A stretch of 62,903 nucleotides of DNA, counting the filler, from Asterionella formosa (Eukaryota): NCBI GenBank assembly GCA_002256025.1. It is 18 parts of 18 records of this genome, joined end to end, with 100 filler letters (N's around TTAATTAATTAA, not from the genome) between each part and the next. Parts side by side here need not be neighbours in the genome. Positions count along the whole stretch, not along the records: positions 11,770 to 41,362 come from NKIB01000996.1; 17 more parts are not named here. One strand, written 5' to 3'. Positions 1 through 62,903 of the stretch are shown one piece after another. The notes beneath the pieces were generated by a model that worked only from the letters and a program-made list of their open reading frames with translations, made no database searches and was not told where the DNA came from. Each line of letters opens with the position of its first letter. Position 1 is the first letter of the stretch. The position numbers and the translations under genes were made by a program.

Positions 1-240
1 ACCTTTTCAGTTCGATGCACTCCCAATGGATCATTGTCTCATGCCTGCCAGACAAGATAGTAGACTGGGTTTTCATTCCAAACTCTCTTTGGTAACTTTC
101 TTCAATGTTAAATTATCATTCATTAAACCCAATTCATGTTCTGATCATCGAAATTGTGTTCACTACCACTACTGATAATGGTATTCAGCCACTGGATGAC
201 AGTTTGCTAATGGAATTTACCAACCCAAAAAATCAGTAAC

Positions 241-347
241 TTCTAGTCGTATTCATCAATTTCTAGTCAAGAAAGCAGTTTCTAGTGGTAGTCAGAAAAT
301 TCTAATTGTTGCCAGCAAGTTCTAGTCATTGTCAGCAGATTTCTAGT
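241..347. repeat. Degenerate minisatellite with ~20-bp period and TTCTAGT core
   Basis: TTCTAGT/TTCTAAT occurs at 241, 261, 280, 300, 320 and 341. Confidence 0.55.
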
Positions 348-1862
348 TGCATGTAGTCACCAGCTGGAACAGCAATCATGAACAAAAGAATCATTTTGAA
401 AATGTCAATGGACCATTAATTGACATGACATAAATAGAGAATCAAACAAATTTCATTCGACCTACAGATTACCATAGTGTAGCGTGTTGCATCCTGTGAA
501 AGTGTCAAATCTGTTTGTAACTTTGATGTTTTGAATTGTGCATCATGTAAACAATGTGAAGCAATGCGCCATTGGCAACTTCAATTTTCGTGGTTAATAA
601 TTAGTGTGATTACATTTTTTTTTAACGATTGTATTATCGATGTTGTGTTAGATATATTTATCAGGTAGCATAGCGTTGTTTTCATTTTCCATGGAGAAAT
701 TCATTATTTTCGACATGGTCAAAGGCGGAGATGGCATGACCGCACACAAGAACTACACTCTAGCATTTCATATACACAGCAAGAAATCGCATTATCTACG
801 CTTAATAATTACGCATTGACATTTCAAATACCGGTATGTGTCCATCATGTCTTCAAATCCAAATGCTCGCCCACTGTGCCCTCATGGTGTGAATTTGAGT
901 CTTTCGTCATGGCTTTTAGTCTTGAGATTTCGATAAAAGCATCCTACCGTACCGGTAAGTGTATTCAATGATAGGTAGTAGTAAAATTTGTATGTGCCGG
1001 GAAGAAGTGACGGGATATTGACAGGAGTATCCCGGTTCATACGGTACTGTTCGCAATCATGTAAAATAAAAACGAGATTTGAAGTCTTAAATCGTTAACT
1101 CGGCCGGCAACAAACGTTGCCGTTGACTACCGTATACCTCAACTATTTTCTGAGCTAATTAGTAGTCTAGTTCCTGTTACAAGATAAGACTTAATTTTTG
1201 AGTACCAGGCACTGGTGCCAGAAATATTCCATTTATTAGTCTATCTACTACCGGTATATGGTACCTGGTACCCTAGCTACTTTTTCAAATTGTTCGTTAT
1301 TCGTAATATAAAATGAATTGCTCTGAGGGTTTGTCTACCGTATGCTTGTACGCTACCAGGTACCAGATACTGTGCCTTCCAAACAATGGTACCAGTACCA
1401 GGTACCCTGGTACCAGCACCAGGTCCTGGTTGTGCATACCGGTACCGGTACATGGATTCTAATATGCAGCCTTGTCGTTGGAAGACGAATGCAGCAATCC
1501 CACTTGATAAATAGAGGAAGACCGAACTTCCTTTTTTCTGAAGGGCCATGCTTTGGCGCTTGCTTGTTAACTTGATGAAGCTTTCCAGCTCCTCTTATAT
1601 TCTGCTTATGAAAGTCTTAAAACAGAATCATTTCTTATTTGGGAGATGCCTGCAAGTAAAGCATGTATATCTAGGAAGTATAGATAGCATGTGGTTGTTG
1701 TCAAACGCAGTGTACAAACCTAGTAGGCAGACTAAGGCATTACTTTGTTTGTTGCAAGTTTGTTTTCTTGCCATCATGGTGTGTCTAGGATCTAGACTAC
1801 ATAGAAGTATTGCAGATTGAAACTGTACCAGGTCAATGCAGGCATATGGCGTGGTAAACGTC

Positions 1863-1962
1863 NNNNNNNNNNNNNNNNNNNNNNNNNNNNNNNNNNNNNN
1901 NNNNNNTTAATTAATTAANNNNNNNNNNNNNNNNNNNNNNNNNNNNNNNNNNNNNNNNNNNN
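1863..1962. other. Artificial contig-joining spacer (N44-TTAATTAATTAA-N44), first of 17
   Basis: Identical 100-bp spacers with stops in all six frames start at 1863, 3825, 5787, 7748, 9709, 11670, 41363, 43323, 45282, 47241, 49200, 51158, 53116, 55074, 57032, 58990 and 60947. The short contigs decrease from 1862 to 1857 bp, so neighbouring contigs are not physically linked. Confidence 0.98.
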
Positions 1963-2287
1963 AGTAGATTCATGTCATCATCAAGTCCGTTGTCAGATGA
2001 TATTCCCAGCTCAAGCCCCTTCTCACCTGTGAATGACTTGGGTATATTAAGTATGACTACTAAAAATCAGCAACTAGGTGACATTATCTCGCCTGTTGCA
2101 AGGCGAGATCCAATTGGCAATTTGGATGACTTTGTTGTCTATGAATGAAAAATGCGTTAGGCCTTCTAACAATTTTGCTTAATTGTCGACTACCCCACTA
2201 AATAAATACATTTGGAATACAACATTATAAAAAAATTCAATTACATAAATTGTGAAATTAGATTAGAAATTAGACCACCCTGTTCCG

Positions 2288-3570
2288 TCATGTTGATCCA
2301 TCAGTGTGTATGTTGTTATCTTGTCGTTTCAGTTTGGCGACAGTGTGTCCATTTCTTTGTTTTATAGCTGGCGATAAATAGAAATGAATCCGTAGAGCAC
2401 CAATTTTTTTACTATTATCCAAAGCTCCTCCATGGACTATATCTCCACATATGAGAAAGATGAATTTGAATGGTATGGACAAATGTATTGCATGTTTCTC
2501 ATCTGCACAGTTATCCCATACAATTAAGCAGTTCCTTCCTAAAGACAACGACATTATCATTCCCCAAGGCATAGGTGTCGTTTCCCTTTCGCATTCTGTT
2601 GGTGTATAATCTTGATGTGGTTTCTGAGGTTTTGGGTAGCCATTCTTTCCAGAAATGGTGAACAACATAGTGGCAGTGTGCGGTATAACTCTGTCATTAT
2701 TGCTGGAGACATCATTGTAACCTGGTAGTAACAAGGACTTTATCATATGCCAAAATGGTTTTACATTTGGCAGATCCAGCTTTAATATTTTAAGCTGTCA
2801 GTATAATTCTTGAAAGGAAACACTTGCATGGCTTTTCCTTCCATAGTATTTGCAAGTTCTTTGTATTTTGCAGTTGTTTTGAATGTTTGTTTCAACAAAC
2901 GAATAGGAGGGTGATAGATTTTCTCGGAAGTACAAAAAGATTTTGCGACATGTAAAAATGGATCATCTTTTTCTTCTGTTCCAAAAAACTCATCTGGAAG
3001 GAAAGATAGATTGAGGAAAAAACGCATTCTTGTTCAATTCCGTCGATAACATAAAGGAAGTTATCTTTTTCTCAGAACTGTTTTGATTAGCCGTAATGAA
3101 TCAGTGATGAAACATAGGAAGTCTTCTATCTCTGCTGCATTCGGCGGCATATTGTTGTCTTTCTGATGTAGTCTAAAATCTCGAGGAAAGTGAGTCTTCC
3201 ATAAAATCATCGCTGGTCCTATATGATTCCGAAATTTCCTTGAAGTTCCAAATGATGTTTAGTTAAACAAGCCAGACTCTAGGACCACATAGAATTTGTT
3301 GAGAACAAAATCCAGGACACTGTCATCTAGCCTTGTCTCCTTGCCTTTGTCATCATGATCAAAGTATCTAACCAGTAAGAGTCGTTCCTTACTTTTCCGT
3401 TGTCTCTTGAACAGACATGAAATGCGCCATAAAAACACGTTTTTCCTGATTGAACAATCTGCAATCGGTACCCCTTCACAACCATTATCGTTCCATTCCT
3501 TGTAGAACTCGGAACATTTGCCATTCCGCCCAGATAACAAATGACATATTGCACTATCGATAGCATGCAA
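2288..3570 (-). pseudogene. Fragmented gene ending in a 2OG-Fe(II) dioxygenase-like (PhyH/cupin-type) domain
   Basis: Three co-oriented ORF pieces (3570-3259, 3027-2782, 2746-2288). The last has an HxD motif (QKPHQDY), a distal His (GDIVHGG) and a C-terminal RIHFY strand. The frames are not continuous, so the gene is either decayed or has unresolved introns. Confidence 0.4.
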
Positions 3571-4305
3571 ATGTCAAGAGAAACAAGGAAGCAGAAAGGG
3601 ATAATGGTCTGTCAACAAAGGATTAAACAGTGGGCGAGTGCTGGATCGGAAGCAATGCAGCACCGACATACTCAGTAATATACATTAGATTGGTAGCGCA
3701 AAGCTACAGTTTCATAGTACCAGCGTAGTAATAGGTATAGTTTCTTAGTACCAGCGTCATGTTCCGACCGGGTATTGAAACAAGGGGAAGAAGGGAATGC
3801 TGGTAGGGCAAACCTACAGTCTCANNNNNNNNNNNNNNNNNNNNNNNNNNNNNNNNNNNNNNNNNNNNTTAATTAATTAANNNNNNNNNNNNNNNNNNNN
3901 NNNNNNNNNNNNNNNNNNNNNNNNATACAGTGGTCTCCACATCAACAGTTGTTGTTTGCGTTTGTGTGACTGGTTCCATACTTTGCGGTTCCATTTGCCT
4001 TGCTTGTTGTATCTTCAGGGAGATTCAAATGACTGATCTGTAGTAACAAATACACAAAAACACTTGGGAGTTATAAGATCGCCAAGTTTAACTTTCTGTC
4101 TGGTGCTGTATAATTGTATCAATGGTGTTGCTTGGACGATGTACGCAGCCAGCATAAAATTGAAGGAATAGTATATGCCATTTATATTATCACTGGTGCC
4201 TTGCCTTGCAGGCTTATTTTCGGTTATTTTATTAGTGACAACGGAAATGATACCCGCGTGAAAACGTCAGTATCACTGATACCGTTTTTGGAGGGGGCAA
4301 AAAAA

Positions 4306-4342
4306 GGTATCAATTTTGTATCAATGATACAAAATTGATACC
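4306..4342. repeat. Perfect 18-bp inverted repeat with a 1-nt loop, inside a GATAC-motif cluster
   Basis: GGTATCAATTTTGTATCA-A-TGATACAAAATTGATACC. Further TGATAC copies occur between about 4245 and 4415. Confidence 0.8.
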
Positions 4343-4661
4343 ATCAAGTTACCGTTGCTGATACCGTGTTTTGATACCAACCGTCACTTTTTGCCCGCAA
4401 CCCGGAAATGATACAGCAAATTCGGAATGATAAGAAGTAAGCCCTTCTATCACTCCCCGTAATTCAATCAGTTGCGTAGAATTCTACGACAAGTGGTAGA
4501 AACACTACTTTGGCAGAAGGGCACAACAAGAATTACTTTTCAATCACCACAACGACAAGAAAAGGAGTTTTAACACGAACAAGAAAGTTGCTCGAATAAA
4601 CCAAAGAAGTATCTCGAATAAACAATAGACAACTCTCATTACATTCAAGAGGACATTGACA

Positions 4662-5786
4662 ATGCTAAGAGCATTTGGTTGGAAAAAGGAAACAGAATGT
4701 TTGAATCTCGGAGTTGATTCATTTCCTGGTCCTGGTGCGTTTCAGGGATTATGGACATCTTCACAGAACTATTCCTTTGTGAATGGTAATGTTGATTCTG
4801 ATTTTGACACCAACGAGATTAGGAGTGAACATGACCAGCTAGAACGTGCAACACTATTCAATGCTGAGCTAGTGCTGGTTGATCCAGAACTTGCCAGTGC
4901 CTCTGTTGTTGACAGTAAAGCAGAAGCAAGGGCTCAATGTACTGCCTTGGTGCTATTTTTTGTAATTGGCTTGTTAGTAACCATCATACTTCCCACAGAG
5001 TACTTTGGACTCTTGACAAGTCTCACTGATCTAAAATTGAGGTACAATACTTTCACAGGCACACTTCCAACAGAGATTGGATGGGAAGAAGATGTCAAAC
5101 GGTTGAAAGCGAATGATCCAAGTTTGACTGAACTTGATCTCCGATGGAATTCAATTGGTGATGACGGAGCCAAGGCCATTGCAGAGGCTCTCAAGGTCAA
5201 TACTGTCTTGACTACACTTCATCTCTGTGGTAATTCAATTGGTGATGACGGAGCCAAGGCCATTGCAGAGGCTCTCAAGGTCAATACTGTCTTGACTACA
5301 CTTTATCTCCGATATAATTCAATTGGTAGTGTTTTACTAAATGATATTCAAAACCTGGTTAATGTAAACAAGAAGCGCAAGTCATTGGAAGAAAATGTCA
5401 AATGGTTAAAAGCGAATGATCCAAGTTTGATTGAACTTAATCTCTATGATAATTCAATTGGTGATGACGGAGCCAAGGCCATTGCAGAGGCTCTCAAGGT
5501 CAATACTGTCTTGACTACACTTTATCTCGATTATAATTCAATTGGTGACGATTTACTAAATGATATAAACAAACTCATTGATGCAAACAAGAACCGCAAG
5601 TCTTTGGAAAAAAATGTCAAACGGTTGAAAGCGAATGATCCAAGTTTGACCACACTTAATCTCGGACGTTATTCAATTGGTGTTGACGGAGCCAAGGCCA
5701 TTGCAGAGGCTCTCAAGGTCAATACTGTCTTGACTACACTTCATCTCTATCAGAATTCAATTGTTGATGATGGAGCCAAGGCCATT
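4662..5786 (+). CDS. Leucine-rich repeat protein: TM segment, one plant-specific-type LRR and RI-like/NLRC3-like 28-aa LRRs; 3' truncated by the contig end
   Basis: Hydrophobic segment ALVLFFVIGLLVTII, then LTDLKLRYNTFTGTLPTEIG, then repeated LxLxxNSIGDDGAKAIAEALKVNTVLTT units (84-bp repeats) and KRLKANDPSL caps. Confidence 0.88.
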
Positions 5787-5886
5787 NNNNNNNNNNNNNN
5801 NNNNNNNNNNNNNNNNNNNNNNNNNNNNNNTTAATTAATTAANNNNNNNNNNNNNNNNNNNNNNNNNNNNNNNNNNNNNNNNNNNN

Positions 5887-7747
5887 AAATTGGTAACCGT
5901 ATCAATACAAGTTAGAGCACGAAATTCAATTAATTGATTTGCCACTGTTATCTTCCATGGACCAATAAAATCGACTGCAACTTCTGACCATGGCAATAAT
6001 AATGCATTCCTGGGTGGAAGTTCACCTAAGCCACATTGACATGCTTCACATACTCTTACAATATGTTCCACTCTTGCTTTTAATGTAGGGTGATAAAAAT
6101 GTGTAGCAATTGTAGCATTTAATCTTGTCATACCCACATGAGCTAGCATCTGATGATACCAATTAATAATAGGATCCAATAATGATGTAGGAATAGCAAT
6201 ACGCCAAGTATCTCCTGGATTCTTCACAAAACATATTAAAAATATGTCATGAAAATTGATAGAAGGAAATTTTAAAGGATGTGTTTGTTGATTGAGAATC
6301 AATTGTATATCCAGCAATTGTCTATCATGTATTAAATTATAGTCCAGAGGAAATTGAATATTGTCTGTCAAGATTGGATGATTAAGGAAACTGGCAGGTA
6401 GGCAAAAGTTCATCATCTAATTCAATTGAAAAGGTAGAAATGGATGTTGATGTTGGAGATTTCGATCCAATATCAATATCATCCTCCACCAAAGACTCAA
6501 GCCTCGGGAGGCGAGAGATGGAATCTGCAATAGCATTGTCAGTTCCTTTCACGTAGTGAAAAGTAGGATGGTATTCTTCAATGTAAAGTCTCCATCGTAA
6601 AACACGTTGAGTATGTAAAGTATTGTAAATAAGATTTCGATGATCAGTATGAACATGTAGAACTGCACCCAATAACATAGAGCGAAATTCTTTGAAAGTT
6701 TCTACCACAGAAAGTAATTCTTTCTCAATAGTAGTATAATTCTTTTGAGCAGCAGATAATTTGTGAGAATAATAAGCAACTGGTAGATCATTTTGCATAA
6801 TGACCGATCCTAATTGATAATCAGAGGCATCAGTAACTATATTAAAAGGAAGATTATGATCAGGATAACGCATGAGTGTATCTGCAATCAACAATGCTTT
6901 CATTTCTTCAAAAGCTTGTTCATGTATAGGCAACCAGACAAATGGACTAGTTCCGATTAAATCTGTAAGCGGTCCAAGCCCATGAGATTGTCTAGGAAAC
7001 ATGTCTCGATAGTACGTAACAGCACCAAGAAATGATCTGACTTGTTTAAGATTGGTAGGTGAAGACATATTAATCAATGCTTGGACCTTTTTAGACCAAG
7101 GTTTCAGTCCATTAGGAGTTAACCAATAGCCTAACCAATCTTTCTCTTGGACTGCCCATTCACACTTAGATGGATTAATTGTAAGACCATTTGCCTGTAA
7201 ACGATGTAAAATAGTATCCAATAAATGAATGTGATCCGAAAAATTCATTGAAAAACAACCCACATCATCAATATAAATTTCCACATCATCTAAATCACTA
7301 AGGATCTTTTCCATAGTTTCTTGTGCTATATCAGATGATTGTTTCACCCCCATGGGAGACGTAAATATTTATATAAACCAAATGGAGTTGAAATAACACA
7401 CAAGTTTTGACTCTCCACATCCAATGCAAAAGTAAAGTATTGCATGGTAACATCCAATTTGGTGAAAAATACATATCCAGCACGTTTAGTGAGAATAGTT
7501 TGTATTCGAGGCAAAGGATATATATTGCGATTGATGACTTTATTAAGTTCACGAAAATCTGATACCCATCGGACACTTCCATCCTTTTTTGGAATAATAA
7601 AAGTGGGAGATGCCCATTTAAAAGCACCACATTTTTGTAGGACTCCAATATCACACAACCGTTGTTATTCGGTTTTGAAAACTTCTAAATTAATATGAGC
7701 GACAGGATATGCTCGTTGATGACAAGGGATAGCATTTGATAATAATT
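5887..7747 (-). mobile_element. Ty3/gypsy LTR retrotransposon pol fragment (RT, RNase H, start of integrase), frameshifted
   Basis: Motifs [49 protein letters not shown], integrase H..H..CEAC and EVAVDFIGP occur in gypsy order. Frame breaks lie near 7350 and 6400. Confidence 0.95.
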
Positions 7748-7914
7748 NNNNNNNNNNNNNNNNNNNNNNNNNNNNNNNNNNNNNNNNNNNNTTAATTAAT
7801 TAANNNNNNNNNNNNNNNNNNNNNNNNNNNNNNNNNNNNNNNNNNNNACCCATTTTTAGGCCATAGCAGTTGTGTTGGTTGGGTTGGGTAGGTGCATGGT
7901 GGCGATTTCCTGAA

Positions 7915-8085
7915 GGAGCTAGTAATCGCCGCCCGCCAGCATGAGTTGAGAGAGGCCCGCCATAACAGGCAGGACAGGTCTCGACATGGAGGTAACGGAT
8001 TATAGCATCAAAGCGATAGCGCCCAATTAGCTTGATGAGTAGGCCGTTCACTCCCCCGGAGAACAGATGCCAGTTTGTCGCCCCA
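7915..8085 (-). pseudogene. C-terminal remnant of a tyrosine recombinase (DIRS/Ngaro-like YR element)
   Basis: Translates as GAT..LFSGGVNGLLIKLIGRYRFDAIIRYLHV and, after a frameshift, PVMAGLSQLMLAGGDY. This resembles the GRWxSDAxxRY catalytic-Tyr box of YR retroelements. Confidence 0.6.
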
Positions 8086-8316
8086 TTTGATCATCCATAT
8101 AATGATTCCACCAAAACATTTATTTGATTACACTTCTACAATGAAGGAGATCCAGGAGACCCCAACGGATTCCTTGCTTTCTTATGCCAACCTTCCTGAA
8201 CATTGCCAGTTTCCCACCAATGTTGTCTGCGAATTTTTCGCCCTTCCACATCTCGGAATCGGAGATTGTATGATAACAATGCTCTCTGTTCATCATTGCA
8301 TCTTTAACAGAGCGGC

Positions 8317-8640
8317 CTACATCTAAGCCGCGTATTACGTGAAGTGACCATCACGTAAATAAGCCTAGTTGATTTTGAATGGATCACATGAATTAGTTGA
8401 ATACATCAAAATGCTTACTTGAATATATCTATATATTATCTGAATACATCACGTTCATTATTTGATCAGAGTATCATGCATGCATTCCTGATCATCACTA
8501 TATTACATGATCACCTTCACATAATTATTTGAAATACTTCACATAATTATTTGAAATACTTCACATAATTATTTGAAATATTTCAATTAATTATTTGAAA
8601 TACTTCACATAATTATTTGAAATACTTCAATTAATTCTGT
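8317..8640 (+). repeat. Dispersed repeat copy 1 (probable DNA-transposon terminus) with a 22-bp tandem array
   Basis: Begins CTACATCTAAGCCGCGTATTACGTGAAG and is nearly identical to 42892 onward. Five units of CTTCACATAATTATTTGAAATA (one variant) lie at 8515-8624. Confidence 0.85.
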
Positions 8641-9808
8641 AATTCAGTTCTCATTGCCTTAAATTTTTGTTCATGTAATTCTATAATATGGTTCACGTAA
8701 TTTATTAAATTTTTTACGTATTTTATAAGTACTATCAAATAATGTTGATTACTAATTCAACAACCGGTATTTCACATTACATGGGAAACAAATCTCGATA
8801 TGCAATCAAACAAAGCAGCTCTTTCAGAATGGCATCTTCAGTCTTGAGAAGGCAGGCATTATGAGAAGTCTGTAAGGACAATGCAAGACAAACAGAAGCC
8901 ATGCATTCTGAATGAAAAAATCATTCATTCTTGAAGAGGCATTATTGCACGAAGTTGCAACATGAATGCATCACACACTGGCTTCCTTCTTGTCCTTGAA
9001 ATGACTTGCTTCTTCATTGACCTGCAGAGATTTTCATAACAACAGTGAGTCAGTAATGTATATGATAGAACTAGCAACAGCAGAAAGCAACACACAGTTT
9101 ATTCCGGACCTCATTGTCCCTGCCTGTTGTCAACAACAATGGGTGAGCTGACAAGCCATACTAGCATTTAGGTACACAACAAGAACACACTCACCATTCA
9201 ACTGTATTGCAGAGTTCTTTCATTTGAGTCGAGGATTCAATTGACATTGCAGCAACCTATGCAGTTACAGAAACAATGAGAAGGAATGATTTGCTAGCAA
9301 GTAGTCATGTTACATTGAAACAACGACACGCAATTCCATCGTATCCTCTTGCTTCACTTACCACAAATCAATGCAACTGATGCATAAGTCTGTAATAGTA
9401 ACTTGTCAGTAAATTCTTGAATAAGTAAGTTTCGGGTATCCAATGTTGTTGAATAAAACTTACCGGTACATTTTTGTCATCTTAACTTTGAGAGAAGGTA
9501 AACGTTTTGTCAGCTTTGTTCCAACAGAAGTGAATAGGTCCAACAAGCGACAGGAGCACTTACGCAATTTGGTTTTGTTTTGTTTTACATTGGTGCTCCC
9601 CAACAAGCGAAACGAGCTGTTGAATCAACTGAGAAAAAAGTAAATGTGGCTGCGTTTAGTTAACAATTTGTTGTTGTGCTGCCTGTCTCCCAACGATTGT
9701 CATCCAAGNNNNNNNNNNNNNNNNNNNNNNNNNNNNNNNNNNNNNNNNNNNNTTAATTAATTAANNNNNNNNNNNNNNNNNNNNNNNNNNNNNNNNNNNN
9801 NNNNNNNN

Positions 9809-11669
9809 TTTGGATGGACGGGAGCTCATATGAAACTACAATTTTACCAAGCATCTGAGATGCGTGACTGGATACTATTGGATAATCAATCAAGTGTCAC
9901 AGTCTTTTGCAATCCAAAAATGGTTAATAACATTCGAATGTCAACCAACGGAAGCATGCACCTGGCCACAAATGGTGGATCCATGGTAACTAATATGAAG
10001 GCTGATCTTCCAGAATGGGGAGAAGTATGGTTTAATGAAAAGGCAATCACAAACATCTTCAGTTATACCGAAATGGCAGATAGGTACAGAATTACCTATG
10101 ACTCTGAGAAAGAAGATGCATTCATTGTTCATTTGCCTGACAAAACAGTTCGATTTGAAAGAATTGGGATGAACTTATATGTTTTCAAGCCAAATACAAG
10201 AATGAGAGCGGAGAATGCTCAAATGTTAAATACACTTGAAGAAAACAAAACATTTTACACTGAACGTCAATTTCAGAGAGCTAAGCGAGCTCGTGATCTA
10301 TTTCATGCCTTGGGTACACCATCAATTAATGATTTCAAGGCAATAATTTGTATGAATACGATCAACAATAATCCAGTGACTACCGATGATATCAAAATTG
10401 CAGAGAAAATTTTTGGGCCTGACATCGGAACACTAAAAGGCAAGACAACTCGTCGCAAGCCGCTGCCAGTCGTGAACGACTACATCGAGATTCCTAAGGA
10501 GCTTATTCAAGCTCAACGCGAAGTGACTCTTTGCATGGACGGAATGAAAGTCAATGGACAATCATTTCTCACAACAATTTCTCGAAACATTATGTATAGG
10601 ACAGCGCAATGGGTCAAGAATCAGACAGCTGAAGTCTATCGAGATGCTTTGATTCAAGTATTCCGTGTTTATAATACCGGAGGATTTAAAATTACAACAA
10701 TCCACTGTGACAACGAGTTTCGACCTTTGATGGAACAAATTTCCAATGAATTTCAAGTCACTATGAACTACGCAAACCCACAAGAACATGTTCCCGAAGC
10801 GGAGCGAAATAATCGAGTGATTAAAGAACGCGTGCGCGCAGCTTATCATCGATTACCTTTCAAACATTTGCCGCGACTGATGATTAAGATTCTAGTGACA
10901 GAATCTGCAAGGAAACTGAATTTTTTTCCGGCAAAGAATGGGATATCCCCATATTACAGTCCTCGTATGATTTTACATCAACGAAACCTGGACTATGCTC
11001 GACATTGCCAGTATACATTTGGCACTTATGTCCAAGCACATGAAGAACCTGTGTTTTCAAACACAAATGCACCTCGCAGCCTAGATTGCATTTTTCTACG
11101 CTACAATGACAATGTGCAAGGAGGTCATGAATTGTTACACCTACCTACAAATTCATTGATCACTAGACGAACAATTACTCCTCTACCACTTACCCCAGCA
11201 ATCATGAATCAAGTACACGCCCTTGCTGTGCAGGAAAATATGCCAGATGGTCTCAAGATAGCAAATCGAACGGGGCAACTATTTTATGATAGTGCTTGGA
11301 TTGCAGGAGTGGATTATGATAATGAAGCATTTGAAGATGCACAAGATGAAGATTATGAAGATCAAGATGCTAGTGACAACGAAAGCAATGATGAAATTCT
11401 TGGAGAAGAAGACTATGACGAAATGACTCCGGATGAAATATATGAAGCAGAACAGCTCGAATTAAATGACAATACTCAAGAGGATGACCCTGAACCTGAC
11501 GAGGGCAACAATGAGAATAATATTGAAATGAATTCAGATGAAATCCAAGATGAGGATGAAGAGCCAGCAAATGAAACTGAAAATGAAGAGGCAATGTTAG
11601 AAGTCAATCCAAGCACTCAGGATGACTCAGACCCAAATGTTAGAACTACAAGGTCTGGAAGAGTCTCAA
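9809..11669 (+). mobile_element. Ty1/copia (diatom CoDi-like) pol fragment, protease to integrase, with an uninterrupted ORF; truncated at both contig ends
   Basis: WILLDNQS protease motif; integrase D (LCMDG), D (IHCDNEF) and E (HVPEAERNNR); acidic linker; RTTRSGRVS. Highly similar to the reverse complement of about 18620-20480. Confidence 0.93.
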
Positions 11670-11769
11670 NNNNNNNNNNNNNNNNNNNNNNNNNNNNNNN
11701 NNNNNNNNNNNNNTTAATTAATTAANNNNNNNNNNNNNNNNNNNNNNNNNNNNNNNNNNNNNNNNNNNN

Positions 11770-12390
11770 CGAAATCTTCAGCATCAACATCCATTTCTAC
11801 TTTCTCAATTGAAGTAGATGATGAACCTTTGTTTACCTGTTCCCTCAATCATCCAATTTTGGCAGACAATATTCAATATCCTCTGGAATATTACTCAATA
11901 CATGATAGACAATTGCTGGATATACAATTGATTCTCAATCAAACAACTCATCTCATTCTCAATCAACAAACCAAACACATCTGTTAAATTTTCCCTCTAT
12001 CAATTTTCATCATATACATTTCATGTATTTTGTAAAGAATCCAGGAGATACTTGACGTATTGTTATTCCTACATCACTATCGAATCCTATGGTACAGTTA
12101 CTTTTCAACAAACTATGCATACAACGGAACGAATTAATATCCATTACATCAAACCTTTTCAAAGGTAAAAGGTTTTCCCTTGGTGTGGGAGAGTGAGCGA
12201 TCTTGCGCATCAATACAGATGTATATAGGGTTAGTGTTATATCATATATGTATCAGAACTCAATAATGAGAGAACTCGACTAACCCTCATTGTATACTTT
12301 GGTGTCGACTTGGAGAACGAGTTACACACAAGGATTAACAAATAAGCTCATATATTCAACAAATACTACTACTTCTAGTTAGATACTTCA
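11770..12390 (+). mobile_element. Internally deleted Ty3/gypsy remnant with a putative polypurine tract and 3' LTR
   Basis: 11770 to about 12090 matches the reverse complement of about 6180-6465. It then jumps to an integrase C-terminus (GTVTFQQ..ERINIHYIKPF-stop), a purine tract GGGAGAG and a TGAG...TTCA segment at 12194-12390. Confidence 0.7.
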
Positions 12391-12956
12391 CCAGGTACCA
12401 GGGTACACAGGAGTATTGTACCTGGTGCGGTACCGGTCTCGGTATACTCCTTACTACGCAAAATAAAATGTGATGACCGCCTCGTCGCCTGCCTGCTGGA
12501 GATCAACAATGACTTTGTTATTGTGCGTGGGTGTGGGTGTGGTTGCCCTATCGTAAATACACACCAGCACCATCTAAAACTATCGCCGTAGTAGTGTGTC
12601 CAGGCACTCCTCCATTAGCAGGTACTCTGTAACCCTGCAATAATGTATAGCTTCTACGTATAAATAAATCGATTGATTTACCGGTATGTGCTATGTATGA
12701 GCAATACTGTACGACCATGGCACCGGTACCAGGACCACTCCGCCCCTGGTACCTGGTACCAGGGTCCCTGTCACCGGTACCTGGTAGTAATACACTGTGA
12801 TCACCAGTAATCAACAGCCTTTGCTTATTATTTTAGCCACCTGCATCACGATGTACACAGTACCTGGTACCTGGTACTTGGTAGTGAGTGATCTAATCCC
12901 ATCCTTAATTAATGTTCCTGCTTTGCAAGGCAACTAAATATCACAAAATTGTTGCA

Positions 12957-15089
12957 ATGGACTTTTCTACAGCTGAGCGCTCTCTGGAGTCGCTTGGGCG
13001 CCGCCGCCCTCCTCTGGAAGACGGACTCGTGCAGCTTTCCGTCAGCCTGTTGGCAAAGGACTGCTGCGAAGATGCACGTGTCGATGGAATCCTGACTCTT
13101 GTGCAGGAAACTCTCTCCACTCGTTGGGAGGCTCTTGCCGTGGGCATCTTCCTGGCAACGGAACTTGTATTACAGCACTTGGATACTGGGGAGACGATTT
13201 ACGTTGATGGTCCCCGTGTTCCGACTGTTCGAAAGGAAGAACACGAAACAGTCGCCAAGAAGCTGCACGTTTCCGAAGCTGATTTACTTCGCCTTTCGCA
13301 AGCACTCTTGACAGCAGCCACGGCTCATTTGGAACACCCCGAACCCCGTATTCGAACACTTGTCGCCAAAGCAGTCGGAGCCCTGGTCACACTTAGTGTC
13401 ACTCAAGCCAACCTGAATGTGTTACCCTTGTATGACCATATCGTCGAGTCCCTGTACAAGCACCTGGATCAAGGTCGCGACACTGAAAGCAAGCACTCAC
13501 AGACTTCCACTGGGGCCTTGGATGACACTACTGGTTGGCGTGCTCTAGAAACCAATTGGCAAGGCCTAGCGAGCTATATTGGCGGCCTTGGGAATGCGTT
13601 CTTCGCTCGTCATGAGTTGACCCCTAGCCTATTAGAGGCATGTGAGTACTCTTGCGTGACTCATGTCAACCGACATGTGCGGGCTGCAGCCATTGTTGTC
13701 TTGGAACAGTGGATCACTGTTGCTCCAACAAACTTGTTGATGGAATCACGTCTTCGGACCACTATGGTTGACGTCTTGAAGGTGACACTCGGCGACAATT
13801 GGTCTCAAGTTAGGATGGCCGCGAGTGTCCTCAACCGAAAATTTTGGATGGTTTTGCAGGAGAAACTCCCGGAGGAAGACTGGAACACATCAGAGCTCTA
13901 TCCCGCCTTACTTCCTAGGATGTGTCTTAATCGATTCTATTTGGCTCAAGGCGTCAAGCTATACTCTCTTGAGACTTGGAAGATTGTCTTCGCGAGTGGA
14001 AATGGTTTGCAGGCTGTAGCAGCCACCACAGGTGCCGTCTGTCGGTATTATGTCAAAATGTGCGATGCTGACAATCACGCTGTGAGAGAAGCTGCCTGCC
14101 AAGCTGTGGCTGAGCTTGCTGAGAAAATCGGTACCCACCCGGAATATGGCGAGTGTCTCAGTCCATTTGTTCCCACTCTCTTGCAAGCCCTGTTGATGTG
14201 CTTTCACGATGAATCTTGGCCTGTTCGTGATGAAGCATGTTTGGCATGTGGAAAGTTCTGCAAAGCTTATCCTCAGGAATGTCTTCCAGAACTTGCTACT
14301 TTAAAAACTCGTTGGTACGAACAGCTAACTGATCAAATTTGGAGTGTTCGGCAAGATGCAGCAGTTGCCATTGGAGACGCTGTTGTTGCCTACCCCTCTA
14401 TGATGGATGAAGTCTTGCAATTTGTCAAGGATAAGCTCCCTTCTGCTCGTGATCAGCCTCCAATGAGCAAGGAAGCTTTCAAGAATCATGTTAATGATGC
14501 TGAAATGCATACTGATCTGCAGCTATATTCATGTGGATCTCTTGCACCCAAGCTACGTAAGGGAGGAGCTGGTCGCATTGGGTGTTCCTCATGTGGAATC
14601 TCACGACCCAAAGCACCATGGGAAGCAACAGATGGGTGCATTTATTTGCTACGCGAATTAATCCTTCTTGACAAACTGGATGATGAAGCACTTATGCCAC
14701 TCATGCAAGAGTTAGCAGATGTTTGTAGAGTGAAACATTTCCCGCAAGGTGATGATTTGAGAACCACCCTATGGAAGCAGCTTCCGGTCATGGCTTCGGC
14801 TTTGGGCAAGCAAAAGTTCAAACGCCTTTATTTGGACATGTTTATGGATTTGCTCTTTGGCACGCTCGATGATAGAACAGCCTCTGGCCTTTCAAAACAT
14901 GCCGCCGGACAGTGTGCAGAAGATTTGAGCCACTTGGTTGGATCTGGAATCTTTACGGGTCGTCTTGATGAATACCAGAGAGAATTATTTGCTCTTGTGA
15001 TTCAAGAGCGTCAAGCAATGCCTAAAGGTCCCATGTTTGATGTTCTATCACCATTTAGTCCTCCAGGCTTTGCTGAGTCAATTCAGTGA
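12957..15089 (+). CDS. HEAT/ARM-repeat protein
   Basis: Intact single-exon ORF with repeated HEAT motifs (HPEPRIR, NRHVRAAA, DNWSQVRMAAS, DNHAVREAAC, DESWPVRDEAC, DQIWSVRQDAA) and a Cys-rich YSCGSLAPKL..GCSSC segment. An upstream in-frame ATG lies at 12912. Confidence 0.88.
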   Translation: MDFSTAERSLESLGRRRPPLEDGLVQLSVSLLAKDCCEDARVDGILTLVQETLSTRWEALAVGIFLATELVLQHLDTGETIYVDGPRVPTVRKEEHETVAKKLHVSEADLLRLSQALLTAATAHLEHPEPRIRTLVAKAVGALVTLSVTQANLNVLPLYDHIVESLYKHLDQGRDTESKHSQTSTGALDDTTGWRALETNWQGLASYIGGLGNAFFARHELTPSLLEACEYSCVTHVNRHVRAAAIVVLEQWITVAPTNLLMESRLRTTMVDVLKVTLGDNWSQVRMAASVLNRKFWMVLQEKLPEEDWNTSELYPALLPRMCLNRFYLAQGVKLYSLETWKIVFASGNGLQAVAATTGAVCRYYVKMCDADNHAVREAACQAVAELAEKIGTHPEYGECLSPFVPTLLQALLMCFHDESWPVRDEACLACGKFCKAYPQECLPELATLKTRWYEQLTDQIWSVRQDAAVAIGDAVVAYPSMMDEVLQFVKDKLPSARDQPPMSKEAFKNHVNDAEMHTDLQLYSCGSLAPKLRKGGAGRIGCSSCGISRPKAPWEATDGCIYLLRELILLDKLDDEALMPLMQELADVCRVKHFPQGDDLRTTLWKQLPVMASALGKQKFKRLYLDMFMDLLFGTLDDRTASGLSKHAAGQCAEDLSHLVGSGIFTGRLDEYQRELFALVIQERQAMPKGPMFDVLSPFSPPGFAESIQ

Positions 15090-16189
15090 GGCCATCCGTT
15101 TATTCAAAGAGGGTAGTAGGTTTAGAATTTCTTGAACTATCCACATTAGCCACAGAATATCAAAGTAGAAAACTTCAAATACAAACCATGTCTACTGATA
15201 AATCATATTGGTGAATTTGGCAGTTCTATATACTGGAATATGTGTCTCATAAAAATGCTTCATTCAACATGTCAAAATCAGCCTTTCACTTGCATCACAT
15301 ATCAGTGTATCAAGGCACACCTACAACAAAGCTCGTAGTCAAAATGTTCCTTTTCTGGGTTTGTTTTTAAAGCTACAACTTGTTTTGCTAGTTTCCCTGA
15401 GTCTTTGATGAGGGCAGTTGGTAAAACCTATAATACTTCTGAGGCTATTACATAATATTCATCAGTCAACATTGATTCGATACCCCAAAAAATCAATTAA
15501 GACGACTAAGCTAGTGACCCTCCAGTGACCATGGTGGTAGCATTTGCAACCAAATGAATTTAAGGCTTACATATCTGTCTACATGGATAAATGAAAGGCA
15601 ATGCTATCAACAGGCGAGTTATTTGTCAACCAGATGGATCTTTGGATCATTTGTTCGATTTAGCATCATTTTTAATCCCTAATTACATTCCAATGCAGCA
15701 GTCATGTGCGGTTATTGTTTCAAAATTAAGTACATTCATATGTTGTATCCATTATTTCAGGATTTCAAGATCTGGCAAACAGACTTGATTCTCGATGACA
15801 ATGCTTTGAAGCTTTATAAATTCCTTGCTGACACTCATAAGCATCATGTCTACTTGTTGGCCAAGCTTGGCTTTAAAACGCCGAACAGACCTTCAACATG
15901 AAAATCTTGTGGACTTTCAACTTCCTGGTGATGCCCCACCACGCCTCTTTATTTAAGGCCGGAAGAATTCTAGCTAATCTAGATGTTGAAAGTTATATTA
16001 ACTCCGGGTGACATTGAGAGTCTAATACTGAGTCAAATCATGAAATGTCTTGTTGGATTAAAATTGGGATTGAAAGGTTGTTGGATTAGAAGTCTTGAAT
16101 TGTATTTGGTAAGATTGAATTTGGCAGGATTAAGTTTGGCAGGACTGGTTTAGCATGGTTGATAGTTAGAGGAGTGTGAGACTTGTTCC

Positions 16190-17070
16190 AACATTCGATG
16201 GAGATCACAAGAATTTTCATATGTGGAATACTCGATTTAGAGCATTTGCCACAGTTTGCCGAATGCCCGAGACATTAACCCCAAAGGCCATGATGCCAGC
16301 AAGAGAAAATGAGATGCATGACTGATGAAACAACTGAGGTTTGCAAGTTGAAAGTATTGGCCATCAGAAGAAATGGTGTCGTAGCTAGCTATGGCAAATC
16401 TGTCAATGGCATTCACATCTGAAAAAGGAAAAATGGGATTGGTGTACAAGGCGATGACTCCAGAGTGGCCTGGTGGGCTTGCTTATTTGGTTGTGGAAGC
16501 TCTGAACAAGAAGTATCGCCCTCAAGGCACAATTACAAGAGTTAAGCTCAGGTAGAAGCTCTATAAAGTGGATATGAAGAAAAAATCAAGACCCTGCTAC
16601 ATTATTTGAGCAGGTGAGTAGTATTGAGAATCAATAAAATGCTCCAGGGTCATCCTTGATGCAGCGCGAGAAGAATATCATGCATTACTTGCTTATGTCG
16701 GAATACAGGCTTCATGGCAATAATCTAGCTTCAAATGATTTGGAGACTAGCTTTGATGAATCAATTTTGGAGGCAAGGGAAAACCCACAAGACCAATGAT
16801 GGCAATGATGCTGCTGAAATATCATTGAGTGCATTTGGAAGTGTTATTTCCAGAATAAGGGGCATACAGCCAATAAGTTCCCAGAAAAATAGAACAAAGC
16901 TGGAGAAGGAACACATAAAGAAAATGGTGAAAAGCTCAATGGAAGATTTCATAACTGCCTGTGGAAAAGTTGGGCACAAAGAAGCCAATTGTTGGGAAAA
17001 GGAAGAGCACAAACATAAAAAGCCAGAGGGTTTAAAGTGCAGAAGTGCAGAGACTGCAGTTGATAAATGA
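16190..17070 (+). mobile_element. Decayed Ty1/copia gag from a second family
   Basis: Pieces FDGDHKNFHMWNTRFRAFA, MANLSMAF, EWPGGLAYLVVEALNKKYRP, DPATLFEQVSSIEN and a zinc knuckle CGKVGHKEANCW, with several stops and frameshifts. Confidence 0.75.
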
Positions 17071-20000
17071 AAATGACATTTGTAGTCACCTTAAGTCATC
17101 GTGCTTCAAAAAAAAGTCCACAAAACCTTTGAGATAATGTCATCAACACCAACCAATTCTGCTTCAGTCGAACTTACAGTGTTCACTTTCTGTTACGTGG
17201 ACATAGAACAAATAATTCCGTCGCCAAGTGACAATGTGGCTCCAGTATGACTTTTAAAATCTTTGTGTACTGCAAAAGCCGCATCAATGTACTATTTAAT
17301 GCTCAGAGTGTCATCAGCACTCATAGATTCAACCTCATTCTGAGTTGCTTTCAAGAAATTCGTTATCTTGTCAAATTTTGCGCAATCGCCTTCATTCGGT
17401 TCAGTAGTTTGGGTTGACAGAAATGCAATTCCTGGTTGAATGTCCTGTCTTCCTCGCTTACATAGGAACATTCCTTTCATAACAAAAGTATGAAATATTT
17501 TTGCTTTTTCATATTCAAGCTTCTTTGATTTTGTATCAACTGTGAACAATTTATCTGTCCATGGGAATTTCCCAACACCTTCAAGTTTGTCTGGAAAATC
17601 ATCAATCATTGATTTCACATATTTGGTCATGCCCACCCTCAACACTCCTGGAAGAGAGTAATCTAGTGTCATCGCCAAAGAATCATGCTTCTTTCCACGC
17701 ATAACCTTGACTTCACCAATTTCGTCAAAAGCGTATTTCTTTTTGAGCCATTCCAAAAATTGATCATTCACTTTGCTGTCACGTGACTAGATTTCAAATC
17801 GTCTACGTGCCAAGTAACTGTGTGCTGTTTGCCATTAACAATGCGATTTGCAACACATGGATCATATGGGTTTACCTTGAATCCAATTGACTCAATATCC
17901 TTCCGAAATTTCTTATAATATAATAATGATGACTGTAACATGCCATATAATGCCTTGATCATCCTAACATATAGGACCTTGTTGTTCCCTTCATAAACAA
18001 CATATTTTTCATAAGTCTCGGGGCTGAGTTCTGTCAACATATTGACAAGTAAACCTCTAATCTTCATAATGATTCGTTCCCCTTTTTCTTTCTCATCGAT
18101 ATCCACTTGCACAAATGCATTGGGTATATCTGCAGTCATAACATCGCGATTTTGCTTCGCATCAATTGTTGCTGTTATCATAACAGATTCAGTCATGGTA
18201 GTTGGACTAGCTGCTTCATCTCTTTCCATGTATTCACGTTGCGAACTGCCATTGGCACATGCTCTGCCTTTAATGCTCTTGTCTCTCTTTTCAACCAAAA
18301 AATTAGAATTTCCATTGCACGGCGCTTTTCAATATCGGTTAGGTCTTCAATCCTAATCGGTTCAAATACAACTCTATCATGTAGTTGTTTCATTTCTTTA
18401 TACACAGCGTCTCTTCCTTTCTGTCCAAATTTCTTGAGGCCTTTTCTTAAGCTGTATGACTGAACAAAGTGAAATAATTCTTTATCGATACACATCTCAT
18501 TCATATAACACATTGTCATTGCGATCACTTTCGCGTTATCAGTCGTGTATTCTTCTCGACAGTGTGCTTGTTGGGTATGCAAATGATTTTGGACCATAGT
18601 TAGTTTAGACGGTGGTCTTGAGACTCTTCCAGACCTTGTAGTTCTAACATTTGGGTCTGTGTCATCCTGAGTGCTTGGATTGACTTCTAACATTGCCTCT
18701 TCATTTTCAGTTTCATTTACTGGTTCTTCATCCTCAAATTGGATTTCATCTGCATTCGTTTCAACATTATTTTCATTGTTACCCTCAGGCTCAGGGTCAT
18801 CCTCTTGGATATTTTTGTTTAGTTCGAGCTGTTCCGCTTCATATATTTCATTCGGAGTCATTTCATCATAGTCTTCTTCTCCGAGAATTTCATCATTGCT
18901 TTCGTCGTCACTGGCGTGTTGATCTTCATAATCTTCGTCTGGTGCATCTTCAAATGCTTCATTATCATGATCCACTCCTGCAATCCAAGCACTACCATAA
19001 AAAAGTTGTCCCGTTCGATTTGATATCTTGAGACCATCTGGCATATTTTCTTGCACAGCAAGGGCATGTACTTGATTCATGATTGCTGGGGTAAGTGGTA
19101 AAGGAGTAACTGTTCGTCTAGTGATCAATGAATTTGTAGATAGGTGTAATAATTCATGACCTCCTTGCACGTTGTCATTGTAGCGTAGATAAATGCAATC
19201 TAGGCTGCGTGGTGCATTAGTGTTTGAAAACATAGGTTCTTCATGTGCTTCTTGGACTAGACATAAGTGCCAAATGCATACTGGCAATGTTGAGCATAGT
19301 CCAGGTTTCGTTGATGTAAAATCATACGAGGACTGTAATACAGGGATATCCCGTTCTTTGCCGGAAAGAAATTCATTTTCTTTGCAGATTCTGTCACTAG
19401 AATCTTACTCATCAGTCGTGGCAAATGTTTGAAAGGTAATCGATGATAAGCTGCGCGCACGCATTCTTTAATCACTCGATTTTTTCGCTCCGCTTCAGGA
19501 ACATGTTCTTGTAGGTTTGCGTAGTTCAAAGTGACTTGAAATTCATTGGAAATTTGTTCCATCAAAGGTCGAAACTCATTGTCATAGTGGATTGTTGTAA
19601 TTTTAAATCCTCCGGTATTATAAACACGGAATACCTGAATCAAAGCATCTCGATAGACTTCAGCTGTCTGATTTTTGACCCATTGCGCTGTCCTATGCAT
19701 AATGTTTCGAGAAATTGTTGTGAGAAATGATTGTCCATTCACTTTCATTCCATCCATGCAAAGAATCACTTCGCGTTGTGCTTGGATAAGCTCCTTAGGA
19801 ATCTCGATGTAGTCGCTCACGACTGGAAGCGGCTTGCGACAAGTTGTCTTGCCTTTTTAGTGTTCTGAGCTTAGGTCCAAAAATTTTCTCTGCAATTTTG
19901 ATATCATCGGTAGTCACTGGATTATTTTTGATCATATTCATACAAATTATTGCCTTGAAATCATTAATTGATGGCGTACCCAAGGCATGAAATAGATCAC

Positions 20001-21984
20001 GAGCTCGCTTGGCTCTTTCAAATTGACACTCAGTGTAAAATGTTTTGTTTTCTTCAAGTGTATTAAACATTTGAGCATTCTCCGCCTTAATTGCTGTAAG
20101 AGGCTTGAAAACATATAATTCATCCCAATTCTTTTGAATCGAACTGGCTTGTCAGGCAAATGAACAATAAATGCATCTTCTTTCTCAGAGTATTAGGTAA
20201 TTCTGTACCTATCTGCCATTTCGGCATAACTGAAGATGTTTGTGATTGCCTTCTCATTAAACCATACTTCTCCCCATTTTGGAAGATCAGCCTTCATATT
20301 AGGGACCATGGATCCACCATTTGTGGCCAGGTGCAAGCTTCCATTTGTTGACATTCGAATGTTTTCAACCATTTTTGGATTGCAAAAGACTGTGACACTT
20401 GATTGATTATCTAATAGTATCCAGTCACGCATCTCAGATGCTTGGTAAAATTGTAGTTTCATATGAGCTCCCGCCCATCCAAATTGATCGACATTTGCTT
20501 GTTGTGAAGCTTGTGATGACGGTGGGTTGTTGGAATTAACAGAGGTAACTGTACTTGTGTCCGATGTAGTAGCCTGCTGTGCCTGTGCATGGCTTTGTTG
20601 GGCCTTGCTGATAGCCCATTCCTCTTTGGTTTATTCTTGTCTTGGCATGAAGGGGATTTGTGTCCTGCTCTACCACAACAGTAACATTTTCCCTCTAACT
20701 GTGCAAACAAAAAGTTTACATCTTCATCTTCCTTCCCTGCATCCTTTTGTTCTCTCTCTTTATTATGATCTCCTGGTTTCTTGTAGTTGGATTTATTTGT
20801 TACGTCGTTGCTGAGAACATTATTTGATTTGGTGATGGTCTTTGGGTATTGATCGTTGCCAAGTGATTCTTGAGTGTTCAGCCCGGTCATGATTGATCCA
20901 TTTTTGGCTTATCTGCATTATCGAGGTATAAATAGGCCTTAAATTGACCGAAAGCTTGTTCACGAAATTTATCTTGTTGCTTGATGTCGGTCTCGTTTTA
21001 TCCATCCATGGCTTCAACGAACTTGGTGAGGATAATGGGTTCTCCAATGCTGTGTTACTTGAGCGCACCTCGTGCCACACGAAATCTTTGGGTGTAGTCT
21101 TGTAGACTTTCTCCTTCCTTTTGCTTTGTGAATAAAAGCGTTCTCATTGCATCTAAAATGATCGACATAGAATATCGATTTTCTTGAAAATTTAGTGCGT
21201 GTTCTTTAATTGCCATAAGCAATGTTATTGGGTTATTTTTGATCCTATTGTAATTGGATCTCGCTTCAATCTTGTTCTTCATGGCTTTGTTGCATCTTTC
21301 CCAGAGCAACGCATATGCCTTGGTATTAATATTTTCTTAGGCCTGTACCCTTTTACTGTAGGTGTCATAGTCAGCCTTGAACTCAATCTCATATTGTCGA
21401 TTCTCTGCAGTGCGATCTTCTTCTGTTGTTGCAATGCTCACATGCATTCTTGGCTTCCATGCCAGTGTATTGGTTCTAATAACTCTAGTGCAGTTCCTAT
21501 GTCATTGCCATAGTCAAACACTTTCTTGATATGATTGATGAGGTACTCAGTAGTAGTCTCATAATCAGATGCCTGCTTCGATGATCCGAGGTAGTAATTA
21601 TAGTCATTAACTGGCTGACTTCTTGATTGAGTGAGAAGTAATATTGCTCCCTCCCTCCTTGGCTTGAAACTTGCCCTTGGCTTGAGCCTTCTTGGTAAAC
21701 TTTCCTTTGCGCCTTGTGCGTCTTCTTCAGACTCTGGATGGTCTGGTACTCTCAGATCTTGTCTCCGGACTCTCAACGGTCCACCTGTTGTTGATTGTGA
21801 TGTATGGCTCTCTCTGGCCGGCTAATTCTACTAAAACTGTTGAAATTGCACCTCAAAGCACTCTATGCTTTCTTGTACCCTTTAAGGACATGTCAGGGAC
21901 CAAATAGGCTGTAGATATGAACAAGGATGCTGCTGTAATCGATTGTAATCATTCCTAAGAGTTTTAGTAGAATTATGGGTTTCA
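17062..21984 (-). mobile_element. Ty1/copia (CoDi-like) retrotransposon with 5' LTR, gag, protease, integrase, RT and partial RNase H; multiply frameshifted, 3' end missing
   Basis: Gag knuckle CYCCGRAGHKSPSC; WILLDNQS; integrase core; RT motifs IKGRACANG, ADIPNAFVQ, KALYGMLQS and WHVDDLK; RNase H motifs YIDAAFAVH and SSTEAELVG. Domain order is copia-type (integrase before RT). Confidence 0.95.
21838..21984 (-). repeat. 5' LTR (~147 bp, TGAAA...TTTCAACA) of the copia element
   Basis: TG...CA termini directly upstream of gag. The 3' boundary is independently supported by the homologous fragment at 51258-51339, which diverges right after TTTCAACA. Confidence 0.8.
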
Positions 21985-22133
21985 CTGTTGGCGTAGATTG
22001 TTTTCGAATTCTGAATTTTCTCTGGTACCATACAGTATTCTTTTTGATTCATTCGATTCAATATGTAGTAGGTAATTTATACCGGGATTCTTCTTTCCTA
22101 AAATAATTTCTCCAACATCAGTGGAATCTGCTT

Positions 22134-23130
22134 TTGGTGCACATGAGCAAAATATTTTTGCATGCAGGAATGCGTGCCAACTGTTTACCAAAAGCTGTAG
22201 GTTATGCAGAGGCACTAGCTACCTCTTTGTACTTGCTTTTCACTGGATGCTGTAGGGATACAAAAGAGACCGCATACTTCAATGCTGCCATCCCGAATGC
22301 ACTTACCTGCTACCGATGGATCCATGATGTCGATCTAGCCAAAGGGTGCTGGAACTGGCCTACTCTCAACCATGCAGCAACAAAGTGGAATGCCATTATA
22401 CAAGCCCTTCAGGTCTTCAATCCAACACTGACTGCAAAGCCGTGGTGGAATTTTGACGAATTCTCTGCAGGCAGGGCATTGAATACTCTCGTCAATGGCA
22501 AAGAAACATGGCACGCAGTGTTGAATGAGCTAGATCACGTTAATAGTATTCTTGAAGGAAAAGTTCTAGGAATTGAGGAGAATCAAATGATCGAAATAAT
22601 GTTGAGGGACCAACAACAGAATACAAGGAAATTGTTGAAACTGTAAGTGAACCCACGAACGAAGTAAGAGAGGGAGAAAGGTAGTAATTCGGTCCCCTTT
22701 TTGATAGTATCAATTGTGATGGCGTTAAATGAAATTATGATGCCTTCACTTTGCCAATTGTTGCTTAAAGACGAAAAATCACTGTGCTCCTCTCCATTGA
22801 GTGGATTGTCGATTCCACACAGCACCAGCACAGAGCGTCAACTGTATGAATCTACTTCAGTGGTGACTATCCTTCGACTTAAACCCGGGACTTTTCTTTT
22901 GCCTCATTGTGGAATCACCAATTCGAGGCTAATAATGCATATCTCCCTGAGTGAAACCAACGGAGTTGAACTAACAGATGGGGATAAAATGATAAAAAGG
23001 TACATAGGGGGAGTTGGCCACGGAATAGTCTTCGATGACAGCTATTAGCATTTCATTCACCACGGAGGACACAAGGACCGATTAGTATTATTTTCCGCAT
23101 CAATATGGCGTCGGACTCTGATTCTTTAGT
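22134..23130 (+). pseudogene. Aspartyl/asparaginyl beta-hydroxylase-domain pseudogene
   Basis: ILRLKPGTFLLPHCGITNSRLIMH and IVFDDSY*HFIHHGGHKDRLVL match AspH-type motifs. In-frame stops occur at 22644, 22665 and 23046, the last just before the distal His. Confidence 0.75.
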
Positions 23131-23257
23131 GTAATCATTGGTTCAATATCCACTAAATCATAACTTCCTCCTATTCTGGGTGACCACGATAAAAAGTTTG
23201 TCCTTGAAGCGAAATATCCTATGTACATTATGAAACATTTTCAATAGAAACATTTGT

Positions 23258-26200
23258 TCAGGTGTCTGGAGTAGGCAAAATCAGTCTGTTCTGAAAACTC
23301 CCTTGTAAAAGGAACGAAACAGGGAGACGATAACGATTGAAGGCACAAATCAAGTTCCACCAGATGGTGGCTTGAATATTCGTCCCGTCTCTCCATGCAG
23401 GATTCAACATTCCTTTCACACCATCTGAACCATGAATTACGTGATCAAGTTCCTTACGGAGCACCCAAGGAGATAGCATTTCACAATACAAAGGAGTACC
23501 CTTGCCTTGGGATCCTTCAAATGTTGGAGATGAAGTGGTGACAGTAAGGTGTGGCACAAAGCGGTGTTTGCACTGTGGACATTGAGTTGTAAAGTCCTCG
23601 AAACCGCAAGGATTCCACCCCTTCACAACCTCGTCATCACTCAAGATATTGGAGCAATGCGGACAAGAATCGTTGCTTGTGTCGATATGAATGTCTGGAT
23701 ATAAGTAGTCAAGAAGACTTTCACCCAAGACCACTTGCTTAAGAACACTGGCTGGCAAGGCCATACCAACTTTTCTGGGAGAGCCAAACGAACGATTTCG
23801 GTTCTTCTTCGCCTTCCTCTCTTTCGGCGCCTTCTTCTGGATAATCGGACTGAAAACTGCAGAATACAGGTTAAAAATGAGAGATGAGCCCTTGGCACTG
23901 CTTGTTTCTGAATCATCAAAGGAATTGACCACGGAATGGGACATTTCATCATCTTTTTCTGTCAAAGAGGTATTTGATTTAAATTGTTCGACTTTTTTGG
24001 TCAAAAAACTTGAGTAGGCATCTAATTTTCCATGGCTGACTCCTCCTGAAGCACCCTGACTAGGCATGCCAAGAAGGCTCTCATCCTGCGCAAATGCAGT
24101 CATGAAACACGAATAGATTTCACTATCGGCTACAAAACCATCACGCTTCATGATCTGAATGAGCTGCTTCGCACGATCAGTGCTGCCACAACGTGCACAT
24201 GCCTCCATAAGACTCTTGAATGCATCTGCATCAGTGGATAATCCTCGAATGGACATTGTGGATAAGGAATCAAATGCAAGGTCTAACTGAGCGGTTGAGA
24301 CTGCTCGCGCTTCTTCGAACGCCGCAAGGCCGTCATCAAAAAAGTCCAACAAACTAACATCTCTCCCTTGTCTAGAATCGTTCTTTGGAAAACCCGAACC
24401 AGAATGACTATATTTCATCAGGAAGACGTCTGAGTTGCCTTCATTGTCTTGCGGACATACCTGGTGGGAGCAGTCCAATACCAACGAGGAAATTTCTGCA
24501 TGCATGGTAGCCATTTCCGACTCTGAACATGGATGCCAACGCTTGTCAGCAGGCGAAGCAGATTCTTCTTTTTTCTCCTCGTCGTAGGGTCCAGGTGAAG
24601 GTCCTTCTGTTGCAGGAAAATCTCGGGGCTTGTCACCCTGCCCCCCTTGTTCAGCTTTTCCGGTGTGGTGTTCGGCAATTTCACATGCCTTGAGTTCTTC
24701 GAGTTTCCTTTCACGTTCGTGGTAGTCTTGCCATTCAAGACCAACTACGGCACCGTAACAAAAGAAGAAAACTGTAAATGTTGCGACTTCAGGGGAAGGG
24801 TCATAGTCAGCACCGTAGAACTCTATCAAAGCGGCGGAAGGATCTACTCCGCAATATTGTTTTGACTGTAGTCGTTGAACAAGAGAAGCCTGCCTATCGA
24901 ATTCAGCAGTAATTATCTTTGGAATAGGTCTCGGTTCCCCGAACAATGACGAATCGAAACTATCGGGCCAAATTTCATAGCGATAGGCCTGTTGTTGCGT
25001 TTCTACCTCGAATTCTTTGATTCGTAGGCAGTCCTCGTTTGGCTCAACCGCTCGAAGAGTTTTTAGAACTTTGTGTGCTTTTGCGCTCTGCAAAAATGGC
25101 GTTTCAACTTTCTTCAGTTTCAGTCGACTGCGATTATCCTTTGCATCAATGCTTTGATCAAAAAAGATTACATCTGCATCATCGGGATTGTACATTCGCT
25201 TGGTGATAAAGTCGTCAAACTGCTGCGTCATACACATTTCTTGGAAGAAGGGTTGCTGATCTGATTTTTGCCAAGCAATAAAACCACTTCGATCGAATGT
25301 CATGTGGCTACTTGTCCACCGACCTGGCTTCACGTCCGAAGTCTCGGTCCCATTTGCTTCAGGGACATGCAAAAACTTACGATAAGTCTTCAACGTGGAA
25401 ACAAAGAAACGAAGGAAGGCTTCTTGAACTTTGTCCCATCGACTCTGGGCATCGTTGTCCTCGGCATGGGCTGCATGGACAGAGTCAGGTAAGTATGCCA
25501 TACTGAAAGCATCGTCAAATCCCTTTAGTTTCTCCTTCCATCCTGTATTTCCCTTGACGTCATACATAATTCGAAAGGATTGCGGTGTCATCTTGCCTTT
25601 TAAAACCATTTGATACTCTGCGTCTAGACAGCGAGTTTTCCAGAAAAGTTCTCCAGCATTTTCTTCCACAGCTGCTTGCAACTTATTCCATTTCCTCAAC
25701 GGAGGAGTGGACAATTTCGGCGTTTTCTGGCCCAGTGTGACTTTGTTACTATCCAGATCTACAATAATTGTCTCCGCGCTGATATGCTCTTCTGCATACA
25801 TCAAATTCTCTCTAATTAACCCCACAAGATATGGAATAGGGGCATCCAACATGGGGCTCAAGAATTTTGGCAACATGGGAATATATAAATGGCTCCATTG
25901 CATCGGAAAAAGTAACGAGCAAAGGATCTCGGAGCAGATAGTCAAGATAGAGTATTGGCTAGATATCAACAATATCTTTTGTTCCATAACTAGTGCGTAC
26001 CACACCAGGAGAATATTATTGATCTCCAAACAATCAAAAAGAGTCTGATATGGAAGAGCAACGTAAGCAATGGGAAGTTTGGCAGGAGGCGCCCAAAACT
26101 TTATTGTTGATTGCAAAATGTTAATGTGTACTTCAAATGCTCCTGGTGGAGGTGCTGGAATCTCCAAACAAATGTTGAGAATATACCGTTCCAACGGAGC

Positions 26201-27010
26201 ACGCATCAAGTCTGTAGTAGTAGCCAAGCGGTAGAGCTGCGTTAAATATTCTCGAAAAGCAGTCAAGTACGACCAATAGGAAATTAACGACAAAACCCGT
26301 GGAACATAGAGCGTAGCACCCTTCGCTGAGTCCATCGTCACTTCAATATCGTCCACTCCAGTGTTTTCGTGGACCTTGTTGTTTTGGCCAAATGGCTCAT
26401 CTCCGGACGAAAGATACTCTTCGTATACAGTCAAACAAGTTCCATAGATCTTTCTTCCTTTTTCGTTTGTTAAGACAAAATGATGAATTCTTGGCAGGAC
26501 GTAAGTAGTCGATGGAACAATCGAGTCCGAATGCGGGAAACAGAACTGAACAATCATTGGATTGAGCGGATTATCTGGATAGTCCACCTCGGGAAACCTG
26601 GCCGTAATCGCAGGCTTGAAGGTATACTCAAAGGCACTTCGAGGCATGTGAATGTTCCCACCGTCGTCGTCAGCAACCGTTTCTTGGTTATCTCTCGATT
26701 CTGGTTCATCCACCGGGTGACATACGATTTGTTGACGTATCGATGGTTTGGCGGCCATCCCCTTTTTCTTTCCTATCCGCGGCGAAAACTGTTTAATGGA
26801 TGGATCGACTTTTGGTATTGTCGAGCCGTTGTTCTCCCATCGTGGCTGACTGCTCACCACGACAAAGTATTCCACCAGGCGCTGAATCGATGTTGTTTCT
26901 TCCGTCCTGTCTTCTGCTGTGACTCTACGTCGTAGCTTGACATTTTGAGTTCTCATGGGACAATTGGAAGCTTTGCTGCTGGTAGGATGACTATCATCTA
27001 ATTCGGCCAT
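23258..27010 (-). CDS. DENN-domain Rab GEF, DENND4/CRAG-like (uDENN-DENN-dDENN, PPR motif, C-terminal CxxC region)
   Basis: 1250-aa intact ORF with LVEYFVVVS, QFCFP, HHFVLTNEKGRKIYGTCL, LLFPMQWSHLYIPMLP..LDAPIPYLVG, TQQFDDFI, a PPR-like AFKSLMEACARCG, CPHC/CPQC and LSPWVLRKEL. Confidence 0.93.
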   Translation of the reverse strand: MAELDDSHPTSSKASNCPMRTQNVKLRRRVTAEDRTEETTSIQRLVEYFVVVSSQPRWENNGSTIPKVDPSIKQFSPRIGKKKGMAAKPSIRQQIVCHPVDEPESRDNQETVADDDGGNIHMPRSAFEYTFKPAITARFPEVDYPDNPLNPMIVQFCFPHSDSIVPSTTYVLPRIHHFVLTNEKGRKIYGTCLTVYEEYLSSGDEPFGQNNKVHENTGVDDIEVTMDSAKGATLYVPRVLSLISYWSYLTAFREYLTQLYRLATTTDLMRAPLERYILNICLEIPAPPPGAFEVHINILQSTIKFWAPPAKLPIAYVALPYQTLFDCLEINNILLVWYALVMEQKILLISSQYSILTICSEILCSLLFPMQWSHLYIPMLPKFLSPMLDAPIPYLVGLIRENLMYAEEHISAETIIVDLDSNKVTLGQKTPKLSTPPLRKWNKLQAAVEENAGELFWKTRCLDAEYQMVLKGKMTPQSFRIMYDVKGNTGWKEKLKGFDDAFSMAYLPDSVHAAHAEDNDAQSRWDKVQEAFLRFFVSTLKTYRKFLHVPEANGTETSDVKPGRWTSSHMTFDRSGFIAWQKSDQQPFFQEMCMTQQFDDFITKRMYNPDDADVIFFDQSIDAKDNRSRLKLKKVETPFLQSAKAHKVLKTLRAVEPNEDCLRIKEFEVETQQQAYRYEIWPDSFDSSLFGEPRPIPKIITAEFDRQASLVQRLQSKQYCGVDPSAALIEFYGADYDPSPEVATFTVFFFCYGAVVGLEWQDYHERERKLEELKACEIAEHHTGKAEQGGQGDKPRDFPATEGPSPGPYDEEKKEESASPADKRWHPCSESEMATMHAEISSLVLDCSHQVCPQDNEGNSDVFLMKYSHSGSGFPKNDSRQGRDVSLLDFFDDGLAAFEEARAVSTAQLDLAFDSLSTMSIRGLSTDADAFKSLMEACARCGSTDRAKQLIQIMKRDGFVADSEIYSCFMTAFAQDESLLGMPSQGASGGVSHGKLDAYSSFLTKKVEQFKSNTSLTEKDDEMSHSVVNSFDDSETSSAKGSSLIFNLYSAVFSPIIQKKAPKERKAKKNRNRSFGSPRKVGMALPASVLKQVVLGESLLDYLYPDIHIDTSNDSCPHCSNILSDDEVVKGWNPCGFEDFTTQCPQCKHRFVPHLTVTTSSPTFEGSQGKGTPLYCEMLSPWVLRKELDHVIHGSDGVKGMLNPAWRDGTNIQATIWWNLICAFNRYRLPVSFLLQGSFQNRLILPTPDT

Positions 27011-28480
27011 TTTTGTGAGTCGGGAAAATCGACCGTTCTAAACTTTCCAACGGTATTTATAACCAGTTATATTATCCGCAGTTTCGAATGAAAGATCAAG
27101 GTCGCCAATAATAGCAGTTGCGGCTCTTTCAGAGGGGATTGCAGAAATGGATTTCTAAAGCTAAGATACTGCCAGTCAATACCGATGCAGATGATAGAGA
27201 GGCTTGGATAGGACAATGTTCCTGCTTCCTCGGATGGGATGGGAACATATATGGGTGACAGTAATGAAAGAGTTTTTATATAATGTCTACTACTGTATTA
27301 TAGGGGGCCGTAGACTGATACCGTTAAGCATATTCTTCTCTGAATAATGTTGTACATACATTATGAATCCATTTACCTACCGGGTCTGCCGGTATAAAAA
27401 TAATTAATAAAACCATGTAACAATACTACAGTAATCGGTAATCCTACAGTACTGCTTCTACCATAAAATTTCTTCAGGATTTTGAGTCACCTGATCATTT
27501 TTGGACTACCGGTAGGTACCTGGTTCAGTACGGTTAAATATCTACGTACACATTCAGTTCAGTAACTGATACCAGCTACCTGGTAGGGGTAGTCTACATG
27601 AAATGGGAGTTGGTTTCCCCCTGCCGGGATCGAAAGCCGAACTTTGATCCTGTGCTCCAGTCGTTGAACGGTCTAAAATCATGATACTGTATCATGAGGA
27701 TGAGGCTGGGCTGGCTTTGGCGACGATGCACGCCAGAGCAGCGATTCACTCTTATGTATTTCTTGCCGACGGAAGGACGAATCCCAGAGTGGGTGCGCGC
27801 CATTATAAAACTACCCGGTACTGGTATTCCTGAATGCATTGAATCGACTCCTACGACTAGATCTGTTCGGGCTGCAAAGTGAAAATGAGTTTCAACAAGA
27901 AATCCATCGAAGTGCATTTATTTCGTTCTGTGAAGTGCATTGAAAGAGTGCTATATAGCGCTGTTCTTTGTATTGTTTTCGTGGTAAGTGTTCTGGCGAC
28001 TTCAAAATCAGTTCGTTGGAACTCTGCATGGAGGCAAAATGTGGAAAATGAGACTCTTGTGTTCACATACCGGTAAATTATTGTGATGCTGGAATGAGGG
28101 AATTTCCGATACTTACATATAACATGCGCTGCACACAAAACTTGAATCGGGTTTTTTTGGTGGCTCAATTCGCGAAAACATGCCTCCAAACCAAATTATC
28201 AAACCTTGCGCGCCTCTCGATTTACCCTGGGTCACAATGATTATCAAAACATCATTTTGTTCGAATCATTCTCCACAAAGAATGAGATGTCTCCCGCTGC
28301 CACACACTGTTTCGTGATTCTACGGCAGATTTACGCATTCTCTCGTACATTCAACTAGGGTTCAGTTCAGTTTCGTTCATTACAATCATTGGATCCTCCT
28401 GTTTGTTTCTTGCACCACAAAGACATGCACTCACCCAACTGCCTCATTGCAGATTGATCTGGAAACAAGAGTCACGTATA

Positions 28481-31400
28481 ATGTCGGAAGAAGGGGGATT
28501 GGGGCCTCGTTCCCGTCGTCGGACTGCCAAGGTTGTGAACTATTCCAAGGAGCAAGACTTTAGTGACGATGATGTCTTTGAAGACGACGACGAAAAGGAA
28601 GACATTCGGGTCACTGCTACCAGGACTACATCCACCAAGAAAAGAGGGCGTCCTCGGAAATCTGTCGATCCATCAGGCGAACCAGAGCCGGACGAGGAGG
28701 ACTTTGGACCTACAAAACCTCTATTTACAGAGAAAGGGTATGATCCAACCTTACCCCCTATCCGTGAACGCTTCACATTCCTACCGGAGGTTGAGGCCGA
28801 CGGGTCTCCGCGCATAGAACTGATCGTCGGGCGTCGCCCTATGGGTCTGGGCGTCAAGAATGGCACTGTTGAAGATGTCGAGCAAGATGAGGACGACGGG
28901 GAAGGAGGAGGTACTCGCAAGCGTCGTTCTACCAAAATGAAGGCATCACCCCAAAAGAAAAAAGATGCAACGGGGGAGATTACTGAGTATGAATACTTGA
29001 TCAAGTACAAGGGGGTCTCTTATCTCCATCTGGACTGGAAAACTGGTGGTGATCTTGAAAGTATGAATAGATCTGCAAAGAATCTCTACCGTCGTTTCTT
29101 AAAGAAACTTGCTCATGGAATCGAAGAAGACATCGAAAATCCAGAAATAGACCCCTCTTACGTCCTCCCTCAGAAAATTGTTGATGAGGCCGATCAAGAA
29201 GTCAGTGTGGAACTTACAGACCAAGAACTTGTCAACTGGGAAAAAGAAAATAATGATGAGGAAGATTCCGACGAAGACGATGTCAAGTTCGAAAAGATGG
29301 ACGATGAAGAGTTAACCGGAGTTACAGAGAATGGCACTGATATCAAGAATTCTGGAAACGGTGAGGATGGTAAGTCAACCCTTTCCTCAATCGCCACCAA
29401 TTTGTATGCATTGCAGCTAACCATGCCCCTAAACGCAGACGACCTCGATGTCATCGATTTTGACGACGATATTGACTTCGTCACAATCCCTATGGATAAA
29501 CTTCGTGTCTTGGCGAAACGTGTTGAGCCTTATTATCCGGTTATTGAAGGATCCGACAACCCGTACCGTGATGGATACGTCACGGAGCCCCCGAAGAAAT
29601 CCAGAGCCTCCTACCTTTTCTTTCAATGTACTATGCGTTCGTACTTTCTGAGACGGAACGAAAATGCTTCACAAGCCGAACTCATGTCTATTCTAGGAGA
29701 AGCATGGCGAAATATGTCTGAGGCAGAACAAGCCCCCTTTGTTCAATTGGCGAAAGAAGAAGCTGAACAGTATGAAAAAGAGAAGCTGTTGTTGGAGAAA
29801 GCACAGAAACCTAATGAAGTGTGGCAGCCAATGCGCCGATGCTTACAGGTCCTCGACGCGATGGTGAGCGACGGATTTTCCAACATCTTCCTCGAGCCTG
29901 TAGACCTCAAAGACTTCCCAGATTACGAAGACATTGTCGACACTCCAATGGATCTTGGAACTGTACGAAAGAAACTCGCTGGCAAGAAATATGCTGCACC
30001 AGAAAACTTCGCTCGCGACGTTCGCAAGGTATGTGCATTCTTCCTCTAGACTTTCACCCACATTAATTGTGATCTATACTAATGTTGTCAAATTCTACCT
30101 CCTCATAGATCTGGAATAACTGCAAGGTCTACAACCAGCATGGATCTGCGATTTGGTTCGTTGCCGATTACATGGCAAAGAAATTTGAAAGACTTTTTCA
30201 GGCATGGGTGCTTGGATTCCGTGACCGCTATTTGAGGTGGGCTCACGCGAAAGCCAGACCATGGGAACATTCATGCAGAATGCATGATGGCAAATGTCGC
30301 ACTCGTGACGCCAAGATGATCATGTGTGATCACTGTGACGCGTCCTACGGAATTGAATGCATGAAGCTCAATACAGTACCAGATGGTGCTTGGCATTGCC
30401 CGGAGTGTAAGCCAAGACTCAAAAAGGTTAAAGAGATCAGCCTCATGTCTGCAGTTTCCGAGGCAGCCGCACGAAAAAAGGCCGAGCTTGGTGATGTGCC
30501 CAAAAAGAAGGTCCATCGCACTATGTATCTTGTGAAATGGGCCGGCCTTGGTTATGAGTTTTGCACGTGGGAGACGAGGGAAGATGTAAATGACGACGCA
30601 CTAATAGACGAATATCAACGTCTGAACAAAATGACTCCCGACGAACCCGAGCTTGCTGAAGAGGCCGTGAACGAGGTTCTCAAGAACGTCAAGCACATTT
30701 CAGCTACGAATGCTGGTGGTACTGCATGCATTCCCGATCTTCGTGCTCAGCTCTACGCTCAATCTCGAGCGTTGCATTTTTCTAAATTCGGCCGTGATTT
30801 ACCGATTCCGCTTTCTGCAGAAGTTGGACCATTCACGAAATCAACGTATTTGGTCGACGCGGCGAATAATGAGGGTCACGAGTCCGAGACGTCCTCATTT
30901 TCAAACGAGGTAGTCGAGTGCATCGCTGAACTCGTGCACCGTGTGGTGCGAGCTGATTCTCAGCCACTGATGAACATAAATGCGTCTCTCCCCCCACTTT
31001 TGACGGGGGAATACGATGCTATCATTCCCATAACATCAAAGGGACTGATGATGAATGTCGGTGAAATCCACGGGTCAGTTGCCTTTCTTGGATACAGAAT
31101 TTTTCCTGATGGGAGCAAGGGGCCAGCTGAAATTGCAAATCTAATCAGAAATGTCGGGGACAAGATCATCGCTGTCGATGGCGTCAGCACAGTCAATAAG
31201 TCGTTCAAAGATGTGATTCTCTTGTTGCGTGATAGCGGCAAGAACAAGTTTGCATTCATGCGGTTTCTGGAGAACCGATTTAGTGTCTGCAGCAATGATT
31301 TGACTAGTGTGGGCAACATGGGACGCTATACTGTCGAGGAGCTCCATAGAAAGTTTACCACCGATCGTCAAAGGATGCTCGTTCAGAGAAAGCAAAATCT

Positions 31401-34400
31401 CATTATTGAAGACGAAGTTAAGGTTGAGAAGGCACCCAAAGATGAGGACGACGAAAGCGTACGCTCGCATAACACCGAGGAAGAGTCCGAGGAAGATGGT
31501 AGCGAAGGGGAATTCGAACCTGATAGTGAAGATGATGAGGTCGTTCGGAATCTTTCCAATGACATGCCAGGAAAAGTGCCAGAGCAAACAATCACTATTC
31601 CTATTGGTCAAGCGACTCAATCTGGCGATGCCACCATTCAAACTGTGACTGGGGACGCTCCCGCATCCGTTTCACCAACTGTTGGAAACGAAATTCTGTC
31701 AAAACCGGAAGAGGAGGCAATTTTGTTAAAACAAGAGGCCACAAGATCACTAGCATATCGGTTGCTAGATATGGATGTTGGTTACAGTAGTGATGAAGGT
31801 GGAGAGGAAGACTGTGCATATTTCCTTGACGGAGTTGATCTCACTTTTTCCACCAAGAAGGACTTCGAAAACAAATTAGAATGCGAGAAAAATCCACCTA
31901 TCGAAAAGGCCTTAGATATCCCAGGTAAAAAAGGCAGGTCAAAGGCCCAGAAAGAAGAGGACGACGAATCCAAGGAAGAAAAAGTTATGCTCCCCGTCAA
32001 GCGCAACGAATTTAACAACCTTGGTGATCGGGCCAAGTTAGTTGCCTCTGTTGCTGTAACAATGCTAGAACCAGACGCCGAGGACTTCGTGAACTTCCCT
32101 GGCCTCTCTGACAGAGATCTTGAGGCTGCCAAAGCGATTGCTGCAGAGGAAGCAGCAAAACTAGCAGAGGCAGCTGCAGCTGAGGCAAATAGAGGTCAAG
32201 AGGATGGTTCACCGAACAAGTCTACAAAGAGATCTACTGTCAAAGTCGAACAGATATCGGCGACTACCGGTGAAATTCTACGTATCTGGGCCAACGCAGA
32301 AACTGCAGCCGGAACGCTGCAGGTCCCCCTTGATGAAATTAGACGAATGCTAAGGGGCGAAGTTGAAGAAGACTTTGGTGATGATGTTGGTGGGTTCCGG
32401 TGGCAATATGCATTGTCAGGAGCGGAAGTCACGAAACTGGAAACGAGTAACGGCCGAGGAAGCAAGAAAGGAAAAGAAGCATACTTAGAGTTCCGTGACA
32501 AGCTTTATGACCCGGCTGAGCCCCACTTCTATAAAAATGGTAACAGGCTTCGTGATTATCAAATCGATGGTGTCAACTGGCTCGCAAGTACTTGGTATAA
32601 GCAGCATAGTTGCATTTTGGCTGATGAAATGGGTACGTTATATATTGTATTGTATGCAATATTTCAAATCCTACGGTTACAGGCATCATTGCATCTCTGT
32701 GGCTCATTGTTTCTCGTCTATGATCGCAGGTCTCGGTAAAACAGTACAAATTGTCTCGTATATTGAACATTTGTACCGCGTTGAGAAGCTCCATCGTCCA
32801 TACTTGGTTGTAGTCCCTCTCTCCACCGTCGAACATTGGCGACGTGAATTCCAAGGTTGGACTGACATGGTCTGTTGCGTGTATCATGATAGGCAACGAG
32901 TTTGGAGGGACGTCATGCGAGAATACGGTATGTTAATTCAATTGTTACGTACCTTTGTGTTCGCAATCGTTGAGCTCACAATACTTTTTAGAATGGTACT
33001 TTGACGACCGTCCACATACGTACGACTATTTGAAATTTGACGTGCTGGTCACAACGTACGACACCTTGATTGGCGACTTTGATATCATAGGGCAGATCCC
33101 ATGGCGAGTCGCTGTCGTTGATGAAGCACATCGACTTCGTAATCAAAAGGGGAAGCTCCTTGAGTGTATGAAAGAAATCAGCGCACGTGGAACGCTTCAA
33201 TACGGATTCCAGAGTCGTATCCTTATGACCGGAACGCCGCTCCAAAATAACACACAAGAGTTATGGACACTCCTTAATTTCATCGAGCCGTATAAGTTTC
33301 CAAGTTTGGAAGATTTCCAGGCAAATTTTGGCAACATGGCAAATCGTCAACAAGTCGAGTCCCTTCAGCAGATGATATCTCCGTATATGCTTCGTCGTGT
33401 AAAGGAAGATGTTGCCAAGGACATCCCTGCAAAGGAAGAAACAGTCATCGACGTTGAGTTGACTAGTATACAAAAACAATATTACCGCGCAATCTTTGAG
33501 CAAAATCATGCTTTTCTGAGCATGGGTTCAAACCGCTCGGTTGCACCAAAACTGATGAACATTCAGATGGAATTACGGAAGTGCTGCAACCATCCTTTTC
33601 TGCTCGAGGGCATCGAGCATAGAGAAAATGAAAAGGCTTTCTCCACGTTGTTGGAAACGGGCGCATTAGATGGCAAGTCTGCCGAAGAGCAGCAGCAACT
33701 TCTTAATGAGCATGGCTACATTAAGACCAGTGGTAAAATGGTTCTCCTAGACAAGCTGTTGCCAAAGCTACGGAGTGAAGGCCATAAGGTTCTTGTTTTT
33801 AGCCAGATGGTGAAGATGCTTGACTTGATCTCAGAGTATTGCGATTTCCGTGGGTTCAGACACGAGCGACTTGACGGGCGAATTCGTGGGAGTGAGCGTC
33901 AGAAAGCTATTGACCGCTTTGAAACCGAGTCGGATAGTTTTATGTTTTTGTTGTCGACGCGCGCAGGAGGAGTTGGAATCAATCTGACAGCAGCCGGTAA
34001 GTACAAAGCGCTGTTTTGGTTTACGCACTTGTACACGATATGTTTTCCTCATAACTACTTTCAAGATACCTGTATCATTTTTGATAGTGACTGGAATCCT
34101 CAGAATGACGTCCAAGCTCAAGCTCGGTGTCACAGAATTGGTCAGACCAAGGATGTTCGAATCTACAGGTTGATTACTAGCCGCAGTTTTGAGACAGAAA
34201 TGTTTGATCGCGCAAGTAAAAAACTCGGACTAGAGCAAGCTGTTCTCGGGACTTTTGGTGCAGACAACGAGGACGATAAACCAACGTCGAAAGAAATGGA
34301 GCAATTGCTGAAAAAAGGAGCCTACGCTCTTCTTGAAGACGATGACGATGTTATCAATGAATTCGTTGCTGATGACATTGACAGCATTCTTGCGAAGCGT

Positions 34401-36880
34401 ACACGCACTCGTGTTGTCGAAGGTGCCAAGACTGCAACATGGCTAAACAAACAAGGCATGATGGTCACGAAGAGCAAGTTTGCAGCGGAAGGAGGTGGTG
34501 CAGGGGTAAATGTTGACGATCCTGATTTTTGGCAAAAAGTCATGCCGGATTTCGTTACCCCAGAGATAATGCTCAGCAAACTCGATGAATTGTCCGAAGC
34601 TATTGAAGGAGCTACCAAAAAAGGTCCAGGTCGCGGGAGAGGGAGAGGGAGAAAGAAAAAGGAAGAAGGCGAAGAAAAAAAAGATACTGAGGAGCAAATT
34701 GAGAAGTCTACAATCCAAGTCGAAAAGGCTGTTACTTCAACCTCAAGGGGAGGGCACGATGAGGACGACAGCCTTTTGGCATGTGCTAAGGATGACCCTG
34801 AAGAAAACGAGGAAGACGACGAGGAAGACGATGACGACAAGAAAAGGAATCAGCCCCTTTCGAGAACAAACACAAGAAAGGTTCACAAATTCATGTCTGA
34901 TCTCAAGAGTATGATGGACGGTATTATCGAGGAGGCCGATGACGACTCGTTGCCGAACTCCGAGAAGGCTGTTTGCCAGAAATTACTACTCACTATTTCT
35001 GCCAAAGAGTTAATATTTTCCGAAGAGGAGCGCCATCTTGCTCGTGTGTTACTTAAGAGGCTTGAAGGTGACAAACGTCGACGGTGCAGAACATCAACTG
35101 AGGGAGGATCTCGTATTTCGGCGATACGAACGTCACAAGATGTCGAAGACATACCGGGAAGGATCCCAGACGACCTATTGATTCTCAGCAAGCAGCAAAG
35201 GAGAAAACGCAGAAAGGACGCAGGTATCAAGCGAGGCAAGAGGAAAACGATCGAAGGTGAAGTGGACGAGGATGGCTACTTGCGACATACTGACTCTGAG
35301 AACGACTGGTCAGATGTCGGCGAAGATATTTACAAGGGAAAACACAGTGCCATCAGTATAAAAGAAGCCCGTCGTCGTCGAGCATGGGCAGCGGACGACG
35401 ATGCAACAACTGCTGCCGGTCGACCATGGCCCGCCTTTCCCCGTCACCATGTCAGCAAGGTGCTGGAAACTGTGCTGGACGAAATGATCGAATATGATCA
35501 GGCAAAGGGTGGTATGTTTTCTGAACCTGTCCCACGCGACCAGTATCCCGAATATTATGAACAAATCAAGAAACCAATGGATTATGGTACTATGAAAGAA
35601 AAACTCAAGAATGGAGAGTATCGATCAGTCCAGGCTGCACAGAAAGACTTTGTCTTGATAATGCAGAATTGCCTCAAGTTCAACGCGCCAAGTTCCGACG
35701 TTGTGAAGGAAGCTCGCCAACAAGCATTGATGAAGCCTGCAGTTCTCCGTAAGGCGGCAGAGAAACACAAGCTATTCATGGCAGAAGACGGTTCTGTGCT
35801 CGATATTATTGAAGAACCGGAGGAAGAAACCAACGAGGATGGATCTAAGAAGAAACGCCGCCGCAAGAAGAAGGGAGATGAGGATGACGAAGTCGACTCG
35901 ACGAAGGTAAGTTTAATTGTTATTTCCAGCTGCTTTTCACCGAAAATGGAAACTCATTTTTATTTTTCAAGCCTGCTAAGAAAAAGAAATCGAAAGTGAA
36001 GGAAGACAATACTGAGACTGAAAAAGAAGAGGGAAACAAAATGGGCGATAATGATGAAGAAATTGCTATCTCCTCATTTAAAAAGCCTCGCATCAGAATC
36101 AAAATGCCTGAAGTTGATACACAGCCTACGAAGAAACGGAAGAAGAAGGCTACAGAGGAGGAACAGGTCACTGTCGGCGAAAATACCCCGTTACCAAAAA
36201 GCAAGCGTCGGAGGGTGGAAAAGATGCCAGGTAACGAAGAAGAATCCAACACAAAGAAAAAGAAGAAAACAAAAGAAATTGACGACGACAAGGAAGGCCC
36301 CATCAAGTCTAACCTAAATGACGCAAAACTCACTTCGTTGAAAGACTCAATCGACACGCATGTTGATTCTGAGGAGCCTAAAAGCGACGATCCTTACCTG
36401 AATCCTGAAGCGATGAAGAAAGAAAGGCAGTCAATCAGTAAGGGCTTCAAAGCAGCCAAGAAATTTTTCTGCAAACGAGGACCTTGGACGCTTCCCTCCG
36501 AAATTGGGGACAGTCGATTTCCGGATGTCGCCATGATTACTCTTTCTAAGATGGCCAAATATGATAAATTCGATGTGTTCACCGAGGCTGTCACAGAGGA
36601 TGAAGCCCCAGGGTACTACGACATAATAAAGAAGCCAATGGATTTTAGCAAGATGAATACCAAGATTGAACGAGGAAGCTACGGAAGTGGGTCCAAAGCA
36701 ACTGCTGCACTGTATGAAGATTTCCTGCTTGTATTTGAGAACTGTTCCTTTTACAACGATGACGATGGCGAAGTTGTAGAAGAAGCTGCTCGTCTTTTTG
36801 CTCTTTTACCAGAAACGTACGCTTTGGCTTGCTGTACTGTTGCCGGTAAAAGAAAGAACATCAAGTCTCTGAAAATGTAA
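28481..36880 (+). CDS. CHD-family SNF2 chromatin remodeller, 7 exons: AT-hook, chromo, HMG box, bromo, PHD, chromo, PDZ, NUMOD1-like, SNF2_N, helicase C, two further bromodomains
   Basis: GT-AG introns at 29370-29438, 30029-30108, 32633-32729, 32928-32991, 33997-34065 and 35907-35971 join the ORF-track pieces in frame. Splicing restores [31 protein letters not shown] and bromodomain [22 protein letters not shown] and [11 protein letters not shown] are present. Confidence 0.93.
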
Positions 36881-37899
36881 TGACTCTATTACTTGTAGCT
36901 TTCTCAGATAATTTGGGGAGTGCCGAATATAATTTTATAGGATTATTACAATGTCAACTTGAAATAGACTACAGCTATACCCACATGATAAAAGAACGAA
37001 TAGAGTCGTGTTGTCCACAGTGAGTTCGCTCGTTTGGTAAGTTTTCTCTATTACCTTTGGCAGACTACCAACTGGTTACCATGTAGCCATCTGGCAAATG
37101 ATGATAGTGGGGTTCAACTTGACAGCTATTATGATATCAGTAGGCAAGTATTTTATGTCTCCCACTCTTATATTTCCAAGACAGTGCCTGGTAGGATTCA
37201 CTATCACCATTTGTTAAAAACAGAGCATGCGTCCAGATAATAAAAATTGTGGTTCTACTAAGGTCGAATTGAGAGGCAAGCAAATGGTGAACACCCAGCA
37301 CCCCGTTTCCACAAGCCGACCATATGTCTGTTTCATCATTCCCATCATGGTCCCTTTTGAGGTTGCGAAGTGAGCAATCAACATTGTATCACTGTTGTTT
37401 TGGTAACAAACACTCCTTCTCATGCCTATTGGTTGTAGAAGGGTTAAATCAGGAGTAAACATTTGGGAGGGGACACGATTCTATGAAACACCATGCTGAA
37501 GGCAATACACGCTCAAGGTGGTCTCATGCCTGCAAGTATACATGTGTTCGAGGCTGGATGGCACAAGAAGAAAGACATAATGAACATTTCTCTATGCCGA
37601 GCAAAAATGGACACAGTCATTTCAATTTGGTGCATACTGCCAAAGGCGAAATCTCCTCTATATGCATTTTACTCATTCCCTGTGCAATTCATGAATTTTT
37701 CGGTATATGTTGTATATGACAAGGAAGAGACATTGTAACATGTTGATTTACATGTGAGAGATAACAAATGAATGATATATACATTAAATTTTAGAATTTT
37801 ACATTGACAGTGAGGATTTCTATGAACCAATAGCTAGAAGAGGCTTGGTGCAGCATCGACATCATATATATTTGTACTTTTCATAAAACAAAGCTTTCT

Positions 37900-38600
37900 G
37901 TAAGACAGTCAGATTCAACTGAGTTTGAAATGAGGAAAGTCTTCAATTGCCACTCGTTGATGCATTTATCTGTCTCCTGTATCAAATTCCTGAATATCTC
38001 CACTCACTTTTCTCAAACAAATTTTTTCAACATTATTGGGAAGATCAAAAGATTCAGGTGCTGGGGCATTGTCATCATCAAAAGCAAAAAATCCAGTGTA
38101 AGGGCAACTTCATGGCATCATAAATTGTGCTGGTACACTTTGACAAGAAGTTTGAGGAGCTCAGAAGGCATCTCTTCATCTTCTACTGACTCATCAGATA
38201 TATCATCGCCTTCACTATAGTAAAATAAGTCTGGATCACTTTCAGAAATGATCTGGAAGTGATTTTCAAGAGCATACAGCTCAGTTGTTTCAGCATCATC
38301 CAAAGTCCTGGGAGCTGTGACCACAAAGGCCATCACATTTGTACCTCTGATTTTCTTCACCTACCTCTGCAGAATCGTCATCCATTCAAGTTGATGACCC
38401 TTCATGATAGTCACATGATGACTTTGGACCCACAGTGATGGTGAATGTAATTGGAAAGGCATGAGAGATTGGCACCTTTGCCCATTGTCAATTTTCATAT
38501 TCGTGTTATGTTCCTGCACAGATATTTTGAGATGATTTTGGCAGGCAGACTTCTCATCTATCTGAAATTTTTTCAAACCTAGAAATTTATTGCCATGCAT
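37900..38600 (-). pseudogene. Heavily decayed transposase-like N-terminus (possibly piggyBac-like)
   Basis: Fragments KGHQLEWMTILQR*VKKIRG, ELYALENHFQIISESDPDLFY, FDDDNAPAPE and EWRYSGI*YRR recall N-termini of algal piggyBac-like transposases. This is recognition from memory; no catalytic core or paired TIRs were seen. Confidence 0.35.
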
Positions 38601-38784
38601 TCCTCCAGTTACCTTCAGCTTTGTAAAGAAATGATTTATCCAATGAGCGATGAAGGGGCATCAAGTGATTGAAAATCTCGACTGAATCCAGTCTTTTATT
38701 AGACTGAATTCAGCCTAGCCGGAAAGAATCCGTCATGATTCGATCATAATTTAGGCCAAGCAGCTCGTTTCCAAGGAGACCTGA

Positions 38785-39981
38785 ATGGTACTAATTCAAA
38801 GGAGCAGATCGCGATCCTCGCTGATAACGAATGCCAAAATTGTCGTAGTATGTTTCTTGATACTCCTATGGTGGCTTCGGAGAAGTATTCAACATGTCGA
38901 GATTTCAAGGCAAGATGCAGCCTATAGGAACAAGAAACATTCTAGCCTTAGTCAGCTCCCACGCAATGAGAACGATGGTTTCTGTCGTGAATCTATTGAA
39001 AGCGCAGAGTTCATCTTAAACCAAAAAGAAAACTCATTTTGGAATGTTCATATGATTCAATTAGTTGGGAGGTACACCGGAAAGAAAGCATTTTTAACTG
39101 AAACCATGGAGCAGGACTACCTTCACAACAAACAAATGTTACGACCGCATCAAATCGAATCAACACCTATCAGAGAACCAGTTGAAGATCTACCAAACGG
39201 AATGAGTCCGGCCTTTTGGAAAATTGATGCAATCAAGTACCATTGCACTTCCTTCAACTATGATTTGGTATTATTCTTGGATGGAGATGCACTTATCATG
39301 GATCCATATTCTCGCGTTGAATTTCTCTGGGAATATCACACTGAGCTAGCTAGAAAAGATTATGGCATTGGTTTTATCGACATGTTATTCAATGGTGATC
39401 GCAATGAATTAAACTCTGGGGTATTTATTGTGAACTGTACATCGAAGACGGCAATAAAAACGTTGGAAATTTGGAAGGATGTATCCCTTTTTCTGGCAAG
39501 AAACACGACAAAGGTAGTTCACCAAGATTGGTACGAACAAAATGCACTCCATCTCATGATGAGAACTCGTACGTGGACCAACCATGGTACACTACGATGG
39601 AATGATATCTTAAGTAACTATACCGACGACCCAGTGACGTATTCAACAAAGTCACTACGGCAACGAATTCGGATGACAACTCAATGTGCACTTAACACCT
39701 ACGTGTGGGAGAGATTTGGAGAAAGAAACCATTCAGAGCGCTTTGTTTACAAACCGGGACACTATATTCTTCACATGGCCGGTGTTCCTGCTAGACAGAA
39801 ACACGCGTTGTTGGCGATTTACCGGAATTCGACCAAACCATCCACCAAATCATTGACGTTGCGAGAGGCAGCTCGACTATACCTGAAATTCCACTCGTTT
39901 AGAATCGACAGAACTTTAGCTTATGAGGATTGGAAGATTGTGCTCGACTGGAACCACGTATGGCCTGAAGCTCGCCATTGA
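38785..39981 (+). CDS. Type II membrane glycosyltransferase, GT34 (GMA12/MNN10)-like
   Basis: N-terminal TM (IVVVCFLILLWWL), FWKIDAI, DxD motif LFLDGDALI, LNSGVFIV, WYEQNAL and YKPGHYILHMAG. Confidence 0.85.
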   Translation: MVLIQRSRSRSSLITNAKIVVVCFLILLWWLRRSIQHVEISRQDAAYRNKKHSSLSQLPRNENDGFCRESIESAEFILNQKENSFWNVHMIQLVGRYTGKKAFLTETMEQDYLHNKQMLRPHQIESTPIREPVEDLPNGMSPAFWKIDAIKYHCTSFNYDLVLFLDGDALIMDPYSRVEFLWEYHTELARKDYGIGFIDMLFNGDRNELNSGVFIVNCTSKTAIKTLEIWKDVSLFLARNTTKVVHQDWYEQNALHLMMRTRTWTNHGTLRWNDILSNYTDDPVTYSTKSLRQRIRMTTQCALNTYVWERFGERNHSERFVYKPGHYILHMAGVPARQKHALLAIYRNSTKPSTKSLTLREAARLYLKFHSFRIDRTLAYEDWKIVLDWNHVWPEARH

Positions 39982-40194
39982 GTTATCGAAAGCGAATTTG
40001 TTGTACGTGTCAACATCCTGAGAATGTGAATGGCTGAAAATAATTCAATGGAAACGTCATTTCGCAGCAGCCCTATCAAACTGTACACCCAAGATTACAT
40101 CAGGACAACGTTACCGTGGGGCAGTAACGAACACGAGGAATGTAAATATCTAAAACTTCCATCAAATCGTTGTCTACATAAATACATACATTCA

Positions 40195-40971
40195 TCAACT
40201 ATTATTGGTCTGCTCATCAGGCTTTTTGCCCGCTCTCGCATGCGCCACCTTGAGATATTGTGCGTGAATCAAATCCAGAAATCTCTCGTCTTGAATCAAG
40301 GACAACAAAGAAAGCTGCAACGATTTTTTGTCCAATACGAGCTGCTGAGGTGGTGTCCCTTGCTCACGCGCAGTCTGTGCTGGCGTTGCCCCCGTCACAT
40401 CTACTGTAAGTGGACTATAGGAAGGCCCCTTGCTCACCTGAATTGTGTGATTTCCTAGCGTCAGCGGAGACAAGAGTACAGTTGCTGCTGTTCGTGCGTC
40501 CATATCTGGGGCTGGCTCTGCAACGGGAATAATTAGGGCAGGTAACGGCACGGGCTGAACAGCAAGAGATTGGACTGCTCTGGTCAGAAGTGCTGCCATG
40601 GCACCTCTCTCAGATGCACTGTGAAACCAAATTCCTTGAATGATCATTTGATCTGCAATTTTCTGTCGAAAGATTAGAAAAGGGTCGTTGTTTTGCAGCT
40701 GAAACTCTGGCATGACATTGACTTCGAAATTCTGGGTCGAGTTTCGGTTCAAAATAACCAATTTGAATCGAGGATGGTCCGAGCGTTTCACCAGAAAGAG
40801 AGAGCCTTCGACTTGCTTCTTTTCCCACTGCTGTGATGACTGATCGAACTCGTATAGTCCAACGTGAGTAGCTGAGCCGATAATGTCTGCAATAGCAGAA
40901 TCGCCTCGTTGCAAGGTGCGGAAATTCGCCTGTTTTCTGGCGTCGTCAGGTACTGAGTTGGTCGTCATCAT
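40195..40971 (-). CDS. DCP1: mRNA-decapping enzyme subunit 1
   Basis: EVH1-like domain (ANFRTLQR, ATHVGLYEFD..WEKKQVEGSLFLVKR, ILNRNS, GIWF) and C-terminal trimerisation helix LDKKSLQLSLLSLIQDERFLDLIHAQYL. Confidence 0.93.
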   Translation of the reverse strand: MMTTNSVPDDARKQANFRTLQRGDSAIADIIGSATHVGLYEFDQSSQQWEKKQVEGSLFLVKRSDHPRFKLVILNRNSTQNFEVNVMPEFQLQNNDPFLIFRQKIADQMIIQGIWFHSASERGAMAALLTRAVQSLAVQPVPLPALIIPVAEPAPDMDARTAATVLLSPLTLGNHTIQVSKGPSYSPLTVDVTGATPAQTAREQGTPPQQLVLDKKSLQLSLLSLIQDERFLDLIHAQYLKVAHARAGKKPDEQTNNS

Positions 40972-42891
40972 TGGATGAGCGTTTATGCTGGAATGCAAGA
41001 GAAGATGCGGTGTAAATGAATTTGAGTCGAAGCAATGCTCAGAGGAAGTTCAGGATGTGAAACAGTGCAGCAAGATAAATATTTTACATCACATGATGTT
41101 CATCCTATTCTGCGCTAAAATAGCGTCCTCCTGAATATACATAAAAGTGTGCAACCGTACGTGGTACCGGGTTCCTGATGGTGCCTAATGGTAATAAATA
41201 CCGTGTACGGGATGGTGCATTATTGGTGATACAACTGTTAATATCTGCATATGATGCTCCATACATGCGCCGTACGAACCATACCGGCGCAGCCACCAGA
41301 TTAGGTACATGCGTGAGTGCTGACAACGATGTACTTGGAACAGCAATAGAATAGTCATAATANNNNNNNNNNNNNNNNNNNNNNNNNNNNNNNNNNNNNN
41401 NNNNNNTTAATTAATTAANNNNNNNNNNNNNNNNNNNNNNNNNNNNNNNNNNNNNNNNNNNNTCGTCATTGAGTCCTGGCCTTTTTTCGTGACAGTTATT
41501 ACCAATTGTTCCATGGGCTTGTTGGATACTTGAAATTGCTTGTCAGTGACAAAAGAAAAAATAGAAAGGAAGGAGAATAACAAGAACGAAACAACAAGTC
41601 AAGGCACAGAAATAAATCCTTGCCTGTCAGCATAAATCCAAAGCGCACATCCAAATATGACGCAACAATTTATCAGACTTGCCAAAAGCTCGCCAAGGTG
41701 AATGATGTCTACAAGTTTCAATAAAATTACAAGGATAGGAGAAAGATACCTACAGGTTTCAACAATAATTACAAGAAGAATACCATCCATTGACAGATTG
41801 GACAGGAAGAAGGCAAATCAAGATTGGAAGTAATTTGAGGTTAGACAATTGATTAGAGTGTCTTGGAAGTGAGGGTTAATTGATTTTCGTGTCAACACGA
41901 ATGCCTTGAAATGATCAAGGATACATGCATGAATTTCTGATGTTATAGGAAACATGAGTTCTTCATTATTGTTGGTTGGAACAGGAACATGTCTCCATGC
42001 AAATCTATACTCTGAACTTGAGTATGCTCAACATATTTGATCTACCACTATACTTTCTGTTCATGAACATCTTCAGAGAAAAGAATAGGAAGCAGGGTGA
42101 ATCTATCTCAAATTTATTTCATTTTGGTCTTCATTATTTGCCATACATACTTTGATATACTTGTTGCAAAGTGCACAAAGGTAGACTCAAGCGTTGTGCT
42201 GCTCCACCACACAGGATTCGCAATAGAGCTACATCATTGAACTTAGTAGCTAGCTACTCTTTCCACTTAATTCTGTATGTTATTAATTATATTTTAACAT
42301 TAATTATCTTCCCTAGTTTTGAGGTTTATCATACATGTCCGGGTCCATTCCTTCATTTGAGACCAAACGTCCTGTTTATTTCGCCCTTAATAGCAAGTTG
42401 TTTGCTGGTGCTTGTCGCAATACCAATGTTAATATCGCTCAAAACTCAATGGGAATGAGTGCCCTCGTGGATCCATTGACGCATTCTATTAGTCCAAGCG
42501 TCTACAATGCTCGAACCAGCGATGGATCCGTGAGATCACAGCAAGGAACAAAGAAAAGCGACGGTTGGTAATAACCATTGTCATGGCAAAATAACAAGCA
42601 TTTTTGCACCATAAATATTTTAATAGAAAATTTAGGGTTATCGTTTATCCTAGGTCTACATGAGCCTACCCGATGTCCTCAAAATTTGCATCTAGCCATA
42701 CACCGTAAAACCCGGTGTCCTGTACTCCTCAATTTACACAGCCACGATTGATTTTATTTAGAGGGGGTACAAGACACCGTCCTTTTTGATCGCCAAACAT
42801 TATGAATAAACCAACTTCACCGCTGTTTTCTCCATAGTCTAAAACATTAATAAAATCTTAAAAGAGAAACTGTTGTAGGTTCAATAGGTTT

Positions 42892-43260
42892 CTACATCTA
42901 AGCCGCGTATTACGTGAAGTGACCATCACATAAATAAGCCTAGTTGATTTTGAATGCATCACATGAATTAGTTGAATACATCAAAATACGTAGTTGAATA
43001 TATCTATATATTATCTGAATACATCACGTTAAATATTTGATCAAAGTATCATGCATGCATTCCTGATCATCACTATATTATGTGATCACGTTCACATAAT
43101 TATTTGAAATACTTCACATAATTATTTGAAATACTTCACATAATTATTTGAAATACTTCACATAATTATTTGAAATACTTCACATAATTATTTGAAAATA
43201 CTTCACATAACTATTTGAAATACTTCACGTAATTCTGTAATTTCGTTCACATAATTCTAG
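42892..43260 (+). repeat. Dispersed repeat copy 2 with a 22-bp tandem array
   Basis: Same CTACATCTAAGCCGCG start as 8317 but a different left flank. Six array units lie at 43090-43222, followed by degenerate units. Confidence 0.85.
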
Positions 43261-44752
43261 AATAAAGTTCACTTAATATGTAACATTTGTTTACGTAATT
43301 TTCTGGAGTTCATTCAACTAAANNNNNNNNNNNNNNNNNNNNNNNNNNNNNNNNNNNNNNNNNNNNTTAATTAATTAANNNNNNNNNNNNNNNNNNNNNN
43401 NNNNNNNNNNNNNNNNNNNNNNAATGAATATTTTAATCCATTTCTTCACTTTCTTCTATAGTCAAAAATTAAAATTAGGGGTTTTCAATGACCCCCCTAA
43501 TTTTGATGACCAAACCTAGGATGTTGGTGGTATGGTACCAGGTACCAGGGTGCCAGTAGCATGATGATGACTTGCACCACCCAAGCCGGTTTGTTGCAAC
43601 AAACAGAAAGCCATGGTTGTTCTTGGTAATGAAAGCAATACAACTAATAGTACTGTTGCGAATCAAGGAGCAGTAGATGCTTTTATTATTAACACAAAAG
43701 TCTATATTTTTAATTTAATTTCCATGAATATACATTGTGGAGAGTTTGTCCTCCTGAAGAATGGTGACATTGGAAGATTGTTGGATGTGGACACCTCATG
43801 GGACAGATACATTTTCTTTTCCAAGTGTCTCCTTCCACTAGTACAGCAATACCAAATGGTTCTAGTCTCTGAACATGTTGCTGGTTCCAAGATCATCACA
43901 ATAAACCAAGACACCATTGCCAAAATTTGCTTCCTCGTTCATGTCTTCTAAATAATTTCACATCATTGCATTTCTCCAAATGGAATTGTTAACAACACCC
44001 ACTTCAGGAAGTTTATGAAAGAATATGGATAGTTAAAGAACATCCCAGCAATGACAATCAACAACTACAATAACTCGGAAGATTACGACAACTTTGACAC
44101 CAGTCTCAATGATGGACTAACCTTCTCCTCGCTCCACCATTTTTTTTGACAAGAGTCGCTCAGGGAGGCATCCACCAAAGCTCAATCCTCCGAACTGATT
44201 TTTCTCTATCCGAGCTCTACAATTAGATTGGATGGATTAGTACTAGGCAAGAAGGCACGTTGGGATCACATACTTTGACGCACGATTTGCGTTTTTTGTT
44301 GCGGCTGCTGGGCTGATTGATGATGATGGTGCGATGCTATGGTGTTACTCGCCCATATAAGCGATCACAAAAACAACAGGTATCTACCCAACTATCAGTT
44401 CATGTGGTATACTCCTACAATCAACTACTACCGTATACTTCATTGTCCTGGAACCCCCCCTAAGGTTGCTGGACCACCCTGTGCTTTTTTTTCTCGAGAT
44501 GGAACCAAACACCCAGCAATCATCTTGTCATAGACAATGTATCGTGCTATAATTCTTTTTGTCCTCGTAGGCACTAGTATATAATTAATTAGCTGTCATG
44601 TAGCGATTCATTTGTACATACAAAACACAAGAGAAGACAGCAGCTTGAAAATCCTTCATCTTGTTATTGCAACCTTGACCATGACGAAAATGCGAATTAT
44701 CTCCACGAAAATTGAAAACAATGAACAGATGCACCATGCTAACCCTGCTTTG

Positions 44753-45090
44753 GGTGTACAATCGTACGCCAAGCAGTAGGGTGCTGGCGCGCAAAACGAT
44801 GGTTTGAGCAGCTGTGTACAAACGTATGTCACTCTATGTAATTTATGTCGTAGGGCACTTGGTCTTTATATTGAGAAGCCTCGAAACGCTTTGAGTACCG
44901 GGTATACAATCGAAAGCCATGTAGTATAATGCTGGCTCGAAAGACAAAATTGTATTCAATATAGATATAAATATATGTACATTGTGTACTTAGGTATGAT
45001 ACAAACAGAAGTGCGATGAGAACACACGATACGGTATACAATCGTACGCCACTCAGTAGAATGCTGGCTCGCAATACGAGGTTGTACGCA
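44753..45090. repeat. Three degenerate ~55-bp direct repeats separated by unique spacers
   Basis: GGTRTACAATCGWAMGCCA..YAGTA...TGCTGGC.CG starts at 44753, 44901 and 45033 (periods 148 and 132 bp). Confidence 0.75.
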
Positions 45091-45686
45091 CCATACCAGG
45101 GCCTGTAGGTAGAAGTCCACGATAAAAATGAAGGTCAGTCGTCACAACATTGCTGACCCTTGTTTATTCATTGACAGAAGGTTCTCCCCTTCTCTCCTCT
45201 CCTTTCCTCTCACTTCCATTGTCTTGTACTCCCAACCAGGTACCCACCACAATCAGGTAGAAAACAATGAAGGTTTGGTTCNNNNNNNNNNNNNNNNNNN
45301 NNNNNNNNNNNNNNNNNNNNNNNNNTTAATTAATTAANNNNNNNNNNNNNNNNNNNNNNNNNNNNNNNNNNNNNNNNNNNNCTGAGTAGCTGACAACAAT
45401 TGAATTCGTAAATTCGTTCAGAAACAGCTGTTGCATATTTCAACCTTGCATGTCGCCGTAGTGAGTCAAAATTGAGATGTGCCGCAATGACCGTCTTCTT
45501 TTCGGAGCGGCTACAAATAGTCTACAGCAATAAGTCGAGCAAGTACAATATAGAAAAAGAAGGAAAGAATGAGTTGCTGTCAACAATTGAATTAGTAAAT
45601 CAGTAATATTAGTAATAATTTTGGTTCCTAGTAGTTCATTTGCCCTTTGACAATAGTCAATTCGTCAAAATTGAAATTCATTTTCA

Positions 45687-46337
45687 CTAAACTGGAGTGA
45701 AGTTCAATTGTCTTGCAACTTCTTTCATTGACCGTTTGAAATACTCATATTCACTCCTAGTTTCATTTGCCACCTTGATTCTTTCATCTGTCGTCTCCAC
45801 TGATTCTTCGTCTAATTTGCTTTTCTTGAACCTGTAAAAGTCCCTGTGCAACTTTGCGTAGATCTTCTTCTTAGCCACTTTGTATTTCTTCTCGCCCTTT
45901 GCTGCAACCTCCTCGAACTTTTTAATGTAGCTCTCGTCATTCATCATCCCTTCTTTAATTTCATCTCCAAAAAGGTCTGGGGGTGCAATGTTCTGATCAA
46001 TACAAGCCCTATAAATTTCACTCTTTTTCTTCATCCGAAGCTCCACATACATCTTTTTCTTCATCTCTTGGAAGTACCAATCTGTGGCACCCTTGACTTG
46101 GTCTGGGGGAAAGTGAATAATCACGTTCAAACTCTTTGTACTCTTTGAACTCTTAGCACTCTTAGTACTACCAGTTGTTATCCTTGAAGTTCTTCCTGAA
46201 ATAACTTGTGGAGTCAATCCACTGATGGAAGATGCCGGAGTTGTGCTTACTGGAAGAGAAATGGCCACTAGATCATTCCGAACTCTAATGGCAGGCACAC
46301 TGTTGTTCCCTGGCGTAACTTCAATGAAAATTTCCAT
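45687..46337 (-). CDS. Hypothetical Lys/Glu-rich protein (216 aa)
   Basis: Intact ATG-to-stop ORF with an S/T-rich N-half and a charged helical C-half. No family recognised. Confidence 0.55.
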   Translation of the reverse strand: MEIFIEVTPGNNSVPAIRVRNDLVAISLPVSTTPASSISGLTPQVISGRTSRITTGSTKSAKSSKSTKSLNVIIHFPPDQVKGATDWYFQEMKKKMYVELRMKKKSEIYRACIDQNIAPPDLFGDEIKEGMMNDESYIKKFEEVAAKGEKKYKVAKKKIYAKLHRDFYRFKKSKLDEESVETTDERIKVANETRSEYEYFKRSMKEVARQLNFTPV

Positions 46338-46403
46338 CAGTTAGTCAATATTTTCAATGAACATCATTTCAACAATTCCACTTTGTTCACTTCCCCGAAG
46401 TGA

Positions 46404-47240
46404 CTAACCTTGTGGAACTCCAGCCAAAACAAGAAGATTGGACTTAAAACTGATCTCCAACTGCCTGCTCATGGCAGTTGTCCTTTGATGAACAACTATG
46501 TCATACAGGCTGTTGAACCTGGCATATCCCTTTGCGTCCCAGCCACCATATCTCTTTCCCTGTCCTCCAGTACCGGTATAAACGTATTTTGGTGCAGGAG
46601 TATCATCTTCATGACCTTTCATCATTGCCTTATGCAACCAGACATCCCAACAATTCTCCAAGACCAACAATGAAAAAACCTCGTCAGAAACACTAACAAT
46701 GTCACTGACATGCTTCTTAGCACACTGTCGTTTCCAAGACAGCTTTCGCCCAACCCTGGAATAAAAGTACTCAACTAGAAGGAAGAAAGGATGATTCTTG
46801 GTTCCTTCTCCATCACCTGTCTCCTGAATAGAAACAGAACGGCTGTTGGAGATGGTATGCTTATTCAGATGAATGTGCATACCATCACGAAAAAGTCCTG
46901 AAGTTTTGTAGATTGGAATCGAATGTTTTGTAAGTAGTAAACAATGAGTATGTTAACCAAGTCAAGAACAAATCAGGCATACCACCAAGTCAAGTTGTTT
47001 ACTTACTGGCAAAGGCATGTTTGAGAGTGGTAACAACGGCATTTCTTTTCTCAGACATCACTTTATTAATATCATTCTTATATGTCTGCCAAATTGACTC
47101 GAAGTCCTTATCGGTTCCCATGAATAGACTTGGGAAGTGAGCACGAAATGAGAGTGCCAGACTAGTTGGTCCCCTTTCATCAAGTTCAATATCACCTGTG
47201 ATAAACTTGACTTTTGGGAAAAGTTCAAGTTTGACCCATT
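46404..47240 (-). CDS. Uncharacterised protein with SDExFxLLVLEN-W / KY / GW..G..RFN motifs; 5' truncated, two introns
   Basis: Open exon 47240-47007, putative introns at about 47006-46898 (GTAAGT..CAG) and 46882-46824 (GTATGC..CAG), and a last exon containing VSVSDEVFSLLVLENCWDVW and YGGWDAKGYARFNSLYDIV. Confidence 0.6.
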
Positions 47241-47340
47241 NNNNNNNNNNNNNNNNNNNNNNNNNNNNNNNNNNNNNNNNNNNNTTAATTAATTAANNNN
47301 NNNNNNNNNNNNNNNNNNNNNNNNNNNNNNNNNNNNNNNN

Positions 47341-49199
47341 TGGGGTACGATTGCTTCATATCCTTAAGTGCGACCCAAGTGGTACTCCCGTCCCTCCGTT
47401 GGCACAGGAGTTGCCACCCTTGAGTTGTCTGTCTCCGCCGCTTGACACCGTTAGACGTTGTGATGAACGCGTCCTCTTTGTCGAGTGCCGTCGCATTCCG
47501 CCTATGATCGATAATGTCGTCGAGAAGTACGTGTCGTTCGCCCTCCTCGTCTATCTGTGAAAACAAATTCTGAGCAATAAGGTTAGAAGACAATGCCTCT
47601 GAGTGTCCGTCAAAGAACTCGACCTCATACTCTCTAGTGTCAAGCAAAGGATTTTCGTGAGCCTTGCCAATAGGTCTACCATCGGCGTCGCGCAATCTCT
47701 TGCGATTCTGCCGAATTGAACACCGTTGTTGTCATCTCCAGCGCCCCTCGCTATCGCTATCTCTTTGTTGAGGTATGTATCCTCGAAAATATCGGGCGTG
47801 AAGGTGTCATCGGCATTTGGTATTTGGTGATCGCTCACAACATTGTTTATCTCTTCACCGAATACTGAATCGTCCTGTAGATCCGAGTATTCATCCCAAT
47901 CCTGCAATTGTCGCTCCTCCTCGTCGCCTGCATTTTGGTGGTTGTCGTCATGCATGATTTCCTTTATCTTCTCATTGTACTCCTTGCATCTGTCTTTGAC
48001 CTCGCTAGTTGTCAGTTCAAGGTCAGTGATACGCTGCACTGTAGTGCGTGAGATAACGCGACAAGCAATGGTTAGAATCCAATATGACATTAGGTTACCG
48101 ACTCGGTGAGACACACCAAGCCAGCGCCCAAACATGTTCTCGCCAACCCCTGCATTATCCTTGTACCACGCCCAATCGTAGAACCCGAAATCCAAGTATT
48201 CGGATATGTTGGGTGTCTCGCCTGTGATCTGCTCTATAGGAGTCCAACCTTCCAGCGCGAATGATGAGTTAGCAGTGAGAGACATTGTTTCACACACCCA
48301 CACGATTCCGTAATCCCGCAAACGCTTCAGAAGTAATCCCGCAAACGCTTCGGAACCCGACGCTTCATCATTTGTCGAAACCATCGCTTCTTCACTTCGC
48401 GAATGACTGACTCCGCTCGATTCTGTCGATGCTGTTTAGTTTCGCTCACGTGATGTTCAATCCCATACTTCCTCACGTTCTTAATGAATTCTGTTTTCGG
48501 TCCAGTCTGTTCGGACGCCCCGTCAGACGTGAGGTACTCAGGTGCTCCGTAATCACAAATGAATTGTCGGAGCGCCAGACCCACGCCAGACTTCTTCTCC
48601 ATCGGGTACGCTTTTATGAACCATCGGGTACGCTTTTATGAAATACGCTTCATTTGCAAAGATTTGAGCACATGTGCTGTTAGTCAGTGATTTGCATTTC
48701 CCGAAAATGGTGTCAGTGTAGAACCGTTGGTTCCATAACTTCCGCTGGCCATACATCCTATCTGTTCGGTACCGCCTGCTCAATGGGAGTATTGCTGACC
48801 AAATGCCCTTCTGAGTGGTGACCTCTAGGGTCTGTTTCGCTTGAGTCAGTCCGATATTCCACCTTTCGCTGAGTGTCTCATAATTCACTTGAGCATGCCG
48901 GTCCGACGAAACAAAAGTCCTGGTGGCCGGTACGTCTACTTGGGTTGATTTAATGTATCGAACATCTCTTAAAGCCTCCGCCATCTCCTTAAAGCAGTAG
49001 ATGGACGATATTTGGGACAAGAAAGGCTCGATGCCGATCGTGTCCTCCGCCTCCACAGATTGTATGAGGGAAAGGTTGACAGTCTGTGGATTCCATTCGG
49101 TGTCGCAGGTTAAATGAATGTGAGTACAAGTATCAAGTTCACGCTGGGTGGGAGTGGTAGTCTCCAAGAAGATGTTTGTTCCGCTGATCTGCAGCGGAA
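47341..49199 (-). mobile_element. Ty1/copia (CoDi-like, third family) pol fragment: integrase plus chromo-like segment, frameshifted
   Basis: LSERWNIGL..A..TL.VTTQ, LSRRYRTDRM, FYTDT, LTSDGASEQ, QNRAESVIREVK, TPIEQITGETPNISEYLDFGFYDW, GRWLGVSHRVG, REYEVEFFDG and GWQLLCQ.RDGSTTWVALKDMKQSYP. Confidence 0.9.
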
Positions 49200-49299
49200 N
49201 NNNNNNNNNNNNNNNNNNNNNNNNNNNNNNNNNNNNNNNNNNNTTAATTAATTAANNNNNNNNNNNNNNNNNNNNNNNNNNNNNNNNNNNNNNNNNNNN

Positions 49300-49783
49300 C
49301 AGACCATCGTCTCAATCGGCCTCGTCCCAGCATGTGTATCATCGCTATTCTTCGGAGCAGAATGATAACTGTGAACCATCCTCCGCCAAGTCAAAGTTTT
49401 CCACACAGCAATGGATTCAGCTGTTTATATTGATTTGCATTGGGTATTTGGTATGGGATGCCAATCATAATGTACAATTGGCATCGGCACGATTGACGTT
49501 GTATCGACAAGAAACGATCGAAGCAGATGTCCGAGCGACGCAATTGTATGACATGCTGCATCAATTGAGAAAAGAATTTAGTACTGGTGCAGCACTGCCA
49601 CTAGTGCAGCAGCAGCAGCAGCAGCTGGAAAGCACGGATACTCAAGAATCCAACCTCTTGGAAGAAACACGGCGTATTCAACTGCAAATCAAGAATTTAT
49701 CCAAACAAAGTCAAACTGTTGGCCAGGAATTGACGTCGTTGCAAGACTTTCTTGACACTGCGAATAGTAATGATTTGACAAGG
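49300..49783 (+). CDS. Exon fragment of a membrane-anchored coiled-coil protein (5' truncated)
   Basis: TM segment WIQLFILICIGYLVW, poly-Q and heptad-rich helix, followed by a probable GT..AG intron at about 49783-49835. The downstream exon appears decayed. Confidence 0.5.
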
Positions 49784-50930
49784 TAATTTTATAATAATAA
49801 TTATCATTATAATATTCTCATCTGTTCTTTTTCAGCTTTCAAGAAGTCATCTGGCCTTGGCTTGTTTCATGTTGTTGTACAACTGGTACTATTTCTAGAG
49901 TCTAGGTTGAAATGAAAGCAAGAACTGGTACATGTGATCAGCATGCACACTCTTAACTGAAAGTCATTAACATACCAGTAGCATGGTGCGCACTGACAAA
50001 CCGTCGCTTTGGGTTTTGCATTGAGCTCCCTCTTTGCTATAGCTATTGGCAGGACGATGATCCTCTGCATGACCTCCTTCTCTGTCAGCTCCACCATGGT
50101 TCCGTGGTTACTAGGTAGGAGGATCCATTTTACTCTGAGATACACAGGTATATTACGATTTCTTATTTTCCGTTTCTATATCACCGGTAGTCGGGATCAC
50201 TAATTCTTGTATACATGAAGTCCCCCCCTGTTTTGTTATGTAAATGCATGCGATACTTTGCATATGTATCCCTTTGCATCACTCATACATGAATATGTGT
50301 ATAAATATTGCTGAATATTGTTTGGACCATTTCGATGCGTGACTGACGATATATATGCCCACAAATGAGAAGGTTCTCATCATGCACTGATATTGATATG
50401 TAAAGGACGACGAGGACAGTTGAAGGAGCCTGCCTGCCTGCCTGCCATATTACAACATTCAAAGTAAATGGTCTACAACGTCTTTGCAATAAAACCATAT
50501 ACAAGTCCTCTCGTATACCGGTAGTAATAAAGTTTACAAAAATAAGCAATGAATAAGTGTTGGGCTATAGCTAGTTACCGGTAGTACAATGACTTTATGT
50601 GATGTGAATGAAAGAAAACATTTGACGTATGTACATTTTGTTACATAGTGTACCGGTAGATGTAAAACGAAGCATTTGCTTGCTTGTTTCCATGATTTCG
50701 GGAATTTGTTCTACGCACAGCGTCGCGCATGAATACATACAAAGAATGCAAAAACAAAGTTGTATGTAGTTGCACTTTTTGGATTGGCTGGTTCTCTGCT
50801 TGGTATATGAAGTGACTTTCGTTCATTTTTTCTTGTTTGCTTGATGTGTATTTACATTTTCATATAAATGTATATATATTATATAAACAATATACCTGAG
50901 CCTTCCAGTTATATTCGTGTTTTCATCATC

Positions 50931-51157
50931 ATGAGATTGTTTGGTTTATTGGTTCTCGCAGTTCTTAGTACCTCATCTACCGGTAGTACTGTTATTTCCG
51001 ACTGCATTGAAACATGTACCGCAACGGTGACAGCCGCCGCCGCGGCGGCAGATGATGATGATGATGGTGAACAAGTTGGAGTACTTCGTAGCACTGTCCA
51101 GACCCTTCGCGAGCAACATGCCAGTCAAGTTACGGAATTGGAATCTTGTAGAGTCCA
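50931..51157 (+). CDS. N-terminus of a secreted protein (3' truncated)
   Basis: Signal-peptide-like MRLFGLLVLAVLSTSSTG, poly-A and poly-D tracts, then the start of a coiled coil; open to the contig end. Confidence 0.6.
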
Positions 51158-51257
51158 NNNNNNNNNNNNNNNNNNNNNNNNNNNNNNNNNNNNNNNNNNN
51201 NTTAATTAATTAANNNNNNNNNNNNNNNNNNNNNNNNNNNNNNNNNNNNNNNNNNNN

Positions 51258-51339
51258 ATACCTACAGCCTACTTGGTCCCTGACGTGTCCTTACAGGATA
51301 CAAGAAAGCAATAGAGGGCTTCGGGATGCAATTTCAACA
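51258..51339 (+). repeat. Partial 3' or solo LTR of the copia family at 17062-21984
   Basis: CTACAGCCTACTTGGTCCCTGACGTGTCCTTA...GCAATTTCAACA matches the 3' half of the 21984-21838 LTR and is followed by unrelated sequence. Confidence 0.85.
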
Positions 51340-54300
51340 CCAGAAGACAACAAAGAGTGCTGTTTGTAAGCATAAGTGGACTCTGACATTTATCAGTGGA
51401 TGAGAGGTTGTTTGGACTCTGTTCTTGAATGCTCGTTTCCTTTGCACCTACTACACTAAAAAATAGGGAATTCCATGTTTAACCCCGTGGTATCAGAAAG
51501 CGTGTTACAATTGAGTTTCAATTTTATTTGGTTGATACGGTGGAGATCCTCTTACTGGTGGTTGAAGGGTGGTAAATTGGCTGGTGGTCCTCATGATAGA
51601 CTCGTACAACACTGCAGACCGCGCCAGCAATATTTGTTTGTGTTCATTTTACTGTAGCCTGGTACATTCTATTAGTAACAAAGAGCACAACTGTGTCCGC
51701 CTGCGCTCATTTCTACTACCGGTAGCTAATTAATTAAATATTCTATCAGCATCATCATCCTGACACCATATAATTGAAAAATCGTCATGCCAAAAGGAAA
51801 ATTGACAATGACAACAATGATGACAATGATGGCCTTTGTGTGGTAAGTTTGTTGACACAATGGTTCTTCTTGCTTCTCACACCCCTACATCGTCCTTTCT
51901 AACTGACAGCCTCCTCTCACGACTGAATGTTCAAGATTCAATCAAGAATGGCTGTGGTTCATTTTAAAGCCTTTATAGTCGGCGCCTTTTTGGTATGTTT
52001 TTTTGTTTCTTCTTGCCTTTTTTCCACTTCCCGAGCTTCTAACTCTCACAATTCTGCTGCCTCCTACCTATGTTACTATGATAGTCATTTACGAAAGCAT
52101 TTTCAAGATTCATACAAGAGTGGGGGTCGTTTCCAAGCCATCCTTCTTGTTAGCACTTTTTGGCTTGTGTATGTTATTTTTGCCTTCCTTTACCTTTTTT
52201 CTTTGTTCAGCTGAAATGACAAAACAGAATGGCATTTTGCTAGCAAAGTAAGGTGCAATAATATTTATTGTTATAGTTGACATACCAGCCTATACAAGAA
52301 GGCTACCCAGTGTTTCTGAAATTTGCATCCTGCCATCCTGTCATACTGTACATACTCCTGTACTGCTCCTCGCTACCCCCACGTGTCAAAATTCCCGAAT
52401 ACAACGGTATTACTGCAATCAGTGCGTAGACTGTTAAAACTAGAGCCATTTCCCATGTTGTACTAGCTACTGGTAATACATTTCTGCCTATACAATTTTT
52501 TAAGCAATTCCCGCTCCAGCTATCATCTTGCCATTCGGTTACTTCTAAGTAATTTTTAAGCTCTAAGTAATTTTTATTTAGGGGCAATTTGGGGATAATC
52601 CAATTTTTCGGCAATAAAATTGCAGATTTTAGCAAGACAGTCAGAATAACGGTATTATACATAGAAATGGTACAAAAAGCGTCAAACACACAATATTGTT
52701 TGTAACATGCACCATCAATAAAAATTTAACATGATGGTTGGAGCAACCAAAATATGACAAGCAATGTAAGATAGGTAGAATTTGTAGTAGAAAGGTAGCA
52801 AAGCGCGGTAGTACAAGAAAAGCATTCTTGCTTGGCTGGAATATTGACATCATAGTCAACAACTATGATAGCTACAAATCAACAAATAAGAAAAACAATA
52901 CATTTTCAAAGAGTAGGCATTGATACATACATTGGCCCTTGTGTAGGTAGATACAATAGAAAGAAAACGATATTGCGGAACGACTCTCAACGATGGAAGC
53001 AATAAAAACGGACCATGGAAGCAGCCAAGAACCAAATCGGAAATTCGACAAATAGTATCTACATTCCACATTCAGTGTTTCACTGTTGTTGTACTCACCG
53101 ATCTGCCTGCTCTAANNNNNNNNNNNNNNNNNNNNNNNNNNNNNNNNNNNNNNNNNNNNTTAATTAATTAANNNNNNNNNNNNNNNNNNNNNNNNNNNNN
53201 NNNNNNNNNNNNNNNGGAATCTTAGGTAAGTTCTTGCAGGGCGGGAGTTGCTCCGAAAGCATGATGTTTTGAGTTGGTGATTATATTCTTATCAAATATG
53301 ATTCAATTTAAAATTGCTAACGTAATTCATGACACACCAGCTTGTCTAACAGAATATAACTTCCAGACTATGGATATTGATGACTTTATTAGGTGTGCGT
53401 TCACGCTTTATCGTTTTGCGCAGTCAAAGGACATTGACAGGGGAAGCCAGGCCAAGGATACCAAGTCTTGCGTGATGCTCTTGCTCCAGTATATTTTATA
53501 GGCAGGACAAGCCGTGGAGAACCATTTTTAACAGGAGACAAATCTGATGTGACCAAATTTCAACTAAGTCTTCGGGCACAATGTGAATTGCAATCACGTT
53601 TTGTTGGTTCGCTGATCAATGCCAGTACAGAAGCCTTTTGCTTCTTGGTGCTGAATGGAAAATTCCGATTGCAACAAAAATATTTGGGTTTCAATCCAGA
53701 TATGCATGAAATTTCAGAGAACGATAGATATTCGTCATTCTACTGATTTTGTCGACATTGGTGGGAAACCACTTATCAAACTTCTCATTTCCCAATGTAA
53801 GTGAAGAGGATATGGATCAATATGTTGAACCACTTCAACCAAATGTTCCTGAGAAGAATATTGATTACAATGAACTCATTAATCAATAGGACATTGATGA
53901 TGACGTTTATTTTGAATGGATCTAATAGAATCCAATGCATACTTAGTAGTTACATAATAAATATAGTTAGTGTGAGACTTCTACAATGCACAAATCATAT
54001 CATAGATGTTAGGAAAACATTGATGTTGTTCTATACTACTAGTAGTGGCGCCTGTACTGTATGTAGCGGTATACCTCCATTTTTACTACTATGGTGGAGT
54101 GATAATTTCACGACTCTGTATTGTCCAGTACAGCATGATCGGAGTGATGCTAAATTAATTATTATTACCGGTAATTCATTTTCATTCTATCCTGTTCATA
54201 TCCTGACTTTGTCATCTTTTGAAATTTGCAATTTATTTGCGGACATTGCAATGTTGTTACCTGTGTAACTAAAAATTTCGGAAGAACAAATCCCCATCTG

Positions 54301-55642
54301 AGTCTCACAATCGAAATTGTAGCAACCGTTTTTTAATGCATATGGTCACTGTCAACATTGCATGCAAGAACATCATCGAGTTCCTGGAATACATAATGAA
54401 ACTATGTATTGCGGTAGTGCATCAAATCATTCAAGGAAAGAAGTTAATGGCAGTGTAACTGCTGCAGCATTTAGGGAGAGTAGACAACAAGAAGAGATTA
54501 TGTGTCCTTTCCTTGAATCAAGTGGCCACAATCATCCATTTCATGATGACAGCGACGATTCAGCTCATAACAATATTCAGTCACAACAAGACGAACAATT
54601 GATACTAAAAACTCTCCAAGGATTGAATTCAGAGACCATGCAATATTCAGATTTCCAAGATCACACCGGCTTTCTCACTGAAAATGCAATGGAAATACCC
54701 CTTCCTCCTCAATAACACAAAGTCGTGTACTGTAAACAATGGAAGTAAGTCATGTTTCTTGTTTGACTGATCCTTTGCATGAAATCCATGAAATGACATT
54801 TGGAAAGTTGTCAAAGGGCCAGAAGACTATGATGTAAAACAGTGGAAGGGAAACGCGGAGCTAGCTTTTTGCGGCGCTTGTGGAGGTGCAGCTGGTGTGA
54901 TGGTAACCGAGTGTAGTAATTGTTGAACAGAGCACAGCAGTGTAACATGCATGTTCCGCCAGCGTAGTGTTTACACAATACACATGCCGGCTTAAATACA
55001 GCTATAACAAGGAAAAACGACACAACAATTAACGTGATGGCTGCTTGTTGAGGATACCGGTATGTGTTATGCANNNNNNNNNNNNNNNNNNNNNNNNNNN
55101 NNNNNNNNNNNNNNNNNTTAATTAATTAANNNNNNNNNNNNNNNNNNNNNNNNNNNNNNNNNNNNNNNNNNNNGATTGTATGACACCACCAATTCTGATT
55201 TTTGTCAATGATAAATAAAATTCCAATGTCCCTGACCACTAGCTCACTCTATATAATTTATAGGTATTCTTGTGATTGCAGAAATCACACCAGTTTTCAG
55301 GCAGTTTATCCCATGGTACTATGATTCACTCAATTCATAGCAGAAGAAGTCTACGTTGTCTCCAGCAGCGTTGACAGCACCACCAGCCATGTGACGGGGA
55401 TTTACTCAGGTTGTACACATTCTGAGAGGATGGTCTATAACTCCTAAATGCATGCAAAACAAGGCGGGTCTGAATAGTGGTGTCCACTTATTTACATAGA
55501 ACATATAGTAAGCTTCAGTACTACAGACATGCATTAACATTTGTTTATTCTATTTATCATATGAGAAATTACAACTACAAGGAATGTCACCAACGCTGTT
55601 TTCTCCTAACCACGATCTGGATATAAAATAGCTTTGCGATGG

Positions 55643-56630
55643 CTAACCTTCGTGATTGGAGTCAACGGCAAGTTCAGGGATATGTGATATCGACGGGGCC
55701 AACCTTCCCCTCAAAGGAGTCTGCTTTCTATGCATACTTGCAACGGATCGAGCTGACGGGTATTCTGCAGATACCGATCTTCCCCTAAGAGACGAATGCT
55801 GTCCATGCTTTGTTCCAAAGGATCGATTCGAAGAGGAAGTATAGGGCGGATCGAAACTATCTGTAGTTGGTGTAATGACAACTGTTCTTCCGTTTGAGTC
55901 TTCCAACTGATCGAATCCTACAGCCACCGCTAGAGGCCGTCTTCTTGAGTTTTCTTTGTGTAGCAACTTGTCTGAATTGCTCGCTGGCCGAACGTTTCTG
56001 TCCTCTAGAGCAACCATTGTTGGGTCGGACATGACAGTCATGGTAGAGTCCACAGTGAATTCTTTTCCGTAAAGTAGTGCACTGTCCGCAGACAATGATG
56101 TTCGTAGGCCATCAATGTCTCTAGAGTATGAACCCTGACGAACAACAGCGTGAGTAAAATGTTTTGTCATCCAATCTCCATTAGAACAAAAGAAAACAAC
56201 AAGCAACAACAACGATCTTCTGCTAGTCAACACTGAAAGCTAATCGAGTATGGAACTCAAAACATAGTCGAAGATTCAGAGTCGACTCTTGGGCGTCGTG
56301 TTCACGAAGAAGAAAAGGTGTGTGAAATTCGGGTCGAGTTTCCATTGACCCGGTAGATTATAATTGCGAATTTCAATTCTTCAGACGATCTCGATCGTTG
56401 ACAAGAATCGATAAGCTTCTCACCTGTTCATGAGGGACCAGACTAACATTCGCCGAAGATACAAACGTTGTCAACAAAAAGCCACGAACTGCGGCCAACA
56501 TGGACGAATCCATTTTTGTGCGGGGGATAACTTTCCACTCGTTTTCTTCTTTCGACTCCACTGTCGATTCCTCTATTTCGACCTGCGGAGTGCCAAAGGA
56601 CGTCCAGGATGAGCTGAAAATGATCTCCAT
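55643..56630 (-). CDS. Hypothetical Ser-rich protein, exon structure unresolved
   Basis: Co-oriented ORF pieces (56630-56373 and 56233-55643) with coding-like composition. No recognisable domain. Confidence 0.35.
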
Positions 56631-57179
56631 TTCTTTGTGCATAGCTAGAATGTGATTGCCACAGTCGTAATAAAGAAAGAACAAGATAAAGTGTGCTAAA
56701 GTCACACTAAAGGAATCAAAAATTTGGCTGATAATAAATTTATATTTATGTAATGCACCCACGACGCATGATCCCAAGAAATTCGACTGGATACTTATAT
56801 ACATTAATATAAATTTAATAGAGCTAACAAGACCTAAATTTTTAACACATGCGTTGAGCGCTGCTGTTGAGTTTTGGTCAGTATGGGAACAGTTAATATA
56901 TAAATGAAAACTTTTATACTGTATCCGTTATTTGGAGGGTTAGTTGTGAGCAAGGTCAACCTTGACCAGGTGCACTCTAATGCTGTCACGGTCACTTCAT
57001 TCGTGACAGAGGGTTGGTCGAAATCTAGAACNNNNNNNNNNNNNNNNNNNNNNNNNNNNNNNNNNNNNNNNNNNNTTAATTAATTAANNNNNNNNNNNNN
57101 NNNNNNNNNNNNNNNNNNNNNNNNNNNNNNNTCAGGTACACATAGTACATTGGCATGTAGCTCCTACGGGCAAGCGATG

Positions 57180-57975
57180 AAAGTAGTGGTTCCAACTACT
57201 GTAATATACTCACTGCCTGATCAAGGACGGGGTCACACAAAACCTCGTGGGGAGTAATCCCCCTTTGTGTGATAGACTAGGACTACCTCCAGGTTTAAGT
57301 CTATCGGGTACGCAGCAATATGGAGGGACTGCATCTATACGTACGTTGTGATGAGAGTAGCAGGAGTCGTACGGCGAATGCGATGCTGCAGGAGCATAAT
57401 AAACCTGCACGGATCCATGCACCAACCGGGAGTAACGCACCCGGAGGGTACGGAAAGCTATTTTCCAGCAGCAATGGACCACCAGACCCTTATGGAAGAG
57501 GCCTAGAGTAATCTAGATCCGGACTGGCTCTCTGTGTAGGGAACGAACCTATAACCCGGTTAGTTCCCGAGGGGATTGCCTTGTATCCCCTCCATGGGTG
57601 GGGGCTACTATGGAGGAACCCGGTGAAGGATATCCAAGTGTAACCCGGATAAGTGGTTACTTGGAAGGGGAAGCATATGGGGACCATTACTGGGCAACCT
57701 GGAGAGCTAACTCCATTGTTACCCATATACGCATGGACAACATTCAAGGGAGGGTGCATTGTTCATGACACGACAATCAACCCCTCGGGTGAGGGGGGTC
57801 CAAATCCACGGACCCTATCGTATTTTCCATCATGTAGTAGCATCGTTCGTTCGTTCGTTCGTTCGTAAATTTTACAAAGAGGATTGCAATAACAAAACAT
57901 AAAGGAATAAAGACCCAAAGTTCACCTGTGTTTATAAAGCTGGCTAACACGTTATCTCGAACACACAGGTGAGTA
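57180..57975 (+). other. Hairpin-dense non-coding region (LTR or 5' leader) upstream of gag
   Basis: More than 15 short inverted-repeat pairs packed end to end, two closed by GTAA (GNRA) loops. Also (TCGT)6 at 57843-57866, AATAAA near 57906 and a possible LTR end TAACA at 57949. Confidence 0.7.
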
Positions 57976-57985
57976 CTAGCCCAAT

Positions 57986-58989
57986 ATGGTTCTATCTTTT
58001 CGCAACCATGCAGTCCACGCCAATGTAGCCGTGGAAGGTAATGCCGAAAGCATATCTCCCGAGCTCAACCAGATGGTCCTCGATCTTCTCCTAGTCGATC
58101 TTAGACATGCAGATGACCCCGATGAAGACGGGCATACTGATGCTGTTGCAATGAGAAAAATCCTCACCACCATGAAAGTGACTGGGATGGACAACCTGCG
58201 CAACGTCCTTAACGTTCACCAAATCCAAAGCCCAGCATTTATCAATTCAGTCCAACCTGCTCTCGATTGGCTTACTGTCCTAGCTAAGTGGCAGCTCTTG
58301 GACATCGAGGAGACCCCGGAGGACTTTGATGAGATGAAACATGAGGTGGCAGCTCGCTATACCCATGTAGCTCACAACTGGCCTACCCCAGCGGCTCTCA
58401 CGCACTGGGGGCCCGGGAACAAATCTGTCCAACGTATCTTCACTACACCTGTCCAGCAGCTCAGACAATTTTCCGGCGACCATGGAGATTGGCTGGAATG
58501 GAGCCAGCAGAGTATCGGGCATTTTGCAACCTCGAACCTCATCAAGGTAATCAAATCCCGGAACTATGCCCTCAAGAACCCCGACGAAAACGGCCTTGTC
58601 TGGGGCATGCTGGTTGCCTCCATCTCGACTACAGCGGTTGCTAGATTGGCACTCACTACCAAGGAGGAGCATGATGGACACGAAGCTTGGCACAAACTCC
58701 GTGGCTATTACGAAGGGGAAGAACTGGTCATTCACTGGATTAAAAAGTACAACAAGGTGCTGGACAATCTCCGCCTTACTGAAGGAGGATCTCTACGCGA
58801 GTTTCATAATTCGTTCACCGATTGTATGTGTAAACTTACACAGTACATGAAAATTGTTACGGAAAAGAAACTCAAAGCAGACGAAATCCCTGACAGTTAC
58901 AATTGGTGGAAGTTGTACACTGCCAAGTTGACTGACCCCAAGTATAACACGAAGGACGTCAAGGAGAGTCTCGAGAGGTACAAGGAGGA
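57986..58989 (+). mobile_element. Copia-type gag ORF, intact up to the contig end
   Basis: FSGDHGDWLEWSQQ, NGLVWGMLVAS, DGHEAWHKLRGYYEG and LDNLRL..SLREFHNSF resemble the copia gag capsid region. No stops in about 335 codons. Confidence 0.7.
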
Positions 58990-59112
58990 NNNNNNNNNNN
59001 NNNNNNNNNNNNNNNNNNNNNNNNNNNNNNNNNTTAATTAATTAANNNNNNNNNNNNNNNNNNNNNNNNNNNNNNNNNNNNNNNNNNNNACTTGTGAACT
59101 GTTACAACCATC

Positions 59113-59781
59113 ATGAACCGCATCCCTCTTCTCCTCCTACTCTTGGCTTTCGCCAATGTACAGGCTTTTGCACCCATTTCTTGCTTGCATCGAGGAACAG
59201 CGTTGAAGGTAAGAACTACGGAGTTCGCAAAATACCGGCTAGCGGCTATTACGAAAAGAGAACTCTATATTGCAATTTGAATACTATATATTGTGACTCA
59301 GTTAAGTCTTTCTCTCGAACCTCCCAAAATACAGGCTATTGTTGATGAAGTCACTGCGGAGATGAAAATCGCCATGAAGGCAAAGGATACTGCCACTCTA
59401 CAAGCAGTACGCCTCATTCGGAACGCCTTTGCCAACGCGGCCATTGAAGAAAGGACGGAAACATTGACCGATGAACAAGCACAGACGGTACTTCGAAAGT
59501 TGGCCAAAATGAGACAGGAGTCCATTGATATGTATGCAGCCAACGGGGCAAACGATCGTGCCGATGCCGAACGATCCGAGCTGGCAGTGATTGAGCGGTG
59601 GTTGCCAGCTCTAGCAGATGAATCGAAAACGAGAGCATGGGTGAAAGAGATCATTGCTGAAATGGGAGCGGAGAACCCAGGGAAAATCATGGGAGCCATG
59701 ATGCGTTCACACAAGGCAGAATTAGATGGAAATTTAGCTCAGAGGATTGTCAAAGAAGAGATTGCTGCTGCCAAAAGTTGA
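59113..59781 (+). CDS. Plastid-targeted GatB/YqeY-domain protein, 2 exons
   Basis: Exon 1 (59113-59208) encodes MNRIPLLLLLLAFANVQA-FAP. A phase-0 intron spans 59209-59301. Exon 2 encodes EMKIAMKAKD..VRLIR..KLAKMRQESIDMY..ELAVIERWLP..GKIMG. Confidence 0.9.
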
Positions 59782-60012
59782 AGATCGCTATTTGAAGAGT
59801 GCAGACTACTGGTTGCTCGATCAATGTTAATTTTGCTAACCAGTGTGGAGGCAATGTATGCTATAGCTAAGTATTAATTGTCTTTCTCGTTGATTTTGTT
59901 CACGACCACTGCAGCCTAGCTAATAACGATAGTACGATTTCATTCGGGAAGGCGTCTGCTACCGGATATTCCATCACCATCGCATGTTGCACTACTGCAA
60001 AACTCGATTTAC

Positions 60013-60921
60013 CTAGGGCGAATCATCCTCGTCACCACCACTACTTCGCTTTCTTGTAGCAAATTCCTTCAACACCTTTTGCATGTCCCCAAAGTCTTCA
60101 ACAAACCAACAAGATTTCTCCTTGACGGGCTCTCTCACGATCACACCACCAAATCCAATAAAGGCCTTTGCTGGTGGCTTGGCCTGCGCATCTGTCGCTC
60201 CATCGCCTACCATAACCATACACTTATAGCCATATTTCTCTTCAATCATCGCCAGTGCCGATGGCTTGCCCATGTCGCGACTGGTAGGCTCTTCTTCATC
60301 AAAGCCTATGTAATTCCCGGATGCATCGAACAAAATAGTGTTGGCGTAAATATTTTTCTTGCTGACGCAAACGGCAAAGGCAACTGGTTCAATCATGATG
60401 CGAAATCCGCCACTAACCAAATATACATCCTTCCCAACTTCCAGAAGCGTCTCGATCAAGTCTTCAATGCCTGGAGTCAATTGCAAAGGATTCTTTTCCA
60501 AGCATTCAAGAATCTGTCCCTTACTAGGCTTCAGTAACTCCAATCGTTGCCTCAATGCATCTTGAAACTTCATTCCCCCTTCCATCGCTTGTCTGGTGAG
60601 CGCGGCGACTGCTTCACCTTGTCCCAAATATTCTGCGAGAACATCAATGCCTTCTTCCTGAATTACGGTGCTGTCGACGTCAAAGCAGACAGCATCAGCA
60701 TTCACCAAGGCAGCCATGGCGTCAGCGACGGCCTTACCAACGAGGGGCTTGGTTCCAAAGGAAGCCATAATGTCAGCTCCGGAAGGGGCGAGCAACATTA
60801 AACTGGAGGAGTAGTTTCGAGTGCTTCGAAGGAAGGGAACAGCGCGTCTTGACAACGCATATGTGACAGCGGACATGGTGATGACAGCAATTGAGGAGGA
60901 CAGAAATGAATTGGCATTCAT
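60013..60921 (-). CDS. serB: Phosphoserine phosphatase (HAD family) with an N-terminal extension
   Basis: ADAVCFDVDSTVIQEEGID, LVSGGF, GKP and VMVGDGATD..PPAKAFIGFGG motifs in an intact ORF. Confidence 0.94.
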   Translation of the reverse strand: MNANSFLSSSIAVITMSAVTYALSRRAVPFLRSTRNYSSSLMLLAPSGADIMASFGTKPLVGKAVADAMAALVNADAVCFDVDSTVIQEEGIDVLAEYLGQGEAVAALTRQAMEGGMKFQDALRQRLELLKPSKGQILECLEKNPLQLTPGIEDLIETLLEVGKDVYLVSGGFRIMIEPVAFAVCVSKKNIYANTILFDASGNYIGFDEEEPTSRDMGKPSALAMIEEKYGYKCMVMVGDGATDAQAKPPAKAFIGFGGVIVREPVKEKSCWFVEDFGDMQKVLKEFATRKRSSGGDEDDSP

Positions 60922-62903
60922 GCGTTAGCCTTTATGCCCCGATGAANNNNNNNNNNNNNNNNNNNNNNNNNNNNNNNNNNNNNNNNNNNNTTAATTAATT
61001 AANNNNNNNNNNNNNNNNNNNNNNNNNNNNNNNNNNNNNNNNNNNNAAATGATTGAAATATTTGAATATTTTCTCGTCATACAGACAATGTTGATACAAG
61101 GCAACATATATTGTCTAGTGTAAAACGGATGACGGATTATTATGGTGCATAGATCGGTATGTGATGCATTGGAGAAATAACTTTCCTGTCTGGTATATAC
61201 TCCGTAACAGGTGCCTGCTACCTCCCCAAAGTGTGTCGATTTGCAGCAACTCAAGTGGTGCCAAGCAGTTTTTTTGGACGGATTACGTAGAAAATACTCC
61301 ATTTTTCTATGTGAGGGTCGGCTTACTCGAAAAAATGTGTTTTTTTATTAGTATTTCAGACGTGAGTATATATTAAATTATTAACATCTAAATATATGAT
61401 TCGAAACCAATTTAATATACATGTATTAACAGCTTACATGTGCATATCGCCAAATGCTGTTTTACATGGGCCGGCCTCTCAAATATTTGCAGGAAACTGA
61501 TTACAACATGTCACTATGATAACTATAACATGAATAAAGCACAGGTTGTTGCATATAAATTCTACGGTTGTTGCACTTACAAATACCATACCACCGGACA
61601 TGTGATGGTTCCAATCATCAAATCAAGTATACCGTCATTTTCGTTTTCGCCACTTTCGCAGTTGCGCATTCCATTGTCAAAGGCAAGTTACCGTTGTCCT
61701 ACTTTCACATCCTGCTTTGTATGTACGTTGAGAATAGATGGTTCAAAGAAAAAGGGTCCTCGTCGTTCATCTGCATTTTGATCGAGATGGCCATAAAGGA
61801 AAATTGAAAAACCCAAAAACGTTTTTGAAGCGTAGTTGCTTATTGTAAATTAACTACATTTGTGTTATAACTGGATATGTAGCGAAGCGCAGAGCACACA
61901 TAAGGGCAATGAAGCCGGAGAAAGTCGTACGAGTAAAAATGGCCCCAGAGAAATTTTAAGAATTGGCCAATGCATTCTTGTTTTCGCTAAGAGGGAGTAC
62001 CAAGTGTAATGGGACTTTTCCCAAACAGGGTTGAAAAAGAGAAAACTATTCGTAAATTCAACTGCCCATTGGCATTTACACCACAATTGCACCACCGATT
62101 GCACCACTGTTACTTAGAGAAACCAAAATTGCACCGTCAGATTATTCATTTATAAAATCCGTGCCACGGCCTGCACTACCGTAGTGATAGATTCTACATA
62201 GGATCACGATCAGATTCATAAAAGATATGTATTTTGTAGTAGCCAGCGGCCGTAGGCTACCCGGTGCATACATGTAATAAGACATACCGGTACTAATAAA
62301 GTATTGCTAGCATTTTGTAGTATCATATATATAGGTTACTACCGGTAATGAATTTTTAACTAAGGCACTCCTTGCTGACGTCATATTGTCGCTGCACCAC
62401 ATTGCACTACCATAGACCTACTGGTTCTACGGCATGTATTTAAAATACCGGAAGTAGAGATTTACATACCGGTAGATATATAGAAAATTAAATTGGGCAG
62501 AATAACTTCTTATTTTATGGAGTACCGGTCCGTGGTACCTGGTACCACTACCAGTACCAGGTACTTGGATGCGCATGCATATTGGTGTGAAATAATTTTG
62601 TTGGCATGAACTTTTCGTTGTCCTTGTCATTAAATATGGCGAAAACATATGATGGGTCTACAATTTGCCGAAATTCATATTTCATATTGCTACAGTTGTG
62701 CTCATTTGTATGAAGTGACGATCACTCATCACAGTAATCAATGAAGTCCATGCTGTCTAGTTAATCTCTGAAATACTACTAGCTACTAGCATGGTTTTAG
62801 TATGTTGTGACGGTTGCATGTTGGTAGTGCGACCACCATTCTAACAGCTCGTTGCATGCATGGATGTGATTTTAAAATACAATGTTAATGACTAGATATG
62901 ATC

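Follow-up and report, generated by a model that had tools for sequence, protein, structure and literature searches.

In the Ty3/gypsy element Tf1 of Schizosaccharomyces pombe, the first 11 RNA bases pair with the primer-binding site (PBS) and RNase H cuts the RNA, as described in PMC7175516. Among Ty1/copia elements, the plant TAR lineage, including Houba and Osr-1, is predicted to self-prime, and several copia lineages are described as using internal halves of tRNA-Met or tRNA-Ile (Neumann et al. 2019, PMC6317226). Self-priming in copia has thus already been predicted, so the kind of element considered here is known, and the premise of the initial annotation that copia elements are normally tRNA-primed is incomplete. 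In fungal GalEa copia elements, a 'Conserved Hairpin Site' replaces the PBS; as described by Donnart et al. (2017, PMC5445492), this 9-bp palindromic site pairs with a nearby downstream repeat, and those authors found no LTR complement. Diatom-specific copia groups have been named CoDi (Maumus et al. 2009, PMC2806351), and the main text of that paper contains 0 occurrences of tRNA or priming.

Here, a 62,903-nt stretch of joined records from the diatom Asterionella formosa (the window; GCA_002256025.1) was analyzed. It contains a copy of an abundant diatom Ty1/copia retrotransposon family. The degraded gag-pol of this copy was located at 17069..21708 on the minus strand using tblastn with relative P0002 and an ORF list. 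It spans residues 4–1549 of the 1624-aa P0002, has several frameshifts, and lacks the last ~75 aa, the PPT, and the 3′ LTR. A copia-type reverse transcriptase domain, RVT_2 (PF07727), is encoded at 17768–18328 (E 1.2e-9) and is also present in the intact relative P0001 and in P0002, P0013, and P0031. In relatives this RVT_2 domain lies near the C-terminus, and is not the RVT_1 with integrase after it that marks the Tf1/sushi group. A CCHC knuckle is encoded within gag-pol at 20459–20908. In the relatives' protein, a weak SH3_retrovirus match (E 0.03) at residues 814–874 lies upstream of the reverse transcriptase at 1142–1379. Pfam found no rve domain, and a PDB sequence search returned no match. 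The clade consensus contains the words DNEF and AERNNR at about residues 700–750, which we take to be integrase-core motifs.

The leader between the PBS and gag was defined by family alignment at 21709..21822 (minus strand); its upstream part is alignable with family copies, and a GCCGGCC palindrome lies inside it. With its 3′ end truncated, its frames shifted, and its gag ATG deleted, the window copy is dead; 31 contigs of run X1 with a loose end at 21710 carry CATGAT opposite the window deletion. A direct repeat representing its 3′ LTR was sought in 14000–24000 and none was detected, nor was there a BLAST match. One 3′ LTR candidate in 15000–17600 was rejected at a local alignment score of 49 against a shuffle maximum of 48. 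The window copy has no 3′ LTR that could fix the LTR start. Two further pieces of the family are present on separate contigs. The first, of 1.86 kb at 9809..11668 (plus strand), is open for 620 aa (residues 412–1031), is better preserved than the window copy, and has 93% DNA identity to 18618–20483. The second comprises the last 82 nt of another family LTR at 51258..51339 (plus strand), at the start of a small contig. Unrelated sequence (CCAGAAGAC...) follows directly after its LTR end at 51339, so this piece is the end of a 3′ or solo LTR.

The 5′ LTR of the window copy is 280 nt in length (TGTTGGAG...GCAATTTCAACA) and lies at 21838..22117 on the minus strand, as defined by read depth and by alignment of the window with family loci L001–L004. 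Its ends form the terminal inverted repeat TGTTG/CAACA, and the flanks of the aligned copies diverge exactly at both. The 3′ end, ...TTTCAACA at 21838, had been proposed in the initial annotation and is upheld by the copy at 51258–51339 (88% over 82 nt), which loses homology exactly there, and by five metagenome copies. The 5′ end had been placed at TGAAACCCA (21984). Family copies with different flanks instead share sequence from TGTTGGAG, corresponding to window position 22117, and summed contig depth stays at repeat level as far as about 22090–22117. The TG at 21984–21983 on which the earlier placement relied is replaced by TA in almost every other copy (21983 C>T, depth 787597/803151, run X1). 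LTR pairs are present in relatives L006 and L016, and the PPT sequence CAGGAGTG directly precedes the LTR start in family loci L001, L003, and L004 and in relatives L006, L007, L008, L013, L015, and L016.

At the LTR–leader junction, a 16-nt segment is perfectly complementary to a segment within the LTR, and the exact reverse complement was verified. The PBS-side arm, AGTTTTAGTAGAATTA at 21823..21838 (minus strand), consists of the last LTR base and the 15 nt directly 3′ of the LTR, the usual place of a tRNA-type PBS. The LTR-internal arm, TAATTCTACTAAAACT at 21960..21975 (minus strand), is the candidate self-primer and is immediately preceded by CCCA. The LTR starts at 22117 and not at 21984, and this arm therefore occupies LTR nt 143–158 of 280 instead of the nt 10–25 first assigned to it. 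An inverted-repeat search also lists the arm pair (19 nt at 95%). The 16-nt match is far beyond chance: the longest complement was 12 nt in 1000 LTR shuffles and 7 nt in 14 control windows located farther downstream. In a single-sequence RNA fold, the helix is part of the minimum-energy structure (−39.9 kcal/mol, z = −2.83), and it also forms in the family consensus fold.

Additional family copies were obtained by a metagenome search keyed on the LTR end only and not on the PBS, which yielded five loci (L001–L005). Both arms are visible in three of these (L001–L003), and all three keep 16/16 pairs. One pair is changed on both sides, from C:G in the window to U:A in L001–L003 (columns 16–152, UA:3 CG:1), so the covariation between PBS and LTR arm proposed as a check was found as one compensatory change in three copies. 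The PBS-side site of L001, L002, L003, and L005 is as in the window except for G>A at one position. In L005 the changed PBS is present and the arm absent, and in L004 the LTR is followed by flank. The five MAGs from which loci were collected were also searched; they gave those contigs again plus some fragments, and no further 5′ LTR/PBS junction. In a viral contig collection, the DNA pattern had 0 matches, and none of the 23 pattern matches from the protein profile was confirmed.

More distant relatives were collected by protein search. Of 545 homologues, those with a named source belong to Fragilaria crotonensis, Nitzschia inconspicua, and Nitzschia sp. Just 4 of 19 loci examined extend over both the LTR and the site downstream of it, and these share 71% (L006), 47% (L007), 47% (L008), and 41% (L016) amino acid identity. 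Perfect complements of 17, 16, 14, and 16 nt, respectively, were found against shuffle maxima of 9–12. Complementarity is thus kept with different letters in all four, and with the window family included, perfect 14–17-nt complements occur in 5/5 assessable lineages, all from metagenome or mis-binned contigs. The partner of the LTR-end site lies inside the LTR, 85–165 nt upstream, in the lineages assessed. In four of the five, the paired site begins exactly at the LTR border and contains the last LTR base or lies directly next to it; for L007 the LTR end is not fixed, as its contig carries one LTR only. At least two Watson-Crick pair types are seen at 12/17 duplex positions, and lineage pairs differ at 5–10 paired positions. 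Pairs were counted anchored on the LTR end, and the MAFFT alignment across lineages places the arms of L016, L007, and L008 out of register. The duplexes in relatives were defined by a search for complementarity, so to say that all changes are compensated is in part circular, and independent control comes from the shuffle test. The covariation signal is unusually clean.

The diatom arrangement resembles Tf1/Tf2 and the Tf1/sushi group in several respects. The diatom lineages, like Tf1/Tf2, appear to lack a tRNA-type PBS. In both, the sequence adjoining the 5′ LTR on its 3′ side can pair with LTR-derived RNA of the element itself, from a stretch 85–165 nt upstream in the diatom lineages. Both encode their own RNase H, and the pairing is kept across relatives. 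In contrast, Tf1/Tf2 are Ty3/gypsy elements whereas the diatom element is Ty1/copia (RVT_2) and not gypsy/chromovirus. The Tf1 duplex is 11 nt long, against 14–17 nt in the diatom lineages, three of which include the last LTR base. The Tf1 arm is the RNA 5′ end and is cleaved, whereas the diatom arm is known from its sequence. By its published description, TAR is similar in having a copia-superfamily PBS predicted to be served by the element's own RNA and not by tRNA, and differs in being found in land plants. With CoDi elements, likewise by description, the present family shares its diatom host, its Ty1/copia type, a length of about 5–5.7 kb, short LTRs with TG/CA ends, and a CCHC gag. GalEa as described lacks a tRNA-type PBS, as the diatom copia elements appear to, and both carry a conserved structured sequence at the PBS position, but the diatom site is not palindromic, and its partner lies upstream in the LTR.

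What is observed directly is the complementarity, where it lies, and that it is conserved and covaries between lineages; the transcription start, cleavage, and priming are inferred. Tf1-like self-priming appears to be the best reading for this diatom Ty1/copia clade, with a probability of roughly 0.7. The core idea of tRNA-independent priming put forward in the initial annotation is strengthened by the compensatory change and by the rebuilt pairing in four relatives; the LTR boundary and minimal U3 that accompanied it are abandoned. Under self-priming, genomic RNA would begin at a conserved CA, either at the arm or a short distance upstream of it. By folding back across R-U5, about 138 nt here, the arm would reach the site adjoining the LTR 3′ end, and the element's RNase H would cut the arm strand near the LTR border. 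The freed ~15-nt RNA would then prime minus-strand strong-stop DNA. Plus-strand synthesis would copy the primer and rewrite the PBS site from the arm each cycle, and we propose that both would therefore stay complementary while their sequence drifts.

The arm starts at CA or one base after it in 5/5 lineages (CCCA, CTCA in three, and ATCA), which we take to fit an initiator-type transcription start. A TATAAAT at 22075..22081 (minus strand; LTR nt 37–43) is invariant in all five aligned family LTRs and, lying about 100 nt upstream of the arm, may be a promoter element. The earlier suggestion that transcription starts close to the LTR 5′ end, leaving a minimal U3, is unsupported: about 142 nt of LTR, including TATAAAT, lie upstream of the arm, and a minimal U3 is unneeded because the LTR starts at 22117. 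Inspected by eye, the lineages showed no TATA box with a constant spacing upstream of the arm. If transcription started ~30 nt past TATAAAT, the arm would be internal to the RNA and not its 5′ end, unlike Tf1. PolyA RNA-library contigs (runs X6 and X10) map to the LTR, leader, and gag, and the family is expressed at some level, the RNA data being assembled contigs, which cannot show RNA ends. One contig (X6 record 31, 21938–22083) spans the arm and may represent either U3-R sequence of 3′ LTRs or RNA that began farther upstream.

The LTR–leader pairing could instead be a real, selected RNA structure that is not a primer and acts in R-U5 closing, packaging, dimerization, or translation control, with priming by something else. 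Covariation proves pairing and not priming, and the possible upstream TATA box would put the arm inside the RNA. Retroviruses offer a parallel, as they form U5-leader stems around the PBS. For Rous sarcoma virus, an extra stem-loop is mentioned in PMC5445492. Against a non-primer structure, the LTR border at which the paired site begins in 4/5 lineages is the position that defines the first templated minus-strand base, and in none of the lineages is the LTR followed by another candidate PBS, such as a TGG or a tRNA-like word in common. This alternative is considered unlikely.

In a second alternative, the LTR match is secondary and the primer is a host RNA that anneals to the site; candidates would be unusual or organellar tRNAs, tRNA halves, and other small RNAs. 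The tRNA-Met and tRNA-Ile halves that serve copia elements of several lineages are a precedent. A PBS copied from tRNA would be reset each cycle and hence common to related elements, yet the site differs at 5–10 of 14–16 positions between lineages, with the LTR arm changing along each time. None of the five primer-site complements has a CCA end, and the lack of a CCA end and the lineage-specific sites argue against a shared tRNA primer. The reported absence of TGG at the LTR end was borne out, with none adjoining 21838. No Rfam family matches window positions 21600–22300 at E<=1, and a tRNA gene search of the window detected none. Priming by a host RNA is very improbable. There is hardly any likelihood that the inverted repeat arose by chance or as an assembly artefact, or that it represents the TIRs of a MITE of ~153 bp inserted at a TA. 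TA flanks the arms on both sides with 121 nt enclosed, superficially as in Stowaway-type elements, but the copies remain homologous through the left arm and to either side of it, and this homology stops between the LTR and the right arm, a boundary on which the MITE reading was rejected. L004 and the 51258 copy have the LTR without the right arm, the identical layout recurs in unrelated assemblies and lineages, and chance is excluded by the shuffles.

Self-priming in these elements would have practical consequences. Pipelines that require a tRNA-type PBS of their LTR candidates, as does the LTRdigest filter of one diatom genome study (PMC7466962), would drop them and undercount diatom copia elements. 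The element-specific primer/PBS pair would be a simple marker for family classification and could be exploited in diatom retrotransposon tools. If confirmed, self-primed reverse transcription would extend to Ty1/copia elements of stramenopiles; to our knowledge, Tf1 is the only element in which it has been demonstrated, with predictions for a few lineages of gypsy and plant copia elements. The finding also bears on whether hairpin or self-priming preceded tRNA priming in LTR retroelements, an idea raised in PMC3601003. A broader combined reading is that self-priming is the general, ancient mode of reverse transcription initiation in a large diatom-specific Ty1/copia clade (hundreds of homologues, at least 41–71% protein identity), that the primer is the first ~15 nt of a transcript from the conserved LTR-internal CA, and that it shares a common origin with TAR self-priming. 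This combination is speculative and rather doubtful as a whole. If true, tRNA-independent priming would be an old state within Pseudoviridae and not a fission-yeast/chromovirus oddity.

A Ty1/copia retrotransposon copy on the minus strand (~22117→17069) carries two complementary stretches, an arm inside its LTR (21975→21960, TAATTCTACTAAAACT) and a site at the LTR 3′ border (21838→21823, AGTTTTAGTAGAATTA). A perfect 16-nt complement was claimed here in the initial annotation, and the two stretches are exact reverse complements. A repeat search also lists the pair 21823–21838 and 21960–21975 as 19 nt at 95%. Metagenomes were scanned with the last 22 nt of the LTR only, which returned five contigs of the same family (L001–L005). 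Arm and downstream site are both present in L001, L002, and L003; L005 has the site only, and L004 has the LTR followed by flank. The three complete copies all have arm TAATTCTATTAAAACT and site AGTTTTAATAGAATTA, with one position altered on both strands relative to the window (C:G to U:A). Covariation within the family, proposed earlier as a check, was found using RNAalifold on the window and L001–L003: a 16-bp helix is predicted, with 16/16 pairs kept in 4/4 sequences and one double change. The helix is also in the minimum-energy structure of the window RNA alone (−39.9 kcal/mol, z = −2.83). L001 and L003, like L007 and L008 from a protein profile search, run from an internal 3′ end to a single LTR, PBS, and gag, or are circularly permuted with identical ends. 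This layout may represent LTR assembly collapse, tandem elements, or one-LTR circles.

The 62.9-kb window consists of separate contigs strung together with N44-TTAATTAATTAA-N44 linkers and is no single molecule, so adjacent pieces are not syntenic and linker-crossing features are meaningless. Small contigs of ~1.86 kb occupy 1–11769 and 41363–62903, and a 29.6-kb contig (11770–41362) carries the self-complementary element. This contig encodes ordinary host genes, including a HEAT-repeat protein (12909–15089), a DENN protein (23258–27037), a chromo/SNF2/bromodomain remodeller (28286–36880), and DCP1 (40195–41049), plus one minus-strand retroelement. Residues 4–1549 of an intact 1624-aa relative (P0002) match 21708 to 17069 in several frames by tblastn. 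Pfam places a CCHC knuckle at 20459–20908 and a copia-type RT (RVT_2) at 17768–18328. The last ~75 residues, polypurine tract, and 3′ LTR are missing, and the gag ATG region found in other copies has been deleted (loose end at 21710, with an intact reading elsewhere). No second LTR of this copy was found by repeat search or BLAST, and local alignment to 15000–17600 gave a 3′ LTR score of 49, no better than the shuffle maximum of 48. The window copy is dead. Part of a better-preserved copy, its frame open over 620 aa, makes up a contig of its own at 9809–11668.

The truncated 3′ end adjoins a different, moderately repeated sequence at 16000–17169 (summed depth ~5e4–1.5e5 versus ~1e3 for single-copy sequence). 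Its plus-strand ORF 16729–17070 has a CCHC-like gag motif without a Pfam match, and the repeat is probably a piece of another retroelement. A separate small contig encodes part of a Ty3/gypsy-type RT and RNase H (RVT_1, RT_RNaseH, RT_RNaseH_2) at 6382–7368 (minus strand). Tandem repeats of ~220 bp with 88–91% identity occupy 5081–5786 within a leucine-rich-repeat ORF (4629–5786).

The LTR 3′ end was confirmed at 21838. A homologue at 51258–51339 (88% identity over 82 nt) stops exactly at ...TTTCAACA before unrelated sequence, and the family alignment ends at CAACA. Because this homologue opens a small contig, directly behind a linker, it is uninformative on the LTR 5′ end. The LTR start had been placed at TGAAACCCA (21984) by the TG...CA rule alone, and was moved to 22117 based on depth, base, and alignment data. 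Two DNA runs and two polyA RNA runs supplied contigs that were matched to 16000–23000 at 85% likeness. In run X1, summed depth is repeat-level (~6e5–1.3e6) across 17170–22083 and still ~1e5 in 22084–22317, versus ~900–1300 in single-copy flank; exact single-copy contigs start at 22092–22094. Position 21983 is T instead of C in nearly all copies (depth 787597/803151, X1), so the annotated TG reads TA in the family. Copies whose upstream flanks differ (window, L002, and L001/L003/L004) are homologous from TGTTGGAG to CAACA in the alignment. The window LTR is 280 nt (22117→21838) with terminal inverted repeat TGTTG/CAACA, a TATAAAT at nt 37–43 that is invariant within the family, and the arm at nt 143–158. 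The corollary of a minimal U3 falls away with these positions. In the polyA RNA libraries, a 5.3-kb contig of adjacent host sequence (X10 record 16, 22054–23000) also covers the initial ~60 nt of the LTR, so a host transcript may end or start there.

An open gag-pol frame of 1435 aa (P0001) is present in L005. A protein search returned 545 homologues, and the few named ones, from Fragilaria crotonensis, Nitzschia inconspicua, and Nitzschia sp., indicate a diatom copia clade. A profile built from 16 homologues (A3) found no relatives in a viral collection and 19 loci in a prokaryote genome collection, evidently eukaryotic contigs binned into MAGs. These loci (L006–L024) are diatom-type copia contigs, two of them 193 kb and 321 kb, in assemblies labelled bacterial or archaeal MAGs, which looks like eukaryotic contamination or mis-binning. 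By coordinates, 5/19 loci reach the 5′ LTR border; L014 has only 55 nt of LTR, leaving four assessable. L006 (71% protein identity, LTR ~361 nt) pairs arm ATTAATCTCGAAATACT with PBS side AGTATTTCGAGATTAAT over 17 nt. L016 (41%, LTR 493 nt, pair 97.8% identical) pairs ACTTCTTTAAAATAAT with ATTATTTTAAAGAAGT over 16 nt, and L007 (47%, circularly permuted contig with one LTR) pairs ATTGTTCTTTTGTTCG with CGAACAAAAGAACAAT over 16 nt. L008 (47%) pairs CTTTTTCATAATTG with CAATTATGAAAAAG over 14 nt; its PBS side (4536–4549) directly follows ...GTTCAACA and overlaps the gag ATG, and with an LTR of only 130 nt the element is nearly without leader. When the region was scanned for inverted repeats without bias, the L007 and L008 duplexes ranked first. 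L016 has a second, inverted copy of the LTR-PBS junction at 15929–16102, 1.3 kb past the 3′ LTR, with arm and site intact.

The arm lies 85–165 nt upstream of the LTR end. Independent tests of pairing were provided by shuffles (1000 per LTR, maxima 9–12 nt) and downstream windows (14 per element, maxima 6–9 nt). Two or more Watson-Crick pair types occur at 12/17 duplex positions (window, L001–3, L006, L016, and L008, anchored at the LTR end) and 5–10 paired positions differ between lineage pairs, although "all compensated" is partly circular because duplexes were found by searching complementarity. L007 was excluded from the pair-type count because its LTR end is not fixable. One side of the pairing is available in L014 (site TTATTAAAAGAAGTG) and in L013 and L015, whose 3′ LTRs have TCACTT... 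stretches where expected; these fit the pattern and cannot test pairing.

Priming by a shared tRNA half is unlikely, since related lineages carry different sites and templating by a tRNA would restore the site every cycle. The site complements speak against a tRNA 3′ end as primer, as none of them ends in CCA. No tRNA gene was detected in the window and no Rfam match in 21600–22300. A MITE with TA duplications was rejected because family copies match through the left arm and beyond it in both directions, and the match ends between the LTR and right arm.

Tf1 is described as annealing its first 11 RNA bases to the PBS, with RNase H cleavage at the junction of bases 11 and 12 (PMC7175516). In the mechanism proposed by analogy, the diatom arm would fold back to pair with the LTR-border site, and cleavage near the border by the element's own RNase H would free the RNA that primes minus-strand DNA. 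Plus-strand synthesis would then copy the primer and rewrite the site each cycle, which would explain how pairing stays perfect even as the sequence drifts freely. In 5/5 lineages, the arm start coincides with a CA or follows it by one base (CCCA/T, CTC/A three times, ATCA/C; slash at arm start), which we infer would suit an initiator-type transcription start. Unlike strict Tf1 geometry, the invariant TATAAAT is ~100 nt upstream of the arm, and an RNA-library contig (X6 record 31, 21938–22083) spans the arm. Either observation would fit U3-R of 3′ LTRs, and also a start upstream of the arm; an internal arm could still prime if cleavage falls on its 3′ side. The initial annotation of a candidate self-priming site holds in its core, as a conserved, covarying complement, and not in its anatomy (LTR start, arm position, minimal U3).

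A full-text literature search found no paper in which diatom copia elements are assigned a primer site or described as self-priming. CoDi elements are reported with LTRs of 153–844 nt and TG/CA ends, and the main text of that paper does not mention tRNA or priming (PMC2806351). Self-priming is predicted for the plant copia TAR lineage, with earlier proposals cited for Houba and Osr-1 (Neumann et al., PMC6317226), so self-priming in copia elements has been proposed before. Fungal GalEa copia elements are described with a local palindromic hairpin in place of a PBS and no LTR complement, which differs from the LTR-complementary site of the diatom element (PMC5445492). One diatom genome annotation is reported to keep LTR candidates only with a PPT and PBS by LTRdigest, a filter that could miss diatom self-complementary copia elements (PMC7466962). 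On sequence evidence, the diatom Ty1/copia clade is a well-supported candidate as a new addition to self-priming elements.

Follow-up and report, generated by a model that had tools for sequence, protein, structure and literature searches.

The structured domain of Ty1 genomic RNA reaches into gag behind a short 5' UTR, and the primer binding site (PBS) usual in copia elements is of the tRNA-iMet type. The Ty1 5' domain (TIPIRT) is reported to combine translation initiation, packaging, dimerisation through palindromic loops and tRNA priming (PMC5454406, PMC6844567). Balancing of Gag against Pol by more than one RNA pool together with splicing is described for BARE1 of barley and for the Arabidopsis EVD/Ty1-copia elements, which have one gag-pol ORF and use the splice to favour a gag-only RNA (PMC3735527, PMC5580714); for BARE, two TATA boxes and two starts are reported (PMC3735527). 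The CoDi elements of diatoms are reported to be copia-type elements which diverged from those of plants and fungi and in which no more than a single stop or frameshift separates gag from pol (PMC2806351).

The locus described here resembles Ty1 in being a Ty1/copia-type element with a possibly multifunctional RNA 5' region, a candidate domain known from sequence alone. Unlike in Ty1, this candidate domain is a non-coding leader of about 764 nt, and unlike in the usual copia elements the PBS is not of the tRNA-iMet type. A consensus splice donor in the leader and a step in the depth of polyA RNA would fit a scheme such as that of BARE and EVD. Unlike in these plant elements, gag and pol each have an ORF of their own, at a distance of 190 nt, with a predicted donor before gag and an acceptor-like site before pol, an arrangement in which a spliced RNA would encode Pol alone. 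With the CoDi elements as described, the element shares its copia type and algal host, and it differs from that description in having two in-frame stops and a stop-rich spacer of 190 nt between gag and pol. The HIV-1 leader has the order TAR, PBS, DIS, SD and Psi. Here the likeness is one of layout only: a 5' hairpin is followed by U5, the 18-nt PBS, a palindromic loop and finally, just before gag, a stem-loop with the donor; unlike HIV-1, the element has a copia-type RVT_2 pol, an unrelated gag and no env, and the sequences are not similar.

The contig and its relatives

The window, by which we mean the whole stretch of 62,903 nt that was analysed (1-62903), is composed of 18 contigs with joints of the form N44-TTAATTAATTAA-N44. 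The lengths of seventeen of these contigs decrease along the window from 1862 to 1857 bp, and the remaining one is 29.6 kb long. This long contig (11770-41362), which breaks the size order and holds nine ORFs of 200-1250 aa on both strands, may have another source than its neighbours. The hairpin-dense region, 57180-57975, sits on an unplaced contig of 1858 bp (57132-58989), further copies of which were not found among the other contigs of the window. On the contig at 59090-60946 there are an ORF of 303 codons on the minus strand (60013-60924) and one of 166 codons on the plus strand (59281-59781), which resemble ordinary cellular genes.

At least half of the sampled words of the 57132-58989 contig were present in 20 of the 24 listed public runs, which come from 10 studies and are mostly freshwater or algal metagenomes or metatranscriptomes. 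The match is nearly letter for letter, with 62-81% of sampled 31-mers found in these 20 runs. Six metagenome loci with about 94-97% DNA identity to the window contig were obtained in a metagenome scan, and 3048 contigs of a single algal DNA run, with a summed depth between tens and hundreds of thousands, could be aligned to the stretch of one of them, L002. The host is a widespread freshwater alga, in which the element is very abundant and occurs in many variants.

Three of the six loci (L001, L002 and L006) overlap themselves end to end, which gives a unit of about 6.69 kb in which separate ORFs encode gag (488 aa) and pol (1394 aa). The features which define the anatomy of the element in the window are as follows:

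57132..57524, plus strand: LTR of about 393 bp, delimited by the depth step, diverse flanks and a terminal inverted repeat
57525..57542, plus strand: primer binding site of 18 nt, with TGG right after the LTR and tRNA-like complementarity
57543..57985, plus strand: untranslated leader of 443 nt between the PBS and the gag ATG
57986..58989, plus strand: gag, the first 334 of 488 codons, followed by the end of the contig

Pol is absent from the window contig and the type of its reverse transcriptase was read from the relatives. Pol of L001, which is about 95% identical to the window contig, matches RVT_2 with an E value of 4.8e-17 and 62.8 bits against a cut-off of 31.6. Upstream of the reverse transcriptase (residues 902-1101) lies a weak match to an integrase core at residues 350-438 (rva_4, E 0.051, below the cut-off), and a DTG protease-like motif can be seen in pol by eye. 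Between the pol stop and the start of the window contig there are 72 nt, and in the relatives only about 926 nt separate this stop from the gag ATG, so the interval must accommodate one LTR and, besides it, the polypurine tract, the PBS and the leader.

The gag behind the hairpins had been described as intact in a reading of the sequence alone, which is not the case in the window, where the contig ends at 58989 after 334 of the 488 codons. The ORF starting at 57986 gives a weak match to Pfam Retrotran_gag_2 (E 0.004; its 17 bits fall short of the cut-off of 27), and its scores against the TYA and Retrotran_gag_2 clusters (Atlas) are only 0.85-0.86. Position before pol and a dN/dS of 0.20 in relation to L002 are compatible with a functional gag. 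Ten relatives of the gag protein, at up to 99% identity and 488 aa long, were found among 1554 candidates. The search for gag relatives in viral_contigs gave no pattern match, and a match in a Desulfopila MAG (genome_contigs), 37% over 43 residues, was discarded as being at chance level. Gag and pol are in the same frame, split by two in-frame stops and the 190-nt spacer (L001 1770-1964; also in L002, L003, L004 and L006), which has stops in every frame.

There is also a subfamily with a gag of 429 aa (P0004-P0008; L003 5273-5289) which is without 59 codons (177 nt) corresponding to 58260-58436 of the window. The missing segment is bounded by a short direct repeat, CAATTCAGTCCAAC / CAAATCTGTCCAAC, with a spacing of 177, and its loss looks like a template-switch deletion and not like an intron.

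LTR and primer binding site

The limits of the LTR were obtained by aligning contigs of four public runs on L002:3900-6810. Summed contig depth in two DNA runs from two studies, X2 and X3, is 2-6 times higher across approximately L002 4443-4840 than on either side (144k-331k inside the LTR against 34k-87k outside in X2, 48-118 against 21-25 in X3), and loose contig ends with differing flanks occur just before L002 4442-4445. The sequences GTCAGG (L002 4442-4447) and CCTGAC (4831-4836) form a perfect 6-bp terminal inverted repeat, which in the window copy reads TCAGG...CCGGAC. Purine-rich GAGGGGTG is found directly 5' of the LTR in all four loci that reach that far, and the 5' end of the window contig lies within 1 nt of the 5' end of the LTR. 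One diverged contig, present in both X2 and X3, follows the element for 4 nt past the proposed LTR end and then departs. As a check for rearranged copies we looked for a 14-letter motif from the loose end behind L002 4840, which was found in none of seven loci. No copy bearing both LTRs and a target-site duplication was seen among the metagenome loci and contigs.

The reverse complement of 57525-57542 ends in CCA and has the layout of a tRNA 3' end in textbook tRNA structure, with a one-base discriminator, a 7-nt acceptor strand and the 3' half of the T-arm. After one mismatch, at tRNA position 58, the six bases 57544-57549 are complementary to GGTTCG of the T-loop. Copying of a retroviral PBS stops at the modified A58. 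None of 25 positions in the PBS region differs between the lineages. The primer tRNA was not found, neither by ARAGORN, which reported no tRNA or tmRNA gene in the window, nor by a PBS-plus-T-arm pattern, which had no match in viral_contigs; the U1-A72/G73 pattern presumably points to tRNA-Asp as the primer.

It had been proposed that the junction of LTR and PBS is the TAACA/CGTTATC motif at 57945-57956. The copy-number step, the terminal inverted repeat and the tRNA-like complementarity place it at 57524/57525, and because the PBS directly follows the LTR at 57525 the proposed junction is about 420 nt too far downstream; the motif itself is part of the near-palindromic loop of the last hairpin. 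The accompanying proposal, that the structure lies inside the LTR, is right for about 345 nt of the hairpin-dense region and wrong for the about 430 nt which belong to the leader downstream of the PBS. That the region is non-coding sequence upstream in a retroelement was correctly recognised, and its identity and anatomy are those of the LTR, PBS and leader of a copia-type element. The explanation which we consider likely is that the region begins at the 49th base of the 5' LTR and continues through the tRNA PBS and the leader of a high-copy Ty1/copia-type retrotransposon of a freshwater alga, and that the surplus of hairpins serves the ordinary cis-acting functions of such a leader.

Hairpins of the LTR and leader

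The hairpins and the repeat tract to which we refer in the following are:

57233..57272, plus strand: first hairpin, a 9-bp stem TCACACAAA/TTTGTGTGA enclosing GGGGA-GUAA-UCCCC (stem scan and tetraloop scan)
57503..57516, plus strand: second GUAA tetraloop hairpin, CTAGA-GTAA-TCTAG (tetraloop scan)
57539-57568, 57569-57592, 57589-57616, 57633-57665, 57732-57767, 57781-57796 and 57796-57815, plus strand: leader stems, the first of which starts in the PBS (stem scan and local fold)
57843..57866, plus strand: (TCGT)6 microsatellite, the length of which varies between copies (TCGT insertion)
57922..57972, plus strand: last hairpin, a 10-bp stem TCACCTGTGT/ACACAGGTGA with a 5' splice site in its 3' arm (stem scan)

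Perfect Watson-Crick stems with loops of 3-35 nt were counted in 57180-57975 and in dinucleotide shuffles. The region has 15 stems of at least 6 bp against 5.18 +/- 2.22 expected, a number reached by one of 500 shuffles, and four stems of at least 8 bp against 0.33 expected, reached by none of 500. The adjacent part of gag has six stems of at least 6 bp (6.08 expected) and none of at least 7 bp. The same was observed in L002, which is 95% identical: its LTR and leader have 17 stems against 5.65 expected (0 of 300 shuffles), and there is no excess in its gag (11 against 8.74) or pol (28 against 25.43). The PBS and leader taken by themselves have nine stems of at least 6 bp where 3.19 are expected, as many as in one of 300 shuffles. 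The excess of hairpins is beyond chance, as the sequence-only reading had claimed, and it is limited to the non-coding part. All perfect stems of at least 6 bp listed in that reading, as well as both GTAA hairpins, were recovered at the same coordinates; the stem CATGGACAA/TTGTTCATG was recovered with one G-U pair, the 5-bp stem CCGGG/CCCGG is present in the local MFE structure and the (TCGT)6 tract was located at 57843-57866. The stems are indeed mutually unrelated, as no repeat family joins them.

Folding of the whole 796 nt gave z-scores of -3.44 for the plus strand and -3.32 for the minus strand (100 shuffles each, none as low), and -3.14 and -3.87 with 20 shuffles. The plus-strand score is therefore far from zero, but it is equalled by that of the other strand. 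Segments of 120 nt have a mean plus-strand z of -0.96 in the non-coding part (19 segments) and -0.21 in gag (22 segments), with -1.93 as the lowest plus-strand value. These values are only mildly low, which indicates that the signal is the sum of many small hairpins and not one strong domain.

We infer that the hairpins act as RNA, and the following functions may be attributed to individual ones. They would present the PBS to the primer tRNA; they may take part in dimerisation and Gag-mediated packaging, for which the two identical GUAA hairpins and the palindromic loop are the candidates; and the last hairpin could control the 5' splice site which it encloses. In the relatives the loop of the first hairpin is GCAA, which keeps the GNRA type, and one change from C to U turns a pair into G-U. 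The hexamer GAGTAA occurs at 57252, 57430 and 57506, three times against 0.26 expected (4 of 2000 shuffles), for a motif picked post hoc. The loop of the last hairpin is a near-palindrome, TAACACGTTA, and in the relatives a perfect one, TAACATGTTA.

The hairpins could instead be features of the DNA, or neutral ones, i.e. palindromic protein-binding sites in the LTR or inverted duplications produced by template switching of the reverse transcriptase, with no RNA fold under selection. We regard this as unlikely. Selection on RNA pairing on the plus strand had been suggested from G-U pairs and GNRA loops. Stems of at least 8 bp which contain G-U pairs number six on each strand, and in this respect, as with the symmetric z-scores, the strands behave as expected of DNA-level or neutral features. 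The loops point weakly to the plus strand, where two of five tetraloop hairpins have GUAA and no GNRA loop is found on the minus strand; two identical GUAA tetraloops on the plus strand only are not expected of such features. Five of six transitions in six well-defined stems lead to G-U on the plus strand and one to A-C (hand tally; one-sided binomial about 0.11, not significant), and in a smaller tally the number is four of five (binomial 0.19).

The tests of conservation compare what are effectively two lineages about 5% apart, and their power is low because there are only two. A compensatory change was found in one of 254 predicted pairs (57626/57687, A-U against G-C in the local MFE structure), which is equalled by 234 of 500 shuffles, so the check for covariation among homologs came out no better than shuffles at this divergence. 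Arm positions of stems perfect in either lineage differ in 10 of 234 cases and positions elsewhere in 32 of 619 (p 0.72). With symmetric z-scores and G-U counts, no covariation above shuffles and no additional conservation of the arms, strand-specific selection on pairing is not upheld, and all of these results are in accordance with hairpins that are not maintained as RNA. Template-switch events in this family of elements are moreover indicated by the 177-nt direct-repeat deletion in the related gag. Against this stand the persistence of 12 of the 15 stems of at least 6 bp in the other lineage and the excess in the leader downstream of the PBS, which is outside the promoter-bearing LTR, as well as the slow change of the non-coding part. 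Its divergence K is 0.051 (42/853) and the dS of gag 0.110 (22/214.5; Fisher p 0.006). The non-coding rate is about half the synonymous rate and the arms do not change more slowly than the rest, which means that the LTR and leader are constrained overall and the stems in particular are not. Overall constraint on the sequence of the LTR and leader is thus observed in the comparison of the two lineages.

One group of gag sequences which is 88% identical (P0003, with 17 member sequences on 3 contigs) has an N-terminal extension that reads as LTR-like sequence joined to the last bases before the ATG. As far as can be judged from protein letters only, this implies a type of copy in which the first hairpin and some 630 nt of leader are missing, and suggests that much of the leader may be dispensable in the P0003 lineage.

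Transcription and upstream ATGs

Two further features within the LTR are connected with transcription:

57200..57209, plus strand: TGTAA followed by a variable TATA-like sequence, TAATATAC (alignment of relatives)
57221..57231, plus strand: hinted RNA 5' end at 57221-57222 and RNA 3' end at 57231, with an R of about 10 nt possible (X6, one study)

The hairpin-dense region is present in RNA-derived contigs, since 8 of the 20 runs that contain it are RNA by record, and the assumption that it is transcribed is in accordance with this. A contig of the metatranscriptome X6 begins at L002 4532, directly after the letters of an Illumina adapter, and continues through the leader, and another contig of this run, coming from pol, stops at L002 4542. 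The X6 contigs at L002 4532-5134, 5105-5182 and 5155 onward have depths of 42.8, 11.6/31.3 and 50.8, and the depth is about 42-51 into gag-pol. The transcript probably starts within the LTR near 57222, for which this one study gives a weak hint. TGTAA (57200-57204) is identical in all five aligned rows, the next base being T, A or G, and the box stands 20-30 nt upstream of the hinted start. We regard 57200..57209 as a candidate promoter and/or poly(A) signal in U3, a function that we in part presume.

The polyA run X20 has a contig of 5.6 kb which spans pol, LTR and leader without interruption at a depth of 113.6. Higher values, 290-1340, are confined to the part between about L002 5174-5223 and 6167 and are 3-10 times those of the LTR, the remaining leader and pol. 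The raised zone (L002 5174-6167, or approximately 57858-58852 of the window) covers the last 80-130 nt or so of the leader and about the first 870 nt of gag. Depth of DNA from the same sample is flat across L002 5174-6167, and that of the X20 RNA contigs is low at L002 6154-6349. Either a second start downstream, producing a short RNA near gag, or strong expression of a single truncated copy may underlie the step. Since the copy number of the DNA in the same sample is huge, the signal of X20 in the leader is possibly due to DNA carry-over or read-through.

If transcription starts at 57222 the 5' UTR is about 764 nt long and contains nearly all of the listed hairpins. There are 13 ATGs in 57222-57985, several of which open ORFs of 42-63 codons, and the upstream ATGs of the sequence-only reading were accordingly confirmed. 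A hidden ORF in the leader was considered and rejected, as L002 and the window do not share the same open frames of 60-100 codons. Leaders of plant pararetroviruses are known to let ribosomes shunt past upstream ATGs, and the leader might similarly be a translation device, an IRES or a platform for ribosome shunting past the 13 ATGs to that of gag. The number of these ATGs with their ORFs and the density of hairpins are what such a device would show, but the upstream ORFs are not kept between the lineages, no IRES family of Rfam is matched, and the depth step of X20 about 80-130 nt before the gag ATG, if real, would mean a downstream start and a short leader. We find this explanation rather improbable.

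A self-cleaving ribozyme or a captured cellular structured ncRNA, for which nothing but the density of stems speaks, is extremely improbable: none of 4227 Rfam families matches at E <=1 in 56000-62903 and no relevant one at E <=10 in 57505-57575 (where a single PhotoRC-I match, 7.6 bits against 45, is at chance level), the window has no tRNA or tmRNA, and LTR, PBS and leader account for the whole region.

Splice signals and a possible Pol mRNA

The preferred explanation, an LTR, PBS and leader with ordinary cis-acting functions, leaves a place for splicing in the last hairpin. Its 3' arm holds AG|GTGAGT (57967-57974, plus strand), which matches the 5' splice site consensus and precedes the gag ATG by 17 nt. 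The pattern AGGTRAGT occurs once on both strands of the 6.8-kb relative, at the position in the leader, with 0.43 expected. Ahead of pol, a CTAAC resembling a branch point is followed by a pyrimidine tract and by AG|G, which ends at the same distance of 17 nt from the pol ATG, a combination which is unique in the element with 0.32 expected; both expectations refer to patterns that were written after the sites had been seen. The acceptor-like site is identical in four of five loci, and in L003 there is one T fewer in the pyrimidine tract.

Because the spacer between gag and pol has stops in all frames, a spliced Pol mRNA is a reasonable hypothesis. Foamy viruses make Pol from its own spliced mRNA. 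The donor at 57967-57974 would be joined to the acceptor-like site before the pol ATG, giving a spliced mRNA which encodes Pol alone, the last hairpin would gate the 5' splice site, and the two GUAA hairpins of U5 would serve as the packaging mark of the unspliced RNA. Taken together, the leader would run a two-RNA programme similar to that of retroviruses and undescribed for copia-type elements, with a donor-acceptor splice, Pol from its own mRNA, a hairpin gating the donor and GUAA hairpins which select unspliced RNA for packaging. We put this programme forward as a tentative possibility.

Conclusions

The region that had been proposed as a large structured RNA is explained by the LTR, PBS and leader of a retroelement and should therefore not be carried forward as a new class of RNA. 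Its density of hairpins is real but a fairly ordinary feature of retroelements. The retroelement itself is well delimited and apparently active, with a gag which is under purifying selection and a hairpin-dense region that occurs in RNA runs from several studies. For a copia element it has a leader that is unusually rich in hairpins and unusually long, and it offers the testable hypothesis that Pol would be made from a spliced RNA in an understudied group of hosts.
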